Assembly: GCA_905178155.1 (NCBI GenBank) | Contig: CAJINV010000013.1 | Coordinates: 2,112,281-2,176,280, forward strand | Direction of reading: 5' to 3' | DNA length: 64,000 bases | Source of the DNA: Amoebophrya sp. A120 | Lineage: Eukaryota > Protista > Dinoflagellata | In this document: positions 1 to 64,000 of the stretch, piece after piece | Layout: each line of letters begins with the position of its first letter | Numbering within the stretch: the first letter of the stretch is position 1 | Translations under genes and position numbers: made by a program | The notes under the pieces: generated by a model | Seen by the model: only the letters and a program-made list of their open reading frames with translations | Database searches by the model: none | What the model was told of the DNA's origin: nothing

Positions 1-398
1 AAGCATTTGTAGTGCGCGGAGGCCGCACCAGACGAGCGTCGCAATTTCATAGCAGCTGCACTTCGACGCTGCCGCACGACGACATGTGTACGTACTCGCG
101 ACGGTATTCGCTGTTGACAAGCAGATTTGGGTAAGAGCAAGAGTTCCCCTGTGGCGGAGGGGGGGGCCGCGGAGGAAGGTTGTATGAAAACAAAAACGAG
201 GACGAAACCAAAGAAACTTCTCCTTCTTTCTGCTCATACGAAACCTACAGCACTACTAGTGACTTTGCTACTAGAAGAAGACTTTTGATGACGCGAACTG
301 ACGGGAAGTCAAGCGTCTACTTAAAGATGGCAATAACTTCACCGAGACCTGCGTATGAACAATAACCCTCGCTTTTTTTCAATTTCAAGTTCCCAAAG

Positions 399-899
399 TT
401 AAAGTCTACAGAATTTATTAGCAAGCGATAGCTGCAGCTGCATCAGGTTGTTCGGAGCCATTTGCTGCTGCTGAACCCGCAATTGCTGCTGCTGTTGCCT
501 TTGCTGCAAAAGCTGCTGCTCGATGATTTGCTGGCGCTGCTGCGACGCGGCCATTTGCTGGTGCTGTTGCTGCTGCAGGTGGAAGTGCTGTTGGTGCTGC
601 ATCATGTTCACCGAATTTTGCTGCTGCTGCTGCTGCATGAGGTGCTGCTGGTGTTGCATCATCATCGGCTGCTGCGGCTGCATGGTCATCGGAGAAGAAT
701 ATTGCAGTTGATGCCCCCCGCCTTGCTGACCCACAGGACCCATGTTGCTCCCGACGCCCATGTTGTCGTAGCCCCCGCCTGCTTGGTGTTGGTAAGTACT
801 CGTCGACATGGGATCGAAGTACAGGTCCGGTACTACTTGCTGAGTCGGAGGGGAGACGAATTGCTCACCCGGGTAGTTGTAATGCTGATTCGAGTTCAT
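399..899 (-). CDS. Glutamine-rich low-complexity protein, first exon; gene probably continues leftwards
   Basis: 166-aa ORF from ATG with polyQ/QMM tracts; probably interrupted near 430 by a TAT-starting insert. Confidence 0.55.
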   Translation of the reverse strand: MNSNQHYNYPGEQFVSPPTQQVVPDLYFDPMSTSTYQHQAGGGYDNMGVGSNMGPVGQQGGGHQLQYSSPMTMQPQQPMMMQHQQHLMQQQQQQNSVNMMQHQQHFHLQQQQHQQMAASQQRQQIIEQQLLQQRQQQQQLRVQQQQMAPNNLMQLQLSLANKFCRL

Positions 900-3285
900 T
901 TTTCGGTCGGTTTTCGAAAAAAAGCTGGCTCAACTTTCTTCAAAAGCGGAGACTGTTGACGTCCTCGTCGACCTGGCGGGATTATGTGTTCCTGTTCGTT
1001 CGGTACTGTATCACTTTCACTTTCATTTAGAAGCAACTTCTTGCACCAGCTGCAGCTCGTCGAAAAATCATGCCGCTTGTCTCTAGTACAACTACTTCAC
1101 CGCCGGTGTTACATAGAAGAAGAAGAATCAATGATGCGGGATAGTTACTTACTCGTATTTCGTTTTCGGAAACGAAAAATCTTACCTGTATGTTTCGATC
1201 CTAGTCCAGTCGATTCTGCTTTTCAACAATCCGCCGACTTCTTTCTGCACGATGTGTCGATGGTGGCAGATTTTCCCAGGTGAAGTGCAGTTTTGCTTTT
1301 CCGGCTGCCGCTGGCTGCTTTTGGTGTATCACCTGGCCGGTTGGAAGTCGTGTTTCCCTACCGTGTTTCGCACCCAGTAAGAAACGTTTGGCAAAACAGT
1401 ACCTGGTGTGATACGAGTAAAATGCTTTATCACGAGCACCATCTCATTCACGGCATAACAGATAATTCACACCCCCACTCGTTAGATAGATGATGACCAC
1501 GCTCAACGTAACATCGACCATAGCATTTTTTCCACATTGAAAATGATTTTCACACATGAATTTGTATTTGATCCTACCTTCTATTTTTCCCCTAAATGCC
1601 GTGCCGTGATTCTCCTCTGATTCTGCCGCAGAAACAACTTTTCAAGATCCCAAGCAAACGCTTTCCGGGTTTGGCGGACTAGAAGCACCTCCAAGGATCA
1701 GTTTCGCGATTTGTACTTACCAAGGTCGCATCAGCTCTGCCATGCGGAACTTGCACACACGAGAAGCAGATGACCTTGCTTCCAAAACTCTACCAAAGCA
1801 AAACCTCTAGCAAAAGCAGACACACCTTGCACGATACACGTGCTGCAGCACGCCTAGAAACACAACTCATTTTCTTTGGATTTTGCGTAGGCATCAAAGG
1901 TACTTACCTCCTATGTTTCCCCTTCACTTCCTCTTTATTTTCTCTTCCGCTTTACAAGCAAAATTTCCGACTGTGGTAGCGCGCGACGCGGCGATCGATT
2001 TCTTGTCCGGTTGATTCTACGGGTTGATGGATTAACACTCCCCGCTGGTACCTTTAGGCGGTTCTCCTCCGTATCGGTACCAATTCGAGCGTCTGCTTGA
2101 CAAATCAACTTTTCAAAGTCGTTTCCACTTCTTCCTCGGCCTCAATTCGGTGTAGTTGTCGGTGAAATGTCGAGCGTTGTCGTCCTCGGCCGCATATCGG
2201 TCCGATCTACGAAGTAGAAGTTGAAGTAGTCAACCCGAAGTCCGCGAAAATTTTAAAAAAATCTATCCGTTGTAGAGTGCTGAGAGAGTTGTAGACCATA
2301 TGATTATGGAGGTCGAGATGCTGAGCAATGATTCCTTTCGCAAAAATAACCGCCGTTCTGGTACAATATGAGTTTGGTCGTTCTTCAAGTGCACCAGGGA
2401 GTGAATTGCGGTTGTTTGTTTCCCCGGCGCCGGCCGTCAGAAATAGTAGTACTCTTCGTGTTTTCAAAGCGTGTGAAGAAAGAACTTCCCTCGCCGAATC
2501 TTTGTCGCCGGAGTAGAAGCGATGATCTTCTCGTTGACGAACTCGTTGACGAAATGTAATTCGTGTTGCTTTTATTCAGAAAAGCTAGTCATGTTGTCTC
2601 GTGGCCATGAAGAAATCAAATGTTGTGTCGTCGTTCGTGTGGTTTATTTTCTTTACGTAAAACGATTTCAAAAACAGCAAAATGTGTGAAAACTTTGGGT
2701 CAACCCACAACGAAAGAATCGTAGATCGATCTAGCGGTAGTTTTCAACTCCAACTTCTTCTTTTGCTACAGATTTTTTGGTATTGACAAGAAAATTTTCA
2801 TGCGAAAAACGACCCGTGTGGTCGTCACACCAGAGTTGAAATCTTCATCAACTTGTGGCAAAATTGTATTTGTTGTAGGCCGTTTTTTATTTCTTTCTGG
2901 AATGCATCTGCATGTGAAAGCACTACCATCTGGCGCGCGTTCAACGATGAAATGAAGCCGTTTTTTTTCTCTGTTCGTTCCAGCGGATTATACAAAGCTT
3001 CTCTATGAGTCACAGAGACCCGTTTGCAAGCAAAGACTACTTGTTTTTTACGCAGAACAGTCAAGACAGGAGTACCTTCTTACATACGATACTTATGGAC
3101 CTTCTTGCCGCGCGGACCTTGATCATCGTGGTGATACTTGGTTCTTACAGGCTGAACGGCTAATACCATGGCGCCGTCTGTTCAAAATGATGCTATCCCA
3201 TCACACTCTTTGCGTTTTTGATGCACTTGGAAGAGACCTCAAGATTGAATAGAGTCGTGGAACACTGGACCACACAACACACTGC

Positions 3286-4989
3286 TCAGTCGTGCACAGA
3301 AAGGAAACACTGGGTCGCGCGGCAACAAAATATTTTTGCTTGTTTATTTCCGCCTGATTTTTGTTCCAAGTGTCTAGCAATAGCACTGCGCCAAGCTGAA
3401 TGATCGAAAGTGTGGCTGTGCTTTTTTTCAATCTTTATTTCTACAGGTGAGTCTGCTGCTTCAACATAATTGTCTTTCGTCATCGAAAAATCGCGTTCTG
3501 GTGTAGTACTGTCATTCATGACGACTCTCTCACCAGATCCACTAACCCTTCTCACAAGTTGCTCCAGAATCGCTGCCGTTTCATACTCATCTTTCACACT
3601 GTGGAAGCTCGCAACTGTTTCGTTTTCGATCGCGAATTTTCGCAAGCTCGCGTCGTTTCCATAAGGCTGGTCCCCAAAAATGACCGCGGACCGGATCAAA
3701 TTTGAAAAATGACCACCGCTCCTGCCCCCGTCCGACACCTCCAGGCCGCTCCCTGCCGAAATTGTACATGAGCCCGCACGTGGTCCCATCAACCACTCCA
3801 GTGGGCAGGATTTCTCGGTTTTCTTGGAACTGAAACACACAGACCGTGGCGCACCGGAGACGCGGATTGATGTCGTGTCTTTATTAGAACAAAGCAAGTC
3901 TGTCCCTACTTTGCCTTCGACTTCCTTTTCCGTTTCAACCTGCCTATCTTGATCTACTTCACAAATCTCGTTGACGACAGTTTGGTTCCAGGGGCGGGGA
4001 CAGCCCATGAGAAACATGTTGCTCCATCTCGCTTTTTCAGAAACCGGGTCCGCTTCCCAGTACTCAATCGGCCCCGCCTGGTTGATCCAAAGCAGCGGAC
4101 CGCGCGGGAGAAACTTTCCGGACTCCAGGAAGAAGGCGTCGTCTGCTACGGCCGTGGTTGGAGCTGAACTGTTGCTGCTATCCTGTGCAGCTGCGGCAGA
4201 GGTGGCTTGATCTGCTTGGTACCGTCGAAAACAATGTTTTAGCTTCTGGGTATCCGTTTCTGAGTCCGGTAGATGTTCCGCGCTTTCAACATCCACCGTC
4301 GCGGCAAACCGTTTCCAAATTTTTTTCGCCAACGCAAACGCTTTTTCCTTCGGAAGACACTGCTCCGGGTAGAAGGGAACCCGGACCGGAAGGTCTTCCG
4401 CCGGCCGGTGATCGGAGCTTGTCCTTCTAGTGGAGCTGTTTTCTGACTGATCTCGCAGCCACCAGGGCTGGAAGGTGTAGGTAGGATCGCGAAGTTGTTC
4501 TTGCCGATCCGAACTTGTAATATTTTTGCCATGAAGTTGTGAAAATATCAAATCTGCGTTCGTTCTATGCGTCCAGAGACTTGCGCCTTCCGCCGTGCTC
4601 AGGAACAAATTCTTGCGCACGTCCTCCGGAAATTGGTCCCAGCAGAGGCGAAACGGCCGGTAGCCGTCGTCCGACGTGACGATCAGGAGTGGGTGGTTCA
4701 AATCGCGCATCCAGTACAGCAGCCACTCGTAGCAGGGGGACTGCTTCAGGTCGCGGGACCTCTTCGCCACGAGCGTGTCGTCCATGTCTGCGACGAGCCA
4801 GAGCGGGGCGAGCGACCGCGGCCGAAGTGAAGCTCCTTTCGAGGTTGTGGAAGACGAAGTCATTCTTCTAAAATGATCTGTAGTGCGGATGTTGAAAGAG
4901 GTTGACACACAAGAGCACGACCTCGATGCAACTGAAGGCGTCCTGCTCTTCACGGACGAAGGGGGGAGGCACGAGAAGACGCGGCGCAT
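3286..4989 (-). CDS. HAD-superfamily hydrolase, subfamily IIB (PMM/Cof-like)
   Basis: Motif I ADMDDTL, motif II IVTSD, motif IV FGDQPYGND; 567-aa ORF, 3' end may be spliced. Confidence 0.7.
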   Translation of the reverse strand: MRRVFSCLPPSSVKSRTPSVASRSCSCVSTSFNIRTTDHFRRMTSSSTTSKGASLRPRSLAPLWLVADMDDTLVAKRSRDLKQSPCYEWLLYWMRDLNHPLLIVTSDDGYRPFRLCWDQFPEDVRKNLFLSTAEGASLWTHRTNADLIFSQLHGKNITSSDRQEQLRDPTYTFQPWWLRDQSENSSTRRTSSDHRPAEDLPVRVPFYPEQCLPKEKAFALAKKIWKRFAATVDVESAEHLPDSETDTQKLKHCFRRYQADQATSAAAAQDSSNSSAPTTAVADDAFFLESGKFLPRGPLLWINQAGPIEYWEADPVSEKARWSNMFLMGCPRPWNQTVVNEICEVDQDRQVETEKEVEGKVGTDLLCSNKDTTSIRVSGAPRSVCFSSKKTEKSCPLEWLMGPRAGSCTISAGSGLEVSDGGRSGGHFSNLIRSAVIFGDQPYGNDASLRKFAIENETVASFHSVKDEYETAAILEQLVRRVSGSGERVVMNDSTTPERDFSMTKDNYVEAADSPVEIKIEKKHSHTFDHSAWRSAIARHLEQKSGGNKQAKIFCCRATQCFLSVHD

Positions 4990-6487
4990 ATTTGTAGTTC
5001 TGCGTCAAATCGTATGGCGCACGCAGTCGCGAACGAAGAGGCCATCGCACGTGGTACCTCCACTAACTGTCTGCGCTAACAACCAAGGCCAAATGATCAA
5101 CAATCAGAAGACACTCATGGCAACTCAACGCCCCCGGGCATGCATGCATGCCTTTTGTCGGCTCGTCGTGCAGTGCGTTAGGTGCAAATAATATTCCCTC
5201 GCTAAACGAAGGAATAGCGAACACTCCTTTTCGGAGGTCACAAGACCCACTCGCGCCAAACACACTTGCGAACATCTTCTGCCGCGGACCGTGGTGACAT
5301 GAAAGAGCCATAGTCGTATATTCATTTTTAGGAATTCATGAAGATTTTCAAAAAATTCAGAAAAAAATATGTCAATAGCACCTTCTGAAGCACGAAAACA
5401 AAAAACTTCTTCGAAGTCACGATCTATCACCATCATACAAAAGTTGCATATTAGACACAGAACACAAGCATGGCTATGGGGACGACAATGAGGTAAGACA
5501 TTTTACAAAGTAAGTAGATGTAGAAAACTTGTGGCGCATGACATTGCTCTGGCATCCACTCTGCTCTCCACTTCCAACGACGTTGTAGTAGAGATGCTTC
5601 CCAACTACATTGAGAGGGTCAACGATCCCGGTACTCGACTCCGTTTACACCAGCTCCAAAAACGTGTCATCCCTTCCTTCTTCCTTGGGCGCTTCGCCTG
5701 CAGCCTCCAATCCGGCAACGGCTCGCCTCTTTGCCGCATGAGACGCCGCATCTCGCTTGGGGGATGAAGGAACCTGCAGTCGACTCGTTTCCATAGTGGC
5801 GGCGTGGTCACCCTGTATTGTTAGTGGATATTTATCATGATTAAGTATTTGTTGTGGGCGTCTCGTCAACATCATACCCCGGAATCGGAAAATCATTTTT
5901 GCATGAGCAGCCAGTGTTTTTTTCTCTTTTTGCAGTTCGTCTTCAGTACTTTGTTCTAGGAACAGTCCTAACTAGACTAACCTACCTGCATCCCTCTGTT
6001 TCTGCTGTACTCCTCTTCACCGTTTCCAGCGTCCCCAATTCGACTTCGCTTGTTGTGGCCCGGATTTGCTTGCTCCCCGTGGTGTCCAGTGGCGCCTAGC
6101 GCTATGGAAAAACCCGCTTCCTCATCAAAAAAGTCCCCTGCGTCCTTCACATCTCCTGGTCCTCCGTGTGCAGCTGCGAAATCGGGTTTTCTGGCCGTGG
6201 ATGAAACCTGAGGGCTGATGGCGTTGCTCTTCAGCGGCAGAGTTCCACCGATGTTTTGTCCCTCCTTGATTTCGTCGACGCGAATGTTTATGGGCCTCTC
6301 CTTCTTCACCAGCTGCAAAACGTTGAGCCCGAGAAATTTGAACAGCTTCTCCTTCTTGCGAAAGGTTTGCTCTGTTTTATTTACGTCGCAATTTCAAGTG
6401 CCTGGTGGCTTTGATGTGGATGCTATACATCCTTCTGTAAGTAAGTACAAGCAACAGCAACAAAGAAGAACAACATGAGGAAAAATT

Positions 6488-8602
6488 TCACGACCATCCA
6501 AAAATAAGAATATCGAAATAAAACCAATAATAAAATAACACAAACTCATGGATACCGGTCCACTCCTTGTGCTTCCACTCCTCCACCTCTACCGTCTTCG
6601 TCAACGTGGTGTAATTCATCAGAGCCTCTCCCTTCAACAGGAGACCTTTTGGCCTTGGCGGTAGGTCGTCTTTCAAAACCTCTTTCTTGTCCGGGTCTCT
6701 CTTGTAGATGTAGAACGTTTCCTCGGCCATCTTCTTGCTGTATTCCCAGCCGTGCTTCGCTAATTTCTCCAAGTCAAACACATCACCCTCGTCCTTCACA
6801 TCCTTCCTCAATTTCTTCGCCCGTCTTTTCGCTGCCGCAACCTCTTTGTTCTTGTCCGCGACAGCGGAGGAGACCGCCGGCCGGCTCACTGCTGATCGTC
6901 CTCCTCCCGTCGACTTGGACAGCTGGGAGAAAAAACCCGGAAACCATCGCTCGTCTTTCGGATCTCTGAAATCACGTTCTTTCTCTTCACCACGCAGGCG
7001 GTGCAGCACGAAGTTGTCGTCCAAGAAGTCGTCGTCGTCGTCGTTGTATCGTATCCAAACTGTCAGCTTTGGAAACAAGGCGCGGAACTCGTTGTACATG
7101 TGCAGCTTGTCACGAAATCCGAGTAGGTGTGGCTGGCCCTTGACGTTTTCGTAATCGCAAATTTCCAGTTCCTGCAGCGAGTCCTTCACGGCCTCGAGAC
7201 CTCTTCTCATGTGCGCAAATGTAAGCTGGTGGCAATTGAAGAGGAGGAGGCGCTGCAGTTTTGGGAACTTGGAAGTTGTCAGGCAAACACAGTTACCGTG
7301 ATTTGTCCCTAGTTTCAGGCCCTTGTACGCCTTCTCACTGCCGCGGTTTATCAAGAAGTCTAGATTCTCCAGCTCGTACAAATTGGAAAGGTACAAAGTG
7401 TATCGCGACAAGAAAGGTGTTGCAATTGCAGGTATCTGCGTTTCCGTACGTTTTCGCCGTATTCACTTTCAATTATCATACGTGCATATCCAACTCATTG
7501 GGAAAACAGTGCGATCTGAGCTAAGTTCTTTTTTACTTTTTTTATACATGACCTTGACATCGACCGCAAATTCAGCAAACGCAGATATGCAACACACTTT
7601 TGAGTTTGATAAGATCCTCAGCTCTTCGAGCACCTCCGCCGGCTCTTCCATGTAAAGCAAGTTGGAATGCGCTTTCGCGCGCAGGCTCCATGGCCACAAC
7701 AACCCGAAATCTTCGACTTCCCGCAGCAACCGCCAGCCGCTTGCTTTGAACCAATCGCGATCACCGAGCAGTGGTTCAAGCTCCCCCCGAACATATTTTT
7801 TGTTCGAGTATTCTTGAAGGTGCTCGGGGATGCGGACCCCCGAGCGCCATAATTTGACCATTCCGATGTACCCCATTAACCGTAACCGATTGATGTCGCA
7901 ATAGGAAAAACTGCTCGCGGGATAGGACACATCCACCGATGAATCCTCGTAATCGTCAATCTCATGGTAATCGGAATCTTCTTCCCCGGTGGATTCGTTT
8001 CCTTCCTCTACTTCTCTGTTCGATTCGTCTACTACGCGCTCATCTTTCGGCAACTGCTTCTGGCCCCTGTAGTCGAACCACAACAATTTCGGTAGCGTCC
8101 TGAACATCTTCTTCCGCAATTCGGCGATGTCGTGGCAGCCAAATAATTGGTTTACCGACACGAAGAGTAACGAACCTCTTACTGCTTGCAGTCCTCTCTT
8201 CAGACCCTCCTCAAAGCCCGTTTCGTCTAACGCCGGATTGTTGTCGAGAATCAAGAACTCCAGCCGGGAAAACGGCTCAAAACACCTCCGCCACTCCCCG
8301 ATTAAAAAGTTCAGATTCGACAGATTGTTTCCCGATAGGTTCAACCACCACAATCGGCTCTCGCCGCAGCTCCTTAACAATGGAATCCCGCTCGTTTCTT
8401 CGATCGTTTTTTCGAGATTCTCCAACCCGCACCCTCCCAAATCCAAGCGCTCTAAATTGCACAAGCTGGAGCGACCAAACAAAAATTCCCAGTCAGAAAG
8501 CTTGATTGAATCATCGATGAATTTCTTCTTGCGCAAGTCCAGTGAAAATCCTCGAAGTTCACGCTTGTAGAGCAGCTTCTCGATGGTCAAATTCTTCGCC
8601 AT
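6488..8602 (-). CDS. Leucine-rich repeat protein (ORFs 7469-8602 and 6488-7411, same frame, probably joined across an intron at ~7415-7600)
   Basis: LRR motifs LERLDLGGCGL, LWWLNLSGNNL, LEFLILDNNPAL, LQRLLLFNCHQL; inverted repeat TGTTGCA..TATCTGCGTTT / AAACGCAGATATGCAACA brackets the interruption. Confidence 0.7.
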
Positions 8603-9683
8603 ATGTCCACCTACACACGGGCAGCCATACCAGTGTTCGTCGAGAAGAAATCACGACGAAAAAATAACTTGCAGTACCAAATTTGTTTTGCATCATGTCA
8701 CGTACCTTCAGTGACCTGAACTCGACGTCCGTCATGCAAAAGGAAATCTACACAAATTTGTGCCGGCAAGAACGTTTTTTTCATCAGGATAAGCGCTTGA
8801 TCTCCTCGCAATAATTTTCCAGATATCCCCTCAGGTCTCGTGATTCTCCGCTCTCCTTGGCGGCGTTCTTCATCTTGTAGTTCTTCAAGCACTTACTATT
8901 CTTCCCGTTCTTCTTGCTTTCCGTTTCTTCCCGTTCAACCTCCCCATTCGGGAATTGCTTGTGCTTGCTGCTGCTGCTGCTGCTAGCATGTGTTTCAGCA
9001 GGCTCGTGGACCGTTTCACCAGAATTGCCCCGTTCAACGCAAACAGGGTCACGCTTCTTATCCGGTAGTTGCACTCCACCTCGACCGGCGTCGCTCATTT
9101 TGTTGAACACTTTTGGTTTTACTTCGCTGCAACTCCAGTCAGAATTCAGATGTAAAATTTGATGCTGGCGTCTTTTGCACTCAACAAGAACGTCTAGAGT
9201 GTTCTCATTGATTCCATACTCCACCTTGTGCGGTTTGAGACTCCGAACGCAAAATAATTTCGCTCTTTTGATAAAGATGTGCGCTCGCTTTGAATCTCAC
9301 TCATGCTGACACTTTCCCGATTGCTCAGCAAGGAGACGGGCGGAGACAGTCGCGACCGCGAGGACCAACCATCGCATGTGACAGGCCCAGAATCAGAAAA
9401 TATTCTGACTACAAAAAAGCCCAATCATATATCAATCTGAGGGCACTCATTGTAAGTATCTTCTGAGGCCTTCACTATCGTTTTCTTCTTACTTGCTTTC
9501 ACTATAATCAGAAACTGAATGGGATTGAAATCCAAACTCTTGGTCTTCATGGTGAGTTCTAGATCTTTTCAAGAACAACTCCTACTCGTGGTCACTAGAA
9601 ATTTCTTCGTTCTCAAATCTTACAAAAAAATGGCTCTGTCAAATGGAAACTTTAGATCCCGAACAAAACTACAGTTCTGCGCC

Positions 9684-12136
9684 CTATCCTTTCCCCCCTC
9701 CTCCCTTGACACTCATCTGCATGCGTGCCTTCGCCAACATAAACTCCTGCTCACTCTTCCCATTCATTGCTGCGCCTTTCCGCGCAGCTCCTCCGTAAAA
9801 ATCTTTTCCAGATTTTCCCTCCGCGTTAATCATGCTTGGCGCTCTCGCCGCAGGTAGAAATGCTGGATTGTTCTTACCCGCAGCGCTCAGAGGACTCACA
9901 CCCGAAGCAGGTGCAGCAGAACTACCGGTGCCTGGTTTTGCACCAGAACCAAGACTGCCTTTGATCGTTTTTCCTCCCGCTTTCACTCCCAGCGGCAATT
10001 TTTGTGGAAGGTTTTTGTTGCCCAGGATCTGCCCCCCGCCTTGTTTCCCCTGCTTGGAATTCCCCGCAGCCACCGACATTGGCCGGGGGCGTGCCGGGGA
10101 AGGTGGTACTGCTACTGCGGAAGGTGATACTACGGAGAGAGACGGCGACGGGCTGCTCTGCGCCATAGGACGAGGACTCCTGGCGCCGGGATTTATTAAA
10201 TCAACTGGCCTCACCTGCAAGGACGGAGATGGTTGCACAGAAGGAGAAAATTCGTTTTGCGCTGTTGACGACACCAGTTGAATCGAGGGGGACTGTTGCA
10301 TAGACGGAGAATCCTGTGCTGAAGCCGAGTGTTGTTGCAGAGCCGCCTGCTGCAGAGGATGCTGCTGCTGCGCCAGTTGCTCAATAGACGGTGAGGTTGG
10401 CTCGTAATTCATTTTCCCGCCTTTTGCGTTGTAGGTCCCAGTACTACTAAAATTTCGTTGGTTCATCTGAACATTCTGCCGCGGAGGCACTGCATTTTGC
10501 ACCTGAGCTGCTGATGGTGCTGATATCGTCGTTTGTTCTCCAAAATACCCAGGACCTGATATTATCGGGCTTTCGTAATAACTTTGCCTCGTAGCTCGCG
10601 AATCTCCCCCGTCCGACCTCTGCCCGTCGTTGTACTGTGCGGTCAGAACTGGAATTTGCAAATTGTTACCTGTATTAATCACGGCACCAGGAGATGAAAA
10701 CTGCTGCTGTTGCTGCCGGATATTGTTTGGTGGAGACAATAAATGTTGCTGCTGTTTTTGCCCGAATGAGAGCTGCGGCGTGGTTTGCTGCGGCGTATTC
10801 ATCACGACCTGCTGCTGGGGTGCAGATCCGATTTGCGGTAGATGAGCCGGCTGTGGCTGATGCTGCTGCTGCACAGACGAAGGCTGCGGGTTTATTAGCG
10901 TCGCAGGGTGGTCGGTGTTGTAACCGCCCTGTAGTTGCCCCTGCATTTGCGTTGGTCGCTGTTGTACTCCAGCAGGCTGCTGCAGAGGCATGATTCCGCT
11001 ACGCCCGACCAATCCGGCACCGTTACCGCCCAGAAAATTCGTCTGCTTCGCAATCAAAATCTCGTCCTGTTCCTGGATTGGCTGCAGCTGGAGAAGCGTT
11101 GGATTACTTGTGTTCAGTGCGCTATTTTGTTGCTGCTGCTGTCCTGGCTGCTGTACAATCTGGTTGATTTGTTGCGGTGCCAGTCCTCCGCCTCCGAGCC
11201 CCGACGTGTTGCTCGTGACCGACTTCCTGATTTGCTGCGAGATCTGTAGTTGCAGCAACGTGTTCTGCTCTTGCAGCGCCTGCATTTTCAGAAAGAAGTC
11301 TTGCATGTCGCCAGGACGAGTTATGCAGTGCAAAAGTATCGCACTAGTAGGCATGATTGCAATACAAGTTTCTAAGCTCGAAAAAATCTTGCAACTTTTA
11401 TTAGAGCTGCTGCTTGCAAATGGCCGCAAAAACCCAAAAAACCGCGTCCCCACGGGGGAGGAGCGATCCATAGGCGGCAGAGTGGCTGACGCTGAGGCAA
11501 AAATAAAAAATCTTGCAACTTTTAAAAATTGGGCAGCGTCTACACCCTGCAAAATAACAGAAAAACGCCCGAAATTCCGCGCTCCCACGCGTGAGGAGCG
11601 ATGGGTTTATAGGCGGCCGAACGGCGGAGACAACGAAAAAAAATCGCGAAATTTTTGAAAATTGGCCAGCGTCTGCTGCTTGAAAAATGAGCGAAAAAAC
11701 CCAAAAAACCGCCTCCCAGCGGGTGAGGAGCGATCCAGAGGCAGCCGAACGGCTGAGGCAAAGAAAAAAAGTCGTGCAAGTTTTGAAAATTGGGCAGCGT
11801 CTGCTGCTTGCAAAATGACCGCAAAAACCCACAAAACCGACTCGCCACGGGTGAGGAGCGATTCATACGCGGCAGAACGGCTGAGGCAAAGACCGAAAAA
11901 TCTTTAGCATGAAAAGTGGAATTTGTAAATGCGTATTTTCCCTAAGCATGCATGCCTGAAATTACTACCAATACGATACTTTTGCAGAGCATACGAGTGT
12001 TGCTGGGATGATTTGTGTTGCTACTCTGCATCTGAAATCCGCTCGTGCCCGTGAGCTTTTTCTTCACTACCTCCCTCTGCTCGTCCTCTTCCTCTTTTCG
12101 TTGCTGCTTTCGTTTCGCGCGAGCTGTTTGTTTCAT
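9684..12136 (-). CDS. Q/P/S-rich protein, two exons separated by a non-canonical intron
   Basis: Removing 677 bp (element 11322-11993 plus one CGAGT) joins ...NHPSNTR to PGDMQDFF... in frame. Confidence 0.7.
11322..11993. mobile_element. IR introner family A, with ~4 internal 128-bp tandem units
   Basis: TIR TATGCAGTGCAAAAGTATCG / CGATACTTTTGCAGAGCATA; TSD CGAGT at 11317-21 and 11994-98; best splice pair GT-TC. Confidence 0.9.
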
Positions 12137-12163
12137 TTCGTCATGATGTGGTGCGTTCTCATA

Positions 12164-14438
12164 TTATGTACCAGCAACGTAGAAGATGTAGATCTCTCTT
12201 GCAAAATTAACATGAAACGCCAACACTGAAACTACACGAGACCAACCTGGGCACAGCTTTTCCAAGACCGGGTTGCACCTGCCCGTGACCAGCCACCATC
12301 CCGCGACAAGAAAGAGCGCGATCACGCCCAACGCAAGGAAAAAGTTCCACCAGCAGGCCCCAAAGTACTTTAAGTGGCAGGTGAACGCGAAAAAACCGCA
12401 GACCGCGCTGCACTCCCCGTCGCCGTATTCCTTCGGGTCCATTTGCTGGGCGTTGGTCTGCCCGCGCTGCTGGCCGAGGGAAGATTTCTCCCGGGTCTGC
12501 AGCACCGTGAAGGAGGCTGAGCGGGAGTCGAGAAGTCGGCCCTTCAAGTCCAACAAATTCAACGTACACTCCGCAGCCAGCTCCTCTTTGCTGTTGGCCA
12601 TTACCTGGATTTCCACCACCCGCTTCTCCTCAAACCTTTCGAGAAACAGGGCGGGAACGGGCGCGGGAGTGATGCCCGTGCTGCACATGATGCCGAGGGA
12701 AAATTGGGCGCGGAAGTCAGACTCCGAGGTGATTTTGGCTTCCAGGGTGCCCGCGCCGGAGAAGGCCTGATAGAGTTGGCGCGAGTCGTTGTCGAAATTG
12801 TATTTTTTCATCTTCTTCAATATGCATCCGATTGTAAACTTCTAATATAGACAGGCGCCATAGCAAAATCAATATCTTTCGCAACAGAAACAAATGATCC
12901 TATTGTGTTGTAAATCCGAGCCCCGTAACACTTACCTCGAAGTTTTTCACTTCGACACTGTAGATTTTCGCCTTGCCGATGCTAGAGACGAATTTCAAGG
13001 AGTCCGCCTTCAGCTCCAAGCGCACCATCGTGGTCTGTCTTTGCTCGTCTAGCGGGCAGACGAAATACTCGTCCACAATGTACCCGGCATCGTCCACCAC
13101 CTGTGTCCCCTCCATCAACCCGTCGCAGTACCGGCTGACGAAATACAAGGGCTTCTGACCGGATTCGTCCTGCGGGTCGTAGTTCTCCCCCACCCGCTGC
13201 GTGTCCTCCTGGTGAAAGTTCTCGATTTGGTTCTTCACACAACTCCCCACCGGGCGCTCGCACATCTCCGACTGGTACTTGAAGGCGGCCCAGGCCACGC
13301 CAATCCGGTCGCAGGTCTCGCCGGACAAATCAAAAAAAGACTTGTCCAGCAACATCGCGTACCGCAAATGGTGCGGGTACAGTAGCACCCGCGGATGGGG
13401 GGTCAGCTTCCCGCCGCCGTCGAAAAAGCGGTCGGGCACCACCAGGTACTGCTGCTGAAAATTGTTCGGCGGACGAGCGGTTGCCAGGTCGCCTGGTGAG
13501 CAACAATTTTGATCTCGTAGCGTTGTTCAGTTCTATTATTCAATAATACCTCTGCATGATCCATGAGATGTAAATTCAAAAGCTAGAAATTTCTTCAACC
13601 TAGTCCCCTTGTAATATTAGTTCGTCTTACCCGTCAACTCCGCAACGACGTAGTTGTTCGAGGAGATGGGGTTCAGGTGCGAGATCGTCAAGTTCTGGAA
13701 AGACAGATCTTGGTGCTGCACCTGGATGTTGATATTGTACATCATGATAGGCGTTTCCACCTCGAAGCCCGCGTACCACAAGCTGTCCGGCTTGATGCAG
13801 TGGTAGGACCGCGACAGGCTGTCGATTAAGTCGCCGCAGTCCACTCCGCCGCGGTTCCGCGTGTTCTCGATAAACCCGCCCGGCGTGCACATGCAGCAGA
13901 ACCCCTCGGAGTACTTCATGTAGTTCCCGCGGCTGTCCGTGCAGATCCCGCAGGTGGCGCCTTGCCCGCCCACGTCGTCCGTGCAGGACGCGGAGGTCCC
14001 GTAGTGCTCGACCATCCGGGAGGGAATCTGCTCCAGGTAGCGCAGCGGGTACTTCCAGTACGACTTGGTTTTCGACCAGGTGATCTTCAGCGGCGTTTTC
14101 AGCTGCTTCTCGTCGTTGCTCACCGTGATTTCCAGGGCCTCCGTGCCCTGCAGCTGCGCCTGCTCGATGGAGAGCAGCAGGGTGACTTTCTCGTCGCAGT
14201 CCAGCGTCTCGCTCGCGGACGTTTTGTCGCACATCTCCAGTTTGGATTGCGCGAGCAGGGACGCCTTGGCGTGGCGAATCAGGTCGTTGGAGAAATGGAA
14301 AATGGCAGCGAGTGGTAGAATCAAGTAGACAGTCGTGGTGGTCCGCCCGAGGTGGCAGCTACAACCAAACGGCTGCGCGCTCCAGAACGACCACATCTTC
14401 TTCCGGTAGTGCCGTGGCCGCCGCATCTTCAGCAACAC
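12164..14438 (-). CDS. HAP2: HAP2/GCS1 gamete fusogen (class II fusion protein), 3 exons
   Basis: GFCCMC, YHCIKPDSLWY and the HAP2-GCS1 motif CDRIGVAWAAFKYQSEMCERPVGSCVKNQI; C-terminal Cys cluster and TM helix; canonical GT-AG introns at ~13493-13630 and ~12768-12936. Confidence 0.93.
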
Positions 14439-15058
14439 CGCACTTTGTTCGTCTTCGTCTTCGTTCCCAAATCAATGCTGCATCAGAACTCTGACGATTG
14501 AATAATATTTTTGATGACGCGAATACAATATTTTGCTCAAAAATCTCCTCGTCGCTCTCGTGGAAGGTCTGGTTCGTCTTGGTCCTCGTTCTCGTTCTGC
14601 TCGTCTACTGAGGTCATATATCAGCACAGCCGTCGTTGCATTTCAATTTCATTCACCTTTTTATCGCTTTCTCCAAGTAACTTTTTTTCGCTTTTCCACC
14701 AAGCCGTTGCAGATTCTTATGCTACATCATGAACAGCTCACTTACTTTCATGGAACCCTCGATCCCACTCCACATCACTTCGAGCGGCGGTGGGGACTAC
14801 TTTTCCTCATCTGATTCGCACCAGGAGCACCGCGCGTGTGCTCAAGATGCTTCCATCTCTGAACCGGATCTTCGCCTCAAATCACCGAAGAAAAACTTCT
14901 AGTTCCTGTATAGTACTAAGTTGTCTTAGCTATGATCTATCACGCCCTTGTTCTTTTCCTCACATCGTACAAACAAAGTTCCACATAGCACCAGAATTGA
15001 AATTCTCACTACTGTACCAACACCGCCTGTCACGGTCCTAAAGACCTCTACCCAGTGC

Positions 15059-15614
15059 TATGCATTGCAAAAGTATCGTACTAGTTAAGTAGGCATTGCA
15101 ATACAAGTTTCCAAGCTCGAAAAAATCTTGCACCTTTTAACTCCTCGTTGCAAAATGACCGCAAAAACCAGAAAAACCGCCTCCCTACGGGTGAGGAGCG
15201 ATTCGTAGGCCGCAGAACGGCTGAGGCAAAGAAAACAAGTCGTGCAATTTTTGAAAATTGGGCAGCGTCTGCTGCTTGCGAAATGACCGCAAAAACCAGA
15301 AAAACCGCCTCCCCACGGATGAGGAGCGATTCCTAGGCCGCAGAACGGCTGAGGGAAAGAAAAAAAGTCGTGCAATTTTGGAAAAGTGGGCAGCGTCTGT
15401 TGCTTGCAAAATGACCGCAAAAACCAGAAAAACCGCCTCCCCACGGGTGAGGAGCGATTCGTAGGCCGCAGAACGGCTGAGGCAAACAAGACAAAAAAAT
15501 CTTGTTAAGTACAATGGTGTTAATGCGGATTATCCCTTCTAAAAAGAGAGGGACTGGTAATGCATGACTGCAACGACTTTTAGTACTACGAATACGATAC
15601 TTTTGCAGAGGATA
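15059..15614. mobile_element. IR element family A (3 x 128-bp units), apparently intergenic or UTR
   Basis: Same TIR and units as 11322; TSD AGTGC/AGCGC (4/5). Confidence 0.85.
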
Positions 15615-15712
15615 AGCGCTGCCTTGAAACATTCTTCATTCAGTACTACCCTGAATCGCGATCTTGATTGAAACATCTAAAAAATCGACTCCTCTTCTCC
15701 TCCTCCGTTTCA

Positions 15713-18700
15713 TCACATCCCCGGTTGCGCGACGATGCCCGGCGCAGCACCGGCCCCGCCGTCCACCAACCCGGGTTGCTGGACCACAATTGCGGCCCCG
15801 CCTACCCCCGGCTGCTCGATCACGGCGGTGCCGTCGTTGCCGCTGACCGCCAGCTTCGGCGGTGGGCCGTAGTGAAGGCGGAGCCAGTGGATCCCGTCTT
15901 CCGACAACGCGCCGGATAAGCCGATGATGGCTTCCTTCCCACCCACGTTGTTCCTCGCCAGGTCAAACGCCTCCAGGCTGGAAAAGTCCTCCTCCAGAAA
16001 GTTCGACCCCTCGAACCGGCCCAGGTTGGTTTGGAACCCCAGCTGCTGGCAGAGCTGCGGCCACCCGTGCAGCGTGAAGGCGCCTTTCATACTCGTCAAG
16101 TACTCGTGCGGCTGGCACTGCACCTCGACCTGTCGCTTCGACTCTGGTGACCCGGCGCACCGCGCCGGAAAACTGCTGTCGACCCGGGTGTTCTCGTCTT
16201 CGGCGACGAGCTGGATGCCGCAGGGCTTTTGGGTCTCCTCCTCCCCGCCCTCGACGAAGATGATGATCTTCAGGAGCTGTTGGAAATTTTGTTCTTTCGG
16301 GAACGATTGGGACAAGTCGTGAGTGTACACATCACACTACATTTTTTGCATGGCAAATTCAAATTATCTAAAACTTTCATCTTCTCGTCCAAAATCCTAT
16401 ACCCTCTGTCCCGAGCCAATCGCACAGATATCGCAGAACTTGTCGCCGTCACCGGTGTTGGTGCCCACCATGGGACCTTCCGTGGGTCCCGCGGGACTAA
16501 CCACGGGCTGCTGGATTATCGGGCCGTTCGGATCGGTCTTCCCAGGGTCATCCATGATAATCACCTCCGGCCCCACAGCGACTGCCGGCTTCTCCTCTTT
16601 TTCTCGTATGAGGCGGAGAGACGAGGAGAAGATGGGTACAAAACATGATAAACATCCACAGAGAGACATGCTCGTCCTAGAAAAAATCCACCACAGTCTC
16701 GATTGGTGTATTAACATCATGATGTCATGGCGGATGCAAAAAGAAAGAAACACGTTGTGATGTGTTGAAAAAGTTATATTTATTAATTGCTGTGAACTAC
16801 ATCAAATGTAGAAGCTGAGCACCAACTCCTCAAAATTATCGGTTTTCATATTCTTAGGCTTGATTTTGTCATCGTGTTTCTTCTGGATTCGGTTCGCCCG
16901 GTACCACATACACAGCTCCATCAGCACGACAATTATCGTCATCACCATCGCCTATCCTATGTAATAACGTCCCCGCCCCATGGTCAAGATGGAAAATCGG
17001 CTAAACAAATCCACAAGCTTTGGCCGTTTTGCATGACAAATTTGGACTCGTAGCGTAGTGCTGTTTGAGGTAGTTCAGCAGCATCACAGATCTAGTTTAT
17101 CATGCTGATTGGAGCATGACAAATTCCAAAACACGACTAGAAAAAGCTTCTCATGAGGCTCCGCATGAGAAACATTCTCAGCATGCAGATTTGCAATTAC
17201 AACTATGTGGTGGGGACGTTTTTAAATACGATATCGCCGTCAGGTTGTTCGACGCCACCCCGCTGATGCCCTCGGCGAGCTTGTGAATCGTGTCGTTCGT
17301 GTATGAGAGTGCACAACTCCTCTTCCCCCTCATTTCTTTGTATATGTCAAATCCTATCTGAGGTGAGCCTTTTGGCTGTGCTTGCATGACAAGTTCTGGA
17401 AGCCCAAACTGCTCTATGCTTTGTGCGCGGATTTGTATATCCAGAGACTGCATTTTTGAGGTGGTTTCTGTTGCTAGAATTGCGCTGCAATTGAGGGGGA
17501 GGGGGAGTTGTGCACTGTCATATCGTGTCCGGGTCGGAGCAATTGTAGTCCTTGACTTCCTGGAAGAAGTCTTGCACGCTGTCCGCCACCACAAAGGCCA
17601 CGATTACGAAGGGCAGGACCAACAGCTTGCACACCAAGCCGACGTACTTACGAAACTTTTCCATGTACTGGTACTCTTCGTGTCCCTCCCCGGGGAACAT
17701 CGGCAAGTCGTACTCCAGCATGTAGTTCATGAAGAACAGAATGGTCAAAACCAAATTCCCGACGGTGTTCAAAATCGAGAATACCAGCACGACGAGCTGA
17801 AAGGTCACGATGTCCTCCACCGGGTTTCGCCGGTTCTTCACTTTCTTCCGTTCCACGCCCTTCTTCACGCATTCCTTGTTCCAGAAAACCTCGGGCATCT
17901 GCGTCAGCCGCCACGTGTCACTGGTCGACGGTTCAAACTCGACACAGGTGCCTGAGGATTTTGTTTTTGGTAATTTTCAATAAGTGGTCCTGCATGACTA
18001 CAGAGCGGCGGTCCTTTGCGAAGATGCAATACGACCGCACAGAAAGGACCATCGTTTAAACAGTCCATGTCCACTTCGCCAAATCAACACTATGCATTGC
18101 AATAAAAGCATCGTACTAGAAGGCCTTGCAATACAAGTTTCTAAGCTCGAAAAATCTCGCAACTTTTTTTGTTGAAGCTGCTGCTTGCAAAAAGACCGCA
18201 AAAATCCGAAAAACCGCGTCCCCACGGGTGAGGAGCGATTCATACTAGGTGGCAGAACGACTGAGGCAAAGACGAAAACTCTTGCAATTTTTGAAAATTG
18301 GCCAGCGCCTCATGCCTAGAAAATGACCGCAAAAACCCAAAAAACCGCCTCCCAACGGGTGAGGAGCGATTCCAAGGCAGCCGAACGGCAGAGACAAAGA
18401 AAAAAAAACTTCCAATTTTTGAAAATTGGCCAGCGGTTCCTCTTTGCAAAATGACCGCAAAAATCCAAAAAACCGCGTCCCCACGGGTGAGCAGCGATTC
18501 ACAGGCGGCAGAACGGCTGAGGCAAAGACGAAAATTCTTGCAATTTTTGAAAATTGGGCAGCGTCTCTCTTCTTCAAAAGGACCAAAAAAACCCAAAAAA
18601 CCGCCTTCCCGCAATTGAGGAGCGATTCCTAGGCGGCAGAACGGCTGAGGCAAAGACAGAAAAATGTTAGCATGGAAAATGGAATTTGTAATGCGGATTT

Positions 18701-21210
18701 TCCCTGAGAGGGGGATTCGTGATCGTGATGCATGCATGACTGCAATTACTACGAATACGATACTTTTGCACCATCTCCGAGTTGTACCTGACCCTCCATT
18801 CTGATTACACCGCTGTCTGGCGGAATTGTGCAGGATTGCCGTGCCGCTGAACCCGGAGTATTGAGCTGGAGTCAGTGCGTTGGTGTACAGGGGCCGCGCC
18901 TTGTCACGGTTCCACTCGATCCACCGCACGTCAGAGTGGTGGCACTTTTGCTCCTCCGACCCACGTATGAAATGCAAAGAAAAGCATCGCGCGAGTAGTG
19001 TTAAAGAAATTTTTTATTATCTTTATCGCGTAAAAAAATTTGAATTGTTCCACGAAAAAAATAAATAAATAAAACTTCCACACCAGGCACATATAATCCC
19101 GGAGCCGGCATGCCAGAGGACGGCAATTATTCGTAAAAATAAGCGATACTTTTCATCAGCGGAGGATACCCAGCACGTGGGGGTTGTCGTAGCAGGGCTC
19201 CACCCCCAGTTCCACGACTGGCGTGGCCTTGTTCCAGCTGTGGAACTGCGTGAACTGCGAGGCCAGCGTCTGGCGGAACGCCTCCGCGTGCGCGCGGTCC
19301 CGCGTGTAAATCAGGACGTAGTTCCCGTCGAAGTTGCTGGTCGTGGAGCTCTGCGCGGCGGTGGGCGCGACCTGCCATCCAGTGGGGAGGGAGGAATTCG
19401 TGCTTCCACCAGCACTCATGTCGAACAAATACACCCCGTACACGGGGCAGTCGTTCGCGGTGGTAACGCAGTACGGCCGCGACACCTTGCCCTCCGCGCC
19501 CACCGACCCAACGGAGCAATCGTACGGTTTGTCGCTGGGACACCCGTCCAGCGCGTGGTCGACGGGCCGGTCGATCGCCGGGATACCCGCCCGGGCCACG
19601 CAGATCTTATCGCAGGAAAAAAGTGTACACAGTTACACACCCTGACGCAAGACCAGCAAGACAGACAACCTCTGTCATGCAGGAAATGCTTTCCAGCCTC
19701 ATTTCATGCGAGTTTTCCTTTAGAGTCTGCGCAATACATTAAGTTTTCTTTGCTATACAGAAACTTTGTGATGCTGAAACTGCAAGAAATGCGTAACTGT
19801 GACACTAAAATCCTGTGATAGATCTTCTTCGACCTCCAGTAGTAGATGACCGCCCCCGGCACCACCGGCGCAAATTGGTTGCAGCCGTGCTGCACCTGCT
19901 CGCCGGAACAAGAGCCTTTGTTCATCACGTAGTGCCACGAGTAGGTCTCGCACGTGGTTTCCTCGATCTCGTTGCCCTGCTGGTCCGTTCGCGTGCGCGT
20001 CTTCTCCACGCACCGTGCGTTCCAGCACTCGCACCCCGTGTTTACCCCCTCGTAGTTGCGCCAGGCCTTGCCGCCGAGCTGCGGGCTGATGTCGTCGCTC
20101 ATCCGGCTCCAGGACTGGAAGGCCTCCTCGTACCCGGCCGGGCAAGCGACGCTGGTACTGGATATGACCTCCTCAAACGTTACAATCTCAAGCGTTACAA
20201 TAGAGTTTGGAAATCAGTGATGCAAGAAGTGCATGATCTAGCCAAGTCTCATAGGACTGCGCATGACAAGTTCCGGAGCCCCAAACCGCACTACAATCTG
20301 CCGAAATTTGTCTTGCAGAAAGTGGAGTGGTCTGCGAGTCTGTCATGCTCATTATGCAACACAAATTCCAGATTCTATTGTAACGTTTGAGATTGAGATT
20401 GTAACGTGTGAGCAGGCCATACTGGACTTGTCCAGGATCTGGATGTCGTTGACCGGCTGCAAGGACCAGTTGCGCAGAATGCCGATCACCTCGTTCGTGC
20501 TGTCGGCCAACTCGATGTAGGCCAGGATGGCAAAAATCATGATCACGACCGCGTAAACGTATCCACAGTGAATTTATCTTTCCCGTACAACTACACCTAC
20601 AAATGAAATACTAATGCGGTTTCTGCATGATAAAGCTTGATGCCTTCAAGCCGATTGCTCAGCATGACAAGTGGTAGCCTCCAAAGTGGCGAAACTTGTG
20701 ATCGACATCTCGTATGAATGTGTACGAGCGGTTGCGGTGGTGGAAATTTGTATTGCATAAAATGGACTGGAACACCATGAACCAAAACAGCACCATTTTC
20801 AGCTTCCCCGGTTTTTCCTCCTCGGAAGAGGCATTAGAACCCGCGTCCGACTGGTGCACGCCCTCGGCGTAGAAGGGGGCGCTGCGGGCTTCTTTCGTGA
20901 AACTTTGTTCCTTCGTACTCGTAATATGTAGATGGTTCTGGTGCGGGACAGAACTGAACCGCCCGTCGGTTCGCAACGCGGTGGAATCGCTTGACCATGA
21001 CCTCAACTGGACCTCCGCGCCCCCGGTGGTCAAGTTTCCACAATGTGCGACGGACATACTTGCCACCCTGTCGGCACTGCCGGAAGATGTTGATGAAACT
21101 TCCGTCCTTATACTTCTTTTGGTTTTAATATTGCCAACAGACGTTGCGCACTTCCTAGGGTCAAGCCCAACCGTGGTCAACCTGTCAGGAATTCTCGCTT
21201 GCTCCTCCAT
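15713..21210 (-). CDS. Multi-exon membrane protein: TM, Cys-rich ectodomain, further TMs, probable C-terminal jacalin-like lectin domain
   Basis: In-frame joins: QSI|YAVV, DKSS|TSVA, SKKI|CVAR, GILR|GSEE, GSG|TCVE (GT-AG 17952-18787), DPDT|NDTI, NLTA|MVMT, KPKK|KEEK, QR|CDVY (GT-AG 16337-16402); GDGDKFCD...GIQL...EYLTSMKG...LGFQTNLG...IIGLSG resembles a jacalin beta-prism. Confidence 0.7.
16607..16850. mobile_element. Decayed TAT...ATA introner
   Basis: TATGA/TCATA ends, decayed TSD TCTCG/TTCTT; removal is in frame. Confidence 0.55.
16953..17233. mobile_element. IR introner
   Basis: ~30-bp TIR TATCCTATGTAATAACGTCCCCG.. / ..TGGGGACGTTTTTAAATACGATA; perfect TSD TCGCC; frame restored. Confidence 0.9.
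17302..17522. mobile_element. IR introner
   Basis: TIR TATGA(G/C)AGTGCACAACTCC..CCCCCTCA; perfect TSD TCGTG; frame restored. Confidence 0.9.
18091..18774. mobile_element. IR element family A (4 units) nested inside a canonical GT-AG intron (17952-18787)
   Basis: Family A ends and 128-bp units; right end eroded, no TSD seen. Confidence 0.8.
18966..19158. mobile_element. Decayed introner with family A-like ends
   Basis: AAAAGCATCGC / GCGATACTTTT; removing 196 bp gives GILR|GSEE. Confidence 0.55.
19608..19820. mobile_element. IR introner
   Basis: TIR TATC(G/A)CAGGA..AGTGT..ACAGTTAC; perfect TSD GATCT; frame restored. Confidence 0.9.
20163..20421. mobile_element. IR introner family B
   Basis: TIR TATG(A/G)CCT(C/G)CTCA(A/C)ACGTTACAATCTCAA; perfect TSD CTGGA; frame restored; best pair GT-CA. 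Confidence 0.92.
20560..20759. mobile_element. Decayed TAT...ATA introner
   Basis: TSD AAACG/AAATG; removal yields a continuous TM helix MVLFWFMVFQSIYAVVIMIFAILAY. Confidence 0.7.
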
Positions 21211-21680
21211 TCTTGCACTCTTCCTCTTTTAAAAGAGAAATGAAGCTACTCCGGTTGTGGAAGGTAGTGCTGCATTCTGCCAATTTAAGTACAATTCCGA
21301 TTTCGTCCTTCGATTGGTGCACGTGTAAGACGTATGGCAGAAGCTCAAACGACGCCAATGGAAAGAGACGAAAAAGACCCACCACACACTCAACTCAAGA
21401 AGAAGATGAAGAAAGCAACATCGATATAAGTATAATAAGTTCTTCGAAAAAATAGCGTCTCCGTTTTGCAGCGAATTTTCATGCACTCTCTTGATGATGA
21501 TCATGGTCATTATGATTTCGTGCATCTCCGACCACTTACTGCGTGACCTAGTGCAGCCTCTGTACAAAAACACTTTCCGCTGGTGCATCCTCTACTTCCA
21601 CCTTGGGTATCCTACAATGAGTTACACCGTCCGGCGTCGTTCTCATTTTGCAACGAGGATCCCGGGATGCGTACCTGTCG

Positions 21681-24615
21681 GTGTCGCCACTATCACGTCC
21701 TTCAGCGAGTTTTTGTATTCACGGCCCTCAGTAGTGCCGACAAATAATTAGGTGATGAGACAGCCCCAGGCGGCCGATGTCAGTTGATGCTGGTTTGCGT
21801 TTCTGTTGTGGTTGGTTGTTGGCTGCGGAGTGAGGAGTGAGATGTTGAGAGATGTACTGATGTGGGCCGAGAGTGGGAAGACCCTAAAGCTCTTAGATGT
21901 AGCCGCGCGCGCGGCAAGTGGATGATGACTTAGTTTGAAAGTTGGCGTTGATAGCTGTTGGCGTATCCTGATGTAGTTGAAAAGATGCCTCCAAAGAAGA
22001 GGAAGCCCGATTTCGGGGCCCCGAAGGCTGTGTCGCTGCAGAAGGATTTCACCGAGTCGAGCCATGTAAAGCTCTGGCTCGAGTACAAGGAGGCCGCCGG
22101 CCTAGTTGGGCAGACTGCGATCGATGACCTCCGTGAGTTCGCGGAGTACCTCCTCTCAGCTGAGAAGCCCTACAAGTCGACAAATGTCTACTTGTCGGCC
22201 GTGGTCGCGTTTGAGCTGGCGCGCAAGACCCTCGCGCAGGGTGTATTTTTCGAGCGGGAGTACAGTAGCCTCCGCGACTCGGTAAATAAGGAGCTGGCAC
22301 GCGGGGGGCTAGTCCCAACGGGGGCCCCGGTGTTGAGCGTGCGCGCGATGATGAAGTTGAGCCAGCAGGAGCGTCGCGGCTTTGTGTTGCCCCTCATGTT
22401 GGGGTGGCGTGACAGCAGCCTGCAAGCTCTCACGGTCGGCCACGTCGATGTCGTAGGTGGCGCCGTCCTGGTTACCTGCCCGAAGGACAAGGTCCGCACC
22501 TCTGTCAATCGGGTGGTGTCGATCCCCTGCTGCTGCGACGATAAGTGCCTGAACCACCTCTGTGTGCTACATGGCTGCTCGTATTTGGCGCCAAAACCGG
22601 GGGCGGTTTTCGAGGAGATCCTTCCACGGGTGCACCCGCAGGCTACCACGCACTCGCTGCGGAGGACGCTTGCTGTCCAGGTGCGACTTTGGTTGGTAGA
22701 CCTTGGGTATGCAGAGCTGGACGATGTTCCGCGGGCGGTGCTCGGGAGGATCAATACCCATTTCGGATGGACCTCCCGCTCGCTGATGTTCGAGCGATAC
22801 TCCCGTGATTTTGCGCACTACGCACCGGACTACCGGCTTCCGATCAGGCGGCTGGTAGAGGGGTTCATGGCCGGGTAGACGGGTTGCCCGCCATTGTCGA
22901 ACTAGGACAGCGAAAATCTCGACGATGTACCGGAGAAACATAAGGCTGTAGCAGTTTCTGATGAAGTAGTATTAGCAGTGGTAGGCTGAAGTAAGTGAGC
23001 AAGTACATATTTAGTAGGTTGATCCTTAGTGCATAGCATGGAGCATATGAAGAGTAAGCTGTATGACCATACGCAAAAGCACAGGGCAGCAGCCTGGTGC
23101 GCCCGAGGCGATGGGCCTGCTTTCGCCCTAGTTCTTCTATACGCATCCTGGTGTTCGATTGATCCACTATGTTCCTGTTTTTTGTGGACTGTTGGTATGC
23201 AGAGGTGTGGTGGAGATGTCGTCCGTAGTACAGAGCCAAAGTAGGTAGTCGCGCAGCCGTCCTTTGTGGCCGGGGCGAGGTCAACGGACCCACCCGGACG
23301 CTTTGGATGCCTGTCCCTGTGTATCTTCTTGTGCCTGAAGACGGAGGCGCGAGGACCTGCCTATAAATATATGATGTTGCGCTGTTGATGATTGAAAGTA
23401 CGCTCATGGTGCGTTGCGATGCAAAAACCATACGCGTGAGCGTGTGCCTCTCTACTCCCACCCTGATTTGCTGCCTCGCAGCGTGTTAGCTGACCTAAAG
23501 AGACAAGCACTGATCGCTGATCTGTACTAGTCAGTGCATCACATCGCGCACGAAGTACAAGATGCCACCCAAGAACCAGGGCCACGCCAATAAAGGCGCC
23601 AAGAAGCCTGCGAAAGGCGGCAAGCAGCCAGTGATGAAGGCTGCCCCTCCGGCGATGAAGAAAGTTGCGCCGAAGATGAAGAAAGTTGCGCCCACTGTGG
23701 CGCCCAAGGTGAACGCGGCCGCAAGTGTTGCAGTGGCGAGCGGAGCTGGTTCGAGCAAGGACCCGGCGCAGCATAGCAAGCCGCCGCTTGCGCTGGCCAG
23801 CGAGCCCCAGACGATGCACATCACGACGGGAAAAAAGGAGATCTCCCCGGAGGAGCGTGCCCTGCTGCTGGGCGAGCTGATGCTGGTTGACTACTCCATG
23901 AGCTCCCCGCTGGACCATGTTCTGCATGAAATTCCGCAGGACTCCTTGGCGCGGAAGTTCTTCAAGTTCCACCAGATGCTGAGTATTGGGGCGGTTGCTG
24001 GCGCCGATTGCTCGGAGGACCGCCACTACCTGGCGCTGTCGCAGCTGGACAAATCCTCGGTGAGGCAGCTGGTCAGTGCCGCGATTAGCGAAAAGCCGAA
24101 TCTGGTGCAGACGGTGAAGACGCAGTTTGCGGCCAAAATGAAGCAGAGCAGCGCCTACTACCAGATCTGTGACCAGACCGCCTGTCTGCAGTTGTATGGG
24201 ATGCTGCAGCCCGGCGTCTCTTTCGAGTTTTTGGCCGCATCCCCCCACTCACTTGGACTTGTTAGACAGCTGGGTAGAGAGTCTCTCGTAGTTTCTTTCT
24301 TCGGATAGGGTTTGCTGGTGTGAGCTGTGCTGGCGCGAAGATGTTCTTCCGCCGCGCGCGGACTTCCCCATGGGGGTTTACGCGTCTTGCGCCGCCGATC
24401 CTGCATGCAGCAGGCTTTGCGACGGCTGACCCTACGGGGGGTGATTTCGAGGCGCAGCACCTGCGCTACCAGTTTCAGTTGATCGCGCCAGAGAGCCAGC
24501 TGCCTGGTAGCAAGCTCTCCGCGGATTTCTTCCGGCGTGTGAAGGAGTACAAGTCCCACACAGACGCCCACCACACAGTGTCGCCACTATCACGTCCTTC
24601 AGCGAGTTTTTGTAT
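21681..24615 (+). mobile_element. Tyrosine-recombinase element bounded by exact 38-bp direct repeats (Crypton/DIRS-like, no RT seen)
   Basis: GTGTCGCCACTATCACGTCCTTCAGCGAGTTTTTGTAT at 21681-21718 and 24578-24615; two plus-strand ORFs in an otherwise minus-strand region. Confidence 0.8.
21985..22878 (+). CDS. Tyrosine recombinase / phage-integrase family protein
   Basis: Catalytic pattern LGWR(R)...PKDK(K)...HSLRR(HxxR)...HFGW...ERY(Y); NLS-like start MPPKKRK; intronless. Confidence 0.88.
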   Translation: MPPKKRKPDFGAPKAVSLQKDFTESSHVKLWLEYKEAAGLVGQTAIDDLREFAEYLLSAEKPYKSTNVYLSAVVAFELARKTLAQGVFFEREYSSLRDSVNKELARGGLVPTGAPVLSVRAMMKLSQQERRGFVLPLMLGWRDSSLQALTVGHVDVVGGAVLVTCPKDKVRTSVNRVVSIPCCCDDKCLNHLCVLHGCSYLAPKPGAVFEEILPRVHPQATTHSLRRTLAVQVRLWLVDLGYAELDDVPRAVLGRINTHFGWTSRSLMFERYSRDFAHYAPDYRLPIRRLVEGFMAG

Positions 24616-24622
24616 CAAATAA
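23562..24622 (+). CDS. Element-encoded protein with basic K/A/P/M-rich N-tail (ORF 23562-24308, possibly extended to 24622)
   Basis: AKKPAKGGK...MKAAPPAMKKVAPKMKKVAP followed by a predicted helical region; a 35-nt GT-AG intron (24274-24308) or a -1 frameshift would join ORF 24320-24622. Confidence 0.55.
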
Positions 24623-24666
24623 CTTCTTTCTTCGTTATGTTCAAGAATCATGATTGCCCTTTATGT

Positions 24667-26817
24667 TTATCTCTTCGTGAAATTCCCAAAAGGCCGAGCG
24701 TGTAAGACTTCCGCGACAGAGTCTGGGTCGCCAAAGAAGCCAACTTTGGAGACGGTGCCGGGAAAGTCAGGATCTTCGGCGTACCGCACGAGCGCTCCCC
24801 GTACCCTGAGAAGTACTCGCAGCAAATTGTCATCCGCGATGTCCGCGTCCGCAACAACATTTCCATTCACGTATTCGTACATGTACACGAGACACGACTC
24901 CCCACACATTCTGTGAAGCCCTGACGGCGCCTCGAAGACAGCTCGATCTGCAGAAGTCGCAGGCTCCGCGGCATAACTAAGAGAAAGACCTAGAGCGAGC
25001 CCTTCTATGACGCCTGACCATTCTGTTCGAGGGCCGTCCGCTGCGGGAGGAGGAGGTGTTGTAGATTTCATTGCGCCGTGCGGGTTTAGGAACTCCGGCC
25101 GGTGCGTGACTCTGAACATCCTGTACTGCGAGTGCGGGGCGTCCAGGTCTGGCGTGAAGCGGAGGAGAAACGGGTCCGCATTAGTCAGCGAGCTCCAGCG
25201 GCCACGCAACCCCGTCTTCCTTCCGTCGGAATCCACCTCGTCCAAGTCAAAGAGCGCGGTGACCGGCCTGACCAAAGCTCCCGGCGGCGGGTTTTCTAGC
25301 AGCCTCGGGTCAACGGCGAGTCCATCGGCTAACCGCTCTTCCGCGTCGAACTGGACATCGATCTCTCGAAATAACCGCTCCTCATGTAGGTCCACTATAG
25401 GAGTAGAGAATATTCGAGACCGCGCGGCTTCGACCAGCGCCTGCGCGCGTTCCCAGATACTGGATGAAGCATCGGGCGAGCGGCCGCCCGTCCTCGCGGG
25501 TTTTTCTTCTTGATCATGATGAGCGTGATGTTTTACTAAGCGCGCGCTTTTGAAACTCTGGTCCAGGTAAGAGAGGGGGGCGTTCCACGGGACGTAGTAG
25601 GGCCGCCCAAATACGGGGCAGAAGGCCGGCGGATTGCAAAGAGGCTCAGGACGAAGCCACGGGTTCCGGTGGAGGACATCATCGGACAAAGAGGACGCCG
25701 GCTCCCCAGCGCTGCACACACATCCTAGCAGGTCTCCGACTTTCACCACTGTGCGCTGCTGTTCTTCCTGTTCTTGGTGTAGTTGTGCGTGTTCTACTTC
25801 CTTCTGGTTCATCTGACCGGAGGTGGTCTTCAGGACAGATCCAGCAGTTTTTTGTACAAAGTCTGACGACTTAAGAAATTCATCTCCGCTTTTCTCTTCA
25901 ATTTCTGCCGATGATGCTGCAGCTTCTGACGCCGTTGAATTCAGAAACGAAGATTTTTCGCCATCAGCCTGGTGCAGCTCTTTGACTTTTACTTTTTCTA
26001 GTTGTGCCACAGTAGAAAAACTTGATGCCGCTTCCTTACTTGACGACGTTGCTGAACTTGTTCTACCGCCCCGTAGGTTCGGACGGTGATGCGGTGTGTT
26101 ATTTTCAAAAGGAGCTACATGATCTTCGCGATCCTTTTCAAGCGGCCGGTCGTGCGGTTCTGGCTTTTGTTCCGGCTTCTCAGACGCGACGTACTCCGCG
26201 TCCTCATCTTCAACAGGAACCTCGTCATCACCTTCATCCTCGCCGTCCACGCCTGTTGTTGTAGGAGGAGTTACTATCATGCTTCTAGTGCCTGCTGCCC
26301 CAACTTCAAGAGCGGCGCGCCCGGGCGTTGGCGCAGCGGCCTGGTTGGTGGGTGTTGTACTAGTACTCCCTTCGACGACGTCGAAGTAAAGTGCATCTTC
26401 AGGCGGCAGAGGAGTTCTGTAAGAACTTGTTGCGCGTACAGTTCTCGTACTTTTTCCTTCCCCTGCAGGAACATCGTCGTCAAAGAAGTCATCGGCCGTT
26501 GCTGGAGCTCCTGGATTCGTCCGCTCATCATGCCTTGGCAGCGTCTGCTCTTTGTGTAGTTTCTCGTTTGATGATGTCCTCGTGCTGCTGGTGGTTGTTT
26601 CCCGGCCAGCCTGCGTGTCGACGTCGCTTCGACTAGTTTCCCGAGTAGTCGCTCTGGTAAAGAGTAGCGTCTTCTGGTGCGGCGCACCAAGGAAGAAAAG
26701 GAGGAGCAAACAGAAGCGGGGGCGTGTAACAACGACCACGGTGGCTGTACAGGCGCTCGCCCCGGCACCAGCGCCGGCAGAGGACGTCGACATCCTTTCC
26801 CAGCGGGGGGCCAACAT
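24667..26817 (-). CDS. Hypothetical protein, 716 aa, hydrophobic N-terminal segment, low-complexity N half
   Basis: Long uninterrupted ORF; RPRFCLLLLFFLGA signal/TM-like stretch. Confidence 0.65.
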   Translation of the reverse strand: MLAPRWERMSTSSAGAGAGASACTATVVVVTRPRFCLLLLFFLGAPHQKTLLFTRATTRETSRSDVDTQAGRETTTSSTRTSSNEKLHKEQTLPRHDERTNPGAPATADDFFDDDVPAGEGKSTRTVRATSSYRTPLPPEDALYFDVVEGSTSTTPTNQAAAPTPGRAALEVGAAGTRSMIVTPPTTTGVDGEDEGDDEVPVEDEDAEYVASEKPEQKPEPHDRPLEKDREDHVAPFENNTPHHRPNLRGGRTSSATSSSKEAASSFSTVAQLEKVKVKELHQADGEKSSFLNSTASEAAASSAEIEEKSGDEFLKSSDFVQKTAGSVLKTTSGQMNQKEVEHAQLHQEQEEQQRTVVKVGDLLGCVCSAGEPASSLSDDVLHRNPWLRPEPLCNPPAFCPVFGRPYYVPWNAPLSYLDQSFKSARLVKHHAHHDQEEKPARTGGRSPDASSSIWERAQALVEAARSRIFSTPIVDLHEERLFREIDVQFDAEERLADGLAVDPRLLENPPPGALVRPVTALFDLDEVDSDGRKTGLRGRWSSLTNADPFLLRFTPDLDAPHSQYRMFRVTHRPEFLNPHGAMKSTTPPPPAADGPRTEWSGVIEGLALGLSLSYAAEPATSADRAVFEAPSGLHRMCGESCLVYMYEYVNGNVVADADIADDNLLRVLLRVRGALVRYAEDPDFPGTVSKVGFFGDPDSVAEVLHARPFGNFTKR

Positions 26818-27993
26818 CCTCGGATGGAATAAATAACAGCAGCGGTGGAGTAGATGTCTTCCTCCTAGTGTCTGCCGTGCTACGACGACCAGCAGGGAAG
26901 CTACATTAGCACATCGCAGTGGTTTTGTTGTTGCGGGAGCGAGGGGCGGTTCCGCAAGTAATGTTCGAACATCCTCACGCTACATAGAACATGTTTTGTC
27001 TCGATTCTTGATTCGCATTCCTCCCATTCTCAACTCCCTCCGCAACTACATTGGCCTCGGTTCATGCACTCTCTTATTTCACTCAAAGTCGCGCTCCTGC
27101 CTCACACGTCGTAGTTGCAGCAATCACGAGTCCGATTTACTATATTCAAAGCCGACAAAACTGGAACAGGCTTTCGCCTGCTGCAACCCGTACCATGTCG
27201 TCTGTTTCTCCGAGAAATTCTTGGAAAAAAGGAACAGCCCACCAGAACACTTTTTGCACTCATCTCACACCAAATTTCGCCGTCGTGGTAACGAGCCTTC
27301 AGTTTGCTATGTAATCCTTTGTTCCGTACAACTTGCTCGAGTACTAAATGTGCGCAAAAGTTTATCGACCGTATGTATTCCGGGCTGTTGCACAGTTCAT
27401 GTAGCAAACGAAGCTCCAGGAATCTTACGCATCGGACGTCATGATGCCACTGCTTTCTAAGTACAAAAATGTGAAGCCGAAGTCCCTATTCAGGAACGAA
27501 GATCGCGTGTTGCGTCTCGTCTTCAAGTTTCATTTTCACCTCGAACAAGCACCGAAATCCACCGTACGAGATTTTCACCTCGATATTATTGTGAAGCATA
27601 CAAAGTCAAATGATCGATCTAGAGCTAAAAACGGGAAGTTAAGTATGTCAAGCTCACACGTATACGGTGGCAAGCCAACATAAACATTTTGATTATCATG
27701 ATGAAACTGGGGTATACTTCCGCTTGAAGCACCTGCGTCAACTTCATGGAACGCATCTCGGATAGAGATCGTATTCATTTTCATCATGCCACGTGCATTA
27801 TGCTACGAAATAGATCTAATCTATCACATCAAAGGTCGTGCACGACCCAAAATTATCTCCAACTACCGCAATTTATTTTTCTCGATCTCCGGAACGAATA
27901 CGAAAAGCTACGCCATATGTTCTTGCAGTACACCAAACCATCAATATTAGTAAGTTCTGGCTTTAAAAAAACCAGTAGCAGATCCATTTCTAG

Positions 27994-30900
27994 CAGAAGA
28001 GTTTATAGAATCCCGGGTCCCAGGGTAGGGAGGACCAGGGAGGAGATTTTGCTATATAAAACCCAAAACCGAAAACCGAAAAATCAGAAAAACCCCAATC
28101 GCGGCGGTATGGTGCTCTTTAACAATTTGCGCGAGTTTTCCATGCGGAATATACTCAATCCTCATGGTAGTGCGATGTCGGGAATGCGGCGACAAAAGAC
28201 AAAGCTATAAGGCGACGCGATGGCAAAGGCAAAGCTACCCTACAAACGGACCGCGCAAAGCTTTTCAAAAATATTTCAACAATAAATTTCCAGCACATGC
28301 ACAAAATTTGCCCCTGATCCACATCCAACCGCCCCGGGCTTTGGACTGTTTTCTCCCCCGCGGGTTAGGCACCCTGCCCGCATTAATTCCAAGGTCTTTA
28401 CTCCCGTGCCACGCCGTCATGACTAAATAATGGCTATGCCTATTGAGTAATGTTCTGCAGGACACGGCGGCGCGGCGACCGATAAAGGAAAAGCAAGACC
28501 AAGACCCACGGCCCCTCTGGACCCGAACTACGCGAGAGGGCCCAGAGAAAGCCGCGCGCGGCAGGCCGGGCACGGCCCGCCCGGCTGTCACAACGGTGCC
28601 CATAGCATGGGCGCGCACATGGGGTGGATGCCCGGGCCGAGGCCCACTGCCGCCCAACTTTTGGCGGGCCCCACCCCTGCTCTTTTTGCCAGTCTTCTCA
28701 TTAGGGCGGCGGCATGCAGCTTCTCTGCTCCATCCTTCCTCGGGCCCTCGCCGGCAGTTCGGCCGCCGAGCTGGTTTGCCTGCGTGGGTGCGTGCCCACC
28801 GCCATTGCGACCGACCGGGCGAAGTCAGTCAGTCCAGTGGGCAAAATAAGTGGCGCCACCCTTCCTGCGGGCCCCTTCGCCCACGCACGCCTGTCCTGGG
28901 GCCGGCCCCTTTTTCGTGCCCGCCCGCGCGGGCGGGGCGCGCCACGCAGGCAGTTTCTGGCTAGGGCGCGGGCGGTACACCCGCACGCCGAGTGCGTGGG
29001 ACACACGCACGGGCCGGGCAATACAAGGAGCGAAGGCCCGGGGCCCCCGGCGAAATGGACGGGCGCGCGCCGGGGCGGACGGAGGCGGGCCAACAGGCCG
29101 CCTGGCTGCCCCGAAGCACAAGGCCGGCCAAAAGACTGCCATGGGGCGGCGCGGAGGGCAGGGCAGAAGCGAAAGCCGCCGGGGCGGGCTCGGACGGCAA
29201 AGGGCAGACTGGCCCGCCTCCCTGGCCGCGCTCTGCGGCGCACCCTTTCCCCGGGGCGGGCCAACGCCTCCAATATGCGGGCGCGCCTCCCGTGCGGCGG
29301 GCCCGGGCAGACGCACCAACGCGGAGGCCGCAAGGCGGGCCCCCCCGTTCTTCTTTTTTCTGGAAAAACTGGAAAGAGCACGGCAGGGGCCTCCCGAATA
29401 TCTCCCCGAAGCCTTCCCAAAATTTTCCAAAGCCAATAGAATGAAAAGCCAACGCAGAAAACACCCGGCGCCCCCTTGAAATACTTTCTTTCGGAAGCAC
29501 TCACTGCGCTGGGCCGCGGCGGGCCAAAGCCGCCCGGAGCCATTCCGGACCCCATCCCCAGCGAGCATAGCTACAAAAGAAGCCCGCGCCTATGCCGGGG
29601 CGGGAATGGAACACCACCAGCCCCCCTAGCCCGCCCGAATGAAATAGCCGCCGGGGCCTTGGGGCGACCGCGGGCGGTCGCTCGGGTTGGGCCGGGCGCT
29701 GCGCACAAGGCCGCGGAGGCCAGAGAGACGCTTGCCGCTTGCGGCCGGCCGCAAGAAGCCTCCGGGCTTCGCGCGCAAAAGCCAGCGGGCGCCGGGCCCC
29801 CGGCGCGCGGCTGTTCTTTCACTCTGCAACAAAAAACCGGCGGGGGGGCCTGGCCCGGGCAACTTCTAACGACCCACCCAAAGGGCGGCGCGGCCCACCC
29901 GGGGTGGCGCAGGGGCCAAAGCCCGGGCCCAGTCAAAAGCTAGCGCAGGGGGGGCCTTAGCCCCCGCCCCCGAGTTGCTTCGCCCGCGATCGCCAAAGAG
30001 CCGCAATACCCTACAGCACCAACGGACGCACCCACTGGCGCCGCGGCAAGGTCAGCGGGAGGTATTTGCGTGCGCCCGCTGCCATCCTGGCTCCTGGGCC
30101 AAGTCGCCTCCCCGCCGGCCTGCCATTTTGCCCGGTCGCGGGCGACCTCACTCGCGGGACGGACCTCCCGAAGGCTGGCCTGCAAAAACCGCGCGGGGCC
30201 CCGCCTTGCCACAACGCCCCCGCCCCGCGCTGCTCTGCCAACATCGCGCGCGCGGGGCGCTGGTGACCCCAAAAGGGCCACCGACACAACAAAGGGAGCG
30301 GGCGCCCCTGGGCATGGCGAAAAGCGCAAGACCCACGAAGGGCAGCCCTTTCGGTGTTTGTACTTAGTGCCAGGCGGCTCCAAATAAAATTGGGCCCGGC
30401 GGCGCGCCACGCCGGAGTGTCTTCCCAATGCCAAACGCGACGCGAGCTGGGCAGCCGAGGACACGGCACGCACAAACGGCGCCCCGGCTGGCGGGCAACA
30501 GACACGCCAAGAGCTTGGGGCTTTGGAAACTTTTTGGAAAGTGGGTGGGGAACTTGCGCTACCTAACAGGGGTCGCCACTTGTGCGCCCCTTGCTCTGCG
30601 CCATGCTCTACGAACAGAGAGCGCGTCTGGATTCAGCTCCCGGGAGCGAAGTCCAGCCTTCCTCCCTCGGACCCAACTCCCGGCGAAAACTGCACGGCGG
30701 CGCGACTTTTGGCGCCTGAGTTTTATGGCTATGGCGCTCGCCTGCGTGGCAGCTTGCCAAAGTCAACGGCTGGCAAGCTGTAGCGCACAAATGAGGCTGA
30801 GGGGCCAAGGAAGTGCGAAGCTGTTGAAGTGGCTTTCTCAACTCTCAGTAGCTTTATTCTCCTTCGTTTCTGCGTTACAAATGCAGAAATGAAGGACAAA

Positions 30901-32511
30901 AGAAACGCGAAGAGCTTTCTCCTGTCCTTCGTTTCTGCGTTACAAATTGCCATCATGATTGGCAAGCTGTAGCGCAGAAATGAAGGGCAAACTATTGAAG
31001 TGGCTACTCCAACTGTCCTCCATCGGAAGAAAGTTGAAAAAGTAGCCACTTCGATAACAACTGCATGACAAATTGCCACAGTAGTGGCAGTTGTTGAAAT
31101 TGAACAACAACACAAACGCGCTCAAATTATAGCCACTGCAGCAAGAATTATCTGCGTCGTTGTTCAGTTTGCAACTTGTCATGCAGCTTTTGATGAAGTG
31201 GCCACTTCAACTCTCCACCAGAGTGTCGTGAGCAGCTGCGTGACACGTTGCAAACTGAAGCTGGACAACGACGCCAATTGTTGAAGTGGCTATGTCAACA
31301 ATTTGCGTCGTGTGCGAACAAAAATTGTGAAAGTGGCCACTTCAACAATTCGGGTTCTGCGAATTGTTGAAGTGGCCACTTCAGCAATTCGGGTTGTGCA
31401 AAATGTTGAAATGGCCATTTCAACAAAACCCGAATTGCTGAAGTGGCCACTTCAACATTTTGCGCAATTATTTCAACAATTTGCACAACGCAAATTGTTG
31501 AAGTAGCCATTTCAACAATTTGCACAACCCAAATTGTTGAAGTGGCCACTTCAACAATTTGGGTTGTGCAAAGTGTTGAAGTGGCCACTTCACCAATTCG
31601 GGTTCTGCGAATTGTTGAAGTGGCCACTTCAACAATTCGGGTTCTGCGAATTGTTGAAGTGGCCATTTCAACAATTCGGGTTGCGCAAAATGTTGAAATG
31701 GCCATTTCAACAATTCGGGTTCTGCGAATTGTTGAAATGGCCATTTCAACAATTCGGGTTGTGCAAAATGTTGAAATGGCCATTTCAACAATTCGGGTTC
31801 TGCGAATTGTTGAAATAATTCGGGTCGTGCAAAATCTTGCAATGGCCATTTCAACAATTGCAATTCGGGTTTTGTTGAAGTGGCCACTTCAACACTTTGC
31901 ACAGCCCGAATTTTTGAAATGGCCACTTCAACAATTCGCAGAACCCGAATTGTTGAAGTGGCCACTTTCACATTTTTTATTTTTGTTCAATTTCAATAAA
32001 TTTTCACTATTGTGGCAATTTGTCATGCGCTTGCTATTCAAATGGCTACCTCAACTCTCCGCGAAGTTGAATTAGCCACTTCAACACAAGCTGCGTGACA
32101 CGTTGCAAACCCAAGCCGAACAACAACAAGAACGCAAATTGTTGAAGTGACTACTTCAAAAATTTGCACAGCGCAAGTTTTTGAAATGGCAACTTCAACA
32201 GTTTGCCTGTGCGAATTGAAGTAGCCACTTCCATAACAACTGCATGGCAAGTTGTAAACCGAACAACAACGCAAACTGTTGAAGTGGCTACTTCAGCAAT
32301 TTACTGCGTCGCTGTTCAATTTCGTTACGCAGTTGTTATTGGTATGGCTATCAGAAAGCTGAAGGGGCCTTGGCCCGAAAGTTCGCCATGCCATCGGTGA
32401 ACACATTTTGAAAAAATGCCCGATGCTTTTTCTATATAGACGCGAACGCTCCTCCCTGGTCCTCCCTGGTCCTCCAGGGTCCTCCCTACTCCCTGTCTAT
32501 AAATTTCTCTG
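27994..32511. mobile_element. 4.5-kb TIR element with 6-bp TSD TTCTAG, no recognisable intact transposase
   Basis: Left CAGAAGAGTTTATAG..GTAGGGAGGACCAGGGAGGAG..CTATATA mirrors right TATATAG..CTCCTCCCTGGTCCTCCC..CTATAAATTTCTCTG; TTCTAG at 27988-93 and 32512-17. Confidence 0.8.
30820..32300. repeat. Array of a 28-bp palindrome with ~39-bp period (core 31323-31968)
   Basis: AATTGTTGAAGTGGCCACTTCAACAATT perfect at 31610-31637, next unit at 31649; spacers CGGGTT(C/G)TGC(G/A). Confidence 0.92.
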
Positions 32512-32513
32512 TT

Positions 32514-35500
32514 CTAGAACCCACGCGATGTGACCGCCTCCATCTCGGCGTGGTCGTCGAAGAGATTCTCATAGTATGCACTGCTCACAATCGGCGTTTC
32601 GTCCAAGTACTCCTCTCTCGCTTCTTTCGCCACGAACTGCAGATACTCAAAGTCGCCGTCTCTCTCCAAACTGGCCTTCGGCGGTTTCTGCTTTGTGACC
32701 TGCTCAAACGTTACAATCTCAACCGCTCCAATATTGGAGTCTGGATTTTGTATTTTTGCATGATGAGCATGACAGACTCAGACAGTATTCCACTTTTTGC
32801 GATACAAATTTCGCCAGATCTGATTGTAGCGCGGTTTGGGCCTCCGAAATTTGTGATGCGCAATCCTATGAGAGTTGGCTAGATATTCATCATTAATGCA
32901 CTCCTTGCATCACAGATTTCCATATTCTACTGTAACCTTTGACGTTGTAACAGCTGAGCAGGTTATATGCTTCTTCTGATGTTTCTTGTCCTTCTTAGAA
33001 GAAGTCGGAGAGGACTTCGAAACACTAGATGCACTTCCCATGGTCCCCGCCGGCGCCGCGCTGCCTGGGCTATTGTTTAGGGCCATGGAGGCTCGCACAT
33101 TTTTTCCCAACTCCATCTGTGCCCCCGGGATCTCCACCTTGTTGTCGTCGTTTAGATCATAGATGTTGTTTTTGGTGAAGAAATCTCCGGTGCTCTCGGG
33201 CATTCGGTCGTAAAAGCTATCCCGGGTAGTTTCGGGGAGCACGTCCAGGAACTCGCTCATGTTTGCCGACAACAGCTGTTGACTCAGCAGCCGGTCGTTG
33301 GTTACGTTTTCCATGGTTTATGAACTGCAAAAGTAGAAGTATCGCACTCGTATAAATTTAAATGCATTACAAATTTCCTCAGCATGACATAATGCCGATT
33401 TACCTGTAACAAAAGGCTTTGCAATGCATGATTGCAATACGAGTAAGATATTTATACACAGGATATGGTTTTCTGCGCCGCAAACGCCTCCTCCTGTCGC
33501 CGGCGGAAGCTGGGCCACGAACTCATCGGCATCGACTGGTTCTTTTGCGTTCCCGCGGCCGCTTGGGACGACGAGAGGGGATAGTAGAACGACGCGTTCA
33601 TCTCCCCGATAGTTGTAGTACCCTCCCCCGCCGCGAAGGCGTACCTTTCTGCCGCGCTGCTCGCCGGAGCGGCAGAAAGGTACGAACTTCTGCCCGTCAA
33701 AATTCGCGAAGTGGACGCAATCCGCTGCACACCGGCACCAACGTTGGAAGTTGTTCCTCCGCTTGATGATGTGCTCTTTTTTTGCACCGTTAAGTTGAAC
33801 TTCCAATTCGCGCTCGCGGAGGAAGCGGAGGTAGTTTTCTGCTGCTGCTGTAACTTTGAATTTGATCGTTCCACCGAGGCCGAATTTACAGAGGAATTCT
33901 TGCTACCAGAACTCCTGCGCACGACAAACCTCGGGTCGCTGGCCTCCAGAATCACGTCGCCGTTTGAGTTGGTGGTAATGTCAACACGGTCGTAAAGCTC
34001 GTTCTGTTTCCGAGAATAGGAGCTGCTGCTCGACGACGAGCTGCCGGACCTTGCTTTATTTCACACGGAATAAATTTACTAGCATACAAAAACAAATCGA
34101 GTCGATTTGTGTTGACCCATGAACCTGCCTGGATACACAAATAAATCTGGCACACACAAAAACTACACGACAGAATGCCACTTCTTGCGACATGCAGAAG
34201 AAACTACCCTCGTTCGGTGTTCAGTCCTCCATATGATATGATCGTCTTTGCATAATCGTATCAATTTGTACGTTGTGGTACAAGAAATTATGCTAGAAAA
34301 GTTTTTCCGGTGCGATATTGCTCGCTCCGCAGTCAAGTCTACCGGTCCCGTCCTGCTATTCCGACTGGTGCGGTACACCCAGGAACTACTGCTTCGGCGT
34401 TGCTTTTCGTTGACGACCAAGTGGTAGTGAAACCCCAACAGCACCATAATAATGACCGGAATGAGAAATTTGTCGAGGTACGCACAGTCGTTCAAATGCG
34501 CCAGAGTGTCTGGGTTCCAGGAGCACTGCGTCACCAGGTAGGCTATCCCGTATGCATTGCAAACATGTGGTCTGGGTCTGGAAGCGAGCGAACTCGTGAT
34601 GCGTGTTGCGGGTCACACAAAAATCTGTCTTGACAATATTGCAAAAGATGCCTACTTCTGACCATGCTGGTGAGAGCTGATTCTGCATGCAGAAGAGGCA
34701 CTACTAAGTGGCTGCAGAACGTGTGACGCTAAGCCCTGCATTCCATTGCAGATTGGAAAAATTGCACGACAAATCTCGAGATCTTCCCGACCCAGATAGA
34801 TTTGCGATGCATATCTCGGCGAACAAAGCAATCACGTGCCAGGCGGGAACCTGGTACTTTTCCAAGCACACGCGCTCGAACAGCAAACCTGAGAAATAAA
34901 AAAAAATTCGGATGGAAACTAATACACGGGTCTGCAATGTAGTTGTGACAGTAACTGCCTGGGCTAGCACACGCATTCGAACTACACGCAGAAGCTGTAG
35001 CTAAGATCTACCAGCCAATGGCATCAAAATTTATACCGAAGAAAATCGGAAGAAAGAATAAGAAAGCAGTTATCCAAAACCCTACTTGTAATCATCCCCG
35101 CAGTGACGAAGCAGCAGAAGAGCAAAACGCACACCCTGGGCATGTCCTCGTTCTGCACCGACCTGACGCGCGGACTATTTTGGTTGCCTTCGGTTTGCAG
35201 ACACGGCGTAATAAGCGTGAAGAAGCCGAGATAAAACGCGTTCGCATTCTGCTGCAGCATCAACCGGATGTTGACCAACAGCTCCACAATTTTCGTCACG
35301 CCAAAAAAGATCAGGCTGGCCTCGACAATGCACAGGGCGGAAATATGACAGCCGCAAAAAGTCGAAGCACTACTCGTACTTCCGCGGAGTACTAAGTGGA
35401 AGTTTCTAGGAATTGGGAAAATTCAAAAAAATTCCCACCCCTTCGAATTTTCTTCCGGCTGCAGAAGCTCTCCCTCGCGGTGTTCGGCTTGCCTGGCGCG

Positions 35501-36741
35501 CCTACATTTGTTTGCTGCCTTTGAAAATGGAAACAGCAAAAGACTGCTTCAGACCTGAGACGTATCGCCACGCAGTGAGATCATCACTGCAGGCAGGTAC
35601 TTTTTCAGGTCCCTAACCTCGATCGCCTGCTTGTTATCAGCGGAGGCTCCGCACACACACAAAATCGCTCTGCATTTGAATACGCAGCGACGTCCTCTGC
35701 GGGGGCATCACAGTCAAAGCACTGCACTACGGCCACACGTCGTTGAGGTATCTGGGCTCACTCTACCGATCACCAGCCCGCCGAAAATCTGCGGGCTGAG
35801 GTTGCCAAACTGGTGCTGCAGCTTTGGAAGGGGCCAATGGGGTCGGGCGCGTGGCCTACCCGGCGCGAGGAGGTGCGGAAACATTTGGCCGGGAAGGGGA
35901 AGGATGACCCCGGCGCCTTCAGGCCAAAAGCGCCACCGTGCCACCGCGATTCAATTTCTTAGGAAAATTTTTTCGAACCGGCGCAATTTGGCATCTTGGG
36001 GCCACCCACCCGCCCCAGCAGTCTGCCCTGTGTCCAGGTGCCCTATCTGTGTGGGAATTGTGCGGCGAACTGGTGGGCGGTGCAGTAAGCCCAAATACCG
36101 CAAAGGCCTGCGACTTCGGTGTGTGTCGTTGACTTCGATGCGCCCGTAGGAGTCGCTGCGTTTTTATGAATCGGGAACGATTTGCGTGCGTGTGTGGAGC
36201 CTCCGGCGGTGACAGGTTCGCGATCGAGGTAAGTGCGACCTGAGACGCGCCGTCTTGTTTTGATGCTTTTGGAGAGTGGTAGCGCGTGCGATGTCTACGA
36301 CAGCCTTTTCCTCTTTCCATTTCGCAGTACAACAAACAAATGCTGGCTCGCCACGCCAGCTATACACCGCTACGAGGAGCCGCCGCAGCCGGGGGAGGGT
36401 TCGCAGGGAAGACAATTTTTTCAAATTTTCCCAATTCCTAGAAACTTCCACTTAGTAGTCGAAGCACTACTCGTACTTCCGCGGACTGACTTCCGAAGTA
36501 GATCACCCTGCTGCTCATCCGCACTGTCAGTGTAGTAGTTTTTGGCTTTACTCGAGCCTGCTCCCGCGCCGGGGGGCAGAAGGGGCGACGATGAATTCCG
36601 ATTCCCAGCAGTCCTACCCTGCTGTGGATTCGTCGTCGCTTGTCGCAACAGCGGCGTTTGCTCACTTCGAGAACCTTGCTGTTCGTAGTTGATCTGGTCC
36701 TCCGCGAACCAGCCGTTGGAATTAAGTTTTTTCGAATTCAT
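32514..36741 (-). CDS. Multi-exon membrane protein with S-rich C-terminal tail
   Basis: Joins TSSAST|FCGCH (foldback removed), MITS|LLFE (GT-AG 34889-35085), FAEI|AYLV, AQKT|MENV, HQKK|QKPP; one junction at ~34050-34350 unresolved; stop codon lies in the TSD of the 4.5-kb element. Confidence 0.6.
32694..32967. mobile_element. IR introner family B, inverted relative to the 20163 copy
   Basis: TGTGACCTGCTCAAACGTTACAA.. / ..TGAGCAGGTTATA; perfect TSD TGCTT; interior is the reverse complement of 20163-20421. Confidence 0.9.
33319..33465. mobile_element. Short IR introner with family A-like ends
   Basis: TAT...ATA; perfect TSD TGGTT; frame restored. Confidence 0.85.
34551..34813. mobile_element. 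IR introner family C
   Basis: TIR TATGCAT(T/C)GCAAA..TCTGGGTC(T/G)GGAAG; TSD TCCCG/TCTCG; frame restored. Confidence 0.88.
35390..36457. mobile_element. Foldback element with ~400-bp imperfect TIRs and 28-bp flanking direct repeat, inside a coding region
   Basis: TACTAAGTGGAAGTTTCTAGGAATTGGGAAAATT is perfectly inverted at both ends; GTCGAAGCACTACTCGTACTTCCGCGGA at 35361-88 and 36458-85. Confidence 0.92.
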
Positions 36742-38279
36742 GATAGTGCAGCTCCAGAAAGTGGTTAATAGGAAAGAGCGAGTTCAATGTCGGAAATTTT
36801 GTTTGGTAAAAGGTAATTTTGGTTATCAAGTTGCATTCATGGGTAGGATGGAATAAAAGAGATAAAACACTCCAACATTCATCCAACGAAAAAAGGCAAT
36901 TTTTCAAATGTAAATGCTCGCCGCAAAAAACAGGGATTACTAGCGTCTGGCGAGCAATAACGACCTAGATACCACACGCTACGCTACCCCCGTAGGGGAA
37001 GATACGCTACGAGACGAAATTACTTTATAGTGGCCTCTATTTGCTTGTGTGGACCTTCTCCTTGGTGTCTATGTACGATCGTGGTCCTCTTCCCCTCTGA
37101 ATGGAGACAAACAAGAAGTTTTCAACATTCTACCCGACTGCGGGGCGAGTATTTTCAAGTACATCGGTCTCGTTGTGTTCTTGATCCACTTGGCAACAAG
37201 GGTGCATGATCTATTAGGATCCGGGAAACCAAAACCGAAAGCAACCGCGGTCCGATTGGACTGTTGGCTGCAGAAGGAGTTTCTTCATTCCTGTCGACAG
37301 ACCGACACATGCCGCTGTACATGCCGCACGTGTTCCTTTTGCTTTTGCAGCAAACCGAAAGGTTGATAATAAAACAGGGCACAATACCGAACAATTCTTC
37401 GAAATCGAATCAAAGTCAAACCGATCCGTGATAGAAAATACTGCTACAACCAGACCGAGCGAGACGTGCGAATAAAAACCCCTCGCAGCTAGGTGTGGCT
37501 AGAAATCGCAACGGCCGATCTTTGTTCTATCGACAAAAATCGAATCTACAGCGAGTTGCGTAGTCAACATCGAGTCGATATTTTTTGTGTTGTTCTTCAT
37601 ACCGCTGAACACTTTTAATATCTTGCCACACTGCACGAGCAAGTACACATTTAGTCTGCTCCTCAAGGAAGTAGAGATCATGCGACCTTTGTTTTTGGTT
37701 CCGTCACGAGCATGCAGGTGAGCTCGGAAAGTTGTATTTGTGCGCGGTATTCTTTTTAAAGCGAGTACTTACTGAAGTTCCAGCACACGACGGCATCAAA
37801 CAACCGTGACCATGCCCAAGCAGTCCGCCGCTCGCAAAACCTGCCGTCGCCTGCTCGCCGAGAAGAGCGCACCTTGAGGGAACGAAGTAGTACGAGTTCA
37901 CAGTATTGTCATCGACCCCTGCGTCCAGCTTCGGAACTCTTCTTGGCTGATGATATCATCGTGCCGCACCCGAAAACTCAATGCGCGGGAAATGTAGTGC
38001 AACTCTTCGGTCGAGAAAGTCAAGTCCGTCTGGGTATCGAAGAGCGGAGAAAGAAGCTTCAACTACTAGCATGTTACTATCGTGTGATAATTTTGAGTAT
38101 GCATTCTGGTTGGTTTCCGAGATGAAACCAAAAACATGTCTCAGACGTGTATGGATTTCGTTTTCGCCTGATGAAGGCATTGCACACAGGATTGATTCGC
38201 CTGTCCTCTTGGCCTGGCTTCCTTCTGTATTTTGTTACGTACAACGCAAATAATCACAGAAGAACAGGCATGCTAGTCG

Positions 38280-39981
38280 CTGGTAAAGATGTGCATTTCT
38301 GCGCGATAAACATTCTGCTTTGCTAGCTCGTTGAATTCCTCGAGTGTCAAGCCCCTGCGGATGATTGATTTAAAGCATCATTCGCCTGTAAAGATGATCT
38401 AAAATTTTCACCCCCTGTGCCGCATGCTATTTTCACACACAGATTCAAACGCAAATCGCGACGGCGCGCTTGATGTTGATTTACTATTCATTCTACTCAG
38501 ACCGGGTTTCTTGTGGTGGCGAAACTGCATCTGCAGCTGCAAAAACTTTTTATTCATATAGAAATACCTTGCCGGCACCATATCGAGTACTGCGTTAGCG
38601 CCCTTTGCGCAGATTGCTTTTCGCAGCTTTTCTAGTCGCATGGATTTCTGGACGCCGAAGTACACACTTACTCCGCCCAGGGCTCCCACGACGGCAGCCA
38701 GAACAAAGCCTATCATGGGATCGAGGCCGAGGTTGAAAAGGCTGGCCCAAATCATCGTGGCAAGGAATAGGTACCTGGGAGATAACGATAAGAGTCAGTA
38801 GTTGATAGTAAATTTCTAATGGATCAAGCTGCAGGGCGGCCTGCTACCTCTTTCTCGTCTACCAGGAGTTTCATTATGCACTATTAAAAATGCGTACTTA
38901 AGGCTTATTTCTAAAACCTACCCTCGTGACATATCGTGAACAAGAGAAAAATGTTCAGTCACGCAAATTGTACCATGCGCCCCTTCCGGTGAAACGTGTC
39001 ATGAAAAGCAGGTATCGGAAAATTGCGAGGCGGATTTGGTTATGCAGCAAAAAAAAATGTCATGTCGTTCACGCGGCAATAGATTGCATGCAAAAACAAG
39101 TAGTAGTTTTTCAATTTCGTCCGCCATCCAACCATGCCTATACACAACTATCCCGCATTGAAAAGAATCCATTTACGATCTGCAAACTAACAGGAAGAGT
39201 ACTCACTGACATGCAGTTCCTGTGAACGACACGGACGCTTTTCCAGTGCGCAATCGTGAAGTTGCGTGTTCTCGTAGGGCATGTCCAGAATAAGCATCAG
39301 CAAACCGAATATCAGAAGGTAGACCTAAATTGAAAACATAGCGACTTACGTACAGATACTTTATTCGTACTATTCGTATTCATCTATTTCTTGTTCTTCC
39401 GTATCTCCTGCATGACCAGCCGCCTCTGCTCATGAACCACAATTAATTTACCCCCACCACGCTCGCCCACTCGGGACCACATGGGAAGTGGGCCATACAA
39501 CGGTGACGATGATGCGACGATCGAAGCAAACTAAATTATACAAACCTGGTTGCAGAAGCTGAAGGGTGATAGGAAGCTGCTGATGCCCCCAATTATTCCA
39601 AGTACGCCGCCTGCCGTGACGCAGCCCTGGACATTTGGTGTCAGTTATCGGTGCCTTCAATTACTATTTGCATTTCCTTTCTCTTCAAAGGAAAGAAACA
39701 GGCCTCGGCCTCCTATCTCTCATGCATGATAACCCATGAGGGCCGCAAGATCCAAAGCACTCTGATTCTGAATCCATTTTCCGTTCTGCTTTTTTATCGA
39801 CAAGCGAAAGTGAGGCACACACTTTCTTCAATTTTTGCGAGTAGACGTTAATAAATAAACACATACCGCCCCGACGAAGAAGAGAAATTTCCACAGCCCG
39901 CCGAAATTTGAGGAGGCAAACGCGCCGATTTTTGCGCCGGCCTCGGTGGCCAGCAAAGCACCTTTCTCCGTGGATGCCATC
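38280..39981 (-). CDS. Fragmented multi-TM protein, possibly COPI-associated/TVP15-like with an EF-hand-like segment; boundaries uncertain
   Basis: Putative exons MASTEKGALL..LWKFLFFVGA, AGGVLGIIGGISSFLSPF, YLFLATMIWASLFNLG..GVSVYFG, GLTLEEFNELAK. Confidence 0.35.
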
Positions 39982-40695
39982 GATTGGTTCTTATGCTTTT
40001 TCACCGAACTGAATCTATCGAAAGTTACTACGTAATATTAAAAAGTGTCCTCTACAGTCTCTGAATCCAGATGTTGTGTCGCCACGAAAGAACTGCACGG
40101 ATTTTGTTTTTATGGTAAAACCAAACTACGCAAACTCCTTCGCTTCTTCCAACTTCTTGCTCTGCTCGTGCTCCTCTTTGATAGATGTAGAGCTAGCTCA
40201 ACGCCTCATACAGGCGCCGTTACGCGCATCGGAAGTTCTAAAGTCGTTGACTACCATACCGCTCCGCTGACACTTGTTCTGAAGATGCTTTAGTGACGCC
40301 ACTCCTTTGAATATGACTCTGACTGGACTCCACGCTTTTACACCTGTATAGATGAAAAAGATTTATTGCTTATGTCTCCTTTCTTGGTACTTAAGCGTCT
40401 GAAAAGTTGTACAAGCTTAGCTCTTGTCCACAGCAGCTCTGCATGTTGCGCCTCTGCTGCACTGAGTGTCTTTGCGAAACCCACCTTCCGTAACGTCGAA
40501 CAACGAAATTCATTATCATTACTTAAATGTAGAAAAGCAACAGCTTCGTGGGCTGGAAGTCCAGAGATTTTTCACATAAAAACGACCGGTTCGGACACTG
40601 ACATCGCGTCATCAATGGCGAGATGAGCTCTTTGTGGAAGTGAATTTCCAGCACATGATTTTTTCTTTCGTCCTCGTCCACTTTCTTCTATATTA

Positions 40696-42142
40696 TCATT
40701 CTGCTTTCGTCCTACTACCGGTGCCGGTCAGCACTGCCGACGTCTTCTGTCTTTCACACGCTCGTCTTTCCAGATAGAAGCAAACAAAACAAATGACGTT
40801 CAAACAGTAGGTGGCGAAGCACACAATGCAGAATTCCTGCAACACAAACTTCAAAACCGAGGCGAGGTAGACCGTGAAGAGCAGGGACGCGATTCCCAGG
40901 TAGTAGTAGAGATCGATGGGAGAGGGCACGAAGTCAAAGGCAGCAATTTTTTTCCACTTTCTTCCAGCTGGGAACGTCAGGACGAGAATAAAATAGACCA
41001 GCCCGAAATACGGAAGGGTAAAATCGTATTTCCCGTGCCTCTCGACCAGCCGAATATGCACTGCAAACATGTCTCGGCTTGGAAGAGTGCACTCGTTCTT
41101 TGTCATGCATTTTTTCAATTACGCAGCTGGCATGGAATCATGCACACAGAATCAAGACAGAATGTTCGAGGACTTCATTCTCCATGCTCCTCCCTCCGAG
41201 TTCGCTCTTGAGGTGGCTAAAGTCAAGCTAAACTTTGGGAGCAGACGCAACAGAGATTTTTTTGCCTGAATCCGAGCACGCATCACGAATTCGGTTCTTT
41301 CCCGAGGACCTAGTTGCAGTGGATATCCAAAATGGCTCAGCAATCTAGCGTAGGAGGATTGAAACACCTTGCTGCAACTCGACCACTTATCCTACAGAAA
41401 AGTAAACCCATACCACGAAAAAACTATCTAGTAAATTTTCCATGCCAGTGGCGCATTTCGTGTGTCTTTCTAGTTGACGGTAACGGCCAGCATAGCAAAC
41501 ACACAGATGACCGAAAACCTTCTCATGCAGATGCAACCGCTTGCATCTTCCATTTTGCATGACAGAACCCAAGCCACGTGGCACATCACCATCTTTATTT
41601 TGTGAAAGAAACACTAACACAGCAGCACCTATCCAATTTTTTCTGTTATGGGTATACTTTCCCCCTTTAGGATACCCCTTGAGGAAGGAAAACAGACTTA
41701 GTATCGGCACTTGCGTCGTTTCGTCAGTGAAGTCACACGCGGCCTGGTACCCCGGGTTTTGTTCCAGCTGCTGTTCCACGTGCAGAGTGTAGAACTGGAG
41801 TAGAATACCGCAATATGCATTACAAATATGTCTGGATTTGAAAAGTTGTGACGCTAACTTGCGAATCCTAAGCAACCTTGAATAAGGGGGGGGGGGGGAC
41901 GCGCATGACAAGTTTCTGAGCTACTAGGTCTTGCGTATACTGCGACTGCATGGGAAATTGAAACTGTAAGTGGAACTGCGTTTTCGCATTACAAAAACAC
42001 AGTGCGGTAGCGTGACACGCATGACCGATCTTTTTTTCCTGTCAGCAAAGCATGACAAATCTTGCAATCTTCCAGACCCACACATATTTGCAATGGATAC
42101 GAAACATCCGGAGAGAAAAACGACGGGAACGCGGAGGAGCAT
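40696..42142 (-). CDS. VKOR: Vitamin K epoxide reductase family protein, 4 exons
   Basis: Reconstructed SGCF|GILLQFYTLHVE..PGYQAACD..LKG|SSCSKVFQSSYA..HFG|LVER..FCIVCFATY; loop cysteines, CS.VF.S motif and CxxC are all present. Confidence 0.88.
41055..41325. mobile_element. IR introner family C (VKOR intron 3)
   Basis: TATGCACTGCAA / TTGCAGTGGATA; TSD CCGAA/TCCAA; frame restored. Confidence 0.8.
41388..41674. mobile_element. IR introner (VKOR intron 2)
   Basis: TIR TATCCTA..AAAGTA(A/T)ACCCATA; TSD CCACT/CCCCT; frame restored. Confidence 0.85.
41814..42099. mobile_element. IR introner family C (VKOR intron 1)
   Basis: Family C TIR; TSD CGCAA/CGAAA; frame restored. Confidence 0.85.
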
Positions 42143-42867
42143 TCTATGGGTCTACTGGTAGACGGGTGGTATTTTTATTGAGCGCTAGTACTTACTGTTT
42201 AATAATAGACAAACTTTACTTCTGACACACACACGCTAGCATTTAGGAATAGGAAAGAGCAATAAAAGAAGTTTGCTCAGCATCGCAGTCCGTGCTTGAC
42301 CCTATCACACGAACGCCTCCTCAGGTTACGTCACGCTGCATCGGGACCAACTACAGGCGCAAGAACTGAGAGCGCGCAACATACATAGGCAATGATCCTT
42401 TCCGCCACAAAAAGACCTGCAACCGAGGGCATCTTGTTTGAACAGCATGCGAGCGCCAGATTGACTAAGGTTGTTGATCTTACACGCTGCGGTGAGAAGA
42501 ATAATCATGAAAAAAGTGCGGCGCACAACGAGACGAGTTACTTCTATTTCATGCAGCTGCCTTCTTCGGGCAGCCACCGTACTCCGCTCCTATGGTGCGT
42601 CGCGCGACTTTTTGAAAAAATGCCAATGTCTGACACGGTTTTGGTTCCGTTTACATGAAGAACAAGAGAGAAAGCTCCACATTTAAACTCAGTTTACTTT
42701 GTCCTGAGCATTGCTTGACTTCACCAAGACCAACACGAAAAAAAGCATCACGATCCTACTCGCTTTTCCTACCGAAACAGCACGGCCACTCGAGATTTAA
42801 GTAGCGCAAGGCATAGTCAACGACGTGCGACACTGACGCCAGGGCCTTCACCTTGACGGCGCCCGGC

Positions 42868-43119
42868 TATGCATTGCGAATATGTCTGGATCTGGAAGGG
42901 TGCAGACTTGTGATTCTTTCTGGCACTCACATACAAATCTGTCGCGCATGAGTAACAAAAGGTGGCCACTTCCGGCCGCGCTGAGTGCGGGTCTCTCATG
43001 CACAGAAGAGAATCGCAAAGCTCTCGCATGAGCTGTTGCGCTAGTCCCTGCATGGCAGACCTAGATCATTACAAGCATCTGCGATCTTTCAGAGGACCCA
43101 GACATATTTGCAGTGAATA
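42868..43119. mobile_element. IR element family C
   Basis: TATGCATTGCGAATATGTCTGG / CCAGACATATTTGCAGTGAATA; no TSD visible, host frame not resolved. Confidence 0.7.
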
Positions 43120-43612
43120 TGAAGCCCTTTCCTTGCTGTGTTCTGTCCAGATATCTTTCCCACGCACGGACGAGGTACTCTTCGTGCTCCCAAATATCAC
43201 AAAGAAACCTTCCCAGCCGCCAAATTCAAAGCGAATAGTTTCTGATTGATATCACGTAGAGAACTTTGATGCATTCCTGCTCAGGATCATGCTGTCGCTC
43301 TGCCTGCTATAGTTCCTCTATGCATCACAAGAAAGTGCCTTGCAGCAATAATGCAATCCTCGCAAAAAATACGAGCACTCTACTCCTATTGAATATGAGG
43401 ACGGTGGCTAATGTTCCCGCTACGATAGAGCAACCGCTCCAAATGCTCCCGGTCGGTGAGGTCCATTTCGCCAAGCCGAACGTGTAACCCATACTCTGCT
43501 TTATCCTGTGCAAAACATAACCCACCACAAGCCTGTCATGCATATTTGCATGTCCAGCACGGAGTGCCAATTGAAGGACTTTCCTGCTCGTGTCTAGAAC
43601 AAATTTTCCATG

Positions 43613-45620
43613 CTACCATCGGAATAAGGAAGTGGATTCGTGGTGCGGCTTTCGTAGCCAAGCGCGACTAGTGCGTTGCATGTCGACATTCATCATGCAG
43701 AGTGAAAGCCTTCCCATCTTGGCTATGCGGTGGGTCTGTTTTTCCAAAGGATATTTCGGAAGGTCCCCCAAGCCTTCATGTCGCGCCCACCGCAAACGCA
43801 TTTCTGGCGGCAGGAGTTCGCCTATCGTTTTGGTCCCGTCATACGCCCACTGCAGGAAGGCACTACTCGCGGCGTCTGCGTCGTGATGTTCCGCGTCGGC
43901 ATAGCTCAAGGTCCACGCACGGCGTATCAAAGTTGAAACTCCCGCCACCGCGCCACCCTGAGGAGGAAACTTCTCACGCTGCAGTTGTGTACTTATACAA
44001 AGCAGGTTGCCATGTGTGTCAGAAGGCACGATGTACGGATTCTAGTTCTGTCAGGCATCGAAAAGCGCTGCAAATACAGCACGCAGGACAAGAATCCAAC
44101 CCTACATTGCCCGGAATAGCATGAAAAGTCGCTCGCTAAAAAGGCCTCTACCGTGTCTCTTTGCCGACTTCGTTTATCCATACAACGAGTCGACCTGTGT
44201 GCATGAGTAACGCATGAGAAGTGTCCCTTTGGCATTGGGTGGGGGGATTTTTCCTCACAATACGGCGCAAGTTGTAGAAGCAGCATGGACTGACCTCTGA
44301 TATGGTAGTTGGATTGGTGGCGTTCCTGCTGGTATTCGTTCCATATGCATGTTAAAGTCACTCTGGGTTTCGGTGTCTGCAAAACTTATGCTCTGCCAGC
44401 AGGAATCTGTGCGTGGTAAGCTCTGTGCGTCATGCATGTTTTACAAGGACAATGTGGCGCGCCTTCAAGCTTGCAACGCCGTCACTACTCATGCTGAGCA
44501 GGCATTGCGTAGGAGCTGTTACTAGAGATTTCTTCATGCCTAGCTGTCTGTGTAATGGCGATGGCGTCTGCTCTCCATCCACCGAATAATTGCACTACAC
44601 GACCCAGGCACACTGGTGACCATTGGTATCTCGATCACAATGACGATATTCAGGAGGGCCGGTGGCAATTCGTCTTTGGTCAAAACCGTATCCGAGCTGT
44701 ATGAGGGAGCACAACTCCCCGTCGTTCTAGTAGCACGCCTACATCGTGTGTGCATGCAATGTTTATCTTGGCGAGACATTTTTCGGAGTAACGCTTGAGC
44801 AGCCAGTACTACTGTCCGTGTGTGAATTTATATATGCTATGCAGAAAGAACTCGCACGCATGACAGATTCATCTCCTGGCTCTGCTCAGACCCTTCAAAC
44901 GAGCAGGGGGACCCGTGCACTCTCATATGTTGGTGTCCGCTTGCACAAATTCCTGTGCCGCCTGTTTGGACAAACGCGGCTCGAGTGACATCGTGGCATT
45001 GACGCGTCTGTCGAACTCTGTGCCGTCGTCCGCGCTGCCGTTTCTGGTTGGAGCCGCTGCAGCAGGCCCGCGCTCGGCATTCAAATTGTTTTTCACCACT
45101 TTGCTGGCGCGATCCTCCCCAGACTGGGCGAAAACCTGGGGTAAGTTGCAATGTGTTTCCAAAGAAGCCAGCCGCTGCCTCGGAAAATGAAATGACAATG
45201 ATGAAACGAGGCAGGGGACGAGCGATTTGATGGTAGTAATACGTCTCAAAGAGCTACATGACAACGAATTGGTCCTACGGCACTAAGCATTGCTGTTACC
45301 CGCTCCACCTCGTCCTCCTGAAGAAAAATGCGCGGAGCATTCCCAAAGGTCCCGTCTTCGCTCTGCCCGCCTTCGTCCGGATCCGGGATGTCGGTTTCCT
45401 GCTCTTCCGCTCCGGCTGCTGTCGCTCGCTTTGCTGCTGTTACGCGCTTCTTAGCTTCTCTTGTCGACAACCTCACTGGGCTCGTACGCGCTTCAGTTGC
45501 GGCATCGTAGTCTACTGCGATATGTTGCTGCTGCTGGTTCTGCGACACCGCGTTCGCAACCGCACGTAGCGGGAGACCAAAAAGTAGCCCCGCGTAGAGG
45601 TCAAAGGATAACCGCGCCAT
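43613..45620 (-). CDS. Multi-exon hypothetical protein with signal-peptide-like start; extent uncertain
   Basis: MARLSFDLYAGLLFGLPLRAVANA start; further ORF pieces at 44923-45264 and 43613-44029. Confidence 0.35.
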
Positions 45621-46344
45621 CAGATTAGCGCGCACGAGAGGATTAGAACCGAGTCGCTCTTCCAGTTCGTGCTGTTGAGGTCATCTTCTTTGAGTGTAAG
45701 AACCACCTTGGTTTTCTGTTTCCGATCTTATGAAATATACCGGTAAGGAGCCAATGGCAAAAAAATGATTCTCCAGTGCTCTCTCAGCCTCATCTACCTG
45801 GTACATCGTCAATACGGAATTCACATAATTTTCAAGAAACTCAACGCCCCTTGCCTCAGGCACATGGACACCATCCTTCCCTAGTGCACTCTTTTACAGT
45901 GCCGGGAATTCAACCTCTGAAAGATTTATATTCTGCTGCGAAATGGGTACTTAGACATCAAGAAAGGTCACGAGAGCAAGCGAAACGGGCTGGAGAGAAG
46001 CGACCTGCAACTGTGCCACAAAGACGGAGGGTCAATCTCAACCCTCAACATCACTCCACTCCACTGGATAACTGCTAGCATGAATGCTTTGTCCTAACCA
46101 CGACGAGACCCGAAAAACGAGAAAAGCATGAGAACAGCAGAGCATCGCTTGACCGTCAGGTTTTTTGCCGAGCTGAAATACCCGGAGTGGAGAAGCAGTT
46201 CGCCACCACGAAAAGGTTTGCTAATTTTCCTGCAGAAAGACATCGAAAAAGCTTCTCGACACAGCATTCAGAGTAGTTGATGTGGCAACAACTTGCGAGT
46301 GTCATCTTGCGAAATCATCGTTGTTACGAGATCAGCGCATTGCT

Positions 46345-47996
46345 TTACTTCTTCTTGGCCTCGAAGACCTTGGCCTCGACAGAGACCACCTTTCCCAACA
46401 TAACCACACCGTTTCCGTCCATGAACGCGACGCGGGACAGACCCTCGCAGTTCTTGAAGGAATCAGCGACCAACGGCTGCTGCGGCTCGAAGGTGACCTG
46501 GGCCATCTCGTTGGACTTCAGGGAGTGCGGCTCCTCCATCTTCTTACCACCGGTCTCCTTACCCATCTTCCACTTCAACGCGGAGATACGGCAGGCGGCG
46601 CGGCCGCAGCGGACGAAGCCGATCGGGGAGTAGCCGACCTTAATCTCGTTCGGGATGTCCAAAACCTGTTTTTAGAATTTGCGTTACTCTTCATGTCGAA
46701 CGTCGTCTCTATACATGCGATAGTTTTCGTGCATTACAGTAAAAGTCCCTCGAGTTGCAGAACGAAAAAACGCGATGGAGATGAAGTTTCAGCAGTACCT
46801 GGATCTGAGCGTCGAAAGCCTTGACGGCGGACAGGGTGGTGTCCTTCTTGTAGATCATGACATCACCACCACGCGGCATGTTCTGCTTGTCCAAGTTCTT
46901 CACGTTCATACCAACGTTGTCACCCGGCTTGGCCTCCGGCACAGCCTTGTGGTGCATTTCGATCTGGAAGACCTTTCCGGCGCACGCGTTGGCGGCGGTG
47001 TGGGTCGGCAAGAAGATGACTTCCTCGTTCGGCTTGACGATACCCTGTTCGACACGGCCAGCGAGCACATCACCGACACCCTTAATCTTGTAGATACCGG
47101 AGATCGGGAGGCGCATCGGAGCATCGATCGGACGTTCCGGCACACGGCACATGTTGTTCAAGCAGTCGTACAAGGTGTCGACGTGGATGGTCTCGGAGCC
47201 GACCTTGACGTCAGCACCTTTCCACCAGGCCATGTTGGTGGTCTTCTTGACCAAGTTGTCACCGCACCAACCGGAGATCGGCATGAACGGCACACCGCTC
47301 TCGACGAAGTCCTTCTTCCAGCCGACCTTGCCCAACATGTTGCGCATTTCGTTGGCAATTTCGTCATAACGGGCCTGCTTGTAACCAGCGGTTTCGCAGT
47401 CCATCTTGTTAATACCAATGATGATCTGCTTGACGCCCAACAAGTTGATCAAACGGGAGTGCTGACGGGTCTGGCCCTGGATCTCACCAGCCTTGTGGTT
47501 ACCACGCTGGATAGCGGTGGTGAAGTTACCTGTTCGAAATAATTGATGATCGAAAATAAAACAGGCGCTTTCCAAAACACCAGCATACAAAGACTTTTGC
47601 TAAACGCAGAAAGCACTCAATCAAAAAACTCAAAATACCATCAGCCGGGACCATGATCATGGCAACATCAGCCTGGGAGGCTCCGGTGATCATGTTCTTG
47701 ATGAAATCGCGGTGACCCGGGGCATCGATGATGGTGTAGTGCCACTTCTCGGTGAAGAATTCCTTGGTGGTGACGGAGATAGTTACACCACGCTCACGCT
47801 CCTCCTTCTGACGGTCCATGTAGAACGCGAACGCGAAGGAAGACTTACCCAGGCGGTCGGCCTCGGCCTTCAACTTCTCCAACTCACGCTCCGGGATACC
47901 ACCCAACTCGAAGAGCAGGTGACCGGTGGTGGTGGACTTACCGGAGTCGACGTGACCGCAGATCACGATCGACAAGTGCTCCTTTCCGTCGGTCAT
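46345..47996 (-). CDS. EFL: Elongation factor-like GTPase EFL, downstream tandem copy
   Basis: [18 protein letters not shown]; EFL signature [24 protein letters not shown]; GT-AG introns 47530-47638 and 46666-46798. Confidence 0.95.
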
Positions 47997-48702
47997 TTTG
48001 AATGTGTGGAGTGTTCGATGTCAAACTTCTGCTTTCGCAGGAAATTATCCGTGTACCCTGCGTGAAATGAATTGAAAAATCAATTACTCTTGAATTGAGG
48101 CACGAACTAGAACCCTTTTCACAACGGAAGGGGCCAGCACTCAGCACTTCCAAATCAACCATACGTACCATCGATGTGATATTTTTACACAAGTTTTATG
48201 TTAATCCTCAAATAGTTGACAGTAGCGTAGATCCAAGTGTTACGAGGATCTCTGGGTTTAGATCCTCACTTTAGATCTGCATTTGGATCTTCATGACTTG
48301 GAGAGTAAGAACCTGGAAAGATCGGTCAGAATCGCACGAGGATCAGAGTTGTTTTCACGTGTCGGTGTTTCAGTTTCTGCAAATTTAAAGAAGCCAATCG
48401 TCCGGCAATTTCAGAATATTTCACCTGTGCGCACTCGAAGTCGACCCATGGAATGAGGCGAAGCCGTGCACCACAACAGAAACAGCGCCATATGCTAGTG
48501 GAAGACGCCGCATAAAGAGCGACCCGGCAGATCGAGGTGCCGCTTCTCGCCTTTTCGGCGTTATCTTTCGTTGTCAGTGAAGTACACTTCAACTCTGCTG
48601 TCAAGCATCGTAATTTCGGTTGTCTTTACCAAAGGTAAAAGCTGCTAGAACAGCTGCCGATCAGACGTTCTTGATGTGTAGTTGAGTTTAAGGTTTACAT
48701 GT

Positions 48703-50390
48703 TTACTTCTTCTTGGCCTCAAAGACCTTAGCCTCGACAGAGACCACCTTTCCCAACATGACCACACCGTTTCCGTCCATGAACGCGACGCGGGAAAGAC
48801 CCTCGCAGTTCTTGAAGGAATCGGCAACCAACGGCTGCTGCGGCTCGAAGGTGACCTGGGCCATCTCGTTGGACTTCAGGGAGTGCGGCTCCTCCATCTT
48901 CTTACCACCGGTCTCCTTTCCCATCTTCCACTTCAATGCGGAGATACGGCATGCGGCGCGGCCGCAGCGGACGAAGCCGATCGGGGAGTAGCCGACCTTG
49001 ATCTCGTTCGGGATGTCCAAAACCTGTTTTTAAAATTTGCTTTACTCTTCATGTCAAAATTCGTTTCTATACATGCGACAGCTTCGTCGACGTGCATTGC
49101 AGTATCGATACCTCGAGTTACAAAACGTAAAGACGCGATGGAGAACAAGTCTTGAGCAGTACCTGGATCTGAGCGTCGAAGGCCTTAACGGCGGACAAGG
49201 TGGTGTCCTTCTTGTAGATCATGACATCACCACCACGCGGCATGTTCTGCTTGTCCAAGTTCTTCACGTTCATACCAACGTTGTCACCCGGCTTGGCCTC
49301 CGGCACAGCCTTGTGGTGCATTTCGATCTGGAAGACCTTTCCGGCGCACGCGTTGGCGGCGGTGTGGGTCGGCAAGAAGATGACTTCCTCGTTCGGCTTG
49401 ACGATACCCTGTTCGACACGGCCAGCGAGCACATCACCGACACCCTTAATCTTGTAGATACCGGAGATCGGGAGGCGCATCGGAGCATCGATCGGACGTT
49501 CCGGCACACGGCACATGTTGTTCAAGCAGTCGTACAAGGTGTCGACGTGGATGGTCTCGGAGCCGACCTTGACGTCAGCACCCTTCCACCAGGCCATGTT
49601 GGTGGTCTTCTTGACCAAGTTGTCACCGCACCAACCGGAGATCGGCATGAACGGCACACCGCTCTCGACGAAGTCCTTCTTCCAGCCGACCTTGCCCAAC
49701 ATGTTGCGCATTTCGTTGGCAATTTCGTCATATCGTGTCTGCTTGTATCCTGCGGTTTCGCAGTCCATCTTGTTTATACCTATGATGATCTGCTTGACGC
49801 CCAACAAGTTGATCAAACGGGAGTGCTGACGGGTCTGGCCCTGGATCTCACCAGCTTTGTGGTTACCACGCTGGATAGCGGTGGTGAAGTTACCTGTTCG
49901 AATTTGGTGCTTGAAGATAAGGATAGCCTCCCGCTGAGTGAAAGTAGGCATACGCTTTCCAAGAAAACACTACCACAAATAGACTTGTTTGGCTTAGAAT
50001 CACAAATACTTAATAGGAAAAAGTCAAAATACCATCAGCCGGAACCATGATCATGGCGACATCAGCCTGGGAGGCTCCGGTGATCATGTTCTTGATGAAG
50101 TCGCGGTGACCCGGGGCATCGATAATGGTGTAGTGCCACTTCTCCGTGAAGAATTCCTTGGTGGTGACGGAGATGGTGACACCACGCTCACGCTCCTCCT
50201 TCTGACGGTCCATGTAGAACGCGAACGCGAAGGAAGACTTACCCAGACGGTCGGCCTCGGCCTTCAGCTTCTCCAACTCACGCTCCGGGATACCACCCAA
50301 CTCGAAGAGCAGGTGACCGGTGGTGGTGGACTTACCGGAGTCGACGTGACCGCAGATCACGATCGACAAATGCTCCTTACCGTCGGTCAT
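48703..50390 (-). CDS. EFL: Elongation factor-like GTPase EFL, upstream tandem copy
   Basis: Near-identical protein (QARY vs QTRY); GT-AG introns 49894-50032 and 49024-49162. Confidence 0.95.
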
Positions 50391-52354
50391 TTTGATGTGT
50401 TGCGAAGTGTACTGTCACTGACTGTGAAACGCTCAACAAGTGAGACTTCCCTGTGAAGCAATACAATTGATTTCCAATTCATTTCCATCTTTTTTGCAGC
50501 AGACCAGAAATAGTTGCCAACTTGGATCTCCAGATCACTACGAGGATCTTCGAACTCTGCTTGTGATCGTATTCCGCAAGATCTTCCAGAACTCGCTACC
50601 TTCGGACCCGGCCGGGTTTAATTTTGCCGGCGAGGACCGGAATGTACCTACACCTAGAGGGATCTTTTGAGATGAAAATGTGACACCTTCGCCTTCCTCG
50701 CAGACTTCTTCATCAAATTTGACAAGATCAGTGGCAACCTCCTGCGGATCTTGTGGGAATTAATTTTGGCTCCCGAATGCGCCATGAGCAGAATTTTTCA
50801 TAAATTAGTAGTTGACCCTTTGGTTCATATTTCCACCCTTTGCTTGTCGTGTGCGCAGCGGACGGCCACGAAGACCGCTGTCGGTTCTTTCTGCTGCCAG
50901 GTTTGTTGTATCTATTCGTATGATTCTGGTTTTTCCACTTTAAATTTCGCAGTTTTCTTCGGATCTTTTTCATTTGACAAACAGTGGCGGACCTAGCGCA
51001 TCTCGATGCTTTACATTTGACAAAACAAACTACAAACATTTTTGCTCCTAGCGGAGAATCTACGACACCACCCGCTTGCTCCCTTTTACCAAAATCTGCC
51101 TTGGAATGAAAAAGCAAAACTACACATGATCGGGAAAACCCGCAATCGAGTGGTGTACATCTTTAGAAACAGCAAGACGGTAGGACAACGATCGTCGATT
51201 GCTTTCTGTCCCATGGGTTTTGCTTACACTCAGAAGTTTCGCAAGCCATACTACGTAACATTAACACGAATGCAAGTAGACGCACTTAAACAGGGAAATA
51301 ACTCGAGTGAGTGTGACACACCTGATGCTTTCCCAAAACCTAGTGAAGTACTTCGAATCTAAATTCTCAAGCTACTTAGGGTTTGCTTGTTCCATACCCT
51401 TACCCCTGGAAGAAGTTTACAGAAGCAGAGTCGTGCACTACCCTCCTGCTTTTGACATTGCGTGTTTCACCGATACAAAAAAAAATCCAATAAGACTTTG
51501 CACAGTTCTAAATCAAAACCTGGCCGCTCAGCAGCATTGCGTTCAATTCATTGGAGTACAGTGTTGCAATGCACTGCTTTATCTCCACGTCGTCCAGCCG
51601 CTTATCCTGTGAAAAGACCTTCCCACTCACCAGCTTCTTTAACATGAAAACATTGCTCATGCGCATACGAAAAAATGACAGCGGTCTCAAAAATTGAATG
51701 AACAAGTCAGCGCATCATGAATAGCTCTGCATACCAATTGTCCCAACCGTCCTGCTATGTGGTCCACATTCGGTCGATAAGCTCGATGGTCGATCTCTGG
51801 GCAGTTACAACTTATGCGACATTCAGGCCACATCGCACTACCACGCGACCCCCTAGTACTAACTTCTTCTCGTGCACAAAGGGAGATGCAAAAACTCAGG
51901 TGGGAACTACAGATTGTTTTCTAACAGCATAGCGCTTCGTGTTCGCGTAGCACTGGTCGCGCCGGCGGATGCAGCACAGCTTGTTAGACGGTTGCGCCGT
52001 CGCAGACGGGCACTTCCCTTGGTCGTGCGTTAGGACGGTGGCCGCTTCCGCCGCGAGCGAAGTCCGTGCCGCGACGGGCAGCCGCAGGGCACCATGAATG
52101 TCTTCGTTCCCCTGGTAGTTGTACCACTTCGGGTTCTCTCTTCCCAGCACGTGTGCCAGCCACAGTCCCGACTTTGGTCCCTCCTGGTCAATCAGGGATG
52201 GCATGCATTCCGTGCAAAAATTATATCGTAATGGTCCTCGTGCTCCTTGTACAACAAATTCCTTATACAACATTTGCGCACGACAGGCTTTAACTTTATG
52301 AAGATCTGAATGCGTGTGATCGAAGACACGTTTTTCTTCTATTTTGGAGAGAAA

Positions 52355-55300
52355 CTACTTAGCCATAGCATGCAGTTTGCACGAGTGCGATATCAATTTT
52401 CTTTTTGCAAGGCATAGCATGCAGAGCGAGGCAAACAGCGCTTTTTCCGCTCGTTGATTTTCCTCTTGCTGCTTCTCCGCCGCGTCCCTCTGCTTCCGCA
52501 AATTTTCACTCAGCTGTTCCTGTTTCTGTTCCAGCCTCTTCATCGCGACTTTCCGCTTGTGGTCTTTCGCTGAAAGTTCCTTGGGTCTACTTGAAGTCTT
52601 CTCGACGGGTACGGGTTCATCTAAATCTTTTTCCTCTGGACGAGCGGCTGCAGCAGATGAGGAAGCAGCGGCACGGCCCCCGGTATATTCGTCGCGCAAG
52701 GCCTCCTCCCCCTCTTCCTCGCCTTCTTCCGCCAAATTCTCCAATAGAGAACTCCGGGCAGTGGACTTCCGGCTGCTGTGCCGCTTGCGCATCGGAGGTT
52801 CCTCCTCAGACGCCAGCCCCGACGTTGCTGTTGCACTGTCTACCGGAAAAATGAGTTGAGCTTCGTCCTCTTCCTGCATGCCGAAGCGATTTTTCGTCAC
52901 CCTCGACACGCTGCCAGAACTCCGGCTCTTCGCCACATAGGGAGTCAGGTCTTCTTCGTCTCCGCCTGCTTGTGTATCCCCCACCTGTTCCGACGCGCAC
53001 GAAGTCCCGGTGGGGAGCCGGATTGACTTTCGGGCGAGGTCGTTGCCGCGCGGGCGGGTCGGCCGGCTGTCGTCTTCGGGAAAGTCTTCGCCGGTCAAAA
53101 CCGAAACCGCGTCGAGCTCCGGCAAATCCAGCGGCGTTTTCGGAGACCCGGACATATCGTAAGGAAAAATTTATCCCCCCTCCCCATCTCGAAAAGCCAA
53201 TTTGTGATACTGACCACATATCAGCTTTGTCTTGCGTACAAGGCAAACGGCGCCGATGTGGCGCATTGTACAGCGAGTCTGTCATGCCTTTTCGCCTTTT
53301 TCAGACATGTTTCTCGTGCTGTAGTGTTGCAAGCCGGATGCGTAGTACCCAAGTGGGCTTAGAATCTGCCGCCACGCTCGTGCTGCAATAGAAAGCTCAT
53401 TTGTGTACACAAATCCAGCAACGCAAATTGTCTTGTGAATCTGGGGTGGTGGCTTTTTTCTTCACTTCGGTACGACACGCAGGACTGCTGCGACATCTTC
53501 AGCGCCGAGGTTGAGCGCGCCGTGTTAGAGCTGCCGCCGTTGTAGGGCGAACTGTGGTCAGAGCGGAGCGTGTTGGTCGACGCCGCAAGCTGCTGCAATC
53601 GGCTGTTGGAACTCCGGAGAGCGGCCTCCTGCGCCTGCAAATCTAGTAAAGACTTCCCCACCTGCGACTCCGCGTCCTTCTGCAGGTAGAGCTGCCGAAA
53701 CCAATCGCTGTGCCGCTGCTGCCGAATCGAGAAGCTCTGGTGAAACTGCGCTGGTTTGTTTTCGTCGTACTGCACCCAGGTTCCGTCCGGGTGCCAGTAC
53801 CCCCACGGCTTGTACATCCACGCCCCCACGTATGAAATTCAAAAATGTTGCCCCTTTTCTCGTTAAGTTAACGTTAAGTACCCGACCAGATCTACTTGTC
53901 TTGCGAATGCTGAGAAGCCTAAATACATCTGTGTAAGTGCCCGTTCTAATGCAAGACAAACCTAGGATTGCAATTGGCATTAGGATCTGTGACTTGAAGA
54001 AGCATCATTCAATACGATTGCATTACGTACTGGTGAGTAGGTCGCGAGCTGCTTCAGGTGGTTTCTTACGCGCAAAAGCTCCTCCTGTTGCGGCTGTGTC
54101 AACGGCACAGGGTGCTGCGGCGCGGGCAGCAGAAAGGGGTGCTGCGACGCCCCCGCGTAATTTGAAGATCCGGGCACGACGAGATGGTGACCCGCCGTGG
54201 TCGTCCCCGATGGTACCAATGCACTACTAGTAGATCCAGAACTTTCATTAGCTTGGAAAAAATTGGCCAGCTGCACTTTCACGCTCGGCGGCCCTGTCTG
54301 CTCCTGTCCACGAGTCGGATTGTTCGGATTTAATACTCCAGCCGCACAAGAACTCCCGGCCGTCAAAAGGCAGGGCAATTGCGGCTGCTCGCGATTGTAG
54401 TTCGAAGCCTTGCTACTTTGTTCGGCCGAAGATGAGAGAAATGCCTTCGCTCTGGTCAGTTCCTGACCATCCTGTTTTTGCTGCTGCGTCGCGGCAACGA
54501 AGTCTTGAAAGTTGGTAAACCCGGGAAGGAAGGGCTGTTGCTTCTGCATGGGCTGAAAGACCGGCGCGGATGACGACAAAGCTTGGCGAAAGCTGCTTGC
54601 GGGAGCAACCCTCCCGCCAGCTCCTGCGTCGGAGCTGGAACCGGCGTCGGAAGATGAAGCAGCTACGGGCGGCGGATGTTGGTAGTACAACAACCCTTCT
54701 TCATCCGGAGACCCTTCGTGTGCTTCTTGATCTTGTCCAATCTTACCCGTACCGCCGGATGAAGATGAAAAAAGCAGTCCGCGGCTGTCCCGGTGAAACA
54801 GGACGGATTTGCTGCTACCCCGCGGCGCCGACGGGGTGGGCTGAATTTGCAAATGCGCGGGGAATTCGTTACTTTCCAAAGCAAAGTCGCTGTCGTCAAC
54901 ACCTGCGATAGTACCACTACTTGCATCCTCCTCGAGTAGCCCCACTCGGGGCCGCATCAACCTGCTGCGGTCCTCACTTTCTTCTTGACCGTCCGATGGT
55001 GGCTGTGCTATATCGGGCACCACCATTTCGTCCATCATTGCGGCCGTTGTTCCAGAATTTCTTTCTGTCCTCGCCTGGTCTTGTTCCGGGGAGTCCTCCT
55101 GCACACCAAGAAGCCCTTGTTGCTGGTGCTGGTGCAGTTCCCAGGCGCTGGCTGGCATGAAGTTGTAATTCATTTCCCCCGCATGGTCTCCGTACATGGA
55201 CGGTGTGCGCTGCGACCACGCCTGCGAGGGCGTTTTGATGCTCTCGTAACTCTTGCGCAGCTCCGACCGGGAGCGTGTGTTGGACCGCGCCTCGGAAAGC

Positions 55301-57594
55301 GTGTCCACGGACTTTTCCAGACTGGCCTGCAGCTTCGCCAGGTTCGCCGGGGTGAGCGGCGACCGGGGACGGATAACTGTTCCCTGCTGCTGGTGGCCCT
55401 CCTGCTCGTCTTGTTCACGACCCATGTCCACATCTGGTACTGCAGCGAGGGCTGAGGGCCTGTTGCTGGGGGAAGTCATGCGACCACTTGCGGATTGCAA
55501 TATGCCATCGTTGCGATACTTTTTCGCCTCTTGACCCTCCGCCCCTTGCCGCGTCAACATATCGTCTCGCTGCTCAAGAGCGCCAGCCGGGTGAAACGCA
55601 GCAGCTCCCCCAGTTGGTCTTGACGCATCTGCTGCCTGCAGGGCATCACTTCCATGCTCTCCCTGATGGTGCGATCCCGTTTTTGACGATGATGACGCCG
55701 TCCCGGGGGCCTCCGCAAACTGGACCGCCTTCGCAGCGCTGCTTGTGCTTCCCCGCGCTTTCGGAAAATCAAACTGAAACTGGTGCATGTTGGCGATCCG
55801 CTTCGAATCTTCTTCGGGTTTTGTCGCTGGTCGCGCAACCGGTTCAAACTCGCTTAGGTCCTTGAGCTGCTGCCCACCCAGCGTGTGCAGCAAATGCAAA
55901 TGCTGCTCTGCTGCTTGCTTCGCCGCGGCTGTCACGAGTGGCGGGTCATCGGACAAAGAGCTACGCTGCTGTTGCTGGCAATATGCACTTCGCAAAAGCT
56001 TCATTTCAGCAGTAATGATGCAAGAAGCTGCATCGAGGGCGATGCACCAAACTTCTCAGAGCTACCGTTTTAATGTTTCATTTCGATTGCAACATTGTTC
56101 TTGCAACCCAAGAACTTTTGCGCTTGATATTACGTGGTATGGCATACTAGGCTTGTAGTTCCCTTCAGGCGATCCAAACTGCGCCTGGTTCTGCTGATGA
56201 AAGGTTGCGTGCGCGCCAGCCGCTGGGTATGGGTGAGCTCCAGGCATCGGCACCCCAGTCGGAACCTGTTGGTACATCATTTGCGGCTGTTGCTGCTGGA
56301 ACATAGCATTCGTCTGTCCCAGCGTATTGTAGCTGCCACTGCTGCTACCACCCCCAGCGGCGTTCTGAAAAGAACCGCCGAAGCCGGCGTTCCTGTTTTT
56401 CCGAGATAGCCCAGAATTCGTCGGCGAAGGGTAGGAGAACGGTTGCGCGCCGCGGTTATTTCCTGGGTACGGTGCTGCGGCTTGTAGAAAAGCATTAGAG
56501 CCATTTGTAGTTCCAATCAACCCGAGCTGATTCAACAGGTGCGAATTTTGATCGGGGTGGTTGTGCATCATCATGCTATTCTGATCCATGCTAAACTGAA
56601 CAGGCTGCGGAGGTTGCCCTGCCACTACGGGGATGTGCAAGAGGGGCTGGCTTTGCAGCTGTTGGTGGAATAGCTGCTGTTGCTGCGCAGGAGGAAGCGG
56701 AGGCAGCAGACCATTTGCGGAAAGCATTGCGATCTGCTGTTGCATGTGCTGCTGTTGCATGTGCTGCTGCTGTTGCAGCGCCAGTGCCTGTTGCTGCATC
56801 ACCTGCTGCTGCTGGACCGTCAGCGGCATCGGCATCACTCCGTTTTGCATCGCAAACTGCTGCTGGTGCGCCAGACCGAGCTGTTGTTGCAGCGCCTGCT
56901 GGTGCAATACCTGCTGCAGCATCACCTGCTGCTGAACCTGGTGCAGCTGCGTCGCTTGCCTCTGCTCTTGGTCGTACGGCTTGGTGGACTGCCGTTTGAT
57001 ATTACCGGTGGACGATGTACTCCCAGTCTTGTATGGCTCCTGTGAAGACCGGCTCCAAGTACCTTCTCGATCTTTTCGGCCAACATCGCCGGCAGCTGTT
57101 GCAATGCTCCCACCTCCGCCGCGTCCGCCCCGAGGGCGGCCGGAGGGACGGGAGGAGAGTAGGTCAGCAATATGTTGGTCGGGTCCCCCTGCGTGGTCTG
57201 CCGCCCTCGTTTCAAAACTGCCCGAAGAACTCGCAGCCCCTGCTGCTCTTTCGCCACCCTGACCGCCTGTGCCCTCTCTGCCGCCGCTCCCTGCCGCAGC
57301 CGACTGTCTCGACTCACTCGGGTGTTCACCATCGCGGGCCAACCGGTCGGTATTGCGCCACTCCCCGGGTGGAGGATTGGGGCTGGAGCGTGTTTTTGCC
57401 TTCATACTTCCGGCACTGCTGCGGCTCGGCCGCATCTTTTTCGCCTGAACCGTGAGCGACACGCGAGCATCGTAAGAACAGTGGGGACAATAAGTAGAAA
57501 GGCGCAGTGCGACGAGACGAAACAGTGAAACGAAGCCAGACATTTTTGTCTTTGTCTTTCGCGAGGACGGCATTTTTGTCGAGAGAATTCGCAA
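52355..57594 (-). CDS. Large low-complexity Q/S/E-rich protein(s); ORFs 56062-57594, 53980-56004, 53359-53829 and 52355-53155 are probably exons
   Basis: Long same-strand ORFs with polyQ and coiled-coil-like stretches separated by short AT-richer gaps; junctions not resolved. Confidence 0.55.
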
Positions 57595-58404
57595 TTTTTC
57601 TATCAGTCGCTGGCGACTCTAAATGCAGACTGCGCAGGTTTTTGCACGAAGAAAAACTTAAGACCCACCCCGCGAGGCCATCGCTTTTCGGCTGCTTCCA
57701 TTACCCACCTTTTCTGTATCGCAGCTCGAACAAAAGTTATGCGGCCACGCCGCAATTTTGTGAACGCGACCACTTCCATTTGTGTCTAAGCGTAGCGCCG
57801 ATCTTCCTTGTCGTTGCGACTTAGTATAGTAAGTACTTTGCCGACCACAGCGATTCAAATTGTTTAATGCGGTGCGGAGAAAGCATCGACTTTAAAGCCT
57901 ACATGTCGCATCTCTATCTTACAACAGACCGCTACAGATTCTTCCTCTAAGAAGCTCAGGGCATTCGCAAGAGTACTTGCTCGAAATTATACATCAAGCC
58001 CTTTCCACCTTACGCGTTTATTCATATCTTGTACGTTTCAACGTTGGCTAGCATTTAAATTGTAATTGAAAAAACAAAAAGCAGATAGCGCGATGAAGTA
58101 AGCAGCATATACTTATAATCGCGGCGCTATCCAAATTTTTAGCGAGTTGCATTTTAATGGAAGTCAAGGTTTCTGAAACTCATTCTTCGATGTTCATTTT
58201 CCACTTGAAACCGGTGTTAAAGGTGTCAAACAAAACTGCAGTCGTGTAGTACCATCAGCCACGAAGAGTGGTTGTGAACAGCACGTTTTTATCAGCAAAT
58301 TATTCAAATCAGTTCGCATAAAGATGGTCGATCAAGCGTAAAAAAACTTGGAGCTACTTCTGCCTCGACGAACAACTTCTAAGCAGATCAAGCCTAAATC
58401 AATC

Positions 58405-61400
58405 CTACATTACCGACCTGGATCTCCTGGATCTTTTCGGTGGTATCCCGCCGTGTATTCCGCCGTTGGAGCTTAAAATGTTGTGCGCTGCCTGTTGCAG
58501 CTGCGAAAACTGCTGGTCCGCCCGGGTCAGCAACCGAGGGGGTCGACTTCGGTTCGCGGCGGACGGGTCGAACTCCGGTACCAGGCCGCCCCCCTGCTGC
58601 GCGCCGCCTCGTCTTTCCGGCGAGTCTGTGAAAAAATCGTCCCGGAGCAACTTGTATCAACTGTAAAAATGTCTGGGTCTGGAAGAATTCATGTTTGTCA
58701 TGCTTGTCTGGCATGACTCTTAAATCTGTCATGCACGTTACCCAAGAGCTCCGCTTTTCTGTGATGCAGAAGCGCAGTTTGTCATGCAGAATAGGCAACA
58801 CCGAGGAGCTCAGAAACTTATCCATGCTGAGCCAGCATTTGTAGCCTCATCATGAGACGCCACCCAGCATCACAAGTTTCCAGACCCAGACACTTTTACA
58901 TTTGATAACTTGCACTCGGCGTTAGTGAGCAAAGGTTTGGGCATCGGCGCAAACGCCCGCTTCTCGGCTGGGTGCGTGCTGTCGATCGCGTCCTTGAGCA
59001 AATGCAGTTGCATCCGCATATGCATTGCAAATATGTCTGGGTCTGGATGGATTCAACTTTGTGATGCGAGTTCTACATCATGACAAAATCTGTCATGCAT
59101 GGTCAGCAAAAGGCCCCATTTCCTATTACAGAAAGGGGGCATTTCTCATGCGGATTAGGCATTGGGGTACCTGCTCGGAATCTGTGATGCTAGGGCTTGC
59201 ATGCCAGACGATCTGAGCTAGGCAAAAACTGCATCACAAATGTCTGCACTCTTCCAGACCCAGACATATTTGCATTTGATACCGCACGTCCTGCAGCGAT
59301 TTCGTTTTCGCGTTGATCTTCAAATACTTCGCCTGCGACCGGTTGGACACCCCAGTGCCGCTGAAAATCCGGTGCTCCAATAGCTTGGAGAAGGAGGAGG
59401 TCGACATGTGCCCCAAAATCGAGCTCGTATCTTCGGAATTCTTGTCTTGCTGAAATTGGTCTTGCGAAGCGGAGGACATCAAGGGTGGCGGAGAAGATGC
59501 CGTCGCGCCGCCCCCTGCTACTTCCGTTTTTGCCTTCTCGTCCATATTGGAAGAAGACTGCTGCTTCTCCACCACCAAACTCTCCTCTTTCCCCACTACC
59601 AGCGCGGTCAAACTGTCTTGCCGGTCTAGTTCGACCGGGGACTGCGCTCCGGCCGTCGCGGAGGAGCCGGAGGGGAGCTTGTCTTGCTGGGTCAGAAATA
59701 CCTTGTCTGGAACCAGGATTGGAGATTGTTTGTTAGCGGGGTTGTTGATGTCTTCTACCGTAGAGGAATTCACGGTTTGTTCCCGCTCTAGTTTGCTGCT
59801 CGATCGGGAAGCTTGCTTCTTCGCGCTGGTGCTCATCACATTGTCCATTATTTGCTTGTACGGCGAATTTTCCTTGTCCATGTTCATTTCGTCTTTTAAC
59901 CTCCGTGCCTGCCGCATGAAGTAAAGCGTTTTGGCCAGCGTGTGTGGCGGCGGCCAGATGGAGACGCCAAACTCCGTCGAGGTCGTCGGGACTGAATTGG
60001 AAGTAGAGGAGCTGAAAAATTGGCCACTGGAGCTCTGCACCGTGGAGGAGAGCGACATGTTCTGCTGCGGCTGCTGCTGAAACTGCGCGTAGCACTCCCC
60101 GGCCGTGGACCAAATTTTGCACACTTTCATCACGTCGATGGAAATCAGCGCCGGCGGGTTGTTCACGGATTCTAAGGATACAATCTCGTGGTTGTGCGCC
60201 TGCCAGGAAAACAGCTCGGAGGTCGGGTACTGCTGGGACAATTCAAAAGGCGAGTACCGTTTGTACTGGTTCTGCTGGTTCTGTTCGTCCTCATCCTCCT
60301 CCTCCTCCTTCTCTTTTTCCTGTTTCGCCAACACCGCGGCGCGCACGGACTCCGCGTGCTCGGTGCGCTGGTCTGGCACCGCGTCGATGAAGCTGGCCGG
60401 GTCGGCGCGCCGGTATTCCGTTTCGTAGTCGTCCTTTTTTCTCACGCTTTTCAGCATGTCCAGGCAGTGGATCGCGCCGTTCTTGTCGAACAAATAGCAC
60501 AAGGTGTCGCTGGACGGGTAATCCTTCAGGTCAATGGTCGGCTCAAAAGCCGGGTCGTTAAGAAACGCGCTTTCCTTCTATCAGAATGAAAAATCCCCCC
60601 TCCCAATATCAAGACGAAATGTCTGATGCTGAATTTGGATACACAAATCAAGCTTGTGCTGCATTAGAGGAATACGCGCAGATCCTGAGCCTAGGCGGGA
60701 GCCTTTTGGTGTAGGCGCCTAGTATGGTAGACGGCTACCCTGTAGCCCTTCAGGCATTACAAATCGCCTGCATAACGTGGCGGACAGCCTGAGAGTGCCT
60801 TCTTGCAAGACAGACCCGATTTGCGGCGACAAATCTGCATCACAAATTTTCAGAAGGATGCGTCTTCAATATGGGGAGGGGAGATTTTTCCTTGCAATAC
60901 CTTCTCGTTTTCGGAAAACGCGTTGTCCTCAGACTCGGCGTATCCCCTGCAAATATGTCTGGGTCTGAAAACCTGTGATGCCGATTTGCTGCTGATTGCA
61001 ACGCTTGCCATGGCAGCCAAGCATGACAAGTTTTTGAAACGCTTTCTGATGTCTAGAACGCATTACAAATTGCGTTTTTGCATGACAAAGGAAGCTCTTC
61101 TGCTGCTCACGCAACACAGATTTTCCAGGAATGCAAGACACGCATGACAAGTTCCACTTTTCCAGACCCAGACATATTTGCATTCCATATGGTGGAAGAG
61201 GGCTGGTTGTTGCTATGTCCGTTATTGGTCATTCCCCCAGCTGCACCCACCACATCCGCGGATCCCGCACCGCTTTGGCCGCCGGAGGTATCGTTATTTC
61301 CGCTGTTTTCACCATTGTTTTTCCCGTTGATTTTGACGCCCTTCCGCAAAAACGCGTCCTCCAGTACTTCGGGCGTCAAGCAGTGCTCGGGCAGGGGAAC

Positions 61401-63983
61401 GGAGGAGATGGTCATGTGGTTGAGACTATGCATTGCAAATATGTTGTCTGGGTCTGGAAGGTTGCAACTTGTGTTGCTGTCTTTGGATTCTAAAAAATTT
61501 GTATTGCATCAGCACCAAGGGGAGTAGATCCATGTGCTCCGCGGAGATGGAATGTGTCATATGGAATAGGCATGAGCCAGCGCTCTACAAATCTGTGATG
61601 CTAGACCATGCATTACAGGCATCATGGATCATGCAAAATACGCATGGCAAATCTTGCAATCTCCCAGACCCAGACATTTTTACATTTGATAGAGACACGC
61701 CGCGCCGTTCACCTTCGACATCCAATCGTCTTCGAACTGCGCCTTCAGCGTGACCGCCTCGATTTTCTGACTCGCGCGGTTCCGCTTGACCAGAAAGACC
61801 CGGCAGGTGGTCAGTTCCTGCTTCTCCAATTTGAAGTTCTGCTGTACTTGCCCAGGTCGGAGGTTCGAGCTGAGGGAGTTGTTCGTCGGAGAGAGTTGCG
61901 GACTTTCGAGGGTGTTCAAATCCTCATCCTCCTCAATATCGAAGTCTGAGTCGAACCCTAACTCCCGAAGAGCCTCCCGGTGGCTTTTCTTCTTCGGCTT
62001 GTTCAGCGAAAGCTGCTCCGGCACGACCATGAGATTGCTACTGTGGGTGTTAGCACCTCCGGTGTTTGTGCCGTTCAGCTTTTGATTCGTTCTTGGGCTC
62101 TGGTTTGTCGGACTCACGGCCGCACTGGGGGCGACGGAAGATTTGCGACTCCGGCTGATGTAGTTATTCCACGAGATTTTGAAATAACAAGCGAAGGTCG
62201 CAGTTGAGTGTCACATTTTCCAAACTCCTCATTGCGCGGAAACATCATCAAGAATCAATCAAGCATCACGATTTTTCCAACCCCTCACCAAGAGCATTCA
62301 TACCTCGCCGAGCTCGCAGGTATTTCCACGGCGACTTTTCTCCACACCGTTTTCCTGGCGCAGGTCAGCACGAAGAAGAACTGGAACAGGGAGTTGAACG
62401 TGTTTACCTGCGCTACGCCATTGTCCTTCGCATCCGCTCCGTTCTCCTTGGAGTCCTCGTCTACCTTGACATTTACCACCGCGGCCTTCCGCAGACTGAC
62501 CTCGTAGCTCCGTTCTTGCTCTTGCTCCGCGAGTAACTTTTTTTTCGCGATCCGCTCCGCGCGCCGGTACTTTTTGTCTTCGAAAACCCGTCTCTCCGCG
62601 TCTTGCAGGACGAACTGCGTGGCTTCGAACACTTTGACGAACAATCCAGCTTCGTCCGAGTAGAACTCGCCGAGTTTGAGGAAAGTGGGCAATTCAAACA
62701 GTTGTATCAACCCATTTATGCATTGCAAATATTTCTGGGTCCTCTGGACAAGTGCCAGGTTTGTCATGCATATTTCCCACCAGCCATGATGTCTGTGTTG
62801 CATGCCCTAGCGTCACAGATTCTGCGAGGTGGGCTTTCTAATGCTCATACCGCATGAGACATGCCCTTTCCGCGTAGCAAAAACTGGATCTCTTTTACTG
62901 TTCGTGCAAGCCAGATTTTATGTAGAGTCCGAAGGTCGCATGACAAGTTGCATCCTTCCAGGCCCAGACATAGTTGCATTGGATACCATTCTCGTGGTAG
63001 CAAGTCAGCATGTCTTCGGACAGGTGAAGTCCTAGAATTTTCGCGGGTTTCTTCGACGCATCCCCACCGGTTGTAGTACCCCCTTTATTGCCTCCTGCGC
63101 TGTTGAACCCGCCCGTGGACGACGACCCGTAACTGTTGTGAAAATGCGAGGGGGAGCCGGAACCCGAGGCCGGGGTGGCAGACCCGGATTTTTGCAATAG
63201 TTGTCGTGCGATCATCGCCGGATCTGTCCCGATTTCGGGCAGGGTTCCGTAGGGTTTGTTCAACAAATTTCGCATGTCCACGGCCTTGGTCTTGTTGCCC
63301 GTTGTAGTTCCTGACATGGACGAGTGCGAGGTCCCCTGGCTCCCGGCGGAAACTAACGATCTTCGTTCTTGCTCGCTGTTGTTTTTCAAAATACTCGTCC
63401 TTCCGGCTTCTTGGCTTATTCCTGATGTTCTACTCGCGCCGGCCACGACCGCATTTTTGCTACTTCCCCTCTTTGACGATGATCTGGAACCACTTCGCCG
63501 GGGTCCAGATTCTCGTCGGTCCCCTCGCGGACTTCTGCTCTTGTCGTCCGGATTGGTGACTATTTTCTGGTACGGAATCGCGTAGTCCAAGTCTAAACTC
63601 GTCAAGTCGAAGACGAACAGAGTCCCCTCCTTCGAGCCGACGAGCAGTTTATCCCCGGGCCTCGGCTTACCGACGGTTTTTGTCCCGACTCCCCCTTCCT
63701 TCGTGTCGAAAAAGCCGCACGCCTCGTCCTTGGAGTTCGCGGCGGGTTTCTTCTTGTTTATCCCGGCGAGTAAACCGGATGCCTCCGCGGCGATGGTTTC
63801 CTGTAAAGTGAGGTGCGCCGCGTCTTCGGATTCCAACCGTTTTCGCACTGCGATTTGCAGCGACGTGATGCCGGTACAGAGCCCGTCGGCCAGATTGATC
63901 CTTGTGTTGGAGGCCGCTGTTGCAACTTGTGTTGTCGTCGAAGAAGTGGCCTTACTACTGTCGTGATTATTCCTCGGTGACAT
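58405..63983 (-). CDS. WD40-like repeat protein, 3' part; 5' end probably outside the window
   Basis: LLVGSKEGTLFVFDL and SWQAHNHEIVSL..ISIDVMKVCKIWS; in-frame joins HENG|LIQL, AACL|NHMT, PSS|xxSEDN, NEK|ESAF, QDVR|MQLH, AECK|LLRD, plus a GT-AG intron at ~62156-62303. Confidence 0.7.
58655..58907. mobile_element. IR introner family C
   Basis: TATCAACTGTAAAA..TCTGGGTCTGGAA TIR; perfect TSD ACTTG. Confidence 0.9.
59019..59281. mobile_element. IR introner family C
   Basis: TGCAAATATGTCTGGGTCTGGA TIR; perfect TSD CCGCA; best pair GT-CG. Confidence 0.92.
60579..60899. mobile_element. IR introner that can be spliced as GT-AG
   Basis: AAAAATC(C/T)CCCCTCCC TIR; perfect TSD CCTTC (GAAGG on the sense strand). 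Confidence 0.9.
60941..61189. mobile_element. IR introner family C
   Basis: Family C TIR; TSD CGGCG/TGGTG; frame restored. Confidence 0.85.
61427..61691. mobile_element. IR introner family C
   Basis: Family C TIR; perfect TSD GAGAC. Confidence 0.92.
62717..62985. mobile_element. IR introner family C
   Basis: Family C TIR; perfect TSD CCATT; best pair GT-TG. Confidence 0.9.
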
Positions 63984-64000
63984 GGAACCCCTTCTAGAAG

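Follow-up and report, generated by a model that had tools for sequence, protein, structure and literature searches.

A two-gene element without reverse transcriptase, carrying a Cre-like tyrosine recombinase between 38-bp direct repeats, in Amoebophrya sp. A120

In the genome of Amoebophrya sp. A120 we found a compact element of two genes, one for a Cre-like tyrosine recombinase (YR) and one for a basic protein, lying between identical 38-bp direct repeats. The element is real, its Cre-like YR family is absent from the literature that we searched, and its end repeat is unusually long. Our best reading is a Crypton-grade element that lacks reverse transcriptase (RT), belongs to a new YR clade and has a 38-bp att core. 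Positions refer to the window, by which we mean the whole 64-kb stretch of DNA that was analysed.

We see about equal weight for and against the fuller proposal that this RT-less, two-gene, Cre-like YR element enters and leaves the genome as a circle through the shared 38-bp repeat. Integration would occur when the YR makes a crossover between the circle's 38-bp copy and the same sequence in the host; the reversal would excise a 2897-bp circle and leave one 38-bp copy behind, and the second open reading frame (ORF2) would assist as a basic accessory factor. Of this, the data show the exact repeats, both ORFs, an enzyme with Cre-like fold and catalytic residues, a layout that recurs in relatives, and a single copy of the element in one DNA-like public sequencing run (X4). 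A circle model has been proposed for Cryptons (PMC3212892, accessible portion), and the same model applied to CryptonF comes with observed clean excisions (PMC9977147, accessible portion).

The recombinase and its relatives

The YR is encoded on the plus strand at 21985..22878, starting 266 bp inside the left repeat. Profile, model and fold matches assign to its 297 residues a core-binding domain, a catalytic domain and a CxC..CxxH cluster. The frame is intact and begins with MPPKKRK, and the R-K-HxxR-H/W-Y residues that the earlier note had recognised correspond to R142, K169, H223-x-x-R226, W262 and Y272. Single-sequence searches of Pfam, PHROGs, NCBIfam and the PDB gave no match under E 0.01, and tblastn against phages and plasmids returned only matches at E 2-9. 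A word-index search found one relative, or two with the large alignment. The relative labelled Amoebophrya sp. AT5.2 is 47% identical to the window YR, and a profile of these two sequences retrieved 170 proteins at E 0.001. The large alignment (A2) has 95 rows, made up of the two seeds and 93 of the 150 relatives listed among the 170, picked by length. R142 is conserved in all 95 rows, K169 in 93, H223 in 81 (with Y in 8), R226 in 90, and W262 and Y272 in 91 each; 85 of the 95 rows keep all six catalytic positions together, and the CxC..CxxH/C cluster is present in 69 of them.

The A2 profile matched Cre at E 5e-6, with R142 and K169 aligned to Cre's counterparts. An earlier model based on two sequences had a pLDDT of 48 and ranked Cre first, but at E 1.3; a later model reached a pLDDT of 92. 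With the latter, the top 8 rows of a Foldseek search were all Cre or Tre, and VIA-align also placed Cre first (Z 12.1, rmsd 4.5, 235 aligned), with Flp at 6.0 and Ndc10 at 5.7. By alignment, model and fold, the protein is a Cre-like tyrosine recombinase with the core-binding and catalytic fold, and it looks functional.

Pfam at E 0.01 detected Phage_integrase in 5 and PDC10_C in 1 of the 95 A2 members and DUF3504, GCR1_C or DUF3435 in none, and 28 further long relatives yielded one Phage_integrase match, one DUF5583 match and nothing else. An organism label was found on 4 of the 21 relatives looked up, in each case Amoebophrya (two from AT5.2 and two from A120); the remaining ones come from ENA, Logan, JGI and NCBI. 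A quick tree limited to the first 60 A2 rows, all of them family members, places the window YR with P0001 and P0002 (SH-aLRT 100). These sequence comparisons suggest that the YR likely belongs to an undescribed family, a new YR clade. The possible new family raised in the earlier note thus stands, as a YR family outside the Crypton and Starship groups that carry those three Pfam marks.

Metagenome contigs held no relative when scanned with profile A1, and three loci, from 222 candidate stretches, when scanned with profile A3 of a distant subgroup. No YR relative was found on viral contigs in protein and DNA scans, or on prokaryotic genome contigs. The layout of the element, a YR followed by a basic ORF2, recurs in two metagenome contigs, L001 and L003. 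L001 (2809 bp) consists of an 867-bp YR gene, a gap of 506 bp and a 1086-bp ORF2 (361 aa, basic at its start), and runs on for only 14 bp past the ORF2 stop; nothing beyond these two genes, and no RT match, was found in its 2.8 kb. L003 has the YR and, behind it, the first part of a basic ORF. An 8-bp match, possibly due to chance, links the end of L001 with an upstream part of L002 and would define a unit of ~2.85 kb. Because members of L001's YR cluster occur on contigs as long as 9 kb, a larger autonomous form may exist among these relatives.

Element ends, the second gene and the insertion site

The two direct repeats, both taken on the plus strand, occupy 21681..21718 and 24578..24615; as the earlier note had observed, they are exact over all 38 bp and lie 2.9 kb apart (2897 bp from start to start), and the identity cannot be extended on either side. 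No third copy was found within the 64-kb window with up to 13 mismatches allowed, and when the 9-kb region was shuffled 100 times by triplets, no exact repeat exceeded 16 bp. Contigs of three public runs (X1, X4 and X6) branch at the left copy, and the right copy lies 52 nt beyond the stop of the flanking minus-strand ORF. At the left copy, one kind of repeated sequence gives way to another: flank copies stop at or within it, and the sequence shared with a likely sister element begins 39 bp inside it. Most likely the 38-bp repeat is the element boundary, and we infer that it is also the crossover region on which the recombinase acts, its two copies being the attL and attR cores. Inside the ends we found no terminal inverted repeat of the introner type (the first and last 150 bp share only 6-7-mers), and the description of the element as free of introners was correct. 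A loxP-like dyad was not detected at the repeat, since 131-290 of 300 shuffles scored as high as its attL, attR, attB and attP forms. Split direct repeats (B-A-B) were likewise not found, the 38-mer being the sole repeat in 21401-24700 at E 0.05 (blastn); there is no poly(A) tail ahead of the right repeat, and TATGG is absent from the 38 bp.

To the left, outside the element, lies a low-copy repeated flank with approximate bounds 21553..21700. The X4 genome contains 2-4 diverged copies of it, represented by contigs at depths of 79.3 and 61.8 with a loose end behind 21700, and in one of them the match reaches 20 bp into the core. An alternative left end near 21520 had been suggested earlier; these diverged copies are a real signal in that direction, but no contig in the public runs ties them to element sequence. 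Within the element, the left sub-terminal sequence at 21757..21913 (plus strand) is partly common with another single-copy locus, exactly over 21757-21786 and with similarity over 21859-21913. An X4 contig at depth 48.7 joins 21786 to 21859 and has a loose end behind 21913, and by its sequence this second locus is likely a sister element. Three adjacent bases at 21751..21753 differ between samples, X4 and X8 having other letters than the window, X1 and X6. We rejected this variant as a sign of the sister locus, as it accounts for the entire X4 depth at that place (48.3/48.3).

ORF2, the second reading frame of the earlier note, was confirmed at 23562..24308 on the plus strand, where it begins 1016 bp ahead of the right repeat. 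It encodes 248 aa with a Lys/Ala-rich N-terminus and no known domain (no significant match in Pfam, PHROGs, NCBIfam or the PDB), and its basic start and position are as in L001 and L003. Homology to the L001 ORF2 is only suggestive at the sequence level, with an E of 0.054, local scores reached by 14 of 1000 shuffles and end-to-end similarity at chance; the L001 protein ends in a Cys/His cluster that differs from the CX2CX4HX4C box. The window ORF2 is likely an accessory nucleic-acid-binding protein, and as a basic accessory factor it would have a role in directionality or DNA packaging. Removal of a candidate 35-nt GT-AG intron (24274..24308) would extend it in frame into a candidate second exon (24309..24622, plus strand, within the open frame 24278-24622) that passes through the right repeat to a stop just outside, giving 341 aa with a GC3 of 0.71 downstream. 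No contig with this splice was found, and contigs of X1 and X6 cross 24274-24308 unspliced.

Pfam scans of 6, 5 and 31 frames, covering the element, its surroundings and L001, gave no RT or RNase H, and inside the element no frame of at least 60 aa that was scanned produced a match; for this copy, the reported lack of RT and RNase H proved right. No frame over 295 codons remains inside to house an RT. The two ORFs are the whole content of the element, with no capsid, packaging or replication genes. Both lie on the plus strand, and the flanking long ORFs and the HAP2 and EF-1alpha-like ORFs are on the minus strand, which agrees with the opposite orientation described previously and makes the element the only plus-strand gene pair amid minus-strand ORFs. 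The gene order on one strand, inserts bounded by inverted repeats in neighbouring genes and the labels of the closest relatives all fit an Amoebophrya-type parasite as host. The flanking host ORF to the right (24667..26979, minus strand, 770 aa from stop to stop), considered here only as context, has no significant Pfam match and belongs to a multi-copy family with diverged copies in X1, X4 and X6.

The window contains no tRNA, and at the site there is no Rfam match under E 1 and no unusual fold (fold z 0.5 and -0.8). Because neither an RNA gene, an unusual fold nor a dyad was found, the integration target is likely the 3' untranslated region of a gene from a low-copy host family. A long att core normally implies a conserved target. 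None is evident here, and this is where the att reading is weakest: with no dyad and no tRNA or Rfam gene, nothing accounts for a circle carrying this 38-mer. A frame of 70 codons that spans the empty-site model was considered as an exon and found unsupported, three of the four changes in the flank copy altering residues and a 10-bp gap being present as well.

Copy number, junctions and rival explanations

We compared the element with contigs of eight public runs, which derive from 31-mer graphs and overlap by 30 bases. Depth in X4 is even and DNA-like, at 44.4, 40.8, 44.3, 39.2 and 41.9 in the flanks and 42.1 in the element. The ratio of the element to the right flank (42.1 vs 44.3) is 0.95, which leaves room for few or no empty sites or extra circles, and in the X4 genome the element is single-copy with near-full occupancy. 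The X4 depth left over for the core is ~94, equal to two copies, and core 31-mers occur about twice, so that X4 has neither a second identical target nor a sister with an identical core; this was the only copy for which both ends were found. X1 and X6 are RNA-like, with uneven depth of paralogues and no breaks where X4 breaks, and the automatic guess was also RNA. Element depth in these runs is 14.7 (X1) and at most 7.84 (X6), vs 34 and 25.8 in the right flank.

Joins across the repeat appeared in three runs. In X6 the left contig is unbroken to 21718, 24388-24585 has no cover, and the right flank (25.8) meets the core. An error-rich X7 contig joins 21709 to 24608, the form of an empty site, and an X8 contig joins 24606 to 21711, the form of a circle; 15 and 11 of 30 bins are covered in these two runs, and each join is one base short in a run of five T. 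Both contigs are unphased because the 38-bp repeat exceeds the 31-mers and the 30-base contig overlap. If drop-out left exactly one way into the repeat and one way out of it, half of such contigs would look recombined. Assemblers clip short dead ends, so a transcript of the right-hand gene that ends in or just past the right repeat could explain the X6 picture. We regard the three joins as weak hints of excision, each of which also has an assembly-graph explanation, and dropped them as proof in view of the length of the repeat relative to the word size, the patchy cover and the possible transcript end.

The same observations bear on three other explanations. Unlikely, in our estimate, is a YR transposon of the Crypton kind whose true crossover site is short and whose 38-bp repeat is a one-off duplication of host target DNA, made at insertion by break repair or by a LINE-type enzyme copying element RNA, in a copy that is essentially fixed. 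The flank copy that shares the first 20 bp of the repeat makes that part look host-like, and the lack of a dyad and of an RNA-gene target, the two core copies and the ~95% occupancy are all as this explanation would have them. However, the short repeats of Cryptons are ascribed to microhomology and not to target duplication (PMC13465315, in the part available), no poly(A) tail precedes the right repeat, and all three of the joins in X6, X7 and X8 would need to be artefacts. Unlikely, too, is an RT-less remnant or non-autonomous form of a DIRS/Ngaro-like retroelement, an order of YR, gag-like ORF and pol in which the 38 bp would be the leftover of split repeats and the left end might lie near 21520. 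The 2-4 diverged copies of ~21553-21700, the Cys/His cluster at the end of the L001 ORF2, which recalls gag fingers, and the contigs as long as 9 kb among the relatives of L001's YR would fit such an origin, and in Symbiodinium DIRS-like elements are known to shuffle the order of YR and pol (PMC5890265, available portion). The same portion of that paper reports that dinoflagellate DIRS-type RTs fit Pfam poorly, so the blank Pfam result for RT is a weak test. Against this origin, no RT or RNase H was matched and no frame above 295 codons is left inside the element; a B-A-B arrangement is lacking, with the 38-mer the only repeat in 21401-24700; no contig connects the flank copies with element sequence; and L001 has the same two genes only, within 2.8 kb.

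The last explanation concerns the RNA-like data and is compatible with an origin by target duplication or from a DIRS-like element: the element would stay in the DNA, and transcripts would lose it by non-canonical splicing within the repeat, as an intron of 2897 nt, making it a recombinase-carrying introner. We consider this highly improbable. It would explain why the right flank of X6, an RNA-like run, is joined to the core without the right end of the element when the DNA-like X4 is full; the core has an AG|GA site on the minus strand, and in Amoebophrya more than 60% of introns are non-canonical, the longest reaching tens of kb (PMC7789003, in the part available). Yet AG|G(T/C/A) also occurs in 580 of 1684 random 38-mers, the site lies after a stop codon, the 8-20-nt terminal inverted repeat of introners is missing, and termination of a transcript fits X6 equally well.

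Relation to known systems and significance

The element would work like a Crypton, but its repeat is not short and the subgroup markers are missing. It shares with Cryptons a eukaryotic host, a YR as the sole recognisable enzyme, an optional second gene, direct repeats at the ends, the lack of TIRs and a proposed circle model of movement, and both this copy and L001 have a YR without RT. The terminal direct repeats of Cryptons measure 4-6 bp in the available portions of PMC3212892 and PMC13465315, in contrast to 38 bp here. Markers of CryptonA, CryptonF and CryptonS were absent, with DUF3504 or GCR1_C in 0 of 95 family members at E 0.01 and neither a TATGG nor a CAYCG terminus, and ORF2, unlike Crypton second genes, has no C48 peptidase, DDE or HTH match. 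Starships resemble the element in having a YR at the 5' end and direct repeats that mirror the target. Their repeats are mostly 2-6 bp, the longest of 6-16 bp being tied to targeting of repeated host sequence (PMC11162782, available portion), whereas the element has a 38-bp repeat, no DUF3435 (0 of 95), 2.9 kb without cargo, a non-fungal host and a target with no recognisable RNA gene.

In Ngaro, VIPER and SymbioDIRS elements, too, a Cre-like YR occupies a separate ORF next to one that is poorly conserved and possibly gag-like (PMC8547959, PMC6681497 and PMC5890265, each in the part available). Ngaro and VIPER carry RT and split repeats according to the same parts of PMC8547959 and PMC6681497. 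The element is set apart from all three by its own features, being without RT/RNase H and without the A1..B1-A2-B2 arrangement or ITRs with an ICR, and about half as long. From Polinton-like viruses, virophages and giant viruses it differs in the lack of capsid, packaging and replication genes and of any relative on viral contigs. Phaeoviral insertions in brown algae have cores of 2-5 bp (PMC13236599, available portion). Amoebophrya introners are defined by an 8-20-nt TIR, a 3-5-nt direct repeat and no coding genes, a description that does not fit the element.

Prophages and prokaryotic integrative elements have long att identity blocks. The element is like them in its long block of identity at both ends (38 bp) and in the recombinase gene beside one end, but neither a tRNA nor another kind of RNA gene lies at its site, no inverted binding arms were found, and its YR is only 9-21% identical to solved phage and bacterial integrases.

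A search of the full-text literature found no report of Cryptons in dinoflagellates, and searches of open full text returned no paper on a YR element lacking RT from Amoebophrya or any other dinoflagellate. The terms recombin-, integrase and DIRS are absent from the main text of the Amoebophrya genome paper (PMC7789003), as are recombinase, integrase, DIRS and crypton from its available supplement text, and PMC12005148 makes no mention of recombinase or integrase. In the accessible part of an introner table (PMC12130899), two A120 families (304 and 1619 bp, with TIRs) were automatically flagged as Crypton and finally classed as TIR DNA elements.

The end repeat is over twice as long as the longest (16 bp) in the cited literature on eukaryotic YR elements, where, in the portions available, homology spans 2-16 bp. 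The YR family, lying below the Pfam cut-off and with 170 representatives, is a sizeable unannotated group. Were the repeat a mere target duplication, a new Crypton-grade family would remain. If the 38-bp core is true, it would mean phage-style single-site integration inside a eukaryotic nucleus. As a more tentative and doubtful extension, the nuclei of parasitic marine alveolates might harbour a miniature prophage-like family that carries a long copy of one host site, integrates there site-specifically with a new clade of Cre-like recombinase and is switched out to restore the host transcription unit, either by leaving as a circle at certain life stages or by removal from the transcript. A native 297-aa recombinase with a long target could also serve as a basis for genetic tools in dinoflagellates and their parasites.

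Left core and flank of the element

The end of the left 38-bp core pairs with a site in the flank about 140 bp away, forming a perfect 9-bp inverted repeat (21563-21717) that bounds the low-copy repeat of the left flank. An inverted repeat as good as this one was found at 31 of 1000 random points. Contigs from the RNA-like runs X1 and X6 are unspliced across this stretch. Within the element, sample S2 (runs X4 and X8) departs from the window, X1 and X6 at three adjacent bases, 21751-21753, and this triplet is the sole difference seen among the element's own contigs.

Neighbouring genes and repeats

About 7 kb from the element lies an exon of the gamete fusogen HAP2/GCS1 (13617-14471; Pfam E 3.8e-29). 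An intronless ORF of 770 codons occupies 24667-26979; its C-terminal part is common to several diverged genomic copies, and a search of the ORF against Pfam gave no significant match. Farther along, at 46200-50500, two near-identical genes, which we take from their motifs to be EF-1alpha-like, stand in tandem about 2360 bp apart. Introner-like sequence was seen among 15148-15480, 18240-18680 and 20163-20421, both as an insert bounded by inverted repeats in the left-hand gene and as 128-bp-period repeats common to several places. A tandem array with a 39-bp period and open frames (31295-32075) adjoins a GC-rich block (0.60-0.70; 28200-31000) with no clear genes within it.

Ends of the metagenomic relatives

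Upstream of its recombinase gene, the metagenome locus L003 carries a tandem repeat (1-278) with a 149-bp period and copies 97% alike. In the last part of the related locus L001 (2690-2809), ORF2 ends in a Cys/His cluster and a short palindrome closes the contig. An 8-mer from this same region is found again upstream in L002 (134-141), and this common 8-mer, which may be a chance match, would give a candidate unit of about 2.85 kb.
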